Both the position numbers and the translations under genes were made by a program. From a virus, in IMG/VR virus record IMGVR_UViG_3300045988_180880, positions 319,950 to 383,949 of that record: a stretch of DNA of 64,000 nucleotides. One strand, written 5' to 3'. This document shows, in pieces, positions 1 to 64,000 of the stretch (its first letter is position 1; every line of letters begins with the position of its first letter). The notes under the pieces were generated by a model. That model made no database searches. It had not been told where the DNA came from and saw only the letters and a list, made by a program, of their open reading frames with translations.

Positions 1-3000
1 GAAGATCTAAAACTAGGAAAAGAAAAGGAATCTCTTATTGATAATCATAATCCAGAACTAGACCTAACGAGAATAGATCTTGAAGGGTTTAGAGATTTAT
101 CTTATAAAGAACAACTAGAGGTAGATTCTAAAAATGAATTAGATACTACTAGGATATCATTAAAGAAGACCACGGAAAATCCTGAATTATCTAATCACAA
201 GGAAAATCTTAAGAAAACTCCCGAAGAATTAGATAAATTAGGGAGTTATAAAGAGTCTTTGGGGAATGTAGAAGATAAACTAGAGGAGCTTAATGGTACT
301 AAGGTTAAGCTTAGAAATCCAGTAAGTGATATTGAACTCTCTAAAACCAAAGTATCTTTAGAGAGAACTGCAGAAGATAAGGAGTTAGAAACTTATAGGG
401 AAAATCTTAAGAAAACTCCCGAAGAATTAGATAAATTAGAGAATCACAAAGAATCTCTTAGGAGTGGGGAAGAATTAGAAAACCTACCTAAAGATAAAAT
501 AGCTCTTGAAGGTATTGCGGAAACATTAGAAGAACTAGGAAATACTAGAATAGACTTAGATGGTACTGAAGAATCTGAAATATTTACTTTAGAGGATTAT
601 AGAGAAAACCTAAGTGTAGAAGATAATAATTCTCTTGAAGATAAAAGGATAGACCTAGAAGATACAAAGGAGTCTGAACCTAAAGCGCTAGAGGATGAAA
701 GAATTGATCTAAATGGCACTAAAGAATCTGAGATATCTACTTTAGAGGATTATAGAGAAAACTTAAGTGTAGAAGATAATAATTCTCTTGAAGATACTAG
801 AATAGACCTAACAGGAACAAAAGAAGCTGAAGTATCCGAACTTGAAGATTATCTTGATGAATTAGATAATACAAAAGATTATGAAGCTTCTGAGTTAGAG
901 GATACTAGGATAGACTTAACTGGGACTAAAGAAGCAGAACCTGAATCTTTAGAAGACAAGAGAATAGACTTAGAGGATACTGAAGAATATGAATCGAGTT
1001 CTTTAGAGGATGAAAGGATAAATCTAGAAAGTACAGAGGAATTCGAACCTGGAAGTCTTGAAGATTTTATAGATAAACTTGAAGACTCTAGAGATACCGA
1101 ACTTGAAGATGAAATACTTGAACTTCCTGAAACTTCTGGAGATGAGTATGAAGGTTATAATCCATTAGGTCCAGATGAATTAGATAGTCTTGGTGGGAAT
1201 ATCAATAATTTCTATGATTCTCTTCTTGAAGTTCCTGAAACAGGTGATGCTCCTAGACAATCTGGGGATTATACTCCTCTTGGTCCAGAAGAATTAGATA
1301 GTCTTGGTGGAGATCTTGGAAATTTTTACGATTCTATTCTTGAAGTTCCAGAAGATACTGAACATATTATTGAAGAGCTAAATGATGATATTAAAGAAAA
1401 AATTCCTGAAGCACAAGTAGATGAAAGTCAAAAAGATTGGAAATATTTAAAGGAATTAACCGAAGATGATCTCTATAAAGAAACTATTCGTTTACTTAGT
1501 GAGAAAGAAGCTGGAGAGTGGGGTAAGAAAATGCAATCTTTAGTAAGTGCATATCTTAGTTCAGAAGCCATATCTCCTGATCGAGCAGAAGAATATATAA
1601 ATAAACTTGGAAAGGAGATCTTAATTCAACAAGAGTCTTCGAGAGTGGAAGGTCCTTCTATGAAATTACCAAAATTTGGATTAGAATCTCTTAACTTAAG
1701 TAATTATCTTAGGTGGACAGCTGAGAAAACTATTGGATGGACTGGAGTACATGGATCAGCGAGACAACTTCTTCTTAATGAAACAATAGCTGCACTTGTA
1801 GTAGCTAGAGATGAGTTAGAAAAATTATCTAAATCAAATCGATATAGATTACCTGGAAATGATAGAGGTTTATTAGGTGATTTAGTATCTGGAGGAGTTT
1901 CTGGTGCTCTTGATAACTTGGGAGATAAACTAGGTGATGCAGTTAATACAATAGTTGGGAGCAAATCTGTAGATATCTCTAATCCTATAAATAGACCAGA
2001 AAAAAATGAGCATAGAGATGGATGGGAAGAAGGAAATATACGACCATCAGGAAGTAATCCATTTCTACCAACACAAAGTCATTCAGAGTTTTCTCAAAAA
2101 GAAGGTAATCTATTATCCAAGATAACTAAAAGTAGTGGAAGTAGTGGGGATAGTAATAAATTCTGGAAAAAAGTAGGAAGTGCAGCAAAAGATATGCTTC
2201 TAGGCTCTAGCAGTGGAGAAACAACTTATAAATTTAAATCTAATTATGTATCTGGAAAAGGAATAAATATCACATTAGAGGAATTATGTGGAATTTCTGG
2301 CACAGATGATGCAAATACTGTAGAAGGATTGTATAATGTATTAAAATCTAGCCCATTTATTACTACTCCAGATAAATTTACCTCAACTGGATATTCAGAT
2401 TATAGAACTCAAACATTAGATACTAATGCATACTGGGAAGTTGTTTTAGAACCCTATGTAGGTCCTGAAAATGGAAATCTTAATTATCTTCCTGGAATTC
2501 ATGAAATCAATACTAGAAATATAGCTCAACACGGAGTAAATACTGCTTATAATAGATGGATTCCTTATGTTAGTTTTGATCTTCAAAAATCTAAATTAAC
2601 AAATAAAACACTCAATCTATATGATGGTGAAATCAGTTATCCTGTTTCAATGGAATTTACTAATGAATTTAGATTAACTATAGCTGACGATCAATATAAG
2701 TCTTGGAGACGATATTTTGAAGAATGTGCTAAAGCTGCAATTTATAATAGTGAAGGACATGATGAATCTTATTATAAAGAAGGCGGTACTGAAGGAGTTT
2801 TAGGATTAACTGCAATAGATACTAATAACGTATGTATTGCTATGTATAAAAATATATGCTTCAGATGTAGAATATACGTTATGACACCGCAATATAGTAC
2901 AATTCAAAAATTTGATTTACTTTTAGTAATGAAAGATTTTTCTGAAGAATATACAGGAGATATTGGAGATGGTGCAGGAGATCTTACAGTATCATTTAGT

Positions 3001-3141
3001 ATTGTAGGAGAGAATCCAAATGAAGGAGAAATTCCAAAAGTTAAAGTAATACAGCATAAAGCTCCTGATAATTCTTCAAAAACGGATTATGGTTCTATAG
3101 TAGAAAGTGGAGTAAATTCAGTAATGAAACTAATTAAATAA
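1..3141 (+). CDS. 5'-truncated large virion/tail-associated protein: acidic tandem-repeat N-terminal region plus C-terminal tail-tube-fold-like domain
   Basis: Frame 1 is open from base 1. The listed ORF 259..3141 merely starts at an internal TTG, so the true N-terminus lies outside the window. N-terminal part is E/D-rich repeats (LEDxRIDLxGTKExE). The C-terminal ~260 aa carries the same landmarks as the tube gene downstream (NAYWEVVLEP; EFRLTIADDQYKSWRRYF; GDLTVSFSIVGE). Lies directly upstream of the putative sheath. Confidence 0.6.
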   Translation, partial: EDLKLGKEKESLIDNHNPELDLTRIDLEGFRDLSYKEQLEVDSKNELDTTRISLKKTTENPELSNHKENLKKTPEELDKLGSYKESLGNVEDKLEELNGTKVKLRNPVSDIELSKTKVSLERTAEDKELETYRENLKKTPEELDKLENHKESLRSGEELENLPKDKIALEGIAETLEELGNTRIDLDGTEESEIFTLEDYRENLSVEDNNSLEDKRIDLEDTKESEPKALEDERIDLNGTKESEISTLEDYRENLSVEDNNSLEDTRIDLTGTKEAEVSELEDYLDELDNTKDYEASELEDTRIDLTGTKEAEPESLEDKRIDLEDTEEYESSSLEDERINLESTEEFEPGSLEDFIDKLEDSRDTELEDEILELPETSGDEYEGYNPLGPDELDSLGGNINNFYDSLLEVPETGDAPRQSGDYTPLGPEELDSLGGDLGNFYDSILEVPEDTEHIIEELNDDIKEKIPEAQVDESQKDWKYLKELTEDDLYKETIRLLSEKEAGEWGKKMQSLVSAYLSSEAISPDRAEEYINKLGKEILIQQESSRVEGPSMKLPKFGLESLNLSNYLRWTAEKTIGWTGVHGSARQLLLNETIAALVVARDELEKLSKSNRYRLPGNDRGLLGDLVSGGVSGALDNLGDKLGDAVNTIVGSKSVDISNPINRPEKNEHRDGWEEGNIRPSGSNPFLPTQSHSEFSQKEGNLLSKITKSSGSSGDSNKFWKKVGSAAKDMLLGSSSGETTYKFKSNYVSGKGINITLEELCGISGTDDANTVEGLYNVLKSSPFITTPDKFTSTGYSDYRTQTLDTNAYWEVVLEPYVGPENGNLNYLPGIHEINTRNIAQHGVNTAYNRWIPYVSFDLQKSKLTNKTLNLYDGEISYPVSMEFTNEFRLTIADDQYKSWRRYFEECAKAAIYNSEGHDESYYKEGGTEGVLGLTAIDTNNVCIAMYKNICFRCRIYVMTPQYSTIQKFDLLLVMKDFSEEYTGDIGDGAGDLTVSFSIVGENPNEGEIPKVKVIQHKAPDNSSKTDYGSIVESGVNSVMKLIK
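202..439 (+). repeat. exact 40-nt in-frame direct repeat
   Basis: gaaaatcttaagaaaactcccgaagaattagataaattag occurs at 202-241 and 400-439, encoding ENLKKTPEELDKL twice. Confidence 0.9.
541..1080 (+). repeat. in-frame degenerate tandem array of acidic 15-16 aa units
   Basis: Units of ~45-48 nt encode LED(x)RIDL(x)GT(K/E)E(S/A)E. A near-identical ~80-nt duplication lies inside the array (571-652 vs 724-804). Confidence 0.85.
1159..1353 (+). repeat. in-frame two-copy repeat
   Basis: Two ~80-nt copies encode (N/T)PLGP(D/E)ELDSLGG.(I/L).NFYDS(L/I)LEVPE. Confidence 0.85.
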
Positions 3142-3150
3142 AATAAGATT

Positions 3151-5505
3151 ATGTATTTAAGATTAGGAACAACTAATATAAAGTACTCCACTGAACAAGA
3201 TGATTTTACAGTATTTTCTGAAGTTGTAGATTCTAAGATGTCATATGAGAAACCAGTACTTGTGAGAACTCCTGATGAACTTGACATCTGGTTTGGATCA
3301 GATTTTCCAGGGAAAGATTATTACGATGAACTTTTAGAATCTGGAGTTACTTTATTTTTATATAGACCAATTAAGGTTGAACAAAATACTAATGCTCCTG
3401 ACTATATTGATCTAAAAGAATATTCTATAGATCAAAAATTATACTATAACTTAACAGAACTTCCAGAAGTCGGAGAAGATAAAGTTTTGTATAAAGTAGT
3501 AACAGGAGAAGGCGAATATAAAGAAGGAAATTTGTGGTATACTCTTTATATATATTATCTAGGAGAATATATGAAAATCCTAGAATTACCACAAAATCTT
3601 GACACTAATAATACGAGTTCTCTAGAAAATAGAGATGTATTAAATATAAATTATCCAGGTTTTATTGGACCTGAATATTGTTATCCGAAATATATAGAGG
3701 AAGGAGATGTTGATTATACTGAAAAAATTGATGAAGAAGTATTATTATCTCATCTTCCTGATCTGCTAAGAGTATCAAAAGGGTATGAAACTTTAGCTTA
3801 TTCCTTAGTATATAACCCTGAGATAGATTTTTACCCGGTAGACGAGGGATTAACTTCTAAATATATAATCCTGAAAAAACTTAAAAATGACTCTTATGAA
3901 AATATAATGATTTGGTTTAAAGAGGAAATTAATAGTATCCCTAATATTCCAAGTCAATATTATGATGAAGCAATTGAGGTTGAAATTAAAGCAAAAGAAA
4001 GTAATAAGGAAATTTTCAAGAGGTTAGTAGAAGTTATAATTCCAAGTCAATTAGGTTATACTATCGAAGGAAATATCTCGGAGGGTTACAAAATATACAC
4101 ATCATATTCTATTCAAGTTACCTATTTTACTAATATTACTGGTCTATTATTCGAACCAGATTTTAACACTACACACAATATACTATCAAAAATCTCGAGT
4201 GGAAGTACTAGAATGAGATTTATATCGAAAACAACTGGTACTGAAGGTGGAGATTCCGAATATTTAGATAGTGATATTAGTGTAAATATTGAGAAACTGA
4301 AGGGAGATGATAAATATAGAGTAACAATCGAGAGGTATAAATATCAAGAAATTTATGAAGGTGGTTTATTTACTATTGGACAGGAAAGGCTTGATACTAT
4401 AATTACTTCAGAGTCTAAGTTAGTTAGATGTATTCTTTCAACATCTTACGTAAATCGAGAGACAGATGAAGAGGTAGAGTATAAAAAAGGTTCTAAAGAA
4501 TCTGAATTACCCTCTGGAACATGGTATCTTAAACGAGCCTGGAAAGAAACGGCCGAAGATATAAATGGGGAATATTGGAAAGCGGCAGAGGCTATTTTTG
4601 GATCTGACAACGCTGGAATTATTGATTATTTCTTAGTCCCTGATATCTATAAATACTCGGCCGGAATGAAGACAGGCTCGGAGACTAGTTATTATCCAGA
4701 ATATGAGAGATTTTTAGGATATGCGAAGAGTTTAGGTTTTCAAGTATTATTCCAAAATTCTGATAATGGATGGACCTACGTAGAAACTCAAGAACTTCCA
4801 TCGGCCGAAGATATAACCTCAGGAACAATTTATATAGTATCACAACCTACTGGAGGAGTAAAATTCTATAAAGTAGAGAATGGAAACTTAATAGAAACAA
4901 CTGACCCTGAGGAAACTAATACGGCCGGAAATAACTACGTCTTTAATTATACCTCTGATGCTGATAATCGACTCTTATATTTTTATCGAGGGCAGACAAT
5001 TTTTGGGCAAGATAGACCTGGATATTACTTACATATTAGAGGGCTCTTACAAGATATTTACTCAATAACTAGCGATCAAATCTTATATCAAACACCTACA
5101 ACAGATCCTTACACCTTTGAATCACCAGAAGATAAACTTGAGGAATACAAAAGTAATTATCTAGTATTCAATAACCAGATATATTACTATAAAAAATATC
5201 AAAATGGACAAGACTTCAATACTTCAGGGTGGATGAGATTCTGTATAGGAAAAGTAGCGAGAGAATTGGAAAAGAATAAATGGAAAATTCTTAGTACTAA
5301 ATCAGCCGGAGATATAAGAGCTAGAATAGAACAGATCTTAAATAGGATATCAACTGGGTACTCATATATAGATTCATTAGTTATTACTGGATTTTACCTA
5401 GACTTACCAAATAATAGACTAGGACTTGAAGTGGAATCTAGAATGAGTGACTTAGTAGATAATGATATGACGATCGATATAACTTTAAATTACGATAAAA
5501 AATAA
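3151..5505 (+). CDS. putative contractile tail sheath protein
   Basis: 784-aa ORF immediately upstream of the tube gene, the canonical sheath-tube order. Size is in the sheath range. The C-terminal third has sheath-like blocks (NYLVFNNQIYYYKKY, WMRFCIGKVARELE). Called from synteny and weak motif recall only. Confidence 0.55.
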   Translation: MYLRLGTTNIKYSTEQDDFTVFSEVVDSKMSYEKPVLVRTPDELDIWFGSDFPGKDYYDELLESGVTLFLYRPIKVEQNTNAPDYIDLKEYSIDQKLYYNLTELPEVGEDKVLYKVVTGEGEYKEGNLWYTLYIYYLGEYMKILELPQNLDTNNTSSLENRDVLNINYPGFIGPEYCYPKYIEEGDVDYTEKIDEEVLLSHLPDLLRVSKGYETLAYSLVYNPEIDFYPVDEGLTSKYIILKKLKNDSYENIMIWFKEEINSIPNIPSQYYDEAIEVEIKAKESNKEIFKRLVEVIIPSQLGYTIEGNISEGYKIYTSYSIQVTYFTNITGLLFEPDFNTTHNILSKISSGSTRMRFISKTTGTEGGDSEYLDSDISVNIEKLKGDDKYRVTIERYKYQEIYEGGLFTIGQERLDTIITSESKLVRCILSTSYVNRETDEEVEYKKGSKESELPSGTWYLKRAWKETAEDINGEYWKAAEAIFGSDNAGIIDYFLVPDIYKYSAGMKTGSETSYYPEYERFLGYAKSLGFQVLFQNSDNGWTYVETQELPSAEDITSGTIYIVSQPTGGVKFYKVENGNLIETTDPEETNTAGNNYVFNYTSDADNRLLYFYRGQTIFGQDRPGYYLHIRGLLQDIYSITSDQILYQTPTTDPYTFESPEDKLEEYKSNYLVFNNQIYYYKKYQNGQDFNTSGWMRFCIGKVARELEKNKWKILSTKSAGDIRARIEQILNRISTGYSYIDSLVITGFYLDLPNNRLGLEVESRMSDLVDNDMTIDITLNYDKK

Positions 5506-5513
5506 TAAAAACT

Positions 5514-7016
5514 ATGGCAAGCGTAGCAAGTTTAGTCCGCGGAAGTGACGGATACATGAAATTTATTGACTATCAAAGTACATATAAAGATAATAATAAA
5601 GAATTCCTTCGTGGTGACATGTGGGAACTTCAATTCATTAATGTACCTAAGATAAATAATTGTCTTAGTAAAACTTTGTAAACTGCTGGAAGATCAAGTA
5701 AAGATAAATCAGCAAAAATAGATAAAAAATCTATTTCTCAACGACTATTAGCAAAGAAAAGAAATAGCCATAGATTTCTTTTATGATATAGTCTAAACAT
5801 AGAACAAATGTTTGAGTTTATTTCCCTGGTACTGATATTTTCAATGCTAGATTAAATGCCGTTCAGGTAGGTATTGATTATAGTGTATCAGGTTTTGAAA
5901 AGAGAATGCGTGGTAATTATACTATCATTCAGAAGACAGGTCAAAACACAGCTGGAACCCTGTCGTTGGCTTTTGTAGATAAGGAAGATCAGGCAATTAC
6001 TTACTGGTTTGATAATTTAAAAGTTGTCCATTAAGAGATTAAAAGTTCCTTAATGAATCTTTGTGAACTGCTGGAAATTTTAATCGCTCAAGAATGATAA
6101 AAACTAAGAGCGGAAAAATAATCAGCAGAAATAGATATGATTCTATTTTTCAACGACTAAGTACAAAGAAAGAGGATAAGCCATAGTTCCTCTTATGATA
6201 TAGTCTAGTATGATTTAAAACAAAAACCATAAGGACTATCGCCAGAAAATTGCAGATCGTGATACTAAATATTCTTTCAGAAAGGATGACTTAGTATGCG
6301 ACCTTAGATTAATCTTAACTAACTCAAGCCGTATCAAAGTTCGTACTCTTAATTTCTATAACTGTATTCTTCAGGATGCACCGATTGATGAAAATGGGCA
6401 GACTGAGGACGGAACCGATTAATAGCTTAGTCGCTTAAATAATAAAATTTAAGAAAATTATACTAAAATGCTGGAAAAATCTTGGTTATACCAAGTATAA
6501 ATCAGCAAAAACTATTAAAAATAGTTTCTCAACGACTAAATGTATAACTTAAGAAGTATTAATTCTTAAGATGATATAGTCTATAATATATTAATGTATA
6601 TTAACAAATGCGAGCAGATATCCAAGTCAGCTTTTTCAAATGAAGAAGCATAAAGTAATATAAACTTTATGAAAAATTCTATTAAAATGCTGGAATATCA
6701 AATAGATAATCAGCAAAAATTAGAAAAGATCTAATTTCTCAACGACTAAATATAGAACTAAGTTTGAAATATAATTTAGATGATATAGTCTATTCATTGA
6801 TAAAAATAATTAATGACTTTAAAGCAATTTGAACATTTTGGAAAATTTCATGGTGTTTTCTACAAGAATTGCTGGAAAATTTGTATCTTTGTATACAAAT
6901 AATCAGCATCCTAGATATTAACATAAATCTAGGTTCAACGACTATGTATGTAGACTGAGGAAATTCCTTAGGTGATATAGTCTGTCATGAGGTGAAATTC
7001 ATTGATTAACGTATGA
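5514..7016 (+). CDS. tail tube protein (T4 gp19-like), split by five group I introns
   Basis: join(5514..5653,5815..6016,6234..6419,6611..6634,6816..6836,~7005..7016). The spliced product is ~194 aa: ...RGDMWELQFINVPKI|VYFPGTD...AITYWFDN|DYRQKIADRD...GQTEDGTD|RADIQVSF|TLKQFEH|(INV). It is collinear with T4 gp19 landmarks as I recall them (PNLFQVEI; GFMNRKI..DDWTVTVMNDE..KFVDW; NEIQTFEVTLALDYWE). The six-frame track has no ORF at all in 5506-7086. The last exon is uncertain. Confidence 0.75.
5654..5814 (+). ncRNA. group I intron 1 (ORF-less, 161 nt, no P2)
   Basis: P1 is ctaagat/gtcttag (5647-5653/5662-5668) with a U5653-G5662 wobble at the 5' splice site. P3 ctttg/caaag (5674-5678/5752-5756). 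P4 tgctg/cagca (5684-5688/5710-5714). P7 gacta/tagtc (5743-5747/5789-5793). P9 aaacat/atgttt. Terminal G5814. The classical P/Q/R/S blocks are ctgctgg, aatcagca, tcaacgacta and gatatagtct. Confidence 0.85.
6017..6233 (+). ncRNA. group I intron 2 (ORF-less, 217 nt)
   Basis: P1 gataat/gttgtc (6011-6016/6023-6028; U6016-G6023 wobble). P2 cattaag/cttaatg (6029-6035/6049-6055). P3 ctttgt/acaaag (6059-6064/6163-6168). Core blocks: ctgctgg 6068-6074, aatcagca 6120-6127, tcaacgacta 6150-6159, gatatagtct 6197-6206. Extended P5 cgctc/gagcg. Terminal G6233 restores the frame. Confidence 0.8.
6420..6610 (+). ncRNA. group I intron 3 (ORF-less, 191 nt)
   Basis: P1 cgat|taa / ttagtcg (6416-6422/6427-6433; U6419-G6430 wobble; tetraloop tagc). 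P2 cttaaat/atttaag (6434-6440/6447-6453). P3 tatac/gtata (6459-6463/6542-6546). Core blocks: tgctgg 6469-6474, aatcagca 6500-6507, tcaacgacta 6529-6538, gatatagtct 6573-6582. Terminal G6610. Confidence 0.8.
6635..6815 (+). ncRNA. group I intron 4 (ORF-less, 181 nt)
   Basis: P1 gcttt|ttc / gaagaagc (6630-6637/6642-6649; U6634-G6645 wobble; loop aaat). P2 cataaag/ctttatg (6649-6655/6665-6671). P3 ttctat/atagaa (6677-6682/6752-6757). Core blocks: tgctgg 6688-6693, aatcagca 6708-6715, tcaacgacta 6739-6748, gatatagtct 6782-6791. Terminal G6815. Confidence 0.8.
6837..7004 (+). ncRNA. group I intron 5 (ORF-less, ~168 nt; 3' boundary uncertain)
   Basis: P1 gaacat/gtgttt (6831-6836/6853-6858; U6836-G6853 wobble). 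P3 tctaca/tgtaga (6859-6864/6949-6954). Core blocks: tgctgg 6870-6875, aatcagca 6901-6908, tcaacgacta 6935-6944, gatatagtct 6974-6983. P5 atttgtat/atacaaat and P6 cctagat/atctagg. Candidate terminal G at 6989, 6991, 6994, 7004 (used here) or 7011. Confidence 0.65.
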
Positions 7017-7170
7017 AAGAACTTTTGATAATATTTAAAAAAATAACTTAATAAACTAGAAGTATCTAATTTATTATTTCTTATGATTGCAAGGAAGGGT
7101 GGATCTGATCAATCTGCCCTTCTTCATAAGAAATATATTAGATATTTCCTTAAAAAAAATTGCAATCAAT

Positions 7171-8013
7171 ATGAAACTTAGAGCAAAAGATACTGAAAGT
7201 TTTATTCAAAAAAGTAAAGATAAATATGGTGAAGATGCTTTAGATTATTCTGAAGTAAACTATATTGATAAATTAACTCCTGTAAAACTAATATGTAAGA
7301 AATGTGGGAATATATTTTATCAATCACCAGCAGAACATTTAAGAGATAGAAAGAAAATATCTTGTCCTAAATGTGCAGTAATAGATTCCAGAGAAAGAAG
7401 GTCTATTAAACAGAAAGAAGTTTGGTTAAGGAAATGTAAAGATAAGTTTGGAGATAAATTTGATTACTCTAAAGTTAATTACATAAATAATAAATTAGAT
7501 GTATGGATTTATTGTAATAGTTGTAAAAAATGGTTTAAACAATCTCCACATCATCATATTAGAAATATTCATGGATGTCCTTTCTGTGCAATGAAAGAGA
7601 AATCTGGATATGAATTTATGGTTGAGAGTTATCTTGAATATTTAGTAAAAAATGATAAAACGTTATCATATAATTCAGAATACAGTATTTTAAATAGGAT
7701 AGCGGGAAGGAATTCTAACAAAATAATGATAGATTTTAAATTAAATATAAATAACTTAGAATATTGGATAGAAGTTAATGGTCAGCAACATTACAAATTT
7801 ATAAATTTCTTTCATAAAACAAAAGAAGATTTCCAAAAACAATTAAAAAGGGATGAAAATGTTAGAGAATACTGTAAAGAAAATAATATAATTCTCATAG
7901 AAATTCCATATACTTACAATACATATGAGAAAATATCTGAAGTTCTAAGAAGAATTTTAATTGGTGGTGAATCTCCAAATATAATAGTTCAGCCAAAAAT
8001 AATACAACCATAA
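7171..8013 (+). CDS. free-standing homing-endonuclease-like protein (two Zn-finger repeats + Vsr/DUF559-like PD-(D/E)XK C-terminal domain)
   Basis: Two tandem repeats of the pattern KYG(E/D)..DYS.VNY...V.I.C..C...F.QSP..H.....CP.C. The C-terminus IDFKLN..LEYWIEVNGQQHY...RDENVREYC..NNIILIEIPY matches the DF...IE.dG..H..Rd pattern of Vsr-like endonucleases. The listed ORF starts at TTG 7087; I prefer ATG 7171 (MKLRAKD...). Confidence 0.65.
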   Translation: MKLRAKDTESFIQKSKDKYGEDALDYSEVNYIDKLTPVKLICKKCGNIFYQSPAEHLRDRKKISCPKCAVIDSRERRSIKQKEVWLRKCKDKFGDKFDYSKVNYINNKLDVWIYCNSCKKWFKQSPHHHIRNIHGCPFCAMKEKSGYEFMVESYLEYLVKNDKTLSYNSEYSILNRIAGRNSNKIMIDFKLNINNLEYWIEVNGQQHYKFINFFHKTKEDFQKQLKRDENVREYCKENNIILIEIPYTYNTYEKISEVLRRILIGGESPNIIVQPKIIQP

Positions 8014-8069
8014 ACAATAAAGGAGAGTAACTTTGATCGGTTACTTTTCTACTAAAACAATTATTTATT
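8014..8069 (+). promoter_or_regulatory. conserved 5' block with hairpin (copy 1 of 2)
   Basis: acaataaaggagagtaactttgatcggttacttttctactaaaacaatta... is nearly identical to 9527-9578. Hairpin gagtaac/gttactt (8025-8031/8040-8046). The block directly precedes the ATG of a paralogous gene in both copies. Confidence 0.6.
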
Positions 8070-8585
8070 ATGAACCTACTAGATATATTACTCCCACTCC
8101 CTAGACGAAGAAGAGAAAAGGAAGAATTGAAAAAACTAGAGCCAGAAATAAAAAATCTTGAAGAAAAACTTGGATTAATTGGAAGAACTGGAACAGAAGT
8201 TTATTATGATCCACTCTATGAACGAAATAGAGGAAGAAAATATGATCTTAAAGGCCGAAAGGAATACCTAGAAGACCTCAGAAAACGATTAAACAATGGG
8301 TATAAGAGTTCGAATGTAATACGAGCTAGTGGATATTTTAGTCCAGGTAATTCTAATGAAAAAGATACTTTTAACCCAATCATAAAAGAATTACCTAAAC
8401 CAAGTAAGGTAGTGTATGTAGTATTAATAAGAAAAACTATTGATATCCCAAAAACGATAAAAATAGAGAACAGTACTGAATATAAAATAAAAAGTACAAA
8501 CTCTGAATGTGATAATATAGAGGATTACTATATTATAAAAGAATTGGATGAAAACGCTAAAAAATTTATTAAATCTCTAATATGA
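8070..8585 (+). CDS. hypothetical protein (MxLLxILLP family)
   Basis: 171-aa ORF. The N-terminus MNLLDILLP...EEKLGL...YYDPLYERN is paralogous to the 9579 ORF. ATGA overlap with the next gene suggests translational coupling. Confidence 0.7.
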   Translation: MNLLDILLPLPRRRREKEELKKLEPEIKNLEEKLGLIGRTGTEVYYDPLYERNRGRKYDLKGRKEYLEDLRKRLNNGYKSSNVIRASGYFSPGNSNEKDTFNPIIKELPKPSKVVYVVLIRKTIDIPKTIKIENSTEYKIKSTNSECDNIEDYYIIKELDENAKKFIKSLI

Positions 8586-9505
8586 TCATATTAAGAAAAT
8601 ACCCAGAGGAACAGAAAGAATTTAGTATACTTTCAGAAATATCTCAATTGGGTTTAAGGAAAGGAACGAAAAATTATATCAGGAAACAAAAAAGAGATGT
8701 GGTGAACAAATTAATTCAAAATAAACGAGATTTTCTTGCAAAAACGAAGAAGACAGAAAGAAAATTGACTAATCTTCGAAAAGAAACAAAAGAGAATGAA
8801 TTAATAGCCAATAATCTGAAAAAAGAAGCTAATAGAGTAAACACTGATATAATACCCGATAATAAATTTTCTAAACTAGTACATCAGCCTAAAGGAGATA
8901 AATCCTATATTCTCGATAAAGAAAAGAGAAATCTACTTAAGCAAATGTCTAATGATAAAAATTTGGATAAAGCTAGTAGAGAGTTAGCCAGATCAAGTTC
9001 GGCCAAAGATGCAATTATAAATCTTAACTCTGATGCAATAGGAAAAGACACCCCGTTTGTTGCCCATGAACTAGGTCATGTTAAAAATAGTAAAAAATCT
9101 ATTAATTCTGCAATTCAAAAACTAGCTGATAAATCTAATAATAGTAAAGGAATATTAGCTGATATTGGGAAAAGAACTATTGGAATTCAAGAAGAAAATA
9201 ATGCCTGGAAAAATGGAATAAAGGATTTAAAAAAGGCTGGTGCAACGAAAGAAGAGATTAAACATGCCAAAAGTCTAGAAAATGCTGCAGTAGATACATA
9301 TAGAAAAGGAAATAGTTTAAGAAATAACTTAAATGAAAAGCTATTAAATAAATTACATCCAAAAGAAATAGATAACTATAAAGTATTTCCTGGATCTCAT
9401 AAAGAAGAAAAAGATTTAATGGAACTTTTTGGAGATAAAGGAAGAACTGAAAGACAGAAATATAATTTAAGAAGAAAAATAATAAATAAAAGGAAATCTA
9501 AATAA
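8582..9505 (+). CDS. leader-family protein with HExxH metallopeptidase-like motif
   Basis: N-terminus MIILRKYPEEQKEFS. HELGH at 9065-9079, followed by EENNAWKNGIKDLKKAGATKEE. This block is shared with the 10430, 14828 and 20729 products. Confidence 0.75.
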   Translation: MIILRKYPEEQKEFSILSEISQLGLRKGTKNYIRKQKRDVVNKLIQNKRDFLAKTKKTERKLTNLRKETKENELIANNLKKEANRVNTDIIPDNKFSKLVHQPKGDKSYILDKEKRNLLKQMSNDKNLDKASRELARSSSAKDAIINLNSDAIGKDTPFVAHELGHVKNSKKSINSAIQKLADKSNNSKGILADIGKRTIGIQEENNAWKNGIKDLKKAGATKEEIKHAKSLENAAVDTYRKGNSLRNNLNEKLLNKLHPKEIDNYKVFPGSHKEEKDLMELFGDKGRTERQKYNLRRKIINKRKSK

Positions 9506-9526
9506 TTATATACTATTATAAAAAAA

Positions 9527-9578
9527 ACAATAAAGAAGAGTAACTTTGATCGGTTACTCTTCTACTAAAACAATTACT
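9527..9578 (+). promoter_or_regulatory. conserved 5' block with hairpin (copy 2 of 2)
   Basis: acaataaagaagagtaactttgatcggttactcttctactaaaacaattact. Perfect hairpin agagtaac/gttactct. Confidence 0.6.
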
Positions 9579-9752
9579 ATGAGCCTACTAAATATATTAC
9601 TTCCTAGACAAAGGATGATAAATCAAGAAATAAAAAGTCTTGAAGAAAAACTTGGATTAACCGAAAGAGATACAAAAACTCTTTTCTATGATCCACATTA
9701 TATTAGAAATAAATCATTTCAAACAAGAAAAGATTATCTAAACTATAACTAG
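9579..9752 (+). CDS. hypothetical protein, short paralog of the 8070 gene
   Basis: ATG 9579 (MSLLNILLPRQRMINQEIKSLEEKLGL..FYDPHYIRN), 57 aa. The listed ORF 9546 begins at a TTG inside the upstream hairpin, which I rejected. Confidence 0.55.
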   Translation: MSLLNILLPRQRMINQEIKSLEEKLGLTERDTKTLFYDPHYIRNKSFQTRKDYLNYN

Positions 9753-9815
9753 AAAAAAATGATAGGGCGCTAAAATGCTTCTCTAAAAGTAAGAAAAAAC
9801 ATTAGAAGGATAAAA

Positions 9816-9844
9816 AAGAAGATCAACTTTTCGTCAATCTTCTT
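9816..9844. terminator. hairpin terminator between convergent genes
   Basis: aagaagat/atcttctt stem. The U-run is good on the minus strand (after gene 9853..10122) and weaker on the plus strand. Confidence 0.55.
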
Positions 9845-9852
9845 TGTAGGGA

Positions 9853-10122
9853 CTATTTAAGTGATTCTTTATATTCTTTTATCTCTTTACCACATTGATA
9901 GATCAATTCAGAAATACCTTCTGCACTTTCTAATGTATCTGTATTATCTAATACATTAGATACAACTTTACACCAATGTCTATCTTTTTCAGAAAGAGAA
10001 TCTGGATTTTTCTTATATTTATACATCATTTCTGCACCTAAATTATACCCTGCACCTTTTACCAATTTAAAAGCTGCTATAATTGATATAGTAGCTAATC
10101 CAATTTTTAATAATGTTTTCAT
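9853..10122 (-). CDS. small membrane protein, hypothetical
   Basis: 89 aa with an N-terminal hydrophobic helix (LLKIGLATISIIAAFKLV). Promoter-like motif ~24 nt upstream and a terminator downstream. Confidence 0.7.
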   Translation of the reverse strand: MKTLLKIGLATISIIAAFKLVKGAGYNLGAEMMYKYKKNPDSLSEKDRHWCKVVSNVLDNTDTLESAEGISELIYQCGKEIKEYKESLK

Positions 10123-10145
10123 ATCTTTTATATATTTTATTTATT

Positions 10146-10162
10146 ACATATATAAGGCTTTT
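10146..10162 (-). promoter_or_regulatory. promoter-like motif (AAAGCCTTATATATGT family)
   Basis: Plus strand reads acatatataaggctttt, which is aaaagccttatatatgt on the gene strand. It lies ~24 nt upstream of ATG 10122. Confidence 0.6.
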
Positions 10163-10184
10163 ACTCCTTCCAAAAATTAATATC

Positions 10185-10214
10185 GGGGGGGGGTAAAAGT
10201 ATAAACAATTCCTC
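10185..10214 (+). promoter_or_regulatory. G9-tract element upstream of a leader-family gene (divergent copy)
   Basis: gggggggggtaaaagtataaacaattcctc, with the G9 run at 10185-10193. It ends ~18 nt before ATG 10232. Confidence 0.5.
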
Positions 10215-10231
10215 TTCGATACAAATATTAA

Positions 10232-10408
10232 ATGATTATAAAACGTAAACTATTTTCTAAAGATTCAAAAGTTCTCGTCCCTTATTTTGAACCTGGCATT
10301 ACTGAAACTGGTAGACGATACGTAACACTAATCACTAACGATGGAAGAAAGAAGCGGCAATATATAGATCCGTATAGAAAGAGAACTAAAAAAGAATTAG
10401 AAAACTAA
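10232..10408 (+). CDS. leader-family small protein (58 aa)
   Basis: The ORF lies between the listed ORFs 9853..10122 and 10563..11228 and is absent from the track. MIIKRKLFSKDSKVLVPYFEPGITETGRRYVTLITNDGRKKRQYIDPYRKRTKKELEN. Confidence 0.6.
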   Translation: MIIKRKLFSKDSKVLVPYFEPGITETGRRYVTLITNDGRKKRQYIDPYRKRTKKELEN

Positions 10409-10429
10409 CTTAACTTATTAATTAAAATT

Positions 10430-11228
10430 ATGATAATCAAAAGAAAACTGTTTAGTAAAAAAAGAGGAGAATAAAAACTTCAATGACACTAGTTCAAAAG
10501 CAAAAGGAACTGCTTTATATCTTGGAGGTGCGGTAGCGGGTCAAGGTATCGCTGCACCTATAATGATGAAACATATGCAAGACGAACCCTCAGAAGAATC
10601 TGCAAAAATAGCTGAAAAACTAAAAAGATTAGCTTCTAGACGAGGACATAAAGTAGATAATATTACATATACTGGAATGGGACCTGCATATCAAAATAAT
10701 AAAATTTATACAAGTGGAACAAAAGCAGCTGATGTTCTTTCACATGAAATGGGACATGCTCACTATGATAAAAGAAAAGTAAAATCAGTAAGTGATGCTA
10801 TTGGTAAAGTTGCTCATAAAGCTTATCTAAAAACTGGTGGAATGTTGAATCATACAGTTCTAGCTCCTACAGCAGGAATAATAGCAGGTGTTAGATCAGG
10901 TAAAAAAGCAGCAGAAAAAGAAGCAGCCGGAGAAAAAGAATCAAAACTCTCCAGACATAGTGGATGGGCATCTGGTTTAGCTGTTCAATCTCCAGGGCTA
11001 GTATCAGAGGCTATGGCAAGTAAACATGGTCTAGATTTAATGAAAAAAGCTGGTGCCTCTAAGAAATTAATGAAAGCTAGTCGAAAAAACCTAGGTGTAG
11101 CTTTAGGAACTTATGCTGGAGTTGCTGTAACTAATGCAGGAATGTCAGAATTAGCTAGAGGAATTGCATATAGAAAGAAAAAGAAAAAATTAGAGAAGGA
11201 AAAAGATAAAAAGAAAGATGATAAATAA
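10430..11228 (+). CDS. leader-family HExxH protein, reading frame interrupted at an A7 run
   Basis: ATG 10430 gives MIIKRKLFSKKRGE, with a stop at 10472-10474. The +1 frame is open from 10455 through the listed ORF 10563..11228 (..KKEENKNFNDTSSKAKGTALYLGGAVAGQGIAAPIMMKHMQ...). HEMGH at 10743-10757. Removing one A from the run at 10457-10463 restores a family-typical protein. Confidence 0.55.
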
Positions 11229-11242
11229 CTAATATCATCTTT
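11214..11242. terminator. bidirectional hairpin terminator
   Basis: aaagatgat/atcatcttt 9-bp stem, with an A-run upstream and a T-run downstream. Sits between convergent genes and overlaps the stop of 10563..11228. Confidence 0.55.
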
Positions 11243-11256
11243 CTTATAAATCGTAA

Positions 11257-11331
11257 CTAAAATATCTTTCCAAAATGACGAAAGTATTTAAAAAAGTTAC
11301 GATAACCAATAAATAATCCTAATCCTTTCAT
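11257..11331 (-). CDS. possible 24-aa peptide (MKGLGLFIGYRNFFKYFRHFGKIF)
   Basis: First ATG 21 nt downstream of promoter-like motif 11353-11370, the same spacing as at bona fide genes. No other support. Confidence 0.3.
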   Translation of the reverse strand: MKGLGLFIGYRNFFKYFRHFGKIF

Positions 11332-11352
11332 AATCTTATATATTTTATATAT

Positions 11353-11370
11353 CACATATATAAGGCTTTT
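11353..11370 (-). promoter_or_regulatory. promoter-like motif
   Basis: Plus strand reads cacatatataaggctttt. Confidence 0.5.
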
Positions 11371-11395
11371 AAGGAATATAGAGTGTAAAACTATA

Positions 11396-11460
11396 AATCC
11401 TGGGAAAGTTTGGGATATAACTGCCCAGGAACTAATTAAATAAAAATAAAGAGCTATATG
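11396..11460 (+). repeat. ~60-nt CCTGGG-hairpin element, copy 1
   Basis: aatcctgggaaagtttgggatataactgcccaggaactaattaaataaaaataaagagctatATG is near-identical to 20672-20731. Here only a 14-codon ORF follows (MIFQKKYKNLERNI). Confidence 0.8.
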
Positions 11461-11606
11461 ATATTCCAAAAGAAGTACAAAAATCTGGAAAGAAACATTT
11501 AAGTAATGCATTTAGAATCCATGAAATTAATGAAGTTAAGAAAATAATCTCAGATAATACTAATAGACTTCTTGGAAAAATAGAAATAAATAAAGAGATT
11601 TGGAAA

Positions 11607-11897
11607 CTAATCCAAATCTCTAATCTCAATAGCATAATAACCTTCAGGAATATTCCATACCCCTGGATCTAATGCATTTGTGGGTATTTCTGTATTTTCA
11701 TTGATAGGATACAAGTCTACTCTTTTATGATCAAGCCAATCTGAACAAGGAGTTTTTGATGTATTATGATAATCCTTTAAAAAGATTAATTCATTTCTTT
11801 TTACTCTCATACTTTTATTAGATTTATTAAGATTTTCTACTATTTTTTCAAATCTTAGCATAGGATTTTCTATAGAGCTAATATCTTTATCATCCAT
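11607..11897 (-). CDS. hypothetical protein
   Basis: Listed ORF 11607..11975 trimmed to the first ATG after the upstream gene (MDDKDISS...). The C-terminus LYPINENTEIPTNALDPGVWNIPEGYYAIE is paralogous to the 11911 product. Confidence 0.65.
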   Translation of the reverse strand: MDDKDISSIENPMLRFEKIVENLNKSNKSMRVKRNELIFLKDYHNTSKTPCSDWLDHKRVDLYPINENTEIPTNALDPGVWNIPEGYYAIEIRDLD

Positions 11898-11910
11898 AAT
11901 TTTATAATAT

Positions 11911-12114
11911 TTAAATGTTAATTTCAATAGTGTAGTAACCTTCTGGAATATTCCATATCTCAGAAGATAATGCATTTTTAGGTACTTCTGTATTTTCGTT
12001 AATAGGATATAACATTACTATTTTATAATTACATTCTAAATGAGATCTTATTATATCTTTCTCTTCATCAGTAAGTTTTTTCTCAATTACCGCTTCTTTG
12101 ACTATTCTTTTCAT
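11911..12114 (-). CDS. hypothetical protein, paralog of the 11607 gene
   Basis: 67 aa, with the promoter-like motif upstream. C-terminus LYPINENTEVPKNALSSEIWNIPEGYYTIE. Confidence 0.65.
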   Translation of the reverse strand: MKRIVKEAVIEKKLTDEEKDIIRSHLECNYKIVMLYPINENTEVPKNALSSEIWNIPEGYYTIEINI

Positions 12115-12140
12115 AATTCTACGTATTTAAAATTTATATT

Positions 12141-12157
12141 ACATATACGAGGCTTTC
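12141..12157 (-). promoter_or_regulatory. promoter-like motif (variant)
   Basis: Plus strand reads acatatacgaggctttc, ~27 nt upstream of ATG 12114. Confidence 0.5.
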
Positions 12158-12647
12158 AAATTGATAAAAAGGAGGTTTTATATAGGTTTGTCCCTTATTT
12201 ATGAGGACAAAGGAGTTTCCCTTATCCTACACCTCTAACCGCTACCGCTAGAGGTGTCTTAGAAAAGAAACATTGAATAAGATATATAGGAAATTTTAAT
12301 ATAATATCATTTTAATTAAGTTGACACCCCTTTGGCCTCTGGGGGCCAGGGGTGGTGTTTCTAGATTAAAAGCTCATAGAAATCCTAAACATAAATATTC
12401 CATGTCTCCGACATAATCTTATGTTCTTTATCTATATGAGCAAGTGTCGCAAATTCTTTAGATAATATCTTTTATAGTGGAGAGTCAAAAATAATAAATT
12501 AAATCGACAAAATGCGTATAATATCCTTTCAATCCCTTATGATTGAAAAGGGAATCCTCCTATGTCTTCAATTTAAAGAGACATAGAAATTCTTTTAACT
12601 GGATTCTCTATTAGATTATAATAAATTTAATAAAAAATTATACGTAT
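12158..12647 (+). promoter_or_regulatory. long structured ORF-poor leader upstream of the helicase-like gene
   Basis: ~490 nt with no listed ORF. Blocks cttatttatgaggacaaagga (12194-12214) and tgaataagatatatag (12274-12289) are shared with the inverted paralog's leader. GC-rich hairpin at 12324-12358 has G-U pairs valid only on the + strand. Further hairpins: acacctcta/tagaggtgt, atgtc/gacat, ctatgtct/agacatag. Confidence 0.55.
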
Positions 12648-14720
12648 ATGTCAATACTAAAATTACCTAATATCGTAGTACCAAGAGGTATTAGATATAT
12701 TTCAGAAATGGATAGTTTATTTAGATTTTATAAACTACCTGTAAAGTGTATAATTAATAAGCAACTTCCTGGATGTGGTTTTACAGAATACTGTATTAAT
12801 GGACCAGAAAATGTTATTCTGTGTAGTCCTAGAAAAATGCTCTTAAAGAATAAGAAGGATCAACATGGTAGAGATGTTTATTTGGTTGTAAATGAACTTG
12901 AGAAGGAAATAGAGGTTGATAAAGATCTCTCCAAGATAGATAAAATTAGATCTCAAGTATTTATGGATACTCTTAAAGAAGTAGTTCATGGAAAGGATAC
13001 AGTTTATAATAAATTAATGAATGAAATTAAAGATTATCTAAATGAGAGGAAGTACTTAGGGGATAAGCCCGCTAAGATCTTAGTTACATATGATTCATAT
13101 AGAATAGTAAAAGATATTCTAAAAAGTCTTGGAATATTTCAGAGTTTCTATACAGTAATAGATGAATTTCAAACTATCCTACATGATTCTAAATTTAAAT
13201 CAGATACTGAATTAGAATTCTTAGATATTCTTAAGCAATCTCATAGTGCATTATTTGTATCAGCTACTCCTATGTTAGAGGAATATCTTAATATGTTAGA
13301 TGAGTTTGATGGTTTACCTTATATTAATATGGATTGGGGTAAGGAGGATTCAACACGAATTATTAAACCAAATCTTAAGGTTTTATCTATGAAATCTACT
13401 GGATCTAAAGCAGAAGAGATCATAAAAACATATAAAGAGGGTAACTTTGAAAAATTTATCAAAATGGTTAATGGATATCCTAGGGAAATAATATCAGATG
13501 AAGCAGTGCTTTATGTAAACAGTGTGAATCATATTATATCTATCATCAAGAAATGTGATTTACAACCTGAAGAAGTAAATATCCTCTGTTCTAATACTCC
13601 TGAGAATCTAAAAAGAATACAAAAGAAATTAGGAAAGAAGTTTGTAATAGGGGAAGTTCCATTGAAAGGAGTAAAATCTAAAATGTTTACATTTTGTACA
13701 AGAACGGTTTACCTAGGCGCGGATTTCTATAGTTTATGTGCTAGATCTTTTATCTTTAGTGATAGTAATATAGATAGTCTAGCCGTAGATATCTCAGAAG
13801 ACTTGCCTCAGATATTAGGACGTCAGAGATTGTTTGATAATCCTTGGAAAAATAATGCAATATTTTATTATAGACCTACATGTGACTATAGAAAGGTTAG
13901 TCAAGAGGAATTTGATAGAGAGATTGAGAGAAAGAAAAAAGCTACTAATGATTTACTACTGTCATATAGTTCAACTCCTGATGAGGCAAAATTAACGTTG
14001 GCTGAGAGATATCAAAAAATGGCAAAGTCATTTAATTATAAAGATGACTATGTAGCAGTAAATGAACACTCCAGGTCTACTCTAATTCCTGTTATTAATA
14101 ACCTAGTTCTGGTAAATGAAATTAGAGCCTTCAGGATACAACAATATGACTATAAGGATAGATTTACAGTATTTAGTTCAGTACATAATACACTAGATAC
14201 AAATGATCTAATAAATCGAGAGGTTTCTGAATTTTTAAGTATGTATCAAGAATTAAAAACATACTATGATAAAATAAAATTACTATGTGAATATAACTTA
14301 TCTGAGCAGGGGGTTAGAATAATATTAGATCAGTTAGGAGGAGATGAGATAGCATCTCACTATATAGCATTGGGTCCTGATAGATTAAGGAAACTTTATT
14401 ATAATAAAACTAACATTAAGAAGGAACTAGGTATAGTAACCTTCAGTAGGGAACTCTTAGTTAATACAGTTCTCTCCAAGTTTTCTATTGGAGATAGAAT
14501 AGGTCAAGCAAGGATAAAAGAAATTCTTAAAAGTCTATATAATTCTATTGGATATTCTGCTATTCCAAAGGCTACTGATTTGGAAGAATTCTTTAATATA
14601 AAAAGAGCAAAAGTTAGTGAAGTTCTTTTAGATGGTACAAAAAAAAGAATAGATGCATTAGAGATAATAGGAGTTAAGCCAGAGTATCAAGGAATATATA
14701 ATAACCTGAAAAAACAATAA
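12648..14720 (+). CDS. SF2 helicase-like protein with lysine-less P-loop and family-specific C-terminal module
   Basis: Motif I-like LPGCGFTE (12768-12788). Motif II DEFQ (13161-13172). Motif III SAT (13260-13268). Motif V-like TRTVYLGADF. Motif VI QILGRQR (13809-13829). The C-terminal ~290 aa is shared with 55852, 57282 and 58309. Confidence 0.75.
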   Translation: MSILKLPNIVVPRGIRYISEMDSLFRFYKLPVKCIINKQLPGCGFTEYCINGPENVILCSPRKMLLKNKKDQHGRDVYLVVNELEKEIEVDKDLSKIDKIRSQVFMDTLKEVVHGKDTVYNKLMNEIKDYLNERKYLGDKPAKILVTYDSYRIVKDILKSLGIFQSFYTVIDEFQTILHDSKFKSDTELEFLDILKQSHSALFVSATPMLEEYLNMLDEFDGLPYINMDWGKEDSTRIIKPNLKVLSMKSTGSKAEEIIKTYKEGNFEKFIKMVNGYPREIISDEAVLYVNSVNHIISIIKKCDLQPEEVNILCSNTPENLKRIQKKLGKKFVIGEVPLKGVKSKMFTFCTRTVYLGADFYSLCARSFIFSDSNIDSLAVDISEDLPQILGRQRLFDNPWKNNAIFYYRPTCDYRKVSQEEFDREIERKKKATNDLLLSYSSTPDEAKLTLAERYQKMAKSFNYKDDYVAVNEHSRSTLIPVINNLVLVNEIRAFRIQQYDYKDRFTVFSSVHNTLDTNDLINREVSEFLSMYQELKTYYDKIKLLCEYNLSEQGVRIILDQLGGDEIASHYIALGPDRLRKLYYNKTNIKKELGIVTFSRELLVNTVLSKFSIGDRIGQARIKEILKSLYNSIGYSAIPKATDLEEFFNIKRAKVSEVLLDGTKKRIDALEIIGVKPEYQGIYNNLKKQ

Positions 14721-14734
14721 AACAATATTTTATG

Positions 14735-14807
14735 AGGTAAGTGTTCGATCTTACCTGAGACATAATAATTCTCATTCGCCAGTAAAGGTGAGTGGGAATT
14801 TTATTTT
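14735..14807 (+). terminator. double-hairpin terminator
   Basis: First hairpin aggtaag/cttacct (14735-14756). Second is a 13-bp stem attctcattcgcc/ggtgagtgggaat (14768-14799) with three G-U pairs valid only on the + strand, followed by tttatttt. Confidence 0.65.
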
Positions 14808-14827
14808 GAATAAAATTAGTACAAGAT

Positions 14828-15697
14828 ATGATAATAAAACGTAAACTAATTTTTGATAGTCCTGAACAAAGAGAGTTTGGGATTCCTTGGAAAAAGTATG
14901 CGAAATATGGAATGAGGTCTGTTAAAGACCACGGGTTAAGAAAAGGAATAAGAAAACTTCGATTTAAGATTTCTGATGATATTGATAAATCAATTAAAGC
15001 AAATGAAAAGGCTCATAAGGCTCTTGATGAATATACTAATAATACTGAATTTCCCAAACGATCAGAAGTAATGGAAGCTTTAGGTCAAGAAGCAAAGAAA
15101 AGAGGAATAGTTGTAATAAAAGGTAAAAAAGAATATAAACAGATATTGAAAGGTGGAGAAAAAATAAAACGCTCTTCTTATGATAGAAGTGAACCTTGGG
15201 CAGTTCCTAAAGAATATATAAAAAAGAAAGATATAATTAAGTATACTAAATCTAATTTTCCAGAGGATAGAGAACTTGGAAAAGCATTATCTAAAGGAAA
15301 AGCTGTAATAAATCAAAAAGGAAGTCAGGCAGTACTTGCTCATGATATTGGACATATTATGAATCGAAGTAAGACAAAAACAGGGATTGTATCTAAAGTA
15401 AATGATGTAACAAAATCGATTTATCAAGATAGTAGAAATAAAAAGGGATTAGGAAATTATTTACTAACTTCTGCAACAGGAAAGATTTTATTAAAAGAAG
15501 AAAAGAATGCTACTAAAAATGCAATGAGTCTTTTAAAATCAGCTAATGCAACTCCAAATGAAATGATTGCAGCCAGAAAAGAATTAGGAGCAGATTTTGG
15601 AACATATATGCATGGTTATAAAGCAAGTAAGGGAAGAATATTAAAGGGAGTAGTAAAACCGAATAGAATAAAGAAGAAAAATAAAAAGAGACGTTAG
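14828..15697 (+). CDS. leader-family protein with degenerate HDxxH motif
   Basis: MIIKRKLIFDSPEQREFG... HDIGH at 15341-15355, followed by EEKNATKNAMSLLKSANATPNE, which aligns to the HExxH paralogs. TAG stop. Confidence 0.75.
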   Translation: MIIKRKLIFDSPEQREFGIPWKKYAKYGMRSVKDHGLRKGIRKLRFKISDDIDKSIKANEKAHKALDEYTNNTEFPKRSEVMEALGQEAKKRGIVVIKGKKEYKQILKGGEKIKRSSYDRSEPWAVPKEYIKKKDIIKYTKSNFPEDRELGKALSKGKAVINQKGSQAVLAHDIGHIMNRSKTKTGIVSKVNDVTKSIYQDSRNKKGLGNYLLTSATGKILLKEEKNATKNAMSLLKSANATPNEMIAARKELGADFGTYMHGYKASKGRILKGVVKPNRIKKKNKKRR

Positions 15698-16017
15698 GCC
15701 TCTTTTTCTTGAATTTTAGAAATTAAACTATTAATATATTTTTCAGCTAATTCTTTTGTCTTAAATTTATTATTGAAAGATCCAATAATATAATATTTCT
15801 CTGGATCTTCTAGATTTATATTATATAATAGTTTAAAAGTTTCTAAATCTTCTTTCTTAATATTTAATATTTTCATATCTTTAGGAACATCGTATTCTTC
15901 TTTAGATACTTGAATTAATGTAATAAACGAAATCCCTTGTTCAAAAACTTTAGCTGTAGTGAACATTTTAGATATCTGTTTATTAGGTTTTACAATTTTA
16001 ATAATATCTTTTTTCAT
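15694..16017 (-). CDS. hypothetical protein
   Basis: 107-aa ORF with the promoter-like motif ~20 nt upstream. Its 3' end overlaps the convergent gene by 4 nt. Confidence 0.7.
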   Translation of the reverse strand: MKKDIIKIVKPNKQISKMFTTAKVFEQGISFITLIQVSKEEYDVPKDMKILNIKKEDLETFKLLYNINLEDPEKYYIIGSFNNKFKTKELAEKYINSLISKIQEKEA

Positions 16018-16037
16018 ATTCTTATATATTTATCATT

Positions 16038-16054
16038 ACATATATAAGGCTTTT
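16038..16054 (-). promoter_or_regulatory. promoter-like motif
   Basis: Plus strand reads acatatataaggctttt. Confidence 0.6.
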
Positions 16055-16112
16055 AGTTTATTATATTCCGTTCTTTATTTATGATCGGAAAAGTAAAAAA
16101 TCATATTCTCTA

Positions 16113-16145
16113 AAGGGGGGGGGTATGAAGTTTAATATTCCCCTT
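16113..16145 (+). promoter_or_regulatory. G9-tract element upstream of a leader-family gene
   Basis: aagggggggggtatgaagtttaatattcccctt, with G9 at 16115-16123. The aagggg/cccctt arms can pair. Ends 18 nt before ATG 16164. Confidence 0.6.
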
Positions 16146-16163
16146 AAATAGTATATAAATAGT

Positions 16164-17108
16164 ATGATAATAAAAAGAAAATTATTCTCTAAGAAATTAA
16201 CAGCCGAAGAGAGAAAACAGAGAGCTGCAGATCAGATTGATAAAACTCGTAAAGGAGTATCTACTGCGCATGGAATTTTAGCTGGTGGTACTGTAGCTGG
16301 GGTAGGTCTTTTAGGTTCTGATATTGCCAGAAATGAAGCTATGTATAAAGTAACTAAACAAACTAATAAACATGTAGATAAAATTAGCGAAAATTATGGT
16401 AATAAACTAGATAAGATAAGAAATACTGGAGATAAAGTTCGAGAATTGGCTAAGAAGAGATTGAAGAAAACTGGAAATCCTATAAAAGATCTTGCTAATG
16501 AACTTGATATTGATAGAAAGGTTGATTATGTCGAAAATGTCTATAAAACAGGAGCTGGAGAAGAATATAATGCTAAAATCGAAACTCTTAAAAAAGCTTC
16601 TAATAGATTAAAGGATAGAATTTCAAAGAAAGCTTCAAAGAGAAATAAGAAGATCTTGGTAGGAGCAGCTTTATTAGGAACAGCGGCGGGATTAGCTTCA
16701 AACCATTCAATGAAGAAACGTGCAGAAAAACTTAGAGAGAATAAATTTTCTAAGGCTGATAATGATTTAGATGAAGAAACATATCTTGGGATGTCAGAAG
16801 AATTTGATGATTCTAAATTCTCTCGAAAGTCAGATAAATGGCTTAAAGAAAGAGCTAGATATAATGAAGGTTTGACTGATAGAGAGAAAAAGAATATAAA
16901 GAAGACTGCTGCTAAAGCGATGATAGGTTTAGGTGTGACAGGAGCTTCAATTGGATTAGCTAAGAAATTATCTTTAAAAAGAGGTTTAATAGGAGCTGGA
17001 ATCGGTGCTGCTACAGGTGCCGGAATTGCTGCAGCTGCACATCTTCATCATAAATCAGAAGCAAGAAAGGCTCGTAAAGAATTAGAGCGTAGAGAAAAAG
17101 AAGATTAA
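16164..17108 (+). CDS. leader-family protein with glycine-zipper-like hydrophobic segments
   Basis: MIIKRKLFSKKLTAEE... Four Gly/Ala-rich hydrophobic stretches (GILAGGTVAGVGLLG; LVGAALLGTAAGLA; MIGLGVTGASIGLA; LIGAGIGAATGAGIAAAA) are separated by Lys-rich helices. Confidence 0.75.
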   Translation: MIIKRKLFSKKLTAEERKQRAADQIDKTRKGVSTAHGILAGGTVAGVGLLGSDIARNEAMYKVTKQTNKHVDKISENYGNKLDKIRNTGDKVRELAKKRLKKTGNPIKDLANELDIDRKVDYVENVYKTGAGEEYNAKIETLKKASNRLKDRISKKASKRNKKILVGAALLGTAAGLASNHSMKKRAEKLRENKFSKADNDLDEETYLGMSEEFDDSKFSRKSDKWLKERARYNEGLTDREKKNIKKTAAKAMIGLGVTGASIGLAKKLSLKRGLIGAGIGAATGAGIAAAAHLHHKSEARKARKELERREKED

Positions 17109-17136
17109 TTAATAAAAAAATGAGAGTTTAACGATT

Positions 17137-17898
17137 ATGAATATTTTAACATCACAATTACCATCAGGAGGATATGGATATAAATTCCCAAGTGTTAAGG
17201 TTAGTCCTATGACATTCTTAGAGATAACGAGATATCTTGAGAATCTTCCTTCTGATGATCCACTAGAAAAATACTTATATGATATCAACTTACTTATCCA
17301 GGAAGATGAAACTATCCTAGATTGTTATTTAATGGATGTAGATTTCTTGATATTTTATAAAAAGCTTTGTACGGTTTCTGGAGAATTATCTTATGAAATT
17401 GAGGTAACATGTCCAGAATGTGGAAAGAAAATGAAAAAAACTATATCCTTCGAGAAAGATATACACTTTAAACAGATCGATCAAAAGATTATGAATGGTG
17501 CTTTTATTGAACTCGGTGGACATAGATACGAGACTATAGTTCCGACAGTTAGAGAATTTATGAAGGTTTTTCAAACTTACCTTAGATATCGAACTGTAAC
17601 TGATCTTAAGATGATTAAAACTATAGCACTGATTAAAGATTTTGATTATCAGGGAACACAGATTGAAAAAGATGTCCTTGGGGCTACTCACTCTGATGTT
17701 ACACTTCTCTTAGCTTTACGTGACTTATATTATGATCGTCTTGAGCCAGTTCAATTGTTTTGTTCAGAATGTAATAAAGGTAAAAAACCGAAGGAAAGGA
17801 GGAGTGTGGCAGTAAGTGTAGAATCTCTTACTGTCGACTTCTTTCGAGACATCTGTAACAATTCCCCAATTGATGGATCTAAAATTTTATTTAAATAA
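17137..17898 (+). CDS. hypothetical Zn-ribbon protein
   Basis: 253-aa ORF with CPECG...CSECN cysteine pairs. Confidence 0.7.
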   Translation: MNILTSQLPSGGYGYKFPSVKVSPMTFLEITRYLENLPSDDPLEKYLYDINLLIQEDETILDCYLMDVDFLIFYKKLCTVSGELSYEIEVTCPECGKKMKKTISFEKDIHFKQIDQKIMNGAFIELGGHRYETIVPTVREFMKVFQTYLRYRTVTDLKMIKTIALIKDFDYQGTQIEKDVLGATHSDVTLLLALRDLYYDRLEPVQLFCSECNKGKKPKERRSVAVSVESLTVDFFRDICNNSPIDGSKILFK

Positions 17899-18154
17899 AT
17901 TTCTTAAGGCAGATGGAATAGAGAATTATACATTGAGTTCTCTTAAAGCTCTTAGGGAATGTTATGAGAATTTTCTTGATACTACTGAAGGAACTGATCC
18001 AGACTTCCCATTACTTAATTTTGGTGGTAAGAAGGGACAGAGGCTTAAGGGTATATCAGCAGCACAGCGCCAAGCCTACTATGAATCTGAAGCTGAGAGA
18101 AAAGAAATGATGGGTGAGGGAGGAATAATAAATGTAAACATTTTAGACTTATGA
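17870..18154 (+). CDS. hypothetical protein
   Basis: 94-aa ORF overlapping the previous gene by 29 nt in the +1 frame. Its stop overlaps ATG 18151 (ATGA). Confidence 0.55.
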   Translation: MMDLKFYLNKFLKADGIENYTLSSLKALRECYENFLDTTEGTDPDFPLLNFGGKKGQRLKGISAAQRQAYYESEAERKEMMGEGGIINVNILDL

Positions 18155-18938
18155 TTATAAAACGTAAATTATTTAGTCAGAAAAAAAAGAATCTGATGAC
18201 AAACTTAAGAGGGCCGCATCAATAGCCGGAGGAGCGGTAGTTACTAAAGAAGGATTGAATATACTAGATAATGTACATCAATCTGGAGAAGTATCTGGTA
18301 GGGTTAGATTATATCATGGAACTACTAAGAAAAATAAGAAGAAAATACTAGAAGAAGGTTTGAAAGGTGAAAAAGCTCTTACTAGTGATGCTATTACTAA
18401 TTAAAGAATAGGTGATGTTGGTAAAAAGTTTGGGAAGAAGATAGTATATACTGGAAAAAAGAGAGCGCCAGCGATTGACATGATAGTATCTCACGCAATG
18501 AATGCTGAAACACCTTCTATGGTTAGGATGTCAATTCCCTACAAAGAGTATCAGAACATGAGGTCTAGGAGAGTATATGAGAATCCTGAATTTACTATCG
18601 CTCACAATGCAAAAACTAAAAAAGAGTTTGCTGAGGATATGAAGAATAATATATTTCATCCAATGACTAAGAGAGAAGCTAATAAATATTATGATAAGTT
18701 TTCTGGTGCTAAAGGAACTTCTGGAACAAGAATTTTTGAAGGTGATATTGAATCTAAATATATAAAAGGAGGAAAAGGTTATCAAAAAAATTCTATCAAA
18801 GAGGTTGGAAAATATATTAAAAAGAATCCTAAACGTTTTGCTAAGGGTCTTGGAAAAGCTTCTCTTGGTGCTGGATTAATTGCAGGAGGAGCGGCATTAG
18901 CTATCAAAGGTGGAAAAAAGAAAGATAATACTGAATAA
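18151..18938 (+). pseudogene. leader-family paralog of the 19019 gene, disrupted by a frame break at A8 and an in-frame TAA
   Basis: ATG 18151 gives MIIKRKLFSQKKKN.., with a stop at 18223-18225. The -1 frame from 18189 (ESDDKLKRAASIAGGAVV..RLYHGTTKKNKKKILEEGLKGEKAL..) runs into listed ORF 18480..18938, apart from one TAA at 18402-18404. It aligns with the 19019 product along its whole length. Rescue by recoding is also possible (see findings). Confidence 0.55.
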
Positions 18939-18975
18939 ATTAATCTATAATAAAAACTTCTATCTTCCTGTAAAC

Positions 18976-19005
18976 GGGGGGGGGTATGAAGTTTAATAAT
19001 TCCCC
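18976..19005 (+). promoter_or_regulatory. G9-tract element upstream of a leader-family gene
   Basis: gggggggggtatgaagtttaataattcccc, with G9 at 18976-18984. Ends 13 nt before ATG 19019. Confidence 0.6.
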
Positions 19006-19018
19006 TATATAATATTTT

Positions 19019-19948
19019 ATGATTATTAAGAGAAAATTATTTTCTAAAAAAGAAGATAATAAGAAATTAAAAGAAGGAGTAGGATTATCTTCTATTATAG
19101 GAGGTGGATATTTAATTTCTAAATCAAATAATAAAGGAGATTTAACAGGAAGGCATAAATTCTATCATTCAACTGAAAAGAAGAATGTTAAATCTATTTT
19201 AGAAAGTGGTCTTAAAGGTTCTAAAGCATTAGAGGATGGAAACTTTACAAATTCATTTCTTCATGGTGCCGGAAAAGATGATGGAAGGGAGTTAGTATAT
19301 TTAGCAAAAAATAAAAAATCAGCTAGGAATGTTTCGGATGCTAGGATTGAAGCTGGTAGAGGAAAATCAAAGACTCTAAAAGTAGAAATACCACATGAAG
19401 ACTATAAAAAAATGAAAATAGCTAATGGAAATCCAGAACTAGAAGGAGCCAAAACATATAAAGAATTTCTAAATAATAGAAGTTATAGAGAGGATAATAA
19501 ATATAATAGATCTCTTTGGAAAGATTTAGGAGGAGATAGGAATTCTAACACTAGAATGATTGAAGGAAATATAGATTCTAAACATATCGTTGGTGGGAAA
19601 GGATATAAAAAATTAAGTACTAAAGAGTTAAGAGGTTATATCAAGAAAAATCCCAAAAAATTTTTAAGAGGGGCTGGAAAATTATCTTTAGGTGTCTCCG
19701 GAGTTTATATAGGAGGAAAATTACTTCGGAATAATGCAGAAAATTCTAAATCTAACAGTATCGATAATTCAGAAAAAATTTTAGTAAGTGCTGGAGCAAT
19801 TGGATCTGGAATTAAAACTGCTAGGACTGAATTAAAGAAAGTTAAACAAAATGATGTTATTGGTAGATCTAAAATTGACCAATTTTCTTCTGGATCTTTC
19901 AGAAAAAAAGCAAAAATCGTAAAAGATCTTGTTAAAAAGAAGGAGTAA
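19019..19948 (+). CDS. leader-family protein, possible H-Y-E type ADP-ribosyltransferase-like domain
   Basis: MIIKRKLFSKKEDNKK.. The blocks FYHSTEKKNVKSILESGL, ELVYLAKN and MIEGNIDSKHIVGG are conserved in the 18151 paralog as LYHGT, IVYTGK and IFEGDIESKYIKGG. Confidence 0.7.
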   Translation: MIIKRKLFSKKEDNKKLKEGVGLSSIIGGGYLISKSNNKGDLTGRHKFYHSTEKKNVKSILESGLKGSKALEDGNFTNSFLHGAGKDDGRELVYLAKNKKSARNVSDARIEAGRGKSKTLKVEIPHEDYKKMKIANGNPELEGAKTYKEFLNNRSYREDNKYNRSLWKDLGGDRNSNTRMIEGNIDSKHIVGGKGYKKLSTKELRGYIKKNPKKFLRGAGKLSLGVSGVYIGGKLLRNNAENSKSNSIDNSEKILVSAGAIGSGIKTARTELKKVKQNDVIGRSKIDQFSSGSFRKKAKIVKDLVKKKE

Positions 19949-20160
19949 GTAACTTTGATGATATTTATAAGAGAGCGGGAGAAGCTGTAGAAAATGATAT
20001 TAATATTGAAAGAAAAGCACAAGAGAAAGGAATGAATATATTAAAAAAAGCAAAGAAATTAGGAAAACAGAAATCTATAGCAAAAGGAGCTTTAGTAACT
20101 TCTTCCTTATTAGGTGCTTATGCTGGATATAGAAAATATAGAAAAGATAGGGAGGAATAA
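19939..20160 (+). other. stop-free -1-frame ORF filling the gap after the 19019 gene
   Basis: The -1 frame is open from 19936 to TAA 20158-20160, with no ATG before 20032. It ends in a hydrophobic GALVTSSLLGAYAGY segment like other family C-termini. It is reachable by a -1 slip at T AAA AAG (19933-19939). Confidence 0.3.
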
Positions 20161-20162
20161 TT

Positions 20163-20645
20163 ATGAGAGTATTAAGACAAAAAGTATTTTCTTTACTAAC
20201 TGAACGAATTAGAGAAGAATACTTAATAAAACCTGGAGATTTCGATAAATTTCCAAAAATCGTTCAAAATTATTACTTACAGGGAATTAATAAGGATTTT
20301 TATGATTTAATTAATCTCCAAGGATGTCATGGATTTAATCCATTTCCAACTCCAATATTAGATAAAAAACCTAATAAAGATGGATATATTCCTTTATTTG
20401 CAGAAAATCAAGATTATGCTGACTTAGATAATCCTACAGTTTACTATAAAGATGGAGTATTATTCAAGAAGACTGGGATATTTTTCAAAAAGATAGTTCC
20501 TATGAGTGACTTGAAATTTAAGAGTTTTCTTCTCAATAGTATGATTAATGAAGATGATTTAGGTCAGGAGTGGAAACAACATCCTAATGGAAATAGGATA
20601 ATAGCTCTTGAAGAAAAGATGGAGAGGAAAATTAATAGATTATAG
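20163..20645 (+). CDS. hypothetical protein (N-terminus weakly leader-like: MRVLRQKVFS)
   Basis: 160-aa ORF with an SD-like gggagg 8 nt upstream. Confidence 0.7.
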   Translation: MRVLRQKVFSLLTERIREEYLIKPGDFDKFPKIVQNYYLQGINKDFYDLINLQGCHGFNPFPTPILDKKPNKDGYIPLFAENQDYADLDNPTVYYKDGVLFKKTGIFFKKIVPMSDLKFKSFLLNSMINEDDLGQEWKQHPNGNRIIALEEKMERKINRL

Positions 20646-20671
20646 AAAATTAATCCTCCTTAAAAACATAC

Positions 20672-20731
20672 AATCCTGGGAAAGTTTGGGATATAACTGC
20701 CCAGGAACTAAATTAAAAATAAAGAGCTATG
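20672..20731 (+). repeat. ~60-nt CCTGGG-hairpin element, copy 2
   Basis: aatcctgggaaagtttgggatataactgcccaggaactaaattaaaaataaagagctATG. Hairpin cctggg/cccagg. Leads into gene 20729. Confidence 0.8.
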
Positions 20732-21667
20732 ATTATACTATTGAAAAATAAATCATTAACAGGGAGAGAAAAATCTATAGTAGAACAGAAAGAATTTAGC
20801 TTGCCAAGTAGTATAATGAAATCTATAAGAAATTTTATTGCTCCTATTAATAAAAGAGATGGATCTAATAAAATAAAGAATCCATTAGTATTGTACGCTA
20901 GAGATCAGAAAGCTAGAAGAATTAGAGCAAATAGAAAACTAGGAATTGATTTAAAAACAAATGTTCCCAAGAATCCTAAGTTAAATCAGAGTCTAACAAA
21001 AGAGATAACAAAGGATGGAGAAAATTGGGTATTGGATAATAATGGCTGGTATAAATTTCAAAATAACGTTGCGAGAGAATCAGCTGCTCCAGTAAATAGA
21101 GTTACATTAGGGATAAATAATCTTAAATATACAAAAATTTCTCCAAAAGACTGTATAGATCTTTCAGAATCAAAAGCACTACTAGCTGCTAAAACAAAGA
21201 AAAATATAATAAACCTTGAAGGAAGTTTGTTAGATTCTACAACTCCTATGTCTCATGAATATGGACATATATTAAATTCTAAAAATCCAAGAACTAGAAA
21301 GGTAGGGATGAGAATTAGAAGATTACAGAATCAAGAAAACAAAACGACCTCTAATAGATTCTTTGGAAAAGCAAAATCTACATGGAATATTGCTAGATTA
21401 AATAACTCTATTGTTTCTGAAGAGAAGAATGCTTGGAAGAACGGAATAAATGCATTGAAAAGAAATGGTGCTACTTCAGAAGATCTAAAGTATACTAATA
21501 AATATAAAAATGCAGCTTTAGATACATATAAGAGTAGTAGAAATTTAAAAATTGTATCGAAAGTATATGACATGTTTAAATCAAAAAATTCGGTTAATCC
21601 AATAGAATCATTAATGAAAGATAGAAAATATAAATGGAATGCAGTAGATCTAGGGTCTAATTTGTAA
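20729..21667 (+). CDS. leader-family protein with HExxH metallopeptidase-like motif
   Basis: MIILLKNKSLTGREKSIVEQKEFS.. HEYGH at 21254-21268, followed by EEKNAWKNGINALKRNGATSED. Confidence 0.75.
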   Translation: MIILLKNKSLTGREKSIVEQKEFSLPSSIMKSIRNFIAPINKRDGSNKIKNPLVLYARDQKARRIRANRKLGIDLKTNVPKNPKLNQSLTKEITKDGENWVLDNNGWYKFQNNVARESAAPVNRVTLGINNLKYTKISPKDCIDLSESKALLAAKTKKNIINLEGSLLDSTTPMSHEYGHILNSKNPRTRKVGMRIRRLQNQENKTTSNRFFGKAKSTWNIARLNNSIVSEEKNAWKNGINALKRNGATSEDLKYTNKYKNAALDTYKSSRNLKIVSKVYDMFKSKNSVNPIESLMKDRKYKWNAVDLGSNL

Positions 21668-21676
21668 AAAAAAATA

Positions 21677-21708
21677 AAAAGTAGAAATCTTTGTTAATCT
21701 CTACTTTT
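21677..21708. terminator. bidirectional hairpin terminator
   Basis: aaaagtaga/tctactttt stem flanked by an A-run and a T-run, between convergent genes. Confidence 0.65.
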
Positions 21709-22070
21709 TACAAATCATACTTACTTAAATAATCCTTTATTATTTTTAGATCCCCATTATCAAATTCAATTATATTATTAGGTATATCGAATTGCCATTC
21801 TCCTGGCGCAGTATAAACGTAATTACACTCTTTACCATCATCTTCTATAATTTGAATATCTGAGGTATTACCTTTATACTCTACCATTGGTCTAAGTCTA
21901 ATTATTCTTTTATCACTACTAATAGGATTTTTAGTAAATATGAATAGTTCTACTGATTTAGGTTTATCTTCTTCATCCCTAAATGTTAATTCAGCGTCTT
22001 CGGTAAATTCAAATTGACATGAAGACACATCTAATTCACTTTTTTTAATAAATCTTATTCCTATTTTCAT
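21708..22070 (-). CDS. hypothetical protein
   Basis: 120-aa ORF with the promoter-like motif ~20 nt upstream. Confidence 0.7.
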   Translation of the reverse strand: MKIGIRFIKKSELDVSSCQFEFTEDAELTFRDEEDKPKSVELFIFTKNPISSDKRIIRLRPMVEYKGNTSDIQIIEDDGKECNYVYTAPGEWQFDIPNNIIEFDNGDLKIIKDYLSKYDL

Positions 22071-22089
22071 ATTTCTTTGGTTTTATATT

Positions 22090-22106
22090 ACATATATAAG
22101 GCTTTG
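22090..22106 (-). promoter_or_regulatory. promoter-like motif
   Basis: Plus strand reads acatatataaggctttg. Confidence 0.6.
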
Positions 22107-22154
22107 AAGTTATATGAAGATTAAAGAGAGATAAAAAAATAAGGAGGCTATATT

Positions 22155-22970
22155 ATGTTTGGATTTATCAGAAGATATGTAAAGAGAAAGAAGTTTAGGT
22201 CTAAGGTAGAAGTAGAACTACATGATATATTAAGAAACTTTTTTGATTTTAACGGAAATATATATATTTATTTAGATGAGTATAGTACGGAGAGATTATT
22301 GGATTGTGTAGAAGGTCTAAAAAGTCTTCATAACAAGTATTTAGGGAAAGATATCCAATTTTTTCATAATTGCGAAGATATTCAATATATCTTATATTCT
22401 AATATTGATCAATTAAGTAATATTATAGAAACCGATTTGGAGTCTCGAGAGTATTTATATAATTTTCTGAAAGATTATATATCTAAAAGAGTTTCTCTTA
22501 ATGAATTAGATCTAAGTAGGGAATATAATAAAGAATTTTTTAATATTTTCTCAACTATCGTAAATATAATAGATGATGGCGGTATAGGTATTAATTATAA
22601 AAATTTTATTAATTCTTATCTATATTCATCTAGTATATTATTTAATGAAATGAATGATATATTGAATGAGTATATAAAATTATATCCACTAAGTAATAAG
22701 GATATAGTTCGGGAAAAAGTGACTGTACATGAACCAAAAATGATAAAAGTTTCGGGTGATTATATACCAACAAGTGAATTCGTAGATTATTCAGTATTAT
22801 ATGTAAAAACTCCAAAAGATAGATATGAATTATTATCTCCTTATTCTTTAGAGGATGAAAAATATTATATCAATGAGTTTCGCAAAGAAGATGATACTAA
22901 GAAAGATTTTAACTTGGATAATATACTTTCTATAGAACACTTTATAAGAAACTATATAAAACAAAAATAA
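22155..22970 (+). CDS. hypothetical protein, first gene of the rightward late operon
   Basis: 271-aa ORF with a strong SD (aaggagg) upstream. It lies immediately before the tape measure gene, so a chaperone role is possible but unsupported. Confidence 0.7.
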   Translation: MFGFIRRYVKRKKFRSKVEVELHDILRNFFDFNGNIYIYLDEYSTERLLDCVEGLKSLHNKYLGKDIQFFHNCEDIQYILYSNIDQLSNIIETDLESREYLYNFLKDYISKRVSLNELDLSREYNKEFFNIFSTIVNIIDDGGIGINYKNFINSYLYSSSILFNEMNDILNEYIKLYPLSNKDIVREKVTVHEPKMIKVSGDYIPTSEFVDYSVLYVKTPKDRYELLSPYSLEDEKYYINEFRKEDDTKKDFNLDNILSIEHFIRNYIKQK

Positions 22971-22973
22971 ACA

Positions 22974-25900
22974 ATGGCTGCAGAAGATATAGAAAATAAA
23001 GTAAGAAAAATGTCTTCCCAGAAACCAGAGGATGGGAAAGACTTACAACAACTCCAAGAAGCACAAAACCAGATTGTTCAGATAAATGCAGAACGTCAGG
23101 GAAACTTACAAACAGCTAGACTCGAAAATAATGCTGATGCGGCTAATAATGAAACTATGAGTCAAGCTGTAGAGATGGCTGCACTTGGAGGATTAGGTGG
23201 AGCAGCAGTACAACAACAAGTACAGGCAATGAATCCACAAACTCAGGCTGTCTTAGGAAAATATGGACTTGGACAACCTAAAGTACAGCGAACATCTTCA
23301 AGGAGTGTACAAGTAACTCCACAGAAGATAACAATAAATAATAACACTACGAACACAACGACTAATAACGTTGCTGTTCCCGCTGCTAATATTGGTGGTC
23401 CTGTCCAAGGGAGAACATTAGCAGTAAAACAAAATCCAGATGAAGGACAGGCTCGATTTAAAACTTGGATATCTAATGCCTTTGCTAAACAGAATCAACA
23501 AGCAGCGGCCAGAGAAAAAGAATATCAACGTCGTGAGTGGTCCTTGACAAGAAGTACTAATAAATTAATGAAACACTTATCTGACTTAGGAAAGAGTGTT
23601 TCAGAGAGATTAGACCCTAGGAAATTAGCATCTTCGGTAGGTGGACAATTTAAAACTATTCTCTTCCTCTTTGGTACTATGTTCTTAGCAAAAAATTGGA
23701 AAAGAATTATTAAATTTGCTGCTAATGTAGAGACTTTCTTTTTTGGAGAACCTGATCCAAATGATCCCAAAGCTCCAAGAGGCAGATCTGGATTTTCTAA
23801 AATGTTAATTAGTTTATTTGGAGGAGATCCTAATAGCAATAAATCTACTATACTAGGTTCATTAAAAGACTTGCTTTATACAGGTGATGAAAAGCGTCCT
23901 GGAGCATTCGACTACTTATTTTTAAAGATAAAGAATTATTTTTCAGAAGGTGCAGAGGCGATAAAAAATTTAGAGTTGCCAAAAATAGATACAGATGATC
24001 TTTTAGGTTCTTTAAAAAATATAGTTGGATATTTTGGAAACGTTATATCTACGCTATTTACTGGAGCAGATGGATTAAAAAAAGGAATTGATAATCAGAT
24101 AAAAGAGGTTTCTAAAAATTCTAAATATGGATTAACTAGTGATGGTAAGAAAGATTTATCGTGGATAGATGATCGTGCGGATGTTAATGAAAAATTATCA
24201 AATTTTTATACACAACATTTTAGAGAATCTTATGGAAATTTAAAAGGTTATGAAGACTTAATAGATTCTAAAGGTAGGTTAACTGATATTGCTAGAGGAG
24301 ATATAATTCATACAAGGGATAAAGATGCTAATAATTATGTAAGATATTCAGATGTTACTGAATCAGGAGAATTGACTGGTACTGTAGGTTCTACATTTAG
24401 AGCTTCTAATGCTGTATCAAGTATGTTAGGTGATAAAAAAACTGTCAATACTGTTGGAGTTACTAGTTTACTCGGAGATATTGAAAAGGCAGTAGATAAA
24501 AATGAAGAATCAGGAGATAAGAAGGGTATAGCTATCGAATCTTCAGAATTTTTAACAAGAACAGGACTAACTTTAGATGATATTGATGAATTGAAAAAAC
24601 GTGGAGATATCACTGAAGGTAGTTTTAAATATGTTTTAGAACCAAAAACTTTAGAGGAATTAGCTTTTGAGTATAAAAATCAACCCCCAGGACCAGAAGA
24701 GGCTGCATTAAAAGCTGGATTACAAACTCATTTAGAAAATGTTACTGGTATAGGGGATTTAAAGAAATGGGGTTTTAGATTGGCAGGGTTAGCTGGAGGT
24801 ATTGCACTTTGTTTTGTTCCAGGAGGACAAGCATTAGCAATTCCTTTGATAGCTGGTGGATTAACTGCTGGTGAGTTAACTGCGCAGGCATCTCAATCAC
24901 CATGGGTTAGAGGTGGATTAGCTGCTTTAAATACAAAAAAAGCAAGAGTACTTCCTAGATATACTATGAGATTAGTTGATGTAAATGACCCTAGACCAGG
25001 AGTAGATTTAGGTCGTATGGGAGATATGTCAACAATTACTGTACCTAAAAATCAGAAAGATGCTACTATAGTTAATGGTTATAGAATTAAAAAAGGGGTA
25101 ATAAATAGGATTAAAGACAGAATTGGTGGTTTTAAAACGAAAGATAAAGATGGAAATGTATCTTATAAATCATTTGATATAACTGATTCTGAAATAAGAA
25201 CTAATATGGATAAGCATGTTAGAGGCATACAAACAGCTCTTCATGGAAAAGTGGCTGAAAATGTAGATTATGATTTGAATAATTACAAAGGCATCCAAAA
25301 TGTACTGGATCTTAAAGCCAAAAATCGTGCTTATGAACAAGAAGTATGGAATAATTCTCCTATGAAAAAAAGTGGCGAATATATAGGTGATGCAGTAGAT
25401 GGTGTGAAAGGGTATATTACAGGAAATAGACCACCTGAAAAGATAACTGATGAGGTGAGAAAGGCTAGAATACTAAAAGCCATGGATTTTGCTATGAAGG
25501 AACTTGGGATGACTAAAGAACAAGCTGCCGGGTTAGTTGGTAATTTTTTAAGAGAGTCTCAATTAGTTACTACTGCTAAGAATCCAGACTCTCCAGCAAC
25601 TGGAATAGCTCAGTGGTTAGGAGTTAGAAGAAGAGCTTTTGAACATGGTAAACTTAGTGAGAAAGAAAAAAAAGCTGGATGGAAACATTATGATGGACCA
25701 GGTTCAGGTAAATCTTTGGGAGATGCATCCTTTGAAGAACAACTTCAATTTGTTAAGTGGGAAATGGAAAATATTCCGGCTTATAGAGAAGGTTTGAAGA
25801 AAATAAAAGCTTCAAAAGATCATCTTGAAGCAGCTCGAAATGTTTTTGGATATTATGAATTTTCAGCAGGTCCAGAAAAATCAGCTCAACATATGGAAGA

Positions 25901-26498
25901 TAAAGGGCAAGATGGTTGGGGATCCTTGAAAAAAGGAGAAAATTTTGCAGGAGATGCTTTATTAACTTACAACTCTTTTAAAGGTGATACTCTAGAAAAT
26001 ACCAATACTAATTCCACAAATTCTGAAGAGTCTATTTATATGGCTGATGCTTCATCTACAACTCCAGATAATTATGTAGAACAGAGAACAGATAAAGGAT
26101 CTAGTATATCTACTTATGATTGGAGTACTGCAGGTGTTAATTCTTTTGGAAGTGATTCTGGATTGATAATGGCTCAGAGTAGTATTTTAGCTCCAGAAAA
26201 AGTTACACCAACTACACCAACTTCAGAAAAATCTATTCCAGGTAATACTTCAGAATCTGCTGGACGAGAATTAATAGCTGATGCAGAAAAAGATAAGACG
26301 GAAGATCTTTATACAAAAGTTTCTGATATTAATGAAAATATAAAACTTCTTTCAAAAACATCTATAGCACAAGCAGAAGCAATTAATAATGTTTCTACAG
26401 CCATAGCATCTCTTAAGTTTGGAGGAAATATAAATATGGGTGGTGGAGATGGAAGAACTAAAGTACAGAGTATTACTACTCCCCCTTATAGAGGATAA
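22974..26498 (+). CDS. tail tape measure protein with internal tail-lysozyme (peptidoglycan hydrolase) domain
   Basis: 1174 aa, the longest ORF in the tail module. It has Gln/Ala-rich and coiled regions and a hydrophobic Gly-rich stretch (LAGLAGGIALCFVPGGQALAIPLIAGGLTAGE). The motif EQAAGLVGNFLRESQL...ATGIAQWLGVRRRAF fits the phage tail lysozyme family pattern (xAGIxGNxxxES...GIxQW). Confidence 0.8.
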   Translation: MAAEDIENKVRKMSSQKPEDGKDLQQLQEAQNQIVQINAERQGNLQTARLENNADAANNETMSQAVEMAALGGLGGAAVQQQVQAMNPQTQAVLGKYGLGQPKVQRTSSRSVQVTPQKITINNNTTNTTTNNVAVPAANIGGPVQGRTLAVKQNPDEGQARFKTWISNAFAKQNQQAAAREKEYQRREWSLTRSTNKLMKHLSDLGKSVSERLDPRKLASSVGGQFKTILFLFGTMFLAKNWKRIIKFAANVETFFFGEPDPNDPKAPRGRSGFSKMLISLFGGDPNSNKSTILGSLKDLLYTGDEKRPGAFDYLFLKIKNYFSEGAEAIKNLELPKIDTDDLLGSLKNIVGYFGNVISTLFTGADGLKKGIDNQIKEVSKNSKYGLTSDGKKDLSWIDDRADVNEKLSNFYTQHFRESYGNLKGYEDLIDSKGRLTDIARGDIIHTRDKDANNYVRYSDVTESGELTGTVGSTFRASNAVSSMLGDKKTVNTVGVTSLLGDIEKAVDKNEESGDKKGIAIESSEFLTRTGLTLDDIDELKKRGDITEGSFKYVLEPKTLEELAFEYKNQPPGPEEAALKAGLQTHLENVTGIGDLKKWGFRLAGLAGGIALCFVPGGQALAIPLIAGGLTAGELTAQASQSPWVRGGLAALNTKKARVLPRYTMRLVDVNDPRPGVDLGRMGDMSTITVPKNQKDATIVNGYRIKKGVINRIKDRIGGFKTKDKDGNVSYKSFDITDSEIRTNMDKHVRGIQTALHGKVAENVDYDLNNYKGIQNVLDLKAKNRAYEQEVWNNSPMKKSGEYIGDAVDGVKGYITGNRPPEKITDEVRKARILKAMDFAMKELGMTKEQAAGLVGNFLRESQLVTTAKNPDSPATGIAQWLGVRRRAFEHGKLSEKEKKAGWKHYDGPGSGKSLGDASFEEQLQFVKWEMENIPAYREGLKKIKASKDHLEAARNVFGYYEFSAGPEKSAQHMEDKGQDGWGSLKKGENFAGDALLTYNSFKGDTLENTNTNSTNSEESIYMADASSTTPDNYVEQRTDKGSSISTYDWSTAGVNSFGSDSGLIMAQSSILAPEKVTPTTPTSEKSIPGNTSESAGRELIADAEKDKTEDLYTKVSDINENIKLLSKTSIAQAEAINNVSTAIASLKFGGNINMGGGDGRTKVQSITTPPYRG

Positions 26499-26519
26499 AT
26501 TATTTAAACAATCATAATT

Positions 26520-27659
26520 ATGGCTGGTATTACTGATGAAGAACTAGATAGGGAACTAGCAAGATGTGGATTTAACCCTAAGGATGATAATAGTGGGGCA
26601 GTTGTTTCTAGACATCATGCATTTTATTATGATAGACAAATAGATAAAGTTCTTACTCATATAACTCTTCATGCTAATTCTTATTTAGATGGAAAAGGGG
26701 AATGGCAAAAAATGGGTTCATCCTATTCTTTAGATGAAGAAGGTTATAATACAGTACCTCTTTATAAAGGAATTCTAAATGAAGATTTTATTGTTCAAGC
26801 TGGTAATTCCTGGACTGATTTTGGAGATGATCCTATAGGTGGTATGTGGAATAATCTAAAACCTTATGCTCCATATGCGAAAGAACTTACGAAAACAGCT
26901 GAATCAATGTTGAGAGATACAACTGGAGACAGTACTGTTGAAAAACTAGCAAAAAAAGTATTATCTGGTATAGCTACTGCAACTGGTACAGCATCTAAAC
27001 TCCTTAATAGATCTCTTGTAACTCAGGGGTGTAGATTTTCTTACTATTCTGGAACTAGTACTAGTTTTGGAAATTTAGCTATGAAATTTACAGTACTTCC
27101 TGATTATTCTGGTGGAGTATTTAAAACGGTTTCAGAACAGCTTCAAGAGTTATATCCATATATAATGGGTAAATATACTCAAGGAGTTGTTGATGAAAAT
27201 GGAACAGTACTAGGATCAAAAATTGAATCTAATAAAGAAGGCGTTAATACTGGAATTACTGGAGAAGATGGAAAATTGCTTAATACATTTTTTAGTTGGC
27301 AAATGCCTCCTGCTGGATATGAGCCGGATCTTTTAAATATGGATACTATCTTAACTGGTACACTCAAGCTAAAATTTGGGGCTTTTTATGCACTAAATTC
27401 TCTTGTATGTACTAATGCTCAATTTAGTTTTTCAAAGCAAGTAGTAAAATATTGGGATGCATCAAAGAAAATGAATACTTTAAGTCCATTATACTGTGAT
27501 GTTATTCTTAATTTCCAACCATCTACTAAATACTCTGATATATCACTTCAGAAATTTATTAGTGGACAGTCTACAAAAGATTTTATTACTGCTGCGAAAA
27601 ATAATATGAGAGATGGTCTGAAAAGAGAAAAAGATAAAATAGATAACTTATTAAAATAA
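26520..27659 (+). CDS. tail-tube-fold family paralog (baseplate/tube junction candidate)
   Basis: 379 aa, paralogous to the next ORF. Shared blocks include RFSYYSGT..FGNL..KFT, WQ.PP.G, GTLKLKFG..YA...LVC and the C-terminal PL.CD(V/I)...F(Q/K)P(S/A)(T/S)K(Y/F)(S/T)D. RFSYYSGTSTSFGNLAMKFTVLPD parallels gp19 NRKINVAGDRTFDDWTVTVMND. Confidence 0.45.
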   Translation: MAGITDEELDRELARCGFNPKDDNSGAVVSRHHAFYYDRQIDKVLTHITLHANSYLDGKGEWQKMGSSYSLDEEGYNTVPLYKGILNEDFIVQAGNSWTDFGDDPIGGMWNNLKPYAPYAKELTKTAESMLRDTTGDSTVEKLAKKVLSGIATATGTASKLLNRSLVTQGCRFSYYSGTSTSFGNLAMKFTVLPDYSGGVFKTVSEQLQELYPYIMGKYTQGVVDENGTVLGSKIESNKEGVNTGITGEDGKLLNTFFSWQMPPAGYEPDLLNMDTILTGTLKLKFGAFYALNSLVCTNAQFSFSKQVVKYWDASKKMNTLSPLYCDVILNFQPSTKYSDISLQKFISGQSTKDFITAAKNNMRDGLKREKDKIDNLLK

Positions 27660-27663
27660 TAAT

Positions 27664-28863
27664 ATGCCATTAAATACAGCAGAAAAACCGGGAAAAATAA
27701 AAACTCCTAATCCTCCATCATTAGGAAGTATGGTTAAATCATCTCCTTCTGCCCCAAGAATTGAAGTTCCACAACAAAAACATTATGGAGAAGGAATGAG
27801 TAGTGGAACCAAAGTTAGTGGATTTTACTATGATACTAATCGTGGTAATGATTTAATGTCAGTTTCTCTTCATTATAACTCCGTTCTTTATGATGATGGA
27901 TCTTGGGGTGAATATCACGGTGCAAAAGACGATGATGGGTATTCTTATGAACCATTATGTAGAGCTATTATGTCTGAAGATTATCAAGCTGCTATTTCTA
28001 ATTCTTGGTCTGAATTTGGAGATGAAAAGATTAATGATGTATTTAATCAATTTAAACCTTATGCACCATATCTATCATTTTTCTCTAAAGAACTTGAAAA
28101 AATGAATAGTGCAGAAGAGGAAATGAAGACTGGATCAGAAGAGGATAGGATGGCTATATTTAGTACTATTGGACAAATATTTGATAAAACAACTGATGTT
28201 CTAGAAAAATTAGCAAAAGCAGGAACTGATTATTTAAATAGAGCTTTAGTAACTAAGACTGGAAGATTTTCTTACTATTCTGGTACTGGAGTTGGATTTG
28301 GTAATCTAACGATAAAATTTACTATATTTTCTGATTATGTAGATGGGAAATTCAAATCTGTATATGATCAGATTATGGAATTATATCCATATTGTTTTGG
28401 AAAATTAGTTAAGTTTTTAAATGATAGTGGAGAGCCAGCAAGTAAAGATGATACTGAAGTAGCGTTGATAAAAGAATTAGTTGATAGATATTTTGGTTGG
28501 CAGATCCCTCCTGGTGGATTTAAAGCTGAGTTGGATAATATAGATAAAATACAATTTGGAACTCTTAAACTTAAATTCGGCTCACTTTATGCTATTGATA
28601 ATCTTGTTTGTGAGAGTGCTACTTTCCAAATGTCTAAACAAATGATGAAGAGATGGGATACTGGATCTAAAGAAAATGATCTATGTCCTTTATCTTGTGA
28701 TATTACAATGACTTTCAAACCAGCATCTAAATTTACTGATGTTAGACTTAAGAGATTAATAGGAGGAGATGCTACACAAAAAGAAAGACAAGCGATGGAG
28801 TTAATATTACAAGATAATATAAATAAAAAAATAGAAGAAAATAAAAAATTATTAGGAGGATAA
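27664..28863 (+). CDS. tail-tube-fold family paralog (baseplate/tube junction candidate)
   Basis: 399 aa, a tandem paralog of 26520..27659 (see that entry). Confidence 0.45.
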   Translation: MPLNTAEKPGKIKTPNPPSLGSMVKSSPSAPRIEVPQQKHYGEGMSSGTKVSGFYYDTNRGNDLMSVSLHYNSVLYDDGSWGEYHGAKDDDGYSYEPLCRAIMSEDYQAAISNSWSEFGDEKINDVFNQFKPYAPYLSFFSKELEKMNSAEEEMKTGSEEDRMAIFSTIGQIFDKTTDVLEKLAKAGTDYLNRALVTKTGRFSYYSGTGVGFGNLTIKFTIFSDYVDGKFKSVYDQIMELYPYCFGKLVKFLNDSGEPASKDDTEVALIKELVDRYFGWQIPPGGFKAELDNIDKIQFGTLKLKFGSLYAIDNLVCESATFQMSKQMMKRWDTGSKENDLCPLSCDITMTFKPASKFTDVRLKRLIGGDATQKERQAMELILQDNINKKIEENKKLLGG

Positions 28864-28864
28864 A

Positions 28865-29170
28865 ATGTATACTAAAAAAGATGAGATAATTAGCAATAAG
28901 GAAAATCTTTCAAACTATATAGATGGAATAGATGTATATAACTCTAGTATATTAGTATACTTAAATAATCCAATTATAGAAAGAGAATCTTATGAAATAA
29001 CAGCATATGAATATAGACCAGATCTTATTGCAGAGGATTATTATGGTTCTACTTCATATGCTGGCCTCCTAATGTTACAGGCTGCTAGAGGGCTTGAAAC
29101 TTATAAAAGAGGCGCAATTTTAAAATTAATTCCAAAAAGAGTATTAGATAACATATTAGGAAGTTTATGA
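28865..29170 (+). CDS. tail protein X-like (LysM-like) protein
   Basis: 101 aa. YEITAYEYRPDLIAEDYYGSTSYAGLLMLQAARGLETYKRGAILKLIP fits the P2 gpX/LysM-like pattern. Its position before the hub-like gene is as in P2-type tails. Confidence 0.45.
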   Translation: MYTKKDEIISNKENLSNYIDGIDVYNSSILVYLNNPIIERESYEITAYEYRPDLIAEDYYGSTSYAGLLMLQAARGLETYKRGAILKLIPKRVLDNILGSL

Positions 29171-30258
29171 AATATATTAATTCTTATAAGGTTTCTATTA
29201 ATTTCACTCCATGGTTTGACTCTGGGTATAAATTTGATAATATCCATATGTACGAAGAACTTGGCGGAAAAATAGCTAGTGGGGAAATTAGTATGTCACA
29301 TGACGGTTCTGGGGAAGCTCTTAAATTAATTACAGATCAATATACTGGACAGATAACTTTGGAGAAGGAAGGTGGAAATATTTATATTATTGATGTTTTC
29401 ATAATTAATAAAAAATATTTTAAAAACTTTTTAACTCTAAACTTTATCTGTATAAAAGATAAGAAATTTTATACAGAACTTATACAAGCTGAGTGGGATG
29501 ATATCACTTCAGCTATTGAATCTTTATATCCAGGAAAAAAGGATATAAGATGTAAATGTGATATTAATAATAAACTTACAATTTTTCAAAACTCAGAAAC
29601 AAATCAATCATTATGTTCTAAATTATCATATGGATTTAAGAAAAAGTCTATATTTGCTTATGGATGGGAAGGGTATTTAATGAAGGAGATTATAGGTATT
29701 GATCATGGAGGAAATCAAGAACCATATTATAGTATAGAGGGTTCTTCTGAATTCTTACAATTAGATTCTTATAACCTAAATTATAATCCTTTAATTTATT
29801 ATACTCCAACTAATCCATGGGAACCGGTTAAAGGAGATGAGAATAATGGGGAGCAAGCAAATAATAGTACAGATGATTATACAGATCTTCAACCTAAAAA
29901 TTCTAGAACTCTCCAATTTTATGAAGATTATACAATTGTTGGAAAAGATTTTGAACAACTTATGCATAACTATTGGAGAAACTTAGGATATATGAATTCT
30001 GATTTCTTCACTGCATTTAGAATAAAAGATTTTGATATGCCTAAATATAAACTTGGTGATATCTTGAAGTATAAACGTGGTGAGCAAAAAACAGAATTAC
30101 CATTTAAATTATTCTTAGTTCGATCTAATGAATTATTTATGGCTATTGAAGATTCCAGTTCTGTAGGCCCTGATGGAGAGAGTTTTTCTTGGACTTCATT
30201 GTTATCAGGTGTAGAGGAAAAAGAAGAAATATTACCAATTGTAGATCCAACAAATTAA
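29167..30258 (+). CDS. baseplate hub candidate (P2 gpD / Mu gp44 position)
   Basis: 363-aa ORF between the X-like and spike-like genes. Called by synteny only. Confidence 0.35.
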   Translation: MKYINSYKVSINFTPWFDSGYKFDNIHMYEELGGKIASGEISMSHDGSGEALKLITDQYTGQITLEKEGGNIYIIDVFIINKKYFKNFLTLNFICIKDKKFYTELIQAEWDDITSAIESLYPGKKDIRCKCDINNKLTIFQNSETNQSLCSKLSYGFKKKSIFAYGWEGYLMKEIIGIDHGGNQEPYYSIEGSSEFLQLDSYNLNYNPLIYYTPTNPWEPVKGDENNGEQANNSTDDYTDLQPKNSRTLQFYEDYTIVGKDFEQLMHNYWRNLGYMNSDFFTAFRIKDFDMPKYKLGDILKYKRGEQKTELPFKLFLVRSNELFMAIEDSSSVGPDGESFSWTSLLSGVEEKEEILPIVDPTN

Positions 30259-30268
30259 ATAGAAAAAT

Positions 30269-30910
30269 ATGAAAGAAGCAGATTTATACTATACTGGAAC
30301 AATTGTAGAAGTTTTAGATAAAGTATTGTATGAAATAAAGGTGGATATCCCAGGAATAAAATCGGGAGTTAAGGCATTTCCATTTAGAGGAGAAGTAGAT
30401 GAGCCAAGAGTAGGTGATTTCGTATTTCTTAAGTGTCTTGATCCAGTATTTCAGAGTTATTACTTATATCAAAAAATAAAAGAAAATGATTATATAGGTT
30501 TTAGAAGTAATGGAAAAATGGTAGATATTACACCTGATTATATAAGGGTTGCTATTTTTGATCCAGGAACTGAGTATAATGATCCAAATAATAATCCTAG
30601 ACCTGAACCAACCGATTGGGTGACTATAGATAAAGATGGAAACATGGATATTAATATGAGATCTAATGTAACTATCAATATAGGAAAAAATTGTGATGTT
30701 ACTATAAATGGGAAAACAAATGTAGAATTAGTTGGATCTGCAGTAGTTAAAGGATCTGATATTACACTTAAAGGTCCTGGAACATTAACAGTAAAGGGTA
30801 AAGTAGTAGCGGGAGGACATACAGCTCTCGGACCTTTTGTATTATCACCTACTTTCTTAACTCCAGGATCTCCTATACCTACATCAGATACTATATTATT
30901 AGAGAGTTGA
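30269..30910 (+). CDS. baseplate central spike (gpV / Mu gp45-like)
   Basis: N-terminal OB-like segment (YTGTIVEVLDKVLYEIKVDIPG..PRVGDFVFLKC). C-terminal short beta-helix-like repeats (NVTINIGKNCDVTINGKTNVELVGSAVVKGSDITLKGPGTLTVKG). Confidence 0.5.
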   Translation: MKEADLYYTGTIVEVLDKVLYEIKVDIPGIKSGVKAFPFRGEVDEPRVGDFVFLKCLDPVFQSYYLYQKIKENDYIGFRSNGKMVDITPDYIRVAIFDPGTEYNDPNNNPRPEPTDWVTIDKDGNMDINMRSNVTINIGKNCDVTINGKTNVELVGSAVVKGSDITLKGPGTLTVKGKVVAGGHTALGPFVLSPTFLTPGSPIPTSDTILLES

Positions 30911-30916
30911 TATATT

Positions 30917-31693
30917 ATGAAAAATTTATTAAGTGCATTGTCTGCTAAAGCAGCTCAATCAATATCATTAAAGAAATATCAAGATTCTCTTCCTGAGTTT
31001 AAGGATGAATCTAATGAAATAAAAGATCCTGAAGCAAAAAAGAAATATAAAGAAACTCTAGATAATGCTAAGGAGGATATGAAGAAAAGAGGAGAGGAAA
31101 TGTTGGATAAAGCTAATGAAAAACTTGGTCAGATGTATAATCAAATGATAGAAGATTTCAATGAGCTTGGACAAGATTTAGGTCATCTTTCAGTAGGAAC
31201 AGCTCAATTTGCTGCGAGAATTGCAATGGTTCCTCCAGCATTGATTTCTGTAACTCCTATGGGTCCTGGCGTTTCTGCTCAATTAGCTCCTCCATTACTT
31301 CAACAACTTAAAGCTGAAGGAGATAATCTTAGTGCAGTTTATGATAGAGTTGATGCTAAGGTAAGTAAACTAGGATTAAAATCTCTTATGGGAACTATAC
31401 CGGTCGTTGGATCTGTAATGAGTATTGTAGAAACTACACAGGCAGTTGCTAAACCATTAATTGCACTAGTTGGAGCTAATGTTGGTGATATCATTGATGA
31501 TCTTCCTATTCCTGAAATAGAAATACCAATACCTATTCCTGACTTAAGTGCAGCAAATTGTTCTGCTTTTTCTCCAAAAGATTTAGATCTTACGAATATA
31601 TCAGCATCTAACTGTAGTAAATTTGTAGCTCTCAATGATGATGATCCTACAGTTAAATGTAATAATTGTAAAAATTATAAATCAAGATTATGA
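30917..31693 (+). CDS. hypothetical baseplate-module protein
   Basis: 258 aa with an N-terminal charged coiled region and a Cys-containing C-terminus (CSAF..CSKF..CNNCKNY). Confidence 0.6.
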   Translation: MKNLLSALSAKAAQSISLKKYQDSLPEFKDESNEIKDPEAKKKYKETLDNAKEDMKKRGEEMLDKANEKLGQMYNQMIEDFNELGQDLGHLSVGTAQFAARIAMVPPALISVTPMGPGVSAQLAPPLLQQLKAEGDNLSAVYDRVDAKVSKLGLKSLMGTIPVVGSVMSIVETTQAVAKPLIALVGANVGDIIDDLPIPEIEIPIPIPDLSAANCSAFSPKDLDLTNISASNCSKFVALNDDDPTVKCNNCKNYKSRL

Positions 31694-32034
31694 ATTACCT
31701 ACTTTCAACAGGTCAAATAACAAATCAAGTGGAGTATTATATTATAGATCTTTTCAAACTCTACTTAAATATCTGGCCAAAGGATATTCCAGGAGCATCT
31801 AAAATTGGATTTAACTTTATTTTTACTAATACCAAGAAAAAAGATTTAGCATCTGAAATTACTGGTAGGGTAGAACAGTTAATAACAAAAATAAAAGAGA
31901 AATTTACAAAAACACTTGATATAAAAATTGTTTCACTCGACTTAATAGATGAAACAAAAGTAAAACTAGTAATAAGTGTTAATCAGGTAGAGTCTGATGA
32001 TATACTAGTTGATATAAATGAAACAACAGGATAA
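31690..32034 (+). CDS. baseplate wedge protein (gpW / gp25-like)
   Basis: 114 aa, the typical size, and located directly before the J-like gene. IWPKDIPGASKIGFNFIF resembles the gp25-family segment. Confidence 0.5.
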   Translation: MNYLLSTGQITNQVEYYIIDLFKLYLNIWPKDIPGASKIGFNFIFTNTKKKDLASEITGRVEQLITKIKEKFTKTLDIKIVSLDLIDETKVKLVISVNQVESDDILVDINETTG

Positions 32035-32039
32035 TTATT

Positions 32040-33530
32040 ATGAAATCATTACAAGATTATATAGATATTTATAGAGGAATAGCTAATAAACTTAATATTA
32101 CCGGAGATTCTGTAGAGATTTTATCTCAGATGTTAGCTAATGCATCTTTTATTAGTGAAGTAGAAAACATAGCCTATGCACAAGAAGCATCTCTTGAGAA
32201 ATCTACACTTATCAATTCAAAGATTCAACATTGTGTAGATGATATGTATTCGGTGTTTCGTGGTAGTTGTCCTCGCGTAATTCTTAATATAAAACCCACT
32301 AAGTATTTAAGTTTTAATATCTATGATGAAATTATAAGTTCTAATAGTTTTAAGGCTTATTACTTAGGGTATTATGATAAAAATTATACACGGCCGGGAG
32401 GTTATGGAAATGATAAAGATATAGCTGGAGACGAAGGTTTTGTATATTCTCCAATTACAATGTCTCCGGCCGTGAATGATACTGATACTTATACTATTAT
32501 ATGTCTAATTGCAAAAGAAACTGTTTCTAGAAAGTGGGTCTTAAATCAAAACAATACTTATTATGTTAATTGTCTAGAAAATGATCTCTCTGATGATTTT
32601 TGGGTTAAAGTTAATGATAATTTCTTCTCAACAACTAGATTATTTTCAGGACATATATTAGATGGTAGTATTTTTGATCTTACTCTCCCTGGATTTGGTT
32701 CTAGACTTTATGTAGCAGATATCTTTAGAACAGTGATGGAAAGAGAAGAAACACAGACTCCAGCAAATACAGTAGTAGAAGCTCTTTATTATAAATTTTC
32801 AACACTCTTGGGGTATAATACTTCAGAATTAAAAAAGCTTAATATTCGTGGAGCTGAGATGGTAGAATTTGATCCTTCTTGGTTGAGTGGACGAAATTAT
32901 GAAATCTTAGGAACTGGTCTTGCTAGTATGTCTGAAGTTGATAGAGATAACTTAATTACTATCCATTACAAAGCTAATCGTGATAGATATGTGAATTCAA
33001 TTTTACGTAGTAATTCTGATATTGGTACTGTACTTGAAGAGACTTATCCAAATAAAATCATTTCAGGTGGAACAACTTATAGATTTAGTAGTTCAGCACA
33101 AAGTAATTCTATCACTATCTACTATGTTCCATACTCTAATTCTACAATTTTAACAGAAGATGAAAAAACTAATTTTATTGAAACTAAAGGAGCTTACTAT
33201 ATAACTGATAAAATTACTATAGAAAGAGGATCTCAATATACAGCTATTTTTAACTTAGATGTAGAGATATATCAAAATAGTAGTATAGATTCAGAAGTTG
33301 GTGATATCTTGGATAATTATAGTAATAAGTTCAATATTAAATTTCCAGAGTTAACAGAAGAAATAAAATCTCTTATAAGTAAAATATCTAACGTAAAGAG
33401 AATAATTGACATGGAAATAACTTATACTAATGAAGATGGTTCTGTAGTTTCTCCTGAGATTGTATATGGAGAAGGGAATGTTGTATATTTCTCAATTAAC
33501 TACATTATTAATTCAGTTATAGAATCATGA
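32040..33530 (+). CDS. baseplate wedge protein (gpJ / gp6-like)
   Basis: 496-aa ORF following the W-like gene. Called by synteny and size. Confidence 0.5.
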   Translation: MKSLQDYIDIYRGIANKLNITGDSVEILSQMLANASFISEVENIAYAQEASLEKSTLINSKIQHCVDDMYSVFRGSCPRVILNIKPTKYLSFNIYDEIISSNSFKAYYLGYYDKNYTRPGGYGNDKDIAGDEGFVYSPITMSPAVNDTDTYTIICLIAKETVSRKWVLNQNNTYYVNCLENDLSDDFWVKVNDNFFSTTRLFSGHILDGSIFDLTLPGFGSRLYVADIFRTVMEREETQTPANTVVEALYYKFSTLLGYNTSELKKLNIRGAEMVEFDPSWLSGRNYEILGTGLASMSEVDRDNLITIHYKANRDRYVNSILRSNSDIGTVLEETYPNKIISGGTTYRFSSSAQSNSITIYYVPYSNSTILTEDEKTNFIETKGAYYITDKITIERGSQYTAIFNLDVEIYQNSSIDSEVGDILDNYSNKFNIKFPELTEEIKSLISKISNVKRIIDMEITYTNEDGSVVSPEIVYGEGNVVYFSINYIINSVIES

Positions 33531-34090
33531 AAATATATATACCTAAACACTTAAGAAATATAGAAATCATAGATCAGCTTTATAGAATGATTGAAGATTA
33601 CGAGGAACAATATTCTTCAGTAGTTTCAACTCAACAAGGTTCATTTGATGATTATTATATTTATTCTGGAAGTGATCCGGTGAAAAATTTCTTGAGATTA
33701 TGTATTCCAAAATCAAGTCTCCCAGATAATCAAGATTACGAAGAGGTTATAAACTATCTTAGTAAATTATTTTATAGTGTAAAAGGAACTATTCAAGTAT
33801 TTAATTATATGATACAGTATCTTCCTTTAGATTTCGATGGAGAGATTATATATGACTCAGGAGAAATAACAGTAAACTTTGAGAACTTAAGTGTAGAAAA
33901 TGAAAGCTTATTTTACGAACTTCTTAAGAAATTTTTAGATGCACTTATATATTATACCAGACTTAATACTAATATAGGTTCTGGAAGTATAGATCTAACT
34001 ATTCAAAGTAAGTTTCAGAATTATATTGGAGCAAACTTAAGAAGCTATAACAAAATGACAGTAACGCCCTATGAAATTGATTATCAATAA
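33527..34090 (+). CDS. baseplate wedge protein (gpI / Mu gp48 position)
   Basis: 187 aa, overlaps the J-like gene by 4 nt. Synteny only. Confidence 0.35.
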   Translation: MKIYIPKHLRNIEIIDQLYRMIEDYEEQYSSVVSTQQGSFDDYYIYSGSDPVKNFLRLCIPKSSLPDNQDYEEVINYLSKLFYSVKGTIQVFNYMIQYLPLDFDGEIIYDSGEITVNFENLSVENESLFYELLKKFLDALIYYTRLNTNIGSGSIDLTIQSKFQNYIGANLRSYNKMTVTPYEIDYQ

Positions 34091-36086
34091 TAACAATTTT
34101 ACGGATATCGGAACAGTAGTGTTTTACAGTCAAGATGACCTAGATAACCGTGAATACAGTAAAGTTCAGTACAGATCTAACAGTTCTTTACTTTACAATA
34201 GAGACTTTAGTGAGTATGACTTTTCGTATAACATCACTAAAGATAAGTTTAATGATAAATTTTTAGTAAATTATCTAGGAGAAAAAACCCTGAAAGAAAT
34301 CGGAGAAACATCAAATTCCCTAGAAAAAATAGAATCAATAATATTCCCAACATCCTCTAGAGAAAATTTAACAGAGGAAAATGATAGATATTTCGGAACT
34401 ACTATAATATCCAATCAGGTATTCGCTCTTTTTAAAGCCGCCGCTGGAATTAAACGTCTGGAGTTATATGAGGGAATAATCGATAAAAATAATAACAACT
34501 CTAGAGGTAGTGACTTTATAGATACTGATTCAATGGCCGCCGCTGGAATTAAACCTACTTCTATTCCTAACTTTATATTAATTTTAGGACAACCAGACGA
34601 GACTACAAGCGGCGAGGATTTAGTAAGCGAGAAAGAACTCCTTGATGAAGTTACTGGAGAGAAGATGATTTGGATGCTAATTTCTAATAACTCTGAGGTG
34701 GAGAGTGTAAATCTATCTTATAAATCATGGGTAGATAGTACAAATCCTAACAGAAATATGAATAAGTATCTTCTTAGAAATGATGAATACTGGTCTACAA
34801 TAGATTCAGTTGGGATAATAGAGACTGTTGAAGATGTTCCAGAGATTCTAATTGATGCGAATTCTAGTACTCTCTTAGGAAATGAGAAAATAGAAGATAA
34901 TAGATTATTAATTCTAGGAAATAAACGAGGATTAATTGAGATGTATAAAGGAGCCGGAGATTATCCTAAGTACTTTCCTTTTACTACGTATAAAATTGGA
35001 GATAAAGTAATTCTAGGTGGAAAAGTTTGGGAATCAGTATCAGATAATAACTTTAATAATAATCCGGCGCTCTCATCTAAGTGGATTCTTTCAGAGTTTC
35101 TAAATATAAATAAACCAATTAGAATAGTTGTATCAGTAACCCCAGAAATCGGAGGAACTTGCAACCCTATTGGAATAATATCTATCCCTTCTGTCAAAAC
35201 TCCTATTGATTTTAAAATATATCCTAATCCTGGATATGTTTTGAATGAAGATATACCATGTCTACTTGATGTGAAAGATTTAATTCCATTTCCGCCAAGT
35301 AATAATTTTAATTATAATATTCCAAATAACCTAATAACAGTAACTAATTGGGAAGAGGTTCTAAAAACGAATCATCTAATCTTCAACCTAAAATATACAG
35401 GATCTTATATAATCTTGAAAGCTATGATATCTGGAGAAAGTGATGTATATGATTATGGTGAATGGAAAAGAAAATTTGGAGAAAATAACTTTATAGTATC
35501 TGAATTAATTATAGGTGATGAAACTAAATATGATCCTTATATACAAGAAGATGGTAAAGTAGATGTCCTAATTAATCAGAGAGCAGAAATTAGAATACCA
35601 GAACTTTCAGGGTATATTATTTCAAGAGTCTTAGCAAAATATGAAAATGGAGATCCAGATGCACCAGAAATATATTATCCGGAACAAATCAATACCGTTA
35701 ATAGTATTGTGATTCCTGAAGTTAATTTCTCGGCTGCTACTCTTACATTAGAACTTAGTAGTAAACGAGTAACTATTAGTATTATAGAGTTCTCTGGGTT
35801 TGAAGTATCTAATAATTCATTAAAGATAAATTCTGGAGGTAATGCTGTATTTAAGTTTATTTCTGAAGATTATCCAAATAGTAACTTGGAAAAAGTTATT
35901 ATAGAAGACTCTCAAGGAAATTCATTAACTATTAATAAATTTACAGCAAATGGAAGTATTCAGAGTTTCGGTCCATCTCAGGTATCACTCAGGTCTGCAA
36001 ATATAAATACTCCAGAAGAAGGAGAATATACCTTGAAGTTAATGAATATATATTATAATACAACCATAAAACTTATAAAGAGATAA
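34071..36086 (+). CDS. tail fibre / receptor-binding protein candidate
   Basis: 671 aa in the first post-baseplate position. Carbohydrate-binding-like motif YKIGDKVILGGKVWESVSDNNFNNNPALSSKW. Contains an in-frame 19-nt exact repeat (AAAGIK). Confidence 0.5.
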   Translation: MKLIINNNNFTDIGTVVFYSQDDLDNREYSKVQYRSNSSLLYNRDFSEYDFSYNITKDKFNDKFLVNYLGEKTLKEIGETSNSLEKIESIIFPTSSRENLTEENDRYFGTTIISNQVFALFKAAAGIKRLELYEGIIDKNNNNSRGSDFIDTDSMAAAGIKPTSIPNFILILGQPDETTSGEDLVSEKELLDEVTGEKMIWMLISNNSEVESVNLSYKSWVDSTNPNRNMNKYLLRNDEYWSTIDSVGIIETVEDVPEILIDANSSTLLGNEKIEDNRLLILGNKRGLIEMYKGAGDYPKYFPFTTYKIGDKVILGGKVWESVSDNNFNNNPALSSKWILSEFLNINKPIRIVVSVTPEIGGTCNPIGIISIPSVKTPIDFKIYPNPGYVLNEDIPCLLDVKDLIPFPPSNNFNYNIPNNLITVTNWEEVLKTNHLIFNLKYTGSYIILKAMISGESDVYDYGEWKRKFGENNFIVSELIIGDETKYDPYIQEDGKVDVLINQRAEIRIPELSGYIISRVLAKYENGDPDAPEIYYPEQINTVNSIVIPEVNFSAATLTLELSSKRVTISIIEFSGFEVSNNSLKINSGGNAVFKFISEDYPNSNLEKVIIEDSQGNSLTINKFTANGSIQSFGPSQVSLRSANINTPEEGEYTLKLMNIYYNTTIKLIKR

Positions 36087-36087
36087 T

Positions 36088-37266
36088 ATGATACTAAATA
36101 ATACACACGTTCAAGGACTGTTTTTGTATTCAGAAGAAACTGAATATGAGAAAGGGGATTTTGTTGTCTATGGAAATACTATCTATATCTGTACAGCTAA
36201 AAATCCAACTAATAAAACAAATAATACTGTTTCTGGTGTTATTCCTGAAGAGAGTTCTGATAATTATTCACCATATTTAGGAGATAAATTAAATAACATA
36301 GAAGAGTATTTTAATTATATAAATCATTCAGAAGAAGAACAAGGCAAAGAAGATAAATTAATTACTGCACATCTTCTATCTCAAATTTTATCCACATACA
36401 TGATAGGATTTGATGAAAAAGGTATAATTTCTGAATATGTTTATCTTAATTCTGGAGATGATTCATTATCTATTTCTTCTGAGTTATCTGATTTTCTGAA
36501 CGGAACTGGAATTGACTCTAAAAATATCTTATCAATGATCTTAATCTCTCCAGAAATTAATAATGCTGTATTTAAGATATCGAGAAATCTTCCAGAAATA
36601 AGTGAGGTTATATTTAATGATGCTTCTGATATTTATCCAGAAGACGCTAATTATGTAATTCTACGACAATACACTTATACTAATGAACCTAACTCAGATT
36701 CTATTTATAGACTTCAAGAATTAATAGATCCTATGGGTTCAGTTGTTAGATATAGATACGGAAAAGGTTATAATAATGGAGATCAGAATACTTTTGATAG
36801 CGTTACTTCTTGGTTACCTAGTAGTATTGATAAAGATTGGATGGAAAATATAAAAAAACTTGAAAAACTTTACCTAGATAAAATCGAAGAATTAAATAAC
36901 TTAGAAAAATCATTAGTAAATAATTTCCGTTTTAAAGAATATCCAATTCCAGAAACAGCTAATGTAATAGAATTTCAATGTACTGATAATACAAAAGATA
37001 ACTACCTTCCTGTATCTGGATTTGATAAGGAGTCATTTATTCTTACAGTAATTACACAGGAAAATAATACAAATACAACAATTTCTGTAGATCTTCTTGA
37101 CGCCTATATGAGTCATGATGCAATTTCTAGTTATTACTTAACAGATAGTAGCGCTCTTGTTATAGTTCCTGGAAAAACAGAGGGAAATAAAGGAGAAATT
37201 GTCAGACTTTATGTGACTAGTGGAAACATAGTGAATATATTTTATAGAGATAAGTACAAGAAATGA
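36088..37266 (+). CDS. tail fibre-associated protein candidate
   Basis: 392 aa. The N-terminal YEKGDFVVYGNTIYICTAKNPTN motif resembles the one in the preceding ORF. Confidence 0.45.
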   Translation: MILNNTHVQGLFLYSEETEYEKGDFVVYGNTIYICTAKNPTNKTNNTVSGVIPEESSDNYSPYLGDKLNNIEEYFNYINHSEEEQGKEDKLITAHLLSQILSTYMIGFDEKGIISEYVYLNSGDDSLSISSELSDFLNGTGIDSKNILSMILISPEINNAVFKISRNLPEISEVIFNDASDIYPEDANYVILRQYTYTNEPNSDSIYRLQELIDPMGSVVRYRYGKGYNNGDQNTFDSVTSWLPSSIDKDWMENIKKLEKLYLDKIEELNNLEKSLVNNFRFKEYPIPETANVIEFQCTDNTKDNYLPVSGFDKESFILTVITQENNTNTTISVDLLDAYMSHDAISSYYLTDSSALVIVPGKTEGNKGEIVRLYVTSGNIVNIFYRDKYKK

Positions 37267-38150
37267 AAAAGATAGAATTAATAACCACTACTTCCGATAA
37301 TATTTCTATATCACAAGTAACAGGACAAGAAAATGAGAAAGAATTTTACTTAACTGGAAATAATCGAGCATTAGTATGTAATGATTCAAATTATAGAATG
37401 ACCAGAATATCTGAGTTAAGTAATAAATTAAAACTCAGAGATTGGAATGTAACTAATCGGAGGTTTGTTATCCCAGGTGAAGATGGCTCAGAAGGGAATC
37501 TACGAGTATGTATTGATGATTATTCTAAAGGTTCTGGAATAATAAATGAGGTTGATGAAGATACAAGAAGTATTGAAATTGATAAATATGAATTAACTGA
37601 AGAAGAAAAAACTCAATTTAATTCATATCTAGATTACCTCAAGAATAATAAAAATAATTACTTAAAAGAAATATATAACTTATATAATAGTATGAATAAT
37701 AACGAAATTTATTTGTATAGTACTTCAAAAAATGTGGTTGATATTCTAAACAATTCTATTACTATCGATGTTATACCATTCAATTCTGATATCTATACCA
37801 ATACAGTAGATTTAACAGAACTAATAAATTATTCCGTTAGTCCTGGAGTTTCTACCAAAATTGATCTTGGAATTCAATATTCTAAGTATGAAACTAAGTA
37901 TGTCGAGGATCCTGAAGATAAAGAAAAATTAATTTTAGTAGGTAACGAAAAGTTATATTCCAAAGAAACAACATTCTCAGGACCTAGATATAATAAACAA
38001 GGAGAATTAGTTTCTAAAGACTACATAGAAGAAATTGGATCTGATATTGTAATTGAATGTATTAATAATATTATTAGAGTTGTATCTAAATCAACTGACA
38101 TAGATGAATGTATTATTAGTAATTGTACAATAACTTATGGAAAATTATAA
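37263..38150 (+). CDS. hypothetical structural protein
   Basis: 295-aa ORF with 4-nt overlap coupling inside the fibre block. Confidence 0.6.
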   Translation: MKKIELITTTSDNISISQVTGQENEKEFYLTGNNRALVCNDSNYRMTRISELSNKLKLRDWNVTNRRFVIPGEDGSEGNLRVCIDDYSKGSGIINEVDEDTRSIEIDKYELTEEEKTQFNSYLDYLKNNKNNYLKEIYNLYNSMNNNEIYLYSTSKNVVDILNNSITIDVIPFNSDIYTNTVDLTELINYSVSPGVSTKIDLGIQYSKYETKYVEDPEDKEKLILVGNEKLYSKETTFSGPRYNKQGELVSKDYIEEIGSDIVIECINNIIRVVSKSTDIDECIISNCTITYGKL

Positions 38151-39732
38151 CACAGGATATAGTACTTATGTTATTGGAAATTCTAGTAATATATCCAATA
38201 GCTTAGAAGTAATACTATATAATAAAAATGATGATTGGGATCCTAAGTTACCAAAAATATCTCTCTATAATATTAAACAAGTTTACTCTAGCCTGCTTAC
38301 TTCCTCTGGTGGTAATTATATTAGATTAAGTCGAACTACTTCTAAAGAACCGTTTAAATACAAAAATAATCTTCCTTCTGGATTTACTGTAATAATTTAT
38401 ATGAGTGTAATAGATAATACTCCTATTGGTTATACAGAATTTTTAAATCCTCAAGGAAAGGGTAGTAATATAAATATTTATGTATCTTTAGATTCTAGTA
38501 TATCTAGTCAAATCCAGATAAATCTTAGTAATTCTTTGGATCAACTAAAGAATAATTCAACAACTGGAAAAAACTTCTTAGATGATATAAATTTATATAA
38601 CTACCCTGGAGCGAAAACTATAAAGCAGGACCTAGGAACTGATAATTACCCTAGATATACTTCTCATGTATACCATATTCAAGATAATGAACAAATGAAT
38701 CTTCTCTTGGATTATGGTATTGGAAATAGTACTGGTTTTCATAAAATCAATTTGAATCATGATGTTAATATAGATCCTTACTCACATAATTATGAAAATC
38801 ATCAAATTGGATTTTATGGAAAAGATATTGTATTATATTCTTGGACAGGTAATAAATATTCTATTAAATCTTTGGTAAAAAAGACAAGATTTGGTAATCC
38901 TGAAGTATATACGACTTCATCAGGAGCAGACTATTCTATTTTCGAGGATATGAAAAGTAATCAAGAAATATTCTATTTTTCTGGGAGATTTATAATTACT
39001 ATTGGAACTAATTATCCTAGTATTCTTGAATTATATGATACAGAGAAAAGTCAATGGATCTCAACAGATTATCAAAATTTCTTTTTAGATACTCTTGATC
39101 CTAGAAGTAGAATTATATCTATTCCTGGAAATATTTCTAATAAAAGTATTACTAACTACATTCCTAGCATTAATAGCACTTTTTTAAATTTAACTGATTA
39201 TACTAAATACACAAATATCAATATTATCAAAAAAGTTGGAGATTGGTATGTTTTTAAAAATAAACAATCCTCACAAAAAGATTTTCATATCTATAGTTGT
39301 ATTGATAGATTAGTATATACAGTAAATACAGATGAAAGTCCGATACTAATTAATAATAGTCTTTTAATGATTCATACAGTAGATGAAGATCTGGGGTTAG
39401 ATTATTATACTATCTACTATGAACCAGGAATTAGTTATTATACAGAAAGAGCTAGAGCAACATCAAGAAATTCAGAATTAGAGTACTCAGAGGAACTTGG
39501 AATATTAGTTAGTAAGGATGAAGAGTTTGAAAAATATAAGGGATATTATAATGAGGGAAAAATATTAGTAATTCATCGAAATAACCCAACAGGTATATTT
39601 GGAACTATTCTTACAGGATTTAGAAGAAGCTATTTTAAAGCATCTCTCAAAACAGAAGTACCAAAAATTATAGCATCTATCTCTGGACTACTATATTACA
39701 TTGATGAAGATGGATACTTAAATTATATATAA
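38137..39732 (+). CDS. hypothetical structural protein
   Basis: 531-aa ORF, N/S/Y-rich, inside the fibre block. Confidence 0.6.
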   Translation: MENYNTGYSTYVIGNSSNISNSLEVILYNKNDDWDPKLPKISLYNIKQVYSSLLTSSGGNYIRLSRTTSKEPFKYKNNLPSGFTVIIYMSVIDNTPIGYTEFLNPQGKGSNINIYVSLDSSISSQIQINLSNSLDQLKNNSTTGKNFLDDINLYNYPGAKTIKQDLGTDNYPRYTSHVYHIQDNEQMNLLLDYGIGNSTGFHKINLNHDVNIDPYSHNYENHQIGFYGKDIVLYSWTGNKYSIKSLVKKTRFGNPEVYTTSSGADYSIFEDMKSNQEIFYFSGRFIITIGTNYPSILELYDTEKSQWISTDYQNFFLDTLDPRSRIISIPGNISNKSITNYIPSINSTFLNLTDYTKYTNINIIKKVGDWYVFKNKQSSQKDFHIYSCIDRLVYTVNTDESPILINNSLLMIHTVDEDLGLDYYTIYYEPGISYYTERARATSRNSELEYSEELGILVSKDEEFEKYKGYYNEGKILVIHRNNPTGIFGTILTGFRRSYFKASLKTEVPKIIASISGLLYYIDEDGYLNYI

Positions 39733-39736
39733 AATT

Positions 39737-40774
39737 ATGAGAGTTATTTTTGAAAAGGAATTCTTAGAGAGTATAAGAAGGATAGATAACACATTAAAGA
39801 TAACCAAATATGTAATAGGAACAATTTATAATTCATATACAGTTGGAGAAGAATTCATGGAGAAATTATTTTCAGGTTCTTATCTGTATAATGATGTTAG
39901 AAAAACCTCAGAATATCCTCTAAATTCAATCTGGGATAGCAATAAAAAACTCTTAAAAATTAACATTGATATCCCAGAAGAAGAAAAAGCAGCTTTAGTT
40001 GAACCTAGTTCAGAATATTGTTTTATTTATTGCTATGGTATATATCCAGATCGAACAGAAAGAATAGCATTTATAATAACAGAACTAGAGGCTGCTGAAA
40101 GAAAAATAATTAAGTTCAATAAATTAGATTTAAATATATCGTCTAATCTTTTTGAATTATCTTTTCCAGAATATACAGAAGCAAACATTGAAACAATAGC
40201 TGATAGTGATACTGTATTCTTGGAAGGTATAGGTATTGATTATGGAGTTAATATTTTTACCTCTCCTGAAGAAAAAATAGTAACAAAAAAATCTTACTAT
40301 AAATATATAAGAAATAAGAAAACGAGTGGACATAGTAGCTCATTCTTATATAATAATGTATCCGGTGAGAAGATATACAATAACTCTGTGATTAGGCAAA
40401 TTACATCTATTCTATCGTTTTCAGCATTAGAAGATACTAGTAGTCTTAAGAAATCTGGAGGGTATATAAATCTATTAGGAACATTAGAATGTGATATGTA
40501 TAGATTGATAAATGATTATAATATTTCAAAAATAAAAGAAAAAGTTAAAATAGATATAACATCTCTGCCTGTAATTGAAATTTTGGTAAAAGAAAGTAAT
40601 GGACTAGAATTTAGGGTAGATCAACTAAATAAAAGATTAATATATTCTGCTAATACTACTGGAAAAGAGTTAAGTTCGGTAATAGTCTTAAAAATTACTA
40701 ATCTAAATCCAATAACAAAAAAGACAAGTATTATAGAATCAGGAGAGATTAGGTTAACTCAATTTGCAATATAA
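39737..40774 (+). CDS. hypothetical structural protein
   Basis: 345-aa ORF in the fibre block. Confidence 0.6.
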   Translation: MRVIFEKEFLESIRRIDNTLKITKYVIGTIYNSYTVGEEFMEKLFSGSYLYNDVRKTSEYPLNSIWDSNKKLLKINIDIPEEEKAALVEPSSEYCFIYCYGIYPDRTERIAFIITELEAAERKIIKFNKLDLNISSNLFELSFPEYTEANIETIADSDTVFLEGIGIDYGVNIFTSPEEKIVTKKSYYKYIRNKKTSGHSSSFLYNNVSGEKIYNNSVIRQITSILSFSALEDTSSLKKSGGYINLLGTLECDMYRLINDYNISKIKEKVKIDITSLPVIEILVKESNGLEFRVDQLNKRLIYSANTTGKELSSVIVLKITNLNPITKKTSIIESGEIRLTQFAI

Positions 40775-40780
40775 TAAATC

Positions 40781-41497
40781 ATGAAACTATCTTTAAAAGA
40801 ATTTGTTGAGGCTATAACAGAGATAGATAAAAATATAGGATTTTCAAAGTTCGTGAAGTATATTTTTATCTTCTGTTTGGTCTTAGCTATATTTAATTAT
40901 AAAACTATAATAAAGGATACTATAGAAATATATTCTGAGATTTCTGATAAGATACATTCTGAGAAGATGGAACTTAGAGATCAGTTATTAGTAGAATTAA
41001 AACCTCTCCTTACAGAGTTCAGAAGCAATTCTAGAGCTGATAGAATACTATACTTCGAATATCATAATTCTAAAGAAAATCTAATATCTATTCCCTTCAA
41101 ATACGTAGAACTTCTCCAACAAGATAACGGTTTTGCTGTACCTTCCATAGATCCAGAACAGTATAAAAGTATAAATACTGGATTGATTACTAGTATCTAT
41201 GAAGATATTAAGTTTGGAGAAATTGTATACTGTGATGGTCCAAGGGATAGCGTATTTATGGAAAAATACCCTGGGATATACGAATTAGTAAATAGTAGAG
41301 ATAGTTCTAAAAGACAAATATTTATTAGTATTCCTGGAATAAATCAACCTATTGGATTAATCATTCTGGAGTGGATAAATGAATCTAATATAGAGTTGAA
41401 TGTAGAAGAAATTAAGAAAACTGCTACTTATAATTATATACCACGAATAAATGCCTTAATTCTATCAAAGTCGCCCGATAGAAACAAGTGGTTATAA
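40781..41497 (+). CDS. hypothetical membrane-anchored protein
   Basis: 238 aa with an N-terminal hydrophobic helix (FVKYIFIFCLVLAIFNY). Confidence 0.6.
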   Translation: MKLSLKEFVEAITEIDKNIGFSKFVKYIFIFCLVLAIFNYKTIIKDTIEIYSEISDKIHSEKMELRDQLLVELKPLLTEFRSNSRADRILYFEYHNSKENLISIPFKYVELLQQDNGFAVPSIDPEQYKSINTGLITSIYEDIKFGEIVYCDGPRDSVFMEKYPGIYELVNSRDSSKRQIFISIPGINQPIGLIILEWINESNIELNVEEIKKTATYNYIPRINALILSKSPDRNKWL

Positions 41498-41534
41498 TTA
41501 TGAATAAAATAAATAACAATAAAAACAAAAATTT

Positions 41535-41960
41535 ATGAACGAAGAAGTTAAAATTTATGAAGATGCTACTTGGGGTAAGTATGGAAAAGATATTATTCCT
41601 AGTAGATTTTATCAGGTCTATAAAATTGAAGGTCCTTGGTTAGGAGATGATGAAAGTACTTGGTATGAATTCGATAGCGAAAATAAGAGTGCTGCAGTTT
41701 TAGAACCTGTATATCCTAATTACGAAGTCAATAAATATGGTTTGACTGGTGATAAAGAAGTGGTTAAAGTTACTATTACTCCTAGTGAAGAACTTAAATC
41801 ACAATATCCAGATGCTTTAGTAAGTATTGATGGTAAATTCTATGATCTAGGTATTCTTAATAATCCTATTGAATTTTATATGGATAAAGATCATAAAGTT
41901 TCTATTATTTGGTCTACTGCAGAATTAGTTGAATCTTTCCGAATTATCAAAATTAAATAA
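41535..41960 (+). CDS. hypothetical protein
   Basis: 141-aa ORF followed by a strong terminator. Confidence 0.6.
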   Translation: MNEEVKIYEDATWGKYGKDIIPSRFYQVYKIEGPWLGDDESTWYEFDSENKSAAVLEPVYPNYEVNKYGLTGDKEVVKVTITPSEELKSQYPDALVSIDGKFYDLGILNNPIEFYMDKDHKVSIIWSTAELVESFRIIKIK

Positions 41961-42000
41961 CAGAAATTCTCTTCTGAAAGCTTCAAAACCTAAATTATGA

Positions 42001-42041
42001 GAATAGACTTAGAAAAATTATAAAACTAAGTCTATTCTTTT
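42001..42041 (+). terminator. rho-independent terminator
   Basis: 12-bp stem gaatagacttag/ctaagtctattc followed by tttt. Confidence 0.7.
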
Positions 42042-42071
42042 ATTATTTTATTCAATTATAAATAAATAATT

Positions 42072-43589
42072 ATGAGTAGTTTAAATTCTTTTCAAATACA
42101 AATTTCCAGAAGCAAATACATAGAACGAGATAGAAGTATAGCAAGATTAAGGTTAAATCAACATGAATTCTTAGTCGGAGAGCCTGTTATGGTTAGATAT
42201 TATTCTAACTCCGAACAAACAGAAACAGATACTATATTCGCTCTAGGTATTAAAAATGGAATAGGAGAAGACTGTTATCAAGTTGTTACACTTGGCGGAT
42301 TAGATTTAGTTCGAGATGTAGTAACTGAGCTCCCAGACGTATCTCTTCTTGTACATGGAGAACTATATCTTTACAAGGATGAAGATGGGATTTGGAATTA
42401 TGTATACGAAACTGGTGGGGTTAGACAAATAGAACCTATAACTGGTGGTCCTTTCATTTTTAGTAATATAGAAGATAAATACAGATGGTTTTATCGTGAT
42501 GGAGTATTAAAACGGGAAGACGATTTCTATACTAAGTCAGAAATTAATGAAATGATCTCTGGTTGGGATGTTAATATTCAAGATGCTCTTAAAAGTCTAG
42601 AAGAAATTAAGAAGTTAACTTATAAAAACCATTCAGCTACATTTCCATTAAGAGTTAGTTTTTATGACTCTAACAGACAAGATGATGGTACTACTCCTCT
42701 TTATCAAACAGGAATTAGAACCGCTGTTAACTTCTTAATCAGAGTAACTATTCCTGATATAGATACAAAAACTGGAGAAACAAATACATACGAAGTTACT
42801 AATGATTGTATCTTAGAGCTAAATGGCACACAAATAACTCTCCCTGAAAGTAATAGATATACAGTTTTAGGTCTTACAGATACAACAGAGTATAGATTAT
42901 CTGTTAGGTATACAGATCCAGATACAGGAATCATAAGAACTGCAACTTCATACTACACAGTTAAGTTTGGTTATAATTTCTACTATGGACAAATTCCTGA
43001 AAGTGGATGGAATATAACAGAGGCTGCTTTAAATTCTCTTGAAAATACTGTAGTCGGAAATGAAAATTCAATTGTTACTTTCCAAGGAGATCTTAATTCA
43101 CAAAAAATAGCATTTGCATATCCAAAACTATATGGAAATCTTATGAGTATTTATGATACAACTTCTGGGATGAATCATATAACTGATTATTCGATAGAAT
43201 CTTGTAAAGTAAATGATATTGATTATAATGTTTATATAAAAGATGTTGCATTGAATTATAATAATTTTCAGCAAGTTTTCTCATTCTCATTACCAACAGT
43301 CTTCGAAGGAACATCTACAGAAGATTCTAGCGTAACCGTAACTGACCTAGAAAATTTAAGACAAGAGATTTTAGGTGGAGCTAGTATAAATTACAATACT
43401 CTTGGAAAACTTGAACAAATTATTAAAGGATTGTCAATACGTGAAGGCTTTGTTGGTGGTCCTGGAATTAATTTAGTACAGCTTGAAGATGGTAGTACAG
43501 AAATTAGAGTCAATGTTGATAATTCTAGTATTGTAACTGATTCTAATATGTCTATAGCTGCTAAGAATATAAGCGGTGGAAAATATTAA
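42072..43589 (+). CDS. tail fibre / structural protein candidate
   Basis: 505-aa ORF in the late block. Confidence 0.55.
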   Translation: MSSLNSFQIQISRSKYIERDRSIARLRLNQHEFLVGEPVMVRYYSNSEQTETDTIFALGIKNGIGEDCYQVVTLGGLDLVRDVVTELPDVSLLVHGELYLYKDEDGIWNYVYETGGVRQIEPITGGPFIFSNIEDKYRWFYRDGVLKREDDFYTKSEINEMISGWDVNIQDALKSLEEIKKLTYKNHSATFPLRVSFYDSNRQDDGTTPLYQTGIRTAVNFLIRVTIPDIDTKTGETNTYEVTNDCILELNGTQITLPESNRYTVLGLTDTTEYRLSVRYTDPDTGIIRTATSYYTVKFGYNFYYGQIPESGWNITEAALNSLENTVVGNENSIVTFQGDLNSQKIAFAYPKLYGNLMSIYDTTSGMNHITDYSIESCKVNDIDYNVYIKDVALNYNNFQQVFSFSLPTVFEGTSTEDSSVTVTDLENLRQEILGGASINYNTLGKLEQIIKGLSIREGFVGGPGINLVQLEDGSTEIRVNVDNSSIVTDSNMSIAAKNISGGKY

Positions 43590-43604
43590 TAAATAAAATA
43601 AATT

Positions 43605-44639
43605 ATGGCAAATAAAATAGGTTCAAATTTTTTATTACCCGCTAAAGTATTCCTAGATAAAAGACAAGGTATAGTTAGTGGAATAGGAGAATTAGGAACA
43701 TGGGATTATGATAAATACCCTATTCCTGATGGATTTGAGGTATTTGTAGATGGAAAATGGTATACCTATTACAAGGATATAGAAAAAGATTCAATTACAG
43801 GTTTTTTTCGAATTCGAGGTGGTATTAATGTACTTCAAACCACAGGTTCATCTGAGGACGATGTTATGTCTCAAAATGCTGTAACTAATGCATTAAATGG
43901 ATTAAATGAAAGAATTCAAGATATTATACATAGCCTTGGAACAGTTCTAGAGATACGATTACTTCCAGATTATACAATTTCAGGTAACCCAACAATAAGT
44001 GGCGGTCTTTATGAAAATGGAACTAGAATACAACCTTCTTTTGCTTGGGAAGTTTGGTATAATGGGATGAAATTAAAAAGAGAAGACGTTAGTGTAAGCA
44101 TATATATAAATGGAAGTCTTTTTTCCGGAGGAATGAATAATCCTAGTGAAGATGAATACACTTGGGTATGGGTTTATAATCAAAATATTTCAAGAGATAC
44201 TGTAATTACTTTATCTGTCTTGTATGGTAATGATAGTTCATCAGATTCTATTGGATCTGTTAGTATCTCTAAAGATATTACTTATGAATTTATTAATTCT
44301 AGAATTTGGGGTAAATCTAAGACAAATGATATTAGTAAAATAGTAATTAATGGAAAAACTTACGGAAATAGAAGTTTATCCAAAGAACGTTCAATTGTTT
44401 TAGATAATGTAGATTGTAGTATAGATGATGAAGGTAATAATTATACTTCAGGATTATATGTATATTACATGATCCCTACCGAAATTTATGGAGAAGTTAA
44501 TGAAAATGAAAATCCTATAAGACTTTTAACTGGAAGTATGGAAAATAACGCTTTCTCTTGTAAATTCGGTGAAGAAGATTATTCTGTAATAGTATTTGAT
44601 TATCCTCAAACAGGAGTTTTAAATATAGAATTTAAATAA
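43605..44639 (+). CDS. hypothetical structural protein
   Basis: 344-aa ORF in the late block. Confidence 0.55.
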   Translation: MANKIGSNFLLPAKVFLDKRQGIVSGIGELGTWDYDKYPIPDGFEVFVDGKWYTYYKDIEKDSITGFFRIRGGINVLQTTGSSEDDVMSQNAVTNALNGLNERIQDIIHSLGTVLEIRLLPDYTISGNPTISGGLYENGTRIQPSFAWEVWYNGMKLKREDVSVSIYINGSLFSGGMNNPSEDEYTWVWVYNQNISRDTVITLSVLYGNDSSSDSIGSVSISKDITYEFINSRIWGKSKTNDISKIVINGKTYGNRSLSKERSIVLDNVDCSIDDEGNNYTSGLYVYYMIPTEIYGEVNENENPIRLLTGSMENNAFSCKFGEEDYSVIVFDYPQTGVLNIEFK

Positions 44640-44640
44640 T

Positions 44641-46581
44641 ATGGAAAAAAATAAAAAAGGTATAAATGTTTCAGCTCCTATAGTTCCTTATACTGATCAA
44701 GATACATATCCTACCCACGAAGCAATTTATGGAAAAGGTGGTTGGAAAAGTGTTAGAACAATAGAAGATCTTAAAGCTATTCCAAAAGGAAGACTTGAAG
44801 ATGGCTGTATAGTAAGAGTTGTGGAATCAAGTAGCTCTTCAGGATCTGCAGTTGAATTTTATTATGATAGTAGCATAAAAGATGGAGCTTCGATACCTAG
44901 TTCTATTACTGATCCAATTGAAAGGGAAGTTTATCCTTATAAGTTTAGAAAATGGGCTCCTGGATATCTTCCTACAAAATTAAGTGATCTCGAAAATGAT
45001 ATGGCTTTTATTGCAGAAGTTCATGATACTGAAGAAAATGGAGATTACACATACTTAGATCCGAATAATGCAGATGATAAAAATGCTATTGAAAAAATTC
45101 TTGTAGGTAGAGCTAGAGGTATCTATCAAGAATTAGCATTAGCATTCTTAAATAAGAACTCATCTACTACAGTTAAAGTAGATACTAATGAAGATGGTGT
45201 AGTAGATGGAAATGATAATAGTATTCCAATCCATGGTTTAGTTACTGTAGATGATACTGGGAAAATACCAAATGATCTTCTAGAATATCCTGGAAAATAT
45301 GTAGAATCTCTTGTAGCCATGTTTCCTGATGACTTCTGTGAAGATCCTTTAGACCCAGCAGCATACTTTGTATATTTAAATGGAAAACCTAGTAAAATCG
45401 ATAGTGAAGGTAAACCAGTAACTGCTGACACTCCAAACTCATTTCAATCTGAAGCTTTAAAATGGGATCATCCACAGGTAACTGAAAAGGATCAAAAGTA
45501 TTATATATCTGAATATTATAAATATAAAGAAAATAATACAGTATACAATGCTTATCGAAACAAAGTAGCTGTTGTAACTTCTAGTGATCCTAATGATTTT
45601 TCTTGGACAGCATCAGATCCAATTTGGAATGATATTATTTATGTAGATGAATTTAGAAGAACTGCATTTATTGTTAAGAATGATGGTATTATTGTAGAGA
45701 AAAGTATTGGACGTGATTTGATTCGAACTATAGAAGAATTAATGAGACCAGCTACAATCTTAGAAGTACCTACTGAATGGGATAACTGGGGAATATCTGC
45801 AAAAGTAGCTTATCAAATTCTTCTTGAAATCGATAAAATAGTTGCTTGGGGTGAAGATATATCCGAAGAGAGAAATAAAAGAAAAGAAGCAGATGAAGCA
45901 ATAAATAAGAGAATTGACGATCTTTGGGATAAACTTAATGCTCATATCCAAGACAAAAATAATCCTCATAATGTAACTCGTGAACAGCTTGGTGTTGGAG
46001 AAAGTGATGAAGTTACATTCTCTAAAGTTACAGCTAATGGATTCTTTATGTCTGTTGGATCTGCAGGAAGAATGGCCTCGGAAGGAATAATGATGAGTGA
46101 TATTTCTGCTGATGAAGAAACTCACGAGGAAGAAGTTATTAGTGCCGTTAGCGAAAAAACATCTTCGGCACAACTATTAACTTCTCGTGTAAGAATTTCC
46201 AGCAGTAGTAACCCATCACTTAGAGTAGGCCCGAGTGATGGAACATACGATTGGCAGGAAGAGCTTGAAAATGAAAGAGAAGAACGTGAAGCCGCTGATG
46301 CTGAATTAAATAAGAGAATTGATGAAGTAGAGGCAGCTATGAACGCTCACATTGCTAGAAGAGATAATCCTCACGAAACTAATCGAGGACATCTTAAGAT
46401 TGATACTACTGATGCTGTTGTATTTAGTAAAGTTAATGCTCCTAACGGTTTCTTCCAAGCTAATGGAACTCCAGCAGTATTTAAAGTAGCAACTCTCGAT
46501 CCAAAAGAAGAAAAACTTAATGAACTTGAGTCTAAGATAAAAGAACTTGAGGCTGAAATTGCAAAACTTAGAAAGGTATGA
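44641..46581 (+). CDS. tail fibre protein with duplicated NPH-motif module
   Basis: 646 aa. An internal duplication: E..NKRID(D/E)....NAHI....NPH(N/E)(V/T).R..L......D.V.FSKV.A.NGFF occurs twice. The H..NPH..T motif is common in phage tail fibres. C-terminal coiled coil. Confidence 0.6.
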   Translation: MEKNKKGINVSAPIVPYTDQDTYPTHEAIYGKGGWKSVRTIEDLKAIPKGRLEDGCIVRVVESSSSSGSAVEFYYDSSIKDGASIPSSITDPIEREVYPYKFRKWAPGYLPTKLSDLENDMAFIAEVHDTEENGDYTYLDPNNADDKNAIEKILVGRARGIYQELALAFLNKNSSTTVKVDTNEDGVVDGNDNSIPIHGLVTVDDTGKIPNDLLEYPGKYVESLVAMFPDDFCEDPLDPAAYFVYLNGKPSKIDSEGKPVTADTPNSFQSEALKWDHPQVTEKDQKYYISEYYKYKENNTVYNAYRNKVAVVTSSDPNDFSWTASDPIWNDIIYVDEFRRTAFIVKNDGIIVEKSIGRDLIRTIEELMRPATILEVPTEWDNWGISAKVAYQILLEIDKIVAWGEDISEERNKRKEADEAINKRIDDLWDKLNAHIQDKNNPHNVTREQLGVGESDEVTFSKVTANGFFMSVGSAGRMASEGIMMSDISADEETHEEEVISAVSEKTSSAQLLTSRVRISSSSNPSLRVGPSDGTYDWQEELENEREEREAADAELNKRIDEVEAAMNAHIARRDNPHETNRGHLKIDTTDAVVFSKVNAPNGFFQANGTPAVFKVATLDPKEEKLNELESKIKELEAEIAKLRKV

Positions 46582-47009
46582 TTTCAAAATTAATAAAAAA
46601 CGGAGAAGATATATTTCTGCAAACAACAACTAATGCAGTAATTGATTCTAGTAATAAAACTCTAACTACTATCATTCAAGACCTAGAGAATAATATTTCA
46701 GCACTTGAAGCAGAAAATGAAAAACTCAAGGAGACGATAGAGACATTAGAGAAAACACTTACTGATAAAATAACTGAACTAGGAACTAATCTAACTACAA
46801 AAATAGAAGAGGTAAATACTAACCTAACTACTGAAATAGGTAAGATTAATACTAGTATCACACAGATTAATGGTAAGATTACAACTCTTGAAAATAATGG
46901 AACTGACTACGAAGAAAGATTACAGATGCTTGAAAAGAAAACTCAGAGATTGGGTGAATCTGGAAACTTTAATCAACAAGTTAGCGCTCCAGGATTTTTC
47001 GAAAGATAA
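46578..47009 (+). CDS. coiled-coil fibre-associated protein
   Basis: 143 aa with heptad-like T/L/N/E repeats. Ends QQVSAPGFFER, echoing the (A/P)NGFF end of the modules in the previous protein. Confidence 0.55.
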   Translation: MISKLIKNGEDIFLQTTTNAVIDSSNKTLTTIIQDLENNISALEAENEKLKETIETLEKTLTDKITELGTNLTTKIEEVNTNLTTEIGKINTSITQINGKITTLENNGTDYEERLQMLEKKTQRLGESGNFNQQVSAPGFFER

Positions 47010-47016
47010 TATAATG

Positions 47017-47050
47017 GGGAAGAACGATTATAAGTTCTTCCCTTTATTTT
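47017..47050 (+). terminator. rho-independent terminator at the end of the late operon
   Basis: gggaagaac/gttcttccc stem followed by tttatttt. Confidence 0.7.
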
Positions 47051-47062
47051 CCTTATATATGT
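47047..47062 (+). promoter_or_regulatory. promoter-like motif (variant) abutting the start codon
   Basis: ttttccttatatatgt ends 1 nt before ATG 47064. Confidence 0.45.
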
Positions 47063-47063
47063 T

Positions 47064-47546
47064 ATGAAAGAAATTTATATAAACTCGCCATATTCGATTT
47101 GGAACGAACAAGAAATAATAATTCCCATAAAATTTCCATTCAGATCTAAAAAACATATGATGGATACTATAGGATCTCATTGGGAGGATCCAGAAAAAGT
47201 ACTTAATATTCTAGATAACAGAATTAAAAAGGGAATACTCTTCGATATGGTCTTAAAAGTTAGTAATCGAGGAGGACAATATAAGAGATTTGGAATTAAA
47301 CAATTTAGGTACTGGATATCTTTTCGACCATATATATTAAAACTTGAGGAACTTAGACTTCATGAGAAAAAGATTAAGAAAGGTAAGTATATCAAGTACC
47401 TAATTCCTAATCCTAAACAAATTTCACCATATAAGATGGATCGAAAGACTTTCTTGGAAGATTACAAATATATGAATAAATATTATGATTCTGTTTTATT
47501 TAAGTATTCTCTTCACTATGTCTTATATAACTTAAAAGCCTTATAA
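47064..47546 (+). CDS. hypothetical protein
   Basis: 160-aa ORF. Confidence 0.65.
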   Translation: MKEIYINSPYSIWNEQEIIIPIKFPFRSKKHMMDTIGSHWEDPEKVLNILDNRIKKGILFDMVLKVSNRGGQYKRFGIKQFRYWISFRPYILKLEELRLHEKKIKKGKYIKYLIPNPKQISPYKMDRKTFLEDYKYMNKYYDSVLFKYSLHYVLYNLKAL

Positions 47547-47550
47547 GTGT
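47534..47550 (+). promoter_or_regulatory. promoter-like motif (variant)
   Basis: aaaagccttataagtgt, 25 nt before ATG 47576. It overlaps the 3' end of the previous gene. Confidence 0.5.
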
Positions 47551-47575
47551 ATTATAAACTTAAAAGAAAACAGAT

Positions 47576-48037
47576 ATGGAAAAAGAAGAAATTTGTTTAC
47601 GTCTCATGGAATTAATGAGGGTAGAGACAATAAATCACAACTTGTTTTTAGCTAAGCAAGGAGATTATGAAGAAAAATCGGGGAAAATTAAAAGAGAATA
47701 TTTCTTCGAGAAATACAAAGAGTACAAAAATGGAACTTTCAATTCATTAGAGAAAACGAGGAATGACTTCAAAAAGGAGTATTTTGATAGGATAGAGGAA
47801 GTAAGAAAAAAGTACAGTGAAGATTGCATAAATTTTCAAAGAAATCACGAGATGCTTATTTGGAAAATTAAAGATCTGTTACACACTGCAAGATTTAAAT
47901 GTCCTGATGAAAATGTTATAAAGGATGTTGAAAATTTCTTAAAAACCTGTGAATTACTTAGAAAAGTAGCAGAAGAAATCAGCCTTGATCAAATTGATAG
48001 TGAAATGAAAATGGAAAAACTTAGGGAGCTTTTATAA
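47576..48037 (+). CDS. hypothetical protein
   Basis: 153-aa ORF. Confidence 0.65.
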   Translation: MEKEEICLRLMELMRVETINHNLFLAKQGDYEEKSGKIKREYFFEKYKEYKNGTFNSLEKTRNDFKKEYFDRIEEVRKKYSEDCINFQRNHEMLIWKIKDLLHTARFKCPDENVIKDVENFLKTCELLRKVAEEISLDQIDSEMKMEKLRELL

Positions 48038-48049
48038 GCTTCCTTTTTT
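48024..48049 (+). terminator. rho-independent terminator
   Basis: gggagctt/aagcttcc stem (one G-U pair) followed by tttttt. It overlaps the stop codon. Confidence 0.6.
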
Positions 48050-48057
48050 ATTCTCCT

Positions 48058-48075
48058 CAAAGCCTTATTAATGAT
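48058..48075 (+). promoter_or_regulatory. promoter-like motif with no gene before the next terminator
   Basis: caaagccttattaatgat. The next terminator hairpin starts only 24 nt downstream. Confidence 0.5.
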
Positions 48076-48098
48076 AGTTTTGTTTAAATCAAAAAATT

Positions 48099-48125
48099 CC
48101 CTGGTCTGTGAAGATCGGGGTTTTT
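48099..48125 (+). terminator. rho-independent terminator
   Basis: ccctggtc/gatcgggg stem with loop tgtgaa, followed by ttttt. The segment gtctgtgaagat is shared with the 50197 hairpin. Confidence 0.6.
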
Positions 48126-48137
48126 GTTTCATTCCTT

Positions 48138-48154
48138 GAAAGCCTTATATATGT
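48138..48154 (+). promoter_or_regulatory. promoter-like motif (consensus copy)
   Basis: gaaagccttatatatgt, 19 nt before ATG 48174. Confidence 0.6.
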
Positions 48155-48173
48155 AAAAAGAATTTAAAAGAAT

Positions 48174-48401
48174 ATGGAAAAAGAAAACAAAAAGAAAGAG
48201 AAAAATTATTGGAAATTAGCATTTATAGGAATAGGTCTAACATGTGCGGTTGTCAGTATAATTAATTCACATAGAACCCAAAAAAAGTTAGACATTGTCC
48301 GTGGAGAAAATCAAAATCTCCAAACAACAAATAAATCCCTTCTGAGACAAATTCAAAATTTAGCCTATCAGAATGGGAAATTGACACAAAAAAGAACTTA
48401 A
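48174..48401 (+). CDS. small membrane protein, hypothetical
   Basis: 75 aa with one hydrophobic helix (WKLAFIGIGLTCAVVSIINS) followed by a coiled segment. Confidence 0.65.
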   Translation: MEKENKKKEKNYWKLAFIGIGLTCAVVSIINSHRTQKKLDIVRGENQNLQTTNKSLLRQIQNLAYQNGKLTQKRT

Positions 48402-48411
48402 AAATAAGAAT

Positions 48412-48783
48412 ATGGAAGAAAGTGTTAAAAAAGAACAACGTCAGTATTGGGCGGTTAATAGAACTTTTCACAGTTCTATGTTCGAAGAAGTATTTAAAGT
48501 AGGAGGGAAAGTAATATTTTATACTATCTCTCTTGAAGAACTAAAAGAAATTAGTGAAAATACTCCAATTAACATGAGATTTTTAGGGAATGGAGTCCCT
48601 TATAAGAACGCATTAGATAAAGTTGGAGTTAAGTACAAAACAATAACAGATGATGTAGTGTTATCTCCTAGTCGTAAGGATGTACTTTACACTATTATTG
48701 GTAACACAACTGTTAAAGAAGATCAAACGGAATTTCCTGACTATACGATCATAGAAGTATATGTTTGTGAAATATGCCGTTAA
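48412..48783 (+). CDS. hypothetical protein
   Basis: 123-aa ORF. Confidence 0.65.
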   Translation: MEESVKKEQRQYWAVNRTFHSSMFEEVFKVGGKVIFYTISLEELKEISENTPINMRFLGNGVPYKNALDKVGVKYKTITDDVVLSPSRKDVLYTIIGNTTVKEDQTEFPDYTIIEVYVCEICR

Positions 48784-48810
48784 TTAAAGTAAAACAATAA
48801 AAATAAAAAA

Positions 48811-50178
48811 ATGGAAAGACTAGAAAAAAATGCTTACCAGGAAAAATTGGTAAGAGGTCTGTTAAATTCACTTAGAGAAAATAAAACTATCTCAGACGTA
48901 CATGTAAAAAACTTAATTAGCGAAGTTCATAGTGAAATTGGAAGAAGCTTGGATAAAGCTTTAATCAAGAGAAAAGCTGATGAGTTGTTATTCACATGGA
49001 TGAACAGTGAATTAAATATAGTGAAGAAAGAAATGAAAGGAAAAAGAACTCCACTTGTTATTAAGCTGAAAAATGAAGAAGCTATGAATGACGAGGAGTT
49101 TGAAATCTTCACTGAAAAAATACTTGAAAAGGTATTAGTAAAAGAATCGGGAAGAGTAAGAAAAGAGCCGGAAATAAAAGAAGAACCGGAAGAAATAACT
49201 ACTCCCTCGAAGAAAAGGAATAAAGAAGAAAAAATTAGAATAAACACCTTAGACAATATCATGGAAGCGCTAAGTTATTCTATTACATATAACAGAGGTG
49301 ACGGAGTAACTGGAAATAATGTTGCCAAGGTATTAGGTGTGAAAAGAATAAATCAAATCCAAATAAAAACTTGGGTAAATGGTTTATCAAAACATTCAAT
49401 AACGCTAAATGTATATTATGACGGAAGAAATGATAAGTTGGTATTCAGAGAAGCGGAAAAAGACTTATCTATCTGTTGTGAATTATACAGAAAGATTACA
49501 GGAAAAGAACCAAAAAGAGAATATTTAAAACTCTTAAGTGGTAAAGAAAAACCGAAAGTATTAGTAAGTAAGACTAGTTCTGCAATAGTAATGAAGGAAT
49601 CAGTCATTGATAAGAAAATGATTAAAGAAGATTCCTATGAAGATTTATATTATTACGCTGCAGGAATAATTGTTGAACATAGCTATAAAGCGGTAGATAT
49701 TGATTCATTGTGTACTAATTTGAGAAAATTAGGATATGATGTATCAAAAACTGAACTTCAAGGAATCCTAAGAAAAAGAGCTGAATTTTCTGTAGTAAGA
49801 TATGGAGCAGCAGTAGGATTAAATGAAGGAGGATGGAAAACTTGGGATGAAATCAAAGAAAAATTCAATCCCAAGAATAACATAAAATGGGTAGATTGTA
49901 GACTATCACTAACTCTGGAAGAAATAAAAAATATCTTTCCAGAAACTGAAACATTGTCTATGATAACCGAAAGAGATGGATTTTATAGAGTATATTATAA
50001 TGGATCGCTCACTGAATTAACGAAGTGGATCCAATTAGCGACAATATCCATCGGAGCAGAAAACTTAAGCAGTTATATATTTGATCAAGATTTAGTTAAG
50101 AGAATCAAGACAAGAATAAATCTGCTTAATGAATTTATGCTGAAAGAGGAATTAGGATGTAAATTAGAAACATTATAA
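48811..50178 (+). CDS. hypothetical protein
   Basis: 455-aa ORF. Confidence 0.7.
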   Translation: MERLEKNAYQEKLVRGLLNSLRENKTISDVHVKNLISEVHSEIGRSLDKALIKRKADELLFTWMNSELNIVKKEMKGKRTPLVIKLKNEEAMNDEEFEIFTEKILEKVLVKESGRVRKEPEIKEEPEEITTPSKKRNKEEKIRINTLDNIMEALSYSITYNRGDGVTGNNVAKVLGVKRINQIQIKTWVNGLSKHSITLNVYYDGRNDKLVFREAEKDLSICCELYRKITGKEPKREYLKLLSGKEKPKVLVSKTSSAIVMKESVIDKKMIKEDSYEDLYYYAAGIIVEHSYKAVDIDSLCTNLRKLGYDVSKTELQGILRKRAEFSVVRYGAAVGLNEGGWKTWDEIKEKFNPKNNIKWVDCRLSLTLEEIKNIFPETETLSMITERDGFYRVYYNGSLTELTKWIQLATISIGAENLSSYIFDQDLVKRIKTRINLLNEFMLKEELGCKLETL

Positions 50179-50196
50179 TCCCACTAATAATTGATG

Positions 50197-50235
50197 AAAA
50201 CCGAAAGTCTGTGAAGATGAGTAGGTTTTTATTTT
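50197..50235 (+). terminator. imperfect hairpin terminator
   Basis: aaaacc...ggtttt outer stem with inner gtc/gat pairs around loop tgtgaa, followed by tttttatttttt. Confidence 0.45.
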
Positions 50236-50244
50236 TTGTCCCTT

Positions 50245-50261
50245 CAAAGCCTTATTAATGT
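50245..50261 (+). promoter_or_regulatory. promoter-like motif
   Basis: caaagccttattaatgt, 92 nt before ATG 50354. Confidence 0.55.
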
Positions 50262-50353
50262 ATGGAATAATCTATAGAACTTGATATATAGTAGAGTTTT
50301 ATAGATTTTCTTTTTACAACCCTAGAAACAATAACTTAAAAAATTAAAATATT

Positions 50354-50599
50354 ATGGATTTATTTGGAAGAAATAAAAAGAAAGAAGAAACTGCCGAACT
50401 AAAAAGACAGTGTGAAAAAATCGAAGATAATATCATAAGATTATCAATGGCAATATCAGATAATCGACAAGATATTTGGGAGATTTCAGAATTGGTTAAA
50501 CAAGGAGACGCGTTAACCGAGAAAATAATTGAAAAAATTAATGAACAAGAAAAGAAAGGAGGAAAGTGGTATGAAAGAATTTTTAGAAAATTCTGGTAA
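50354..50599 (+). CDS. hypothetical coiled-coil protein
   Basis: 81-aa ORF. Confidence 0.6.
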   Translation: MDLFGRNKKKEETAELKRQCEKIEDNIIRLSMAISDNRQDIWEISELVKQGDALTEKIIEKINEQEKKGGKWYERIFRKFW

Positions 50600-51965
50600 G
50601 GTTATAAATAAACTTACAAGAGATCAGTCCTTTAATAATCAACAACTAATAAATCTAAGGAAATCTGCAGAACAAAGAGTAGCATTTCTAGAAAATGTTT
50701 TGATTTCTAAAGGTTATCATGAAGACGTTATGGAGATAAGAGAAAAATTTGCTCTCGAAGAATTAAACAATAAGATGATGGTTCGAGAGGAAAAATTACT
50801 AATTCTCCCTAAGTTTGAGCACTTAGTATTAGCAGCACAACAAGAAATAAACCCAGAACCGAATTTTAGTGGTATATATCCCTGGGCAGAATCTTATAAA
50901 ACATTAGATCAGAGGTTCAAGGATACAGTAGACTTAGACCAAACTGAACATTTAATTTGTATAGGTTCAGCAATGGTAGGTTTTGCGGTAGATATGGTAT
51001 TTAGAGGTGGTCCGGAAAAAGTTTCAGGAATTTCGGGAATGATTCAGAGTTTCTTCGATAATAAACTTTCAGAAGAGACAGTGAAAGAACTTGAAAAACA
51101 GGCTAAAGTAACATTTGATCAATCAGTTAACTCTCAGAAATTTGTAGAGAGGGCTGGACATAAGATTAAAGGACTATCACCTAGTCTTCATCATATTACT
51201 GGAGTAGGTCATGATCCTAGTCCCGCCGGTATAGTAACAGGAATAAAAGACACGATGAAAAATACGGCGACTTTTATGGACTCTGGAGAAATTCGAACAA
51301 TAGATATGGAAGGATTTTTTAAAGACGGAAATAAGAGAGTTGCTGAAAAATTAGTAGATGCATTTAATCTAGTAATAAAACATCAACTTTCAGATGTAAA
51401 TGGAACCAGAGGATTACCAGCGCCGTTTACTTTCGTGATTGGATACCTGGAAAATTTCGGCGACTATGGACAATTAATTTTTGGAATAGTTGAGAAAATG
51501 TACCTGGAAGGATATGATTTTAGATATCACCTTTCAACATATCCAGCTGCATTAATAACAGATATCCTAGTAAGAGTATGTTGGGCAATAAAGCTAATAA
51601 ATGAATCTGAAGGTAAATTAACAATAAAGAAAGTAATCCCTATGGTAAATTTAAATACTATAGAAGGATCAAAACTCGGAAGAATGTTATTTTATACTCA
51701 CTTAGAAGCTGTAGCACTTAATACTGGATTTATAGCTGTTACTTTTAAATGTACGGCTGGAAAAAGTTTACTCAAATTTAATTATGGAGAATGGGTTATG
51801 TTAGCAAGATATGGCATAACACAATCTAGATGGTTAATCACAAAGAAATCAAAACTGAGAGATAAATTTAGAGAAGGAAAATTCGAAGAAGCAATGAAGG
51901 ATTTTGAAGAAACTTATAAAGATTTATTTGGAGGTTATATTATTAAAGTAGAAGAGGAGGGTTAA
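50571..51965 (+). CDS. hypothetical protein with hydrophobic segments
   Basis: Listed ORF 50529 starts at a TTG. I prefer ATG 50571, which has SD aggagg 8 nt upstream (MKEFLENSG...). It overlaps the previous gene by 29 nt. Confidence 0.7.
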   Translation: MKEFLENSGKVINKLTRDQSFNNQQLINLRKSAEQRVAFLENVLISKGYHEDVMEIREKFALEELNNKMMVREEKLLILPKFEHLVLAAQQEINPEPNFSGIYPWAESYKTLDQRFKDTVDLDQTEHLICIGSAMVGFAVDMVFRGGPEKVSGISGMIQSFFDNKLSEETVKELEKQAKVTFDQSVNSQKFVERAGHKIKGLSPSLHHITGVGHDPSPAGIVTGIKDTMKNTATFMDSGEIRTIDMEGFFKDGNKRVAEKLVDAFNLVIKHQLSDVNGTRGLPAPFTFVIGYLENFGDYGQLIFGIVEKMYLEGYDFRYHLSTYPAALITDILVRVCWAIKLINESEGKLTIKKVIPMVNLNTIEGSKLGRMLFYTHLEAVALNTGFIAVTFKCTAGKSLLKFNYGEWVMLARYGITQSRWLITKKSKLRDKFREGKFEEAMKDFEETYKDLFGGYIIKVEEEG

Positions 51966-51982
51966 AATTTCCCTCCTTTTTA
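51956..51982 (+). terminator. rho-independent terminator
   Basis: ggaggg/ccctcc stem followed by ttttt. It overlaps the stop codon. Confidence 0.6.
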
Positions 51983-51991
51983 TTCTCCCCT

Positions 51992-52008
51992 CAAAGCCTT
52001 ATTAATGT
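51992..52008 (+). promoter_or_regulatory. promoter-like motif
   Basis: caaagccttattaatgt, 29 nt before ATG 52038. Confidence 0.6.
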
Positions 52009-52037
52009 ATAAATAATTAAATAAAAATTAAAAGATT

Positions 52038-52493
52038 ATGAAAGAAGAACAAGACGAAAAAAAGAAGAAAGGATTAAGTAAGAAAACAGTTAAATTACTG
52101 ATCTTTGGCGGAATTGCAGTATTGGTGATCGGAGGAATTGTGTATAGGTTAAAGACTTCGAAAGGAAAGACGAAGTTGATCAATGAAGGAAAACCGCTAG
52201 ATTACTATTACAGACAATCAGGAAAATATAAACTGGCTCCTCTTACAATGGATACAGGAGTCGGAACATTAAATCTTTCAAACCTAGAGAATACAAACGG
52301 AGACTGTTTTTCTTTAGGTTATATAAAAGATGTAAAACCTCTTGGAGATGCAACAATTGAAGGAGGTGATGTAATTAACGTAGAATCTGGAAAAACTACA
52401 AAAGTGAATCTAACAACAAAAGTAGTATCACTTGCCAGATTATTATGTGGAGCAGAGTTCGTTAAAACAAGTTTTGAAGTAAGAGGACTCTAA
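52038..52493 (+). CDS. membrane-anchored hypothetical protein
   Basis: 151 aa with a Lys-rich N-terminus and then a helix (LLIFGGIAVLVIGGIVY). Confidence 0.65.
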   Translation: MKEEQDEKKKKGLSKKTVKLLIFGGIAVLVIGGIVYRLKTSKGKTKLINEGKPLDYYYRQSGKYKLAPLTMDTGVGTLNLSNLENTNGDCFSLGYIKDVKPLGDATIEGGDVINVESGKTTKVNLTTKVVSLARLLCGAEFVKTSFEVRGL

Positions 52494-52501
52494 TAAAATA
52501 T

Positions 52502-52538
52502 AGAAGATAGGACATTCAAAAATCCTGTCTTCTTTTTT
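52502..52538 (+). terminator. rho-independent terminator
   Basis: 11-bp stem agaagatagga/tcctgtcttct (one G-U pair) followed by ttttt. Confidence 0.65.
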
Positions 52539-52548
52539 CTCCTCCCCG

Positions 52549-52592
52549 AACAAACAAAAAAGAAGAAGATATTTTGATTTATCTTCTTCTTA
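52549..52592 (-). terminator. rho-independent terminator of the leftward operon
   Basis: 12-bp stem aagaagaagata/tatcttcttctt. On the minus strand it is followed by ctttttttgtttg. Confidence 0.65.
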
Positions 52593-52605
52593 ATTTTATT
52601 CTATA

Positions 52606-53418
52606 TTACAGTTCCTTAAGAGCAGCTTTTATTGAACCTTTAATCATCTCTTGAATTCCTTCTTCAGTTGTCATTGCTCCTGATAACGAGAATTTCCAAG
52701 AGTTTCCTTCTCCAGTTCTAACAAAAGTACCAAGAACTAATGCTTTCTTACCAATAAAGTCTGGATTATTGTCGATCTGGAAGTCGGCGAAAGTCTTAAG
52801 TTGATTAATCTTATTACTATCTGTTACTTTCATATCCGAACTATAGATCTTCATAGTCGCCGAAGGAATATGATCGAATACAAGCGCTTTAGGATCTCTT
52901 CCCATGTGCTGATAAATATTCAAAATCACAGCCATATATTTTACTTCCGGCGCAACTTTTCCAAGCTCCATTCGAATTAACTCATTATCACCTTTTGAGT
53001 TATTCTTTCCAGTTAAGTCATCACCAAGTAAACTAGCAACTGAACCATCTTTAGAAATTTGATGTCCGTAATAAACAATATCATACTGTTTCTTAGACTT
53101 ATCAAACATTACAACGCTAGCATCAAGATCAATATCAAGTTGTTTATCAGGTCGGAGTGTTCCAGGATTATCTACTACTTCAGTTTCGATTATCTCTGAT
53201 GGACCTGTACCAAATAGTTTTTGAAAGAAGTTACCTGTCTTAACTGTCTTTCTTTCAACATGAGTCTTTCTTCCAGTTACTCCACCTTTGATTACTGCCG
53301 GAGCCCATCTAAGCCCTACATAAACATAATCAAAGTTTTCACCTTCTGTTTCTTGATTTTTTCTTAGGCTAATTGTTCTTGTACCATTTTTTCTTAAGCT
53401 AATTACTCTTTCTTCCAT
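52606..53418 (-). CDS. TerD-domain protein
   Basis: ISLRKN..ISLRKN start. DIDLDASVVMFDKSKK..VYYGHQISKDGSVASLLGDDLTGKNNSKGDNELIRMELGKV..VKYMAVILNIY matches the classical TerD pattern (DLD...GD.LTG..G.DE.I...L). Confidence 0.7.
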   Translation of the reverse strand: MEERVISLRKNGTRTISLRKNQETEGENFDYVYVGLRWAPAVIKGGVTGRKTHVERKTVKTGNFFQKLFGTGPSEIIETEVVDNPGTLRPDKQLDIDLDASVVMFDKSKKQYDIVYYGHQISKDGSVASLLGDDLTGKNNSKGDNELIRMELGKVAPEVKYMAVILNIYQHMGRDPKALVFDHIPSATMKIYSSDMKVTDSNKINQLKTFADFQIDNNPDFIGKKALVLGTFVRTGEGNSWKFSLSGAMTTEEGIQEMIKGSIKAALKEL

Positions 53419-53424
53419 AATTGT

Positions 53425-53982
53425 TTATATTAAATTAAACTGTTTTAATAATTTCATTTCTAAGTATATCCCGAAATTAGGAGTTGTTTCTGGGTTTATT
53501 AAGATTTCTAGAAGTGTTTCCGGAGTTTCTTTTAAAAAATCTACTTCATCTTTTGAAATAAGACCTTTAAAGAAATCATCCCTAAGAAAATCAGATGTTA
53601 TATATCTTGCATAAGAATTTCTAGATAAAACAACTAGATTATTTCCTAAAGCTTTGTGTGAGTGAAATTCAAACATGAGCATTCTTGAATAATCATTATT
53701 ACAGCATAATGGACCTGCTGCTTTATAAACATTCACAACACTATCACTATATATTCCAGGATGTTTTAAAGATTCTATCGGAAATTGTAAAGAAATCTTA
53801 TCTAGGTTGATATCTTTCAAAAAATCATTATATCTAGCTTCAAACAAATCTCGACGGTCTTTAATTCCCGAGTGATCAGTATTATAATCCATACTCCACT
53901 CAACCTTAAATTCCGGAAAGATTAGATATTGATATATACCTCTAATATTCCCTAAAAAGCATGTATAATGAATCGCCCTCAT
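53425..53982 (-). CDS. hypothetical protein between the TerD genes
   Basis: 185-aa ORF. Its start is coupled to the upstream stop (TAATG). Confidence 0.65.
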   Translation of the reverse strand: MRAIHYTCFLGNIRGIYQYLIFPEFKVEWSMDYNTDHSGIKDRRDLFEARYNDFLKDINLDKISLQFPIESLKHPGIYSDSVVNVYKAAGPLCCNNDYSRMLMFEFHSHKALGNNLVVLSRNSYARYITSDFLRDDFFKGLISKDEVDFLKETPETLLEILINPETTPNFGIYLEMKLLKQFNLI

Positions 53983-54632
53983 TAAATATCTGACTCTTTG
54001 AACTTAAGGCCATATTTTACCAAACTCTTAAATAAAGTTTGGTTAGATCCTTCTCCGAGTGCTTGGAATTCCCATCTGTTTCCTTCAACCCTAGAAAGTT
54101 TCCCGAAGACTAGAGTAGTATCATTCTTATAGTCATCATCTAATTTATACACAAGTTTAGCAATATCTTTTCCATCTTCGTAAGCTCTAACTTCTGCACC
54201 ATCAATCATTTTAAAAGTCTGTTCTCTAGTTCCAGAATCATAGATATTAACCAAAAATAGAATATCAGTTATATTTGGATCAACTTTCTTTGGGTAAATT
54301 AGAACTTCCTCATTACAATAACCATCATCTCCAGATTCATCTTCAGATCCTGTATTATCTCCTCCATACTGTACAGCTTCGAATGGATCTGTTAACATTC
54401 CTTCCGAAGTTTGTAAGATACTAGAATAAAATACTAAATGATCTGGACTAGGACATTTACCCATTTTATTGAGCTCAACAGTAATTAAATCTACGTCGAA
54501 ATCATAATTACTACTTCTAAGAGCTCTAGAATTAGGTTTCCAAACAATTTCTACTTTTAATTTACTCAGACCTTTCTTTAAACTTACTGATCTTTGTTTT
54601 GTTAATGTAATTTCTCTTTCAATTGTTTCCAT
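53982..54632 (-). CDS. TerD-domain protein
   Basis: ITLTKQRSVSLKKG..KVEIVW..DFDVDLITVEL..LVFYSS..GGDNTGSEDESGDDGYCNEEVLIYP..ILFLVNIY follows the TerD pattern. Confidence 0.65.
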   Translation of the reverse strand: METIEREITLTKQRSVSLKKGLSKLKVEIVWKPNSRALRSSNYDFDVDLITVELNKMGKCPSPDHLVFYSSILQTSEGMLTDPFEAVQYGGDNTGSEDESGDDGYCNEEVLIYPKKVDPNITDILFLVNIYDSGTREQTFKMIDGAEVRAYEDGKDIAKLVYKLDDDYKNDTTLVFGKLSRVEGNRWEFQALGEGSNQTLFKSLVKYGLKFKESDI

Positions 54633-54651
54633 TATTGTTTTATTTTTAATT

Positions 54652-54668
54652 ACATTTATAAGAATTTC
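54652..54668 (-). promoter_or_regulatory. promoter-like motif (degenerate)
   Basis: Plus strand reads acatttataagaatttc, ~20 nt upstream of ATG 54632. Confidence 0.35.
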
Positions 54669-54682
54669 AAGGATTTACTATT

Positions 54683-55339
54683 TTAAGCCAAATATTTAAC
54701 TAACTTACCTGCTGGATCTGAATAACCTTTAAGTTGATATAAACAATTTGAGATTATTTTAAATAAATAATCAGTGTTCATATTTATTATCCTCTTCGAA
54801 AAGTCTATTGTGGTTCTAGATATAAGATATAAACCATCCCAGAAATTAATAGATAAGTAATTTAATTGTCCTGTTAAACAAAGAGCAATATACTTAAAAA
54901 ATGATCTATAAGTCTCTGAATCATAAGTAAATCCTCCATTTGATCTTATAGCATTTACATATTTTAATTCTCCGGACTTTTTCATTTTAAGTATATCATT
55001 CTTTAGACTATTTATATAATCTATTGCAGAATCTTCAACATATTTTTCTACAAAATCTGACCCTAATTTATTTTCTATTATATTCCTATCCTCAATTTTT
55101 ATAAATCCATATTGAGGTGAGCCAGGTGGAACAGCTAGTTTTCCTTGAGTTTTAATCTTGTCAAAGAACCCATCTATTTGTGTCATCCAATGTTCTAGGT
55201 CACTGTTTTTATCATCATAGAATTCAATCATTTTGATTATCTCATATCCTATTTCATCATTGTACTTAGATACATAATGTAATGAATCTGCTCTAGTTTC
55301 TGCAAATTCTTTTTGAATTAATTTTCTTTTTATTAACAT
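54683..55339 (-). CDS. leader-family-like protein (MLIKRKLIQKEFAE...)
   Basis: 218-aa ORF. Its N-terminus matches the MIIKRKL..(Q)KEF pattern of the 8-22 kb family. Confidence 0.65.
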   Translation of the reverse strand: MLIKRKLIQKEFAETRADSLHYVSKYNDEIGYEIIKMIEFYDDKNSDLEHWMTQIDGFFDKIKTQGKLAVPPGSPQYGFIKIEDRNIIENKLGSDFVEKYVEDSAIDYINSLKNDILKMKKSGELKYVNAIRSNGGFTYDSETYRSFFKYIALCLTGQLNYLSINFWDGLYLISRTTIDFSKRIINMNTDYLFKIISNCLYQLKGYSDPAGKLVKYLA

Positions 55340-55377
55340 ATATAAAATTAAAAAATAATAAATTGAAGAGAGTAAAC

Positions 55378-55812
55378 TTAATTACTCTCTCTCTTTCTCC
55401 AAATTTCTTCTTGATCTTTCTCAGCTTTTTCTATATCTAAAAATCCTGTTTTCCGATTTATGTATTCTCCCACCTTATGCCCTGTATCTCCAAAAGGATA
55501 ATCTGATAATGTCTTCAATAACCATCTCTTAGCTCTTTTATTCTTAGATATTAATAATAACTTAAGAATTACATTAATATCCTCGGAACAATCCAAAATA
55601 GCACTATCTAATACACGAACACTATAAGCATACATGTCATCCGTCTTTCTTTTAATTTTTAAGAAAATAATGTTAATATAGAATGTTGGAGATTTATCTA
55701 ATTCAGAAATTTCTCTTTCTACTATTTCAATTAGTATCCTTCGATCTTTATAATAATCTTTTGTTTCATATTTCTCAAGATCGCCAAATGTCATTCGTTT
55801 CTTTTTTCTCAT
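55378..55812 (-). CDS. hypothetical protein
   Basis: 144-aa ORF with the promoter-like motif ~19 nt upstream. Confidence 0.65.
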   Translation of the reverse strand: MRKKKRMTFGDLEKYETKDYYKDRRILIEIVEREISELDKSPTFYINIIFLKIKRKTDDMYAYSVRVLDSAILDCSEDINVILKLLLISKNKRAKRWLLKTLSDYPFGDTGHKVGEYINRKTGFLDIEKAEKDQEEIWRKRESN

Positions 55813-55830
55813 AATTTTTTCTATTTTTAT

Positions 55831-55847
55831 TCATCTATAAGGCTTTT
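55831..55847 (-). promoter_or_regulatory. promoter-like motif (variant)
   Basis: Plus strand reads tcatctataaggctttt. Confidence 0.5.
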
Positions 55848-55851
55848 AATG

Positions 55852-57279
55852 TTATTTTCTTTTTAATAATTCATAACCTCTAATCTGCTTTCTAGTTCCA
55901 TCCTCTTTCTTTTCATACATAACTACTGATTTAACGTCAAAATAGTTTTCAATATCACTAGCTTTCGGTGTAGCATCATAATTAATAGAATTATAAAGAT
56001 TTCCAAGTTTTACCTTGAGATCTGATAAACTATACTTCTCTCCAGGATTAAAATTTAAAGTAATAGTATTAATTAATAACTCTTTACTAAACGTTACTAT
56101 TCCAAGTTCTTTTTTAATATAAGTCTTACTATAAGTTAAAGCTTTAAGTTTCTTAGGCCCTAGAGCGAGATAGTAAGATTTAACTTCATCAGAATCAGCT
56201 ATTTGTCCAAGAACTATATTTAATTCAATATCAGATATAAAATTGTATTCACATAACATTTTAAGTTTATCATGCATAGTAGTTAATGTATCATAGATAC
56301 AGAAAAATCTTGTTACATCTCTATTTACTATATCATCAGGAGTAAGTTTGGAATGAACTGAACTAAATACACTAAATCTATCCTTATAATCCACCTGCTG
56401 TATCTGAAAAGCTCTAATCTCATTAACAAGAACTAATTGATTAATAACCGGTTTAAGAATAACATCTCCAGTCTGAGAATTAATAACTTTATTTACAGCT
56501 ATATAATTATCTCTATAATTTGCTGACTTGGCTACATATTGATAAGTTTTTGCTAAATCATATTTATCTTTATCTAAAACAGTGTTATATGCAGATAATA
56601 AACTTTCAGTAGATTTATTTTTGCTATCTATTATATTTTGGAAATCTTCTTTCTTCATTTCTCTATAATCTGCTGTAGTTCGATAATAGAAAGTAGCACT
56701 GTTTTTCCATGGATTTTTCTGAATATCTATCTTATCAGAATAATCCCTAAATAATTCTTCAAAATCATAAGAATCTATATAAGATATCTCAGAATTATAC
56801 TCTTTCTCCCATATCCCTACAGTAAGAGATCTATGAAATTCAGGATTATATAATTCTTCCAATCCCTCTGAAACAGATAACTCCTCTATCTCTTTTAATA
56901 TACTATCTAAGTATTTACTCTTTAATTCCTGTATCCCTGGAACTTCTGATTTTAAATACTCCCTAAATCCTACTATATAATCTTCCTTACTAATTAAATA
57001 CTTATCCTCTAGTGATATCTTCTGAAAATTATCTACTATCTCTTGAGAATAATAAAACCATTCTTTCCTTTTAGGATAACTATATTTATTATATAAAGAG
57101 TGAAAGTAAGATTCTAATTCTGTATTCCCTTCTCTAGTATCTAATAATCTACACTCAGGATTGTGTAAGTAATAAGAGTCTATTCTAGAATTTATATCTT
57201 TTGTATATCCGATCTTCAAGAGATCTAATACCTCCTTCGTATCTTTATTATAGTATGTTGTTTCTATTAAGTATATCAT
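55852..57279 (-). CDS. T5orf172 (GIY-YIG-like) head fused to the helicase-family C-terminal module
   Basis: The N-terminus IYLIETT..LLKIGYTKDINSRIDSYYLHNP..ELESYFH..KEWFYYS matches the T5orf172 pattern (YvI..KIGiT..R...L..p..E..lH..EWF). From NPWKNSATFYYRTTADYREMK onward it is collinear with the C-termini of the 12648 and 58309 products. Confidence 0.7.
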   Translation of the reverse strand: MIYLIETTYYNKDTKEVLDLLKIGYTKDINSRIDSYYLHNPECRLLDTREGNTELESYFHSLYNKYSYPKRKEWFYYSQEIVDNFQKISLEDKYLISKEDYIVGFREYLKSEVPGIQELKSKYLDSILKEIEELSVSEGLEELYNPEFHRSLTVGIWEKEYNSEISYIDSYDFEELFRDYSDKIDIQKNPWKNSATFYYRTTADYREMKKEDFQNIIDSKNKSTESLLSAYNTVLDKDKYDLAKTYQYVAKSANYRDNYIAVNKVINSQTGDVILKPVINQLVLVNEIRAFQIQQVDYKDRFSVFSSVHSKLTPDDIVNRDVTRFFCIYDTLTTMHDKLKMLCEYNFISDIELNIVLGQIADSDEVKSYYLALGPKKLKALTYSKTYIKKELGIVTFSKELLINTITLNFNPGEKYSLSDLKVKLGNLYNSINYDATPKASDIENYFDVKSVVMYEKKEDGTRKQIRGYELLKRK

Positions 57280-57281
57280 AT

Positions 57282-58304
57282 TTATCTTTTTTTAATAATC
57301 TCAAAATAATTTTCTCTTAATTTAGTTATTTTATCTGTTACTTTGCATCTTTTAACCTCAAAATAATTCTCTAAATCTGTTGCCTTAGGAGTAGCGTCAT
57401 AGTTAATACTGGAATATATTTTTCCTAACATGTTTTTTATTTCAGACATTTTTAACTTATCTCCTATCTTAAATTCTGAATATATACTAGATTCTAAAAG
57501 TTCTTGACTAAATGTAACTATTCCTAATTCTTTTTTTATTTTTGTTAAATTATACCCTAATGATTTTAATCTTTTGGGAGTAATAGATAAATAATAAGAC
57601 TTAATTTCATCACTATCATTTATTTGGCCTAATACTATATTAATAGCATTTTGAGATAATTCATACTCACAGAGAAGTTTTAATTTATCATATATAGTAG
57701 TCAATCCCGTATATATTCCTAAAAACTCAGATACTTCCTGATTTACTATATCATCCTTACAATATATTCCAGTCTCCCTAGATTTAACTATTTCTAAGTA
57801 CTTAGAATATAAATCTCTATCTACTAAAGGATCTGTTTTTATATAATCTAATACACTGGATACACAAAACTTATCTCCTAAGGTAGTAATAAGATTTTCT
57901 AGGTAATCTAAGTATTCCGTTTTCGTTAAGAATAAGTATTTTATTATCTCTATTACTTCATTCTTTAGATTAGTAAATTCTATCTCTCTTCTTCTAGGAG
58001 ATTTAGGAAGAGATTCTAAGTCTATATTATCTATATCCTTAAAGAAATTTATTATATCTTCCGAATAATAAAACCATTCATTCCCATATTCATTATATTT
58101 CAGACCTCTAAATTTATACTGTATTCTTTTCTCTATATCTTCTGGGAGATTAGGTATTTCATAGAGAACCTTACATGTAGGATTATGAAGTTTATATAGT
58201 TGAAATCTTTTATCTTTATTATTATCTTCTGTATACCCTATTTTTAGGAGATGAATTAAATTCTCACTCTCGTCATATCCTGCTGACTTAATTAAATATA
58301 TCAT
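57282..58304 (-). CDS. T5orf172 (GIY-YIG-like) head fused to the distal part of the family C-terminal module
   Basis: The N-terminus IYLIKSAGY..LLKIGYTEDNNKDKRFQLYKLHNP..IEKRIQYKF..NEWFYYS. The C-terminal ~150 aa (VNQEVSEFLGIYTGLTTIYDKLKLLCEY...LGIVTF..YDATPKATDLENYF) is near-identical to the 58309 product. Confidence 0.7.
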   Translation of the reverse strand: MIYLIKSAGYDESENLIHLLKIGYTEDNNKDKRFQLYKLHNPTCKVLYEIPNLPEDIEKRIQYKFRGLKYNEYGNEWFYYSEDIINFFKDIDNIDLESLPKSPRRREIEFTNLKNEVIEIIKYLFLTKTEYLDYLENLITTLGDKFCVSSVLDYIKTDPLVDRDLYSKYLEIVKSRETGIYCKDDIVNQEVSEFLGIYTGLTTIYDKLKLLCEYELSQNAINIVLGQINDSDEIKSYYLSITPKRLKSLGYNLTKIKKELGIVTFSQELLESSIYSEFKIGDKLKMSEIKNMLGKIYSSINYDATPKATDLENYFEVKRCKVTDKITKLRENYFEIIKKR

Positions 58305-58308
58305 AATC

Positions 58309-60336
58309 TTATTTTTTACTTATTATATTGTATACTTTTACTATTTTCTTTATCCCATCTATTTCCACCCTAGCAGAAGACTCCTTTACATTGAAATAAT
58401 TTTCTAGGTCCTTTGCTTTAGGAGTCTTATTGTAGCCTATAGAATTATATAAATATTCTAATCTATCCTTTATAATAGATAGTGCTAGTTTATCTCCTAT
58501 TTTAAATTCTGAGTAAATACTAGATTCTAGGAGCTCTTGATTAAAAGTAGCAATTCCCAACTCTTTTTTTATTTTTGTACTATTATAAGATAGTGATCTT
58601 AATCTATCTGGAGATAAAGAAGTATAATAAGACTTAATCTCATCACTATCATTAATTTGTCCTAGTACAACCTGAATAGCATCCTCGGATAAACCATATT
58701 CACATAATAATTTTAATTTATCATATATAGTAGTTAATCCGGTATATACCTTCAGAAACTCAGATACCTCTTGATTTACTATGTCATCTGGTGTAAGTGT
58801 ATTATGAACTGTACTAAATACTGTAAATCTATCTTTATAATCAATTTGTTGTATCTTAAAAGCCCTAATTTCGTTTACTAATACTAAATTATTAGGAACA
58901 GGTTTAAGAATAATATTATCGTCAGGAGTATGAATTTTATTTACTGCTACATAATTTTCTTTATAGTTTGCAGATTTAGCTACATACTGATAATTTTTTG
59001 CTAATGTATATTTAGTATCATTTGGGGCTGAATCAAAAGCTTTTAATAAATTCTCTGTATCTTTCTTCTTAGATTCTATTATTCTCTTAAAATCTTCTGC
59101 TTTCATTTCTCTATAGTTGGCCGTAGATCTATAATAAAAAGTAGCTGAATTCTTCCACGGATTATCAAATAATCTCTGTCTCCCTAGAATCTGTGGTAAG
59201 TCCTCTGAGATATCTACTGCAAGGCTATCTATATTACTATCGCTAAATATAAAACTTCTAGCACATAGACTATAAAAATCTGCCCCTAGATATACAGTCC
59301 TAGTACAGAATGTAAACATCTTAGGCTTTTCTCCTTTCAATGGAACTTCACCTATTTTAAACTTCTTTCCGAGCCTTCTTTGAATTTTCTTAAGGTTATC
59401 TGGAGTATCTGAACATAATATATTACATTGTTCTGGGGTAAGATTATTCTTTTTTACGATAGATGTAATATGATTGACAGAGTTTACATAGAATACAGCC
59501 TCATCTGATACTACTCTAGTAGGAATTCCATTTCTAAGAACTACTATACTTTCAAAATCTCCTGAAAGATATTTTTGAATAACCTCAGAAGCCTTTTCTC
59601 CTACTGCTCTCATTACAAATACATCTAGTTCCGGTTTAATAACTCTCGATGAATCTGCAGATCCCCAATCCAATTCATAGTATGGAAGATCTCTAAATTC
59701 ATCTAACATTTCCAAGTACTCATCCATCATTGGGGTAGCTGATACAAAATATGCAGTAGGAGATTGTTTAAGGTATTCTAAGAATTTAAGTTCTGTATCC
59801 GATTTAAATCTCGAATCGTGAAGTATTGACTGGAACTCATCTACTATAGTATAGAATGTATAAAATCTATCTAGTTTCTCCAGTATATCTTTTACAATTC
59901 GATAGGAATCATAGGTTACTAATATTTTACAGGGTAATCCATTAATACTTCTAGAAGTACAATACTCTTCAATCTCTCGGTATAATCTTTTATAGATTTC
60001 TGAATTATTATCCATAAATTTCTCATCTAGTTCAGCATCTAAATTAGTATTTTTATCAACCTTGGATAGGTCTTTATCTATATTAGATTCTTTATCCATT
60101 TCATTTACTACTAAGTAGACATCAAATTCATGTTGATCCTTTTTATTCTTAAGTAACATCTTTCTAGGACTACATAAGATAACATTCTCTGGTCCACCTA
60201 TACAATACTCTGTAAAACCACATCCAGGAAGTTGTTTATTTATTATACATTTACTAGAGAAATTTGAAAAACAAAAATCCCTCCATTCACCAATATACCT
60301 AATTCCTCTAGGTACTATAATATTAAATTTTTCCAT
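58309..60336 (-). CDS. SF2 helicase-like protein with lysine-less P-loop, inverted paralog of 12648..14720
   Basis: It has the same motifs as the 12648 product: LPGCGFTE at 60208-60228, DEFQ, SATP, TRTVYLGADF and QILGRQR. Long identical peptide runs with 12648. Confidence 0.75.
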   Translation of the reverse strand: MEKFNIIVPRGIRYIGEWRDFCFSNFSSKCIINKQLPGCGFTEYCIGGPENVILCSPRKMLLKNKKDQHEFDVYLVVNEMDKESNIDKDLSKVDKNTNLDAELDEKFMDNNSEIYKRLYREIEEYCTSRSINGLPCKILVTYDSYRIVKDILEKLDRFYTFYTIVDEFQSILHDSRFKSDTELKFLEYLKQSPTAYFVSATPMMDEYLEMLDEFRDLPYYELDWGSADSSRVIKPELDVFVMRAVGEKASEVIQKYLSGDFESIVVLRNGIPTRVVSDEAVFYVNSVNHITSIVKKNNLTPEQCNILCSDTPDNLKKIQRRLGKKFKIGEVPLKGEKPKMFTFCTRTVYLGADFYSLCARSFIFSDSNIDSLAVDISEDLPQILGRQRLFDNPWKNSATFYYRSTANYREMKAEDFKRIIESKKKDTENLLKAFDSAPNDTKYTLAKNYQYVAKSANYKENYVAVNKIHTPDDNIILKPVPNNLVLVNEIRAFKIQQIDYKDRFTVFSTVHNTLTPDDIVNQEVSEFLKVYTGLTTIYDKLKLLCEYGLSEDAIQVVLGQINDSDEIKSYYTSLSPDRLRSLSYNSTKIKKELGIATFNQELLESSIYSEFKIGDKLALSIIKDRLEYLYNSIGYNKTPKAKDLENYFNVKESSARVEIDGIKKIVKVYNIISKK

Positions 60337-60922
60337 ATATTTAAATTATTAAATTTATTAATATCTTTTAGAACTCAATACAGAGTTCAGTTTAATTGTT
60401 AAGTATCCTAATTCTGAAGACTAGGGATACCTTTATTTCATTAATTAGAATTTAAAGGTATCAGAAAGGCAAAATGTATACTTTAACTGGGAATAGAAGA
60501 TACTATCGCAATATAATATTTAATCTATTGAAAAAGTATACATCCTATAGTGGTTCTTCTAAATAAGCGAATATAATGAGAGACCCGCCTCCCCTTCAGG
60601 GAGAGCGTGGTCGTCTTATTTAGAAGGTTCACGATACATAAATATTAATATTATCTTTATTATTTATACTAATGAACCTTAAAAAGAAACGGCCGTTCGC
60701 CCTTTGAGAGGGCGAGGCCTTTCAGTTCCTTCATTCTTTTTAAGAACCATTAAAGAAATAATTTTTTTTATTCAGTTTTTATTAATATTTATCTTTCTCT
60801 TTTATTCTCTATATATCTTATTCAGTCTTGTGAGCGTAAGCGACCCGTAATGAGCTATGTAAATAGCGAATGGAGGGATACACATGGGTTCCTTTGTCCT
60901 CATAAATAAGTTACAATAGAAT
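60337..60922 (-). promoter_or_regulatory. long structured ORF-poor leader upstream of the helicase-like gene
   Basis: ~590 nt with no listed ORF. It shares the conserved blocks (60890-60910 and 60809-60824 on the plus strand) with 12158-12647. GC-rich hairpins at 60581-60616 (the wobble fits the minus strand) and 60691-60719. A 10-bp hairpin gataccttta/taaaggtatc. Confidence 0.55.
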
Positions 60923-60939
60923 AAAAACCTTATAAGTGC
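60923..60939 (+). promoter_or_regulatory. promoter-like motif (variant) abutting the start codon
   Basis: aaaaaccttataagtgc ends 1 nt before ATG 60941. Confidence 0.45.
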
Positions 60940-60940
60940 T

Positions 60941-61288
60941 ATGAAGTTACCAATAAAATTTTACAAGTTTATCTCTAACATAGATTATTTTTCAGAGATA
61001 CACAAATATCATAAACATGAGAATAATGAAGATATGATTATTGATTATATGATAAGTAATCTAGCTTTTCTTCTAACTCCTTCCAATTTTAACCAAAGAG
61101 CGTCTTATTGTTTTAATAATTGGTTTTCTATTCTCTTAGAAATAGATCCGATTAAGTATGGTTGGGTAAAGAAAGTTGACCTACAATTCTTAAATAATAC
61201 ATCTGTAACTAAACAACAGATTATAGATTGGGAAGTACTCAATTTTACAGGGAAGAATAGGATTTTCACAGTAAAGAGAGAAAAATGA
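60941..61288 (+). CDS. hypothetical protein
   Basis: 115-aa ORF. Confidence 0.6.
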   Translation: MKLPIKFYKFISNIDYFSEIHKYHKHENNEDMIIDYMISNLAFLLTPSNFNQRASYCFNNWFSILLEIDPIKYGWVKKVDLQFLNNTSVTKQQIIDWEVLNFTGKNRIFTVKREK

Positions 61289-61405
61289 AGTTTTGCTACT
61301 TTAAACTTCTAATTTCCTTATATGTGGAAAAAAGAACCCCAGACTTAATTGTCCAGGGCATATTTGATTATTTACATAACCAAATTGAAATTGCTTTCAA
61401 AGTCT

Positions 61406-61504
61406 TTAATAATTTAAAGCTATGAGAGATATCACTAAGATTCTCCCAAGAGTCATGAACACTGTAATGAGCATGACTGATGAATAAAACTCAGGTGTTT
61501 GCAT
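61406..61504 (-). CDS. possible 32-aa hydrophobic peptide (MQTPEFYSSVMLITVFMTLGRILVISLIALNY)
   Basis: Located by hand about 100 nt downstream of minus-oriented promoter-like motif 61603-61619. It has a single predicted helix and no other support. Confidence 0.25.
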   Translation of the reverse strand: MQTPEFYSSVMLITVFMTLGRILVISLIALNY

Positions 61505-61602
61505 TTTAATTGAGTTTTTTAAATTAAAAATATAAAAGATAGATCGTCATTATATCCAATTTCTTTCAATACTTTAGGATTTTATGACCTCATGATCTAT
61601 CT

Positions 61603-61619
61603 TCATATATAAGGCTTTG
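61603..61619 (-). promoter_or_regulatory. promoter-like motif
   Basis: Plus strand reads tcatatataaggctttg. It points into the ORF-poor 61290-61600 region. Confidence 0.5.
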
Positions 61620-61664
61620 AAGCATTTCTAGAAGGAAGGGTAGTTTTAATACTATTCTTCCTTT

Positions 61665-61680
61665 GATTTCCTTATAAGTA
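61665..61680 (+). promoter_or_regulatory. promoter-like motif (variant)
   Basis: gatttccttataagta, 18 nt before ATG 61699. Confidence 0.4.
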
Positions 61681-61698
61681 ATTAAAAAATATAAGACT

Positions 61699-62010
61699 AT
61701 GGAAGAAAAGATCGATTTACCAGAGAAAGGAATAGTAGTTGGCTTTGAACTTGAGAACTTAGAGGATTACTTGAATTGTACGGAGCATTTAGTACAGGTT
61801 CATGGAAAGTTTGAGGTCCTAGCAGAGATCGAGAAAAAAGTAAAGTACGAAAAGATTAGACACCTCGCCAAATTTCTCATGACGGAATATAATCCAGAGT
61901 TAAAAAGGAATGTGGTTTTTAGGTTGTCTAAGTTTAAAGAACGTCATGAACACAACGGCGAGACGGTTTATATAGCTTATTATAGGTTTGATGGATTTGT
62001 ATCACTTTAG
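61699..62010 (+). CDS. hypothetical protein
   Basis: 103-aa ORF with a TAG stop and a terminator downstream. Confidence 0.65.
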   Translation: MEEKIDLPEKGIVVGFELENLEDYLNCTEHLVQVHGKFEVLAEIEKKVKYEKIRHLAKFLMTEYNPELKRNVVFRLSKFKERHEHNGETVYIAYYRFDGFVSL

Positions 62011-62018
62011 GAAATATA

Positions 62019-62050
62019 GGGAGAGACTTTTAAGGTTTCTCTCTTTTTTC
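62019..62050 (+). terminator. rho-independent terminator
   Basis: gggagaga/tctctctt stem followed by a T-run. Confidence 0.6.
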
Positions 62051-62057
62051 TTTCAGG

Positions 62058-62104
62058 TACAACAAAAAGAAACTACACTTATCCATCTCGGACCAGTGTA
62101 GTTT
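62058..62104 (-). terminator. rho-independent terminator
   Basis: aaactacac/gtgtagttt stem. On the minus strand it is followed by ctttttgttgt, just downstream of gene 62113..62919. Confidence 0.6.
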
Positions 62105-62112
62105 GATTAGAA

Positions 62113-62919
62113 TTATAGTATTTTAAGAAGTTTATCTGAGACATTATCGATCTTTATAGTTTCGTATGTTCCATCTCCTTTAAGCCAAATTAATCTTCTC
62201 CCCAGGATCTTTAAGCCAATTGATTCTAACATTAATTGATACATGCTAAATTGTAGGGTATAATGTCCTAGGGGTTCATCTATTAAATTATCAAAAGGAG
62301 GATACATTGTGATTCCCTTCGACCTCTGATAATCTTTCGTAAGTTCTTCATTTGTTTTCCAGTCTCCTATAATAAATCCAGGGTTATCAGGGGAATCATA
62401 GTAGAATAGAAGGTCGGTAGTTCCACAAAATTTAGTATTAATTTCTGGGATATACTTTGATGACATCCTGAATTCTGCACCGACCGGAATTATCGAAGGC
62501 GGTAACTCAGAATAAAATTTGAGGATACTTTCTTCTTTAGGTGCGAAGGGAATTAACCAACCCTCCTCTGGAATATATTGCCTTCGGATATTGGTCGGAA
62601 TTAATTCAGGGTAACCACATTTTATCCATGTCATTGCTTCTCCAAATTCATGATACTTCGTTCCTTGTGTTACTGATTTTACATTTTTATATTTCCATTC
62701 TCTGAGGACATCTTCTTGAGTTCTTCCATTCTTTTTTGCATATCGTTCTGAGATTGTATGTTTATCGAAGGGTCTAACAAAGTTTTCGATTATATTAGAA
62801 ACTGGTGTATATTCTTCAGTTCCTATAAAATACTTATGTCCTTCTTCTATAAATGTTATATCGGAAAAATGTTCAGATATTAAGTTTCTTGTTGTTTGTA
62901 TAATTTCTTCTGTAGTCAT
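62113..62919 (-). CDS. PD-(D/E)XK (RecB/Cas4-like) nuclease
   Basis: EGHKYF..YTPVSNII N-terminal block. Catalytic-type residues in CGTTDLLFYY...FIIGDWKT (D..D.K). QFSMYQLML fits the QxxxY motif typical of RecB-family nucleases. Confidence 0.6.
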   Translation of the reverse strand: MTTEEIIQTTRNLISEHFSDITFIEEGHKYFIGTEEYTPVSNIIENFVRPFDKHTISERYAKKNGRTQEDVLREWKYKNVKSVTQGTKYHEFGEAMTWIKCGYPELIPTNIRRQYIPEEGWLIPFAPKEESILKFYSELPPSIIPVGAEFRMSSKYIPEINTKFCGTTDLLFYYDSPDNPGFIIGDWKTNEELTKDYQRSKGITMYPPFDNLIDEPLGHYTLQFSMYQLMLESIGLKILGRRLIWLKGDGTYETIKIDNVSDKLLKIL

Positions 62920-62936
62920 ATTCTTTTATTTTATTA

Positions 62937-62953
62937 TCATATATAAGATTCAC
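62937..62953 (-). promoter_or_regulatory. promoter-like motif (degenerate)
   Basis: Plus strand reads tcatatataagattcac, ~18 nt upstream of ATG 62919. Confidence 0.4.
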
Positions 62954-62987
62954 TAGTGCAGAGAAGAGCAAAATCCTTACTTATGAT

Positions 62988-63359
62988 ATGAAAATAATGA
63001 TAAGTTTTGCAGATTTTGAGTATATACTAGAAAATCGAGTAGAGTTTAATCTGCTAAGTAAATTTAATCGTACTAAAGATCCAGAATTAAAAGCTATAAT
63101 TTCTTTAATTCTTCTTGCTGAATCAATATCTAATGGAGCAATAATAACTTTAAAGAAATTAACGTTTGCCACTGCTTTAGAGGGTATAGATTTATGGAGA
63201 GGGAAAGTTAATACTAGAAGTTATGCGAAGATTAAAACAATAGGGGATTTGAAAGAATGGTTAAGATGTAATTTAGTTGGAAAATTGATAACAATAAAAA
63301 GACATGGAAAAAACGAGGTTAGAGTTATTGATTTATTGTTATCAAGAGAAGAAAATTAA
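62988..63359 (+). CDS. hypothetical protein
   Basis: 123 aa. The C-terminus IGDLKEWLRCNLVGKLITIKRHGKN is paralogous to the 63452 product. Confidence 0.6.
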   Translation: MKIMISFADFEYILENRVEFNLLSKFNRTKDPELKAIISLILLAESISNGAIITLKKLTFATALEGIDLWRGKVNTRSYAKIKTIGDLKEWLRCNLVGKLITIKRHGKNEVRVIDLLLSREEN

Positions 63360-63451
63360 GATCCGACTTTCACAAGCCAGATCTTATCAGAATGATTTAT
63401 ATAATTATTTTTTATTTTTTATGCATATATAAGAGTTTGGAGGATTGAGAG

Positions 63452-63781
63452 ATGATATCAATAATAGATGTTTTAAATAATGGAGAAGAAATTGCAAAGT
63501 ATTTAGAAGTAAGATTTCATACAATTAAATATGCTGATGACTATTACCATAAGTTTATCTTAATTCATTCTTTGTGTAAATATGCGAATAGTTTAGATCC
63601 AGTTTATCACACTCTTATAGTATATCATACAGAGTTGATTGGGTGGTCTAGTGAAATCGATCTTAATAGTATAGGAAGTATAAAAACTAAGGAAGATTTA
63701 GCAATATGGCTTAAAGATAATTTAGTGGGAAAAATAATAACACTTAAGAAATATGGAAAGAATAATGATTTCGTATCCTGA
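63452..63781 (+). CDS. hypothetical protein, paralog of the 62988 gene
   Basis: 109 aa. C-terminus KEDLAIWLKDNLVGKIITLKKYGKN. Confidence 0.6.
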   Translation: MISIIDVLNNGEEIAKYLEVRFHTIKYADDYYHKFILIHSLCKYANSLDPVYHTLIVYHTELIGWSSEIDLNSIGSIKTKEDLAIWLKDNLVGKIITLKKYGKNNDFVS

Positions 63782-64000
63782 ATTTTATAAACATCTGGAT
63801 CTTTTATATGAGAAAAGATTAGATTATAAAAATTATAATAATTATATAAAGTCTTTTAAGGAAAGAATGACAGAAGATGAACTAGTATATTATTTACTGT
63901 CAAGTATATCTTGCTTTATTAAATCTTATAATAATCAAGGATTTCTTTATATATTGGGTGTAGTTATGATTTTTATAATTAAAGCACTTGAAGAAATAAA
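63765..64000 (+). CDS. hypothetical protein, 3'-truncated by the window end
   Basis: ATG 63765 (MISYPEFYKHLDLLYEKRLDYKNY...). The frame is open to base 64000. It overlaps the previous gene by 17 nt. It is absent from the track, and no stop codon lies within the window. Confidence 0.45.
   Translation, partial: MISYPEFYKHLDLLYEKRLDYKNYNNYIKSFKERMTEDELVYYLLSSISCFIKSYNNQGFLYILGVVMIFIIKALEEI

Follow-up and report, generated by a model that had tools for sequence, protein, structure and literature searches.

The window analysed here, a 64,000-nucleotide (64 kb) stretch of a viral genome, contains two open reading frames, ORF A and ORF B, with the following domains and motifs.

12648..14720, + strand: ORF A, SF2 helicase-like protein of 690 aa
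58309..60336, − strand: ORF B, paralog of ORF A, 675 aa, 63% amino-acid identity
ORF A residues ~25-230: RecA1 (helical insertion at ~77-137); ~240-410: RecA2; 415-690: C-terminal module
12759..12785, + strand: ORF A Lys38 (12759-12761) and motif I, G-C-G-F-T (12771-12785)
60211..60237, − strand: matching Lys (60235-60237) and motif I, G-C-G-F-T (60211-60225), of ORF B
13161..13172, + strand (A), and 59830-59841, − strand (B): motif II, DEFQ
13260..13268, + strand (A), and 59734-59742, − strand (B): motif III, SAT
13698-13727, + strand (A), and 59275-59304, − strand (B): motif V, TRTVYLGADF
13809-13829, + strand (A), and 59173-59193, − strand (B): motif VI, QILGRQR

We find both reading frames where the initial annotation had placed them, and the peptides that it had singled out (LPGCGFTE, DEFQ, SAT, TRTVYLGADF and QILGRQR) occur collinearly in both proteins, whose 63% identity extends across their full length. 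The two genes are convergent and 43,588 bp apart, in agreement with the earlier description of genes facing each other across ~44 kb. The further proposal that they form a special inverted pair bracketing the late operon does not hold, as A and B belong to a dispersed family with at least five paralogs in each related genome and nine in one of them. PHROG searches with 20 large ORFs from the A-B interval and left flank recognise only a tape-measure-like and a tail-fibre-like protein, and no capsid, portal or terminase.

Whole-gene comparison of A and B gives dN/dS of ~0.17, hence not near 1, with dS close to saturation (pS 0.68, pN 0.24), and in the motif V-VI window the disparity is wider still (pS 0.73, pN 0.03). 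A 55-codon stretch had earlier been aligned by hand and described as identical in peptide and different only at synonymous positions; this description stands, but the second range was one codon off. Pairing 13680-13844 with 59161-59325 offsets the peptides, whereas pairing it with 59158-59322 yields identical 55-aa peptides, with 26 rather than 25 differing codons (28 nt), 26/26 of them synonymous. The motif V-VI span, 13698..13829, falls within this stretch, which is 100% identical as protein and carries synonymous changes in its DNA. Around motifs I/Ia, 13/34 codons differ with a single amino-acid change. Conservation between A and B far exceeds chance, and the codon comparisons indicate that each gene is under purifying selection, bearing out the claim that both copies are constrained, the P-loop region included. 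We find no low-dS tract between A and B that would signal gene conversion and, because dS is also saturated, the duplication is old, as had been proposed.

Motif I and the extent of the family

Few catalytic residues in biology are as conserved as the Walker A lysine; its replacement in canonical SF2 and other P-loop enzymes abolishes ATPase activity, and helicases are routinely inactivated by mutating it. An AlphaFold2 model of ORF A (pLDDT 87.9, pTM 0.84) predicts two tandem RecA-like domains, and Foldseek matches it with probability 1.0 to Brr2, RecQ, Mfd, Cas3 and Hel308 in the PDB, as well as to viral SF2 and origin-binding helicases, including the Marseillevirus and herpesvirus origin-binding proteins. 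The SF2 helicase-like fold that had been suggested is thus well supported, and AlphaFold and Foldseek point to a generic two-RecA SF2 fold, with motifs II, III and VI present and the motif I Lys absent. In the predicted topology of ORF A, a strand (33-37) leads into the loop KQLPGCG and a helix (45-51), after which motifs Ia, Ib, II and III come in their canonical order. This order places Phe45 in the model at the position of the Walker A Lys, as first read from the motif, and neither GKT nor GKS is found anywhere along the full length of the ORF A and ORF B proteins.

The P-loop assignment rests on predicted topology and motif order because profile methods fail to align motif I to canonical helicases. 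The hhalign comparison of the family core is not significant against either a four-sequence RecQ/BLM profile (probability 0.3) or a single RecQ sequence (probability 0.2), and searches of PDB sequences and Pfam give no match in the motif I region. Pfam alignments of naturally insertion-less homologues and of an insertion-deleted construct likewise do not reach motif I.

A survey for GCGFT-type signatures finds the lysine-less motif I throughout the family, as the initial annotation had suggested looking for, and not just in this genome. Across ~390 homologues (to 22% identity) motif I reads K-x3-G-[CSV]-G-[F/Y/A/G/M]-[T/S]; none has Lys at the Walker A position, and all have Lys seven residues upstream, at the predicted end of strand beta-1. 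Among 127 representatives, obtained by clustering the homologues at 50% identity, position 45 is F in 84, Y in 21, A in 11, M in 6, L in 2 and I in 1, and K38, D172, Q175, S205, G357, D359, Q388, G391, R392 and R394 are invariant. The motif VI residues of this set (Q388, G391, R392, R394) are invariant in 129/129 sequences, and in motifs II and III, D172, E173, Q175, S205, A206 and T207 are invariant or almost so. Near-invariance extends family-wide to the motif I Thr, motif II D-E-x-Q/H, motif III S-A-T, motif V and motif VI Q-x-x-G-R-x-R. In a distant branch, 119/120 proteins carry K-x3-G-[CS]-G-[AG]-[TS] together with DE[ASC]H, and a branch from Bacteroidales MAGs has the same lysine-less signature.

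These data establish A and B as ancient paralogs in a large family of SF2 (DExQ/H-type) helicase-like phage proteins, so far uncharacterised, with the architecture RecA1 - RecA2 - ~270-aa C-terminal module and comprising 1,520 clusters at 50% identity (>5,000 proteins). It is claimed by no family in Pfam, PHROG, NCBIfam or the PDB sequences. NCBIfam and PDB sequences return no match for A or B, either as single sequences or as an 81-sequence profile, and PHROGs give one weak match for ORF B, to an unnamed family. Pfam DEAD (PF00270) aligns ORF A residues 131-211 to profile positions 86-162, spanning motifs Ib-III, at 17.9 bits, under its gathering threshold of 26 bits, and does not match ORF B or three distant homologues; Pfam matches to UTP25 and Herpes_ori_bp are likewise absent. 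One database source labels a homologue 'Utp25'.

Leaders, nuclease-like neighbours and genomic spacing

Both genes are preceded by long leaders, and the C-terminal module recurs in two genes next to ORF B; the initial annotation had recorded neither feature.

11976..12647, + strand: leader of ORF A, 672 nt, no ORF of 90 aa or more, predicted folding z = −6.6
12189-12290, + strand: bipartite element of the A leader, motif 1 (GAGGACAAAGGA) at 12203-12214, motif 2 (TGAATAAGATATATAG) at 12274-12289
12329-12352, + strand: GC-rich terminator-like hairpin in the A leader
60337..60940, − strand: leader of ORF B, 604 nt, predicted folding z = −9.1
60808-60915, − strand: bipartite element of the B leader, motif 1 at 60890-60901, motif 2 at 60809-60824
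13890..14717, + strand: C-terminal module of ORF A (residues 415-690), helices plus two beta-hairpins; recurs in ORFs C and D
57282..58304, − strand: ORF C, 340 aa, N-terminal T5orf172 (GIY-YIG superfamily) domain
55852..57279, − strand: ORF D, 475 aa, T5orf172-like N-terminus plus shared module

The B leader is predicted to form two long nested hairpins with GC cores, and the median folding z of 50 leaders is −3.8. The bipartite motif of the leader is cassette-specific: a family gene lies 258-685 nt downstream on the same strand in 44/44 testable copies, and within the 64 kb window both motifs occur upstream of A and B and nowhere else, a distribution that leads us to reject a general promoter. 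We also reject a closed structured RNA, since the 5' flank of the upstream element is variable while its 3' block is invariant; RNAalifold returns 0 pairs, single-sequence z-scores range from −2.5 to +1, Rfam gives no match at gathering or permissive thresholds, and tRNAs are absent. A small ORF is rejected because its ATG is not conserved and an in-frame stop is present. Spacer types of the leaders are shuffled across paralog classes, and neither the leaders nor the long regions upstream of the homologues in 90 kb phages show convincing iterons or origin-like repeats. Two leader sequences, GAGGACWAAGGA and TGAATAAGATAT, were singled out as candidate targets of the C-terminal module.

ORF C matches Pfam T5orf172 (PF10544) over residues 2-84 with 22.2 bits, above the gathering threshold of 20 bits; its end corresponds to the last ~157 aa of the C-terminal module of A and B, with 70% identity to ORF B. 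ORF D has two PHROG matches, both unnamed, and is placed as T5orf172-like by the 38% identity of its residues 1-91 to the ORF C N-terminus; ~287 aa of it are homologous to A398-677 / B392-675, the shared region starting at NPWKN, immediately past motif VI. A fold search with the C-terminal module gives no significant neighbour (best E = 0.09, with weak winged-helix-like hints only), and nucleic-acid binding by the module is therefore a conjecture. One or two T5orf172 genes ending in this module adjoin the family gene in 33/80 loci (~40%). Matches of ~3 kb in tblastn, considered as an intron or intein, were rejected as such; they correspond to a helicase-like gene and downstream gene(s) with the same C-terminal module. 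A comparable chimera is ICP1 Gp88/Odn, a nuclease that joins a T5orf172 domain to a recognition module taken from another protein, namely the DNA-binding domain of RepA (PMC8263062).

Related phage contigs of 330-385 kb each carry at least five old paralogs, 40-68% identical and with saturated dS, and the same paralog identity classes recur in every related genome. In one 376 kb contig, the single genome in which even spacing is fully mapped, nine paralogs lie evenly spaced ~40 kb apart (gap CV 0.21, P 2.5e-5). We conclude that gut phages of this clade (~330-385 kb) carry the gene in several copies as a dispersed cassette, whose order is a long, strongly structured leader, the SF2-like gene and, at ~40% of loci, one or two nuclease-like genes of the T5orf172 type. 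That each copy heads a divergent gene block is not general, the upstream ORF being co-directional in 69/106 loci. In 90 kb phages that carry a single copy, a long non-coding region likewise lies upstream. The D'Alembert homologue adjoins an HNH endonuclease.

Candidate functions and comparison with known systems

A very large natural family has long been without the Walker A lysine, yet every other ATP-site residue is conserved and the family has stayed under purifying selection, and this combination therefore points to either a new SF2 solution to phosphate binding or a new type of pseudo-enzyme. We know of no giant phage genome for which the organisation seen here (about nine old paralogs evenly spaced ~40 kb apart, structured leaders and, often, nuclease-like genes that copy the C-terminal module) has been described; the pattern may bear on the replication, transcription or delivery of a ~375 kb genome.

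We lean cautiously towards ancient cassettes of lysine-less SF2-like paralogs that are still nucleotide-dependent, are addressed through their C-termini, and share the address module with nucleases. The family protein would then be a nucleotide-dependent nucleic-acid motor or switch rather than a dead scaffold, with a non-canonical phosphate-binding loop two residues longer than usual; the Walker A lysine may be replaced there by Lys38 further upstream or by a different invariant Lys. Through the C-terminal module the protein would be targeted to a particular nucleic-acid site, which may lie in the leaders, and the neighbouring T5orf172 genes would be nucleases that copied this module, much as ICP1 Odn copied the RepA DNA-binding domain. 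Counting against this explanation are the loss of ATPase activity in canonical enzymes whose Walker A Lys is replaced, and the variation at position 45 (F, Y, A, G, M), which supports no specific chemistry there. A bolder form, which we regard as unlikely, makes the protein an active NTPase whose catalytic Lys has moved to the start of an enlarged P-loop (K38), as in WNK ('with no lysine') kinases, in which the canonical catalytic Lys is missing, the rest of the active site is kept, and a Lys from a neighbouring element substitutes. About nine paralogs with cognate structured leaders would then split the ~375 kb genome into evenly spaced, individually addressed ~40 kb domains, with T5orf172 nucleases sharing the address domains; these domains could be multiple origins, or a motor relay for genome entry or transcription. 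We know of no WNK-like lysine rewiring described for SF2 enzymes.

It is possible, though doubtful, that nucleotide binding and hydrolysis have been lost, leaving an ATP-independent nucleic-acid-binding clamp, scaffold or cofactor in which the 'catalytic' residues are re-used for binding nucleic acid or partners. The absence of the Walker A Lys from all ~390 members examined and the chemically unconstrained replacement fit such a protein, as do the precedents of Utp25 and D. radiodurans PriA (PMC9539457). Known pseudohelicases such as Utp25, however, lose several motifs together (PMC9539457), while here the motif I Gly/Thr, motif II D-E, motif III and the Gln and both Arg of motif VI are invariant to 22-30% identity; and although one homologue bears the name 'Utp25', the Pfam UTP25 model does not match. 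We consider it quite unlikely that the paralogs are UL9-like origin-binding helicases, each recognising its own leader through the C-terminal module, with the leaders as multiple origins and the T5orf172 chimeras as origin-directed nucleases. Their structural matches to origin-binding proteins (E 1e-10 to 1e-7, ~11% identity) are no better than those to generic SF2 enzymes, even if such proteins are among the viral matches and the N-terminal SF2 core with a C-terminal specific module is common to both. UL9 carries a canonical GKT. The long non-coding region before each copy, also in single-copy 90 kb phages, the even ~40 kb spacing in the one genome mapped and the Odn analogy would suit a set of origins, but the leaders are rich in GC hairpins, yielded no iterons or AT-rich unwinding element when searched, and coincide with no consistent strand switch.

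Least probable of all, in our judgement, is a selfish homing or transposing element, made up of leader, SF2-like gene and GIY-YIG-type nuclease, that has multiplied within the genome. Random insertion predicts the reverse of even spacing, terminal repeats around the cassettes were not seen, and the age of the paralogs, the purifying selection on them and the recurrence of the same identity classes in every related genome all argue against it; in its favour are the dispersed multi-copy distribution, the homing-endonuclease-type T5orf172 genes, the HNH endonuclease beside the D'Alembert homologue and the shuffling of leader spacers.

The preferred reading, nucleotide-dependent and C-terminally addressed cassettes, can be set against known systems. 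Like the SF2 DExH/Q helicases (RecQ/BLM/WRN, Ski2/Brr2, Hel308, Mfd, Cas3), the phage proteins have a predicted two-RecA fold with motifs Ia, Ib, II, III, V and VI in order; unlike them, they have F, Y, A, G or M in place of the Walker A Lys, and are only 10-12% identical, with no significant sequence-profile match. RecQ and BLM have a hydrophobic residue (V or L) seven positions ahead of the Walker A Lys, where the phage family has its invariant Lys. The best viral structural matches include origin-binding SF2 helicases (herpesvirus UL9 type; NCLDV 'helicase origin-binding protein'), which resemble the family in joining an N-terminal SF2 core to a C-terminal module thought to give specificity but differ in that the match does not exceed generic SF2, Herpes_ori_bp is not detected and the leaders have no origin-like repeats. 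The likeness to WNK kinases is an analogy only: a universal catalytic Lys is absent and other active-site residues are retained, but fold and chemistry differ, and substitution by K38 is hypothetical.

With the pseudohelicases (Utp25/Def; D. radiodurans PriA) the family shares a helicase fold and a defective motif I. True pseudohelicases lose most motifs, and Utp25 lacks the DEAD sequence, its remaining motifs being vestigial and mutationally dispensable (PMC9539457), whereas in the phage family only the motif I Lys is gone and motifs II, III, V and VI are kept invariant. ORFs C and D resemble Odn in fusing T5orf172 to a module from another protein. Odn carries at its N-terminus a domain taken from the RepA of a parasite (PMC8263062), whereas these putative nucleases end in the C-terminal module of the SF2-like gene beside them, a member of the phage's own paralog family.

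Divergence and constraint in the helicase-like pair

The window encodes two SF2 helicase-like paralogs, A and B, found exactly where the initial annotation had placed them:

A: 12648..14720, + strand, 690 aa
B: 58309..60336, - strand, 675 aa

The two proteins are 63% identical over their full length (BLASTP), and both carry the reported LPGCGFTE, DEFQ, SAT, TRTVYLGADF and QILGRQR motifs at collinear positions. The genes converge across 43.6 kb (47.7 kb from start to start), and the DNA between them forms an extended co-directional block that encodes a tape-measure-like and a tail-fibre-like protein (PHROG). None of the others among 20 large ORFs scanned within and next to this interval has a functionally named PHROG match, which leaves the "whole late operon" of the initial annotation a putative one. 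No obvious Shine-Dalgarno sequence lies 5' of either ATG.

Codon-aware Nei-Gojobori analysis of the whole genes gives pS of 0.68 and pN of 0.24, and thus dN/dS of ~0.17 with dS close to saturation, in agreement with the old duplication and purifying selection that had been proposed. An earlier hand alignment of 55 codons was right in finding identical peptides and only synonymous differences, but its range in B was one codon out of register and its count of 25 differing codons does not stand: 13680-13844 and 59158-59322 encode the same peptide despite 26 differing codons (28 nt), 26/26 of them synonymous. Every sliding window has pS of 0.45-0.85, which leaves no tract of recent gene conversion, and the motif V-VI window combines pS of 0.73 with pN of 0.03. 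Constraint extends to the P-loop, as 13 of 34 codons around motifs I/Ia differ with a single amino-acid change.

Elsewhere in the window, three small basic proteins (8582-9505, 10563-11228 and 14828-15697, all +), the last encoded directly downstream of A, are apparently paralogous and have in common an H-E-x-G-H-like motif (HELGHVKN, HEMGHAHY and HDIGHIMN), from which they could be a metalloprotease-like family. A 960-aa ORF (259-3141, +) carries at its N-terminus an extended series of imperfect, acidic repeats (…LEDxRIDLxGTKE(S/A)E…) and no PHROG match.

A large phage family with a lysine-less P-loop

The A/B family is absent from the curated libraries searched. Pfam returns only a sub-threshold DEAD match for A (17.9 bits, cutoff 26) over residues 131-211, i.e., motifs Ib-III, and PHROGs, NCBIfam and PDB sequences give no convincing match for A or B also when a profile of 81 sequences is used. 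A confident AlphaFold2 model derived from the same 81-sequence alignment (pLDDT 87.9, pTM 0.84) matches Brr2, BLM/WRN/RECQ5, Mfd, Cas3, Hel308, HrpB and Prp2 with Foldseek probability 1.0 at 10-12% identity, upholding the SF2-like assignment. Among viral models, the best match is A0A5P8D573, an unnamed protein of 606 aa, the same length as the Edwardsiella phage homologue and possibly the same protein. Next come SF2 helicases of NCLDVs, origin-binding proteins of Marseillevirus and herpesviruses, and DEAD-like helicases of phages. Since the matches are spread over so many SF2 helicases and viral models, the predicted fold is a generic SF2 one that points to no particular parent family.

In the model of A, strand 33-37 (KCIIN) leads into the loop K38-Q-L-P-G-C-G and then into helix 45-51, which starts with Phe45, while motifs Ia (SPRKMLL), Ib (TYDS), II (DEFQ) and III (SAT) follow in canonical order on successive strands. 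This predicted order is well supported as a Walker A arrangement with Phe45 at the Lys position, as had been suggested, and neither A nor B contains GKT or GKS anywhere. The assignment derives from predicted topology and motif order rather than superposition, as hhalign of motif I against a RecQ/BLM profile was not significant and the Pfam match does not extend to motif I, even for homologues that lack the 77-137 insertion.

A survey of relatives reveals that the unusual P-loop is a trait of the whole family and not of this genome's pair alone. The family comprises >5,000 proteins by word-indexed search and 1,520 clusters at 50% identity by exhaustive search. Counted over A, B and 127 full-length representatives, residue 45 is F84, Y21, A11, M6, L2 and I1, and never K or R; G42, C43, G44, T46, D172, E173, Q175, S205, A206, T207, G357, D359, Q388, G391, R392 and R394 vary hardly or not at all. 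A distant branch, 23-26% identical, occurs in ~90 kb myovirus-like phages (Acinetobacter Phab24, Edwardsiella ET-ABTNL-9 and Psychrobacter D'Alembert), and 119 of its 120 members carry K-x3-G-[CS]-G-[AG]-[TS] together with DE[ASC]H and QIxGRxR. Motif I reads KxxxGCG[A/F/M/G]T in a third branch from Bacteroidales/Prevotella MAG contigs, for which two of the three search patterns were independent of motif I. The unusual P-loop defines a very large, uncharacterised phage family.

Loss of the Walker A Lys could mark these proteins as pseudohelicases, a reading that we favour less but that still carries substantial weight. True pseudohelicases, Utp25 among them, have lost most motifs together, with the DEAD sequence absent and the rest vestigial (PMC9539457), whereas in the A/B family only the Lys is gone. 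This difference favours proteins that still work in a nucleotide-dependent way, through a rewired phosphate loop. The obvious candidate is K38, which lies seven residues N-terminal to the Walker A Lys position, is invariant throughout the family and would stand in for the missing Lys; RecQ and BLM have Val or Leu there, and their loop is about two residues shorter.

In D'Alembert, Phab24 and ET-ABTNL-9 the homologue is single-copy and preceded by 0.9-2.2 kb with no annotated gene; that of D'Alembert is the first gene past the terminal-repeat region, and the genes after it encode an HNH endonuclease and an RNA ligase. A 3.4 Mb Prevotella MAG chromosome (OZ006992.1, 2577692-2589566) contains a family member of 962 aa (33% identical, motif I KALTGVGAT), possibly as part of a prophage, in which case a Bacteroidales host would be hinted at for that branch.

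Dispersed copies and their leaders

The initial annotation had treated A and B as an inverted pair, a framing that proves too narrow, as both belong to a dispersed multi-copy cassette family. A family-profile scan of IMG/VR gives 356 related stretches, the best 80 of which are distributed over ~25 contigs, the longest of 378 kb, with a maximum of five copies per contig within those 80. In the same 80, identity classes relative to A (~85/80, 76, 75, 65, 62, 61 and 59%) recur in each genome, a pattern of sequence identity that speaks for old paralogs maintained as a stable set. The contig nearest to the window, UViG_3300045988_179979 (328,776 bp), has an A orthologue that is 99% identical and at least four copies.

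In GTDB the family occurs on single 371-376 kb contigs binned in "Mycoplasmatota" or "Bacilli" MAGs; we take these as phage genomes, given their IMG/VR relatives and the tail proteins encoded in the window, and they look like mis-binned giant phages. One of them, JAGAYY010000025.1 (376,162 bp), contains nine copies, 40-68% identical to one another (median 45%):

Gene starts in JAGAYY010000025.1: 29.6, 73.9, 110.2, 149.9, 185.3, 231.1, 273.3, 299.5 and 346.0 kb

K-x3-G-C-G-[F/Y]-T and DEFQ are found in 9/9 copies and QI[LM]GRQR in 8/9. The copy at ~346 kb appears truncated (291 aa, then a stop), with motif VI recoverable from another frame or segment, and may be a pseudogene or an assembly error. 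The copies are evenly spaced, with gaps of 26-60 kb (mean 41.8 kb, CV 0.21), and the probability of so low a CV under random placement is 2.5e-5 (circular null) or 1e-5 (linear null) in this one fully mapped genome. Partial maps of IMG/VR contigs, made by hand from the best 80 of 356, give gaps of at least 27 kb, near multiples of ~40 kb.

Each gene follows a long non-coding leader, with a median upstream gap of ~610 nt over 106 loci. The median gap in the window is 28.5 nt; only four intergenic gaps exceed 500 nt, and A and B each lie behind one of them:

Leader of A: 11976-12647, + strand, intergenic gap with predicted structure
Leader of B: 60337-60940, - strand, intergenic gap with predicted structure

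The remaining two are 5506-7086 (1.58 kb) and 9506-10562 (1.06 kb), the latter with a small ORF (9853-10122, -).

The leaders have in common a bipartite element, GAGGACWAAGGA followed, after a spacer of 55-85 nt, by TGAATAAGATAT; the spacers are of few types, shuffled among paralog classes. The window contains the two motifs upstream of A and B only, on the gene's strand, and in IMG/VR the combined pattern is confined to these related phage contigs, where 44/44 testable copies are followed, at 258-685 nt and on their own strand, by a helicase-like gene. The element itself yields no consensus RNA structure, and the closing stem of our first idea proved wrong. Taken whole, the leaders have an exceptionally stable predicted fold, with z of -6.6 for the leader of A and -9.1 for that of B (median -3.8 over 50 distinct leaders from related contigs). 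A GC-rich hairpin lies shortly past the second motif in every leader, in a genome of ~30% GC, with at least six unrelated stem sequences; that of A scores terminator-like. Rfam and tRNA scans are negative. The leader may act as a small RNA of its own, as a regulatory 5' UTR or as a DNA site.

A C-terminal module shared with T5orf172-like neighbours

Two further ORFs, C and D, lie directly downstream of B:

C: 57282..58304, - strand, N-terminal T5orf172/GIY-YIG-superfamily domain (Pfam 22.2 bits, cutoff 20)
D: 55852..57279, - strand, N-terminus 38% identical to that of C

The last ~157 aa of C are 70% identical to the end of B, and ~287 aa of D are homologous to A398-677 and B392-675, beginning at NPWKN right after motif VI. 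A same-strand T5orf172-like gene is present at 33 of 80 loci, and an arrangement of genes like B-C-D accounts for the "3 kb" matches of other genomes. A and B are members of a multi-copy cassette system, evenly spaced in the one fully mapped genome, with structured leaders and nuclease-like genes that share the C-terminal module. Modelled alone, this module (A residues 415-690) reaches pLDDT 90 and has no significant structural neighbour, the best E-value being 0.09 with weak winged-helix-type hints.

The closest precedent is ICP1 Gp88/Odn, a T5orf172 nuclease which, by taking up a replication initiator's DNA-binding domain, came to cut the origin of that initiator (PMC8263062). The architecture of C and D, a T5orf172 N-terminus joined to the C-terminal module of a neighbouring gene, is analogous, and by this analogy the module probably acts as an addressing domain, with C and D as probable nucleases sent to the same sites.
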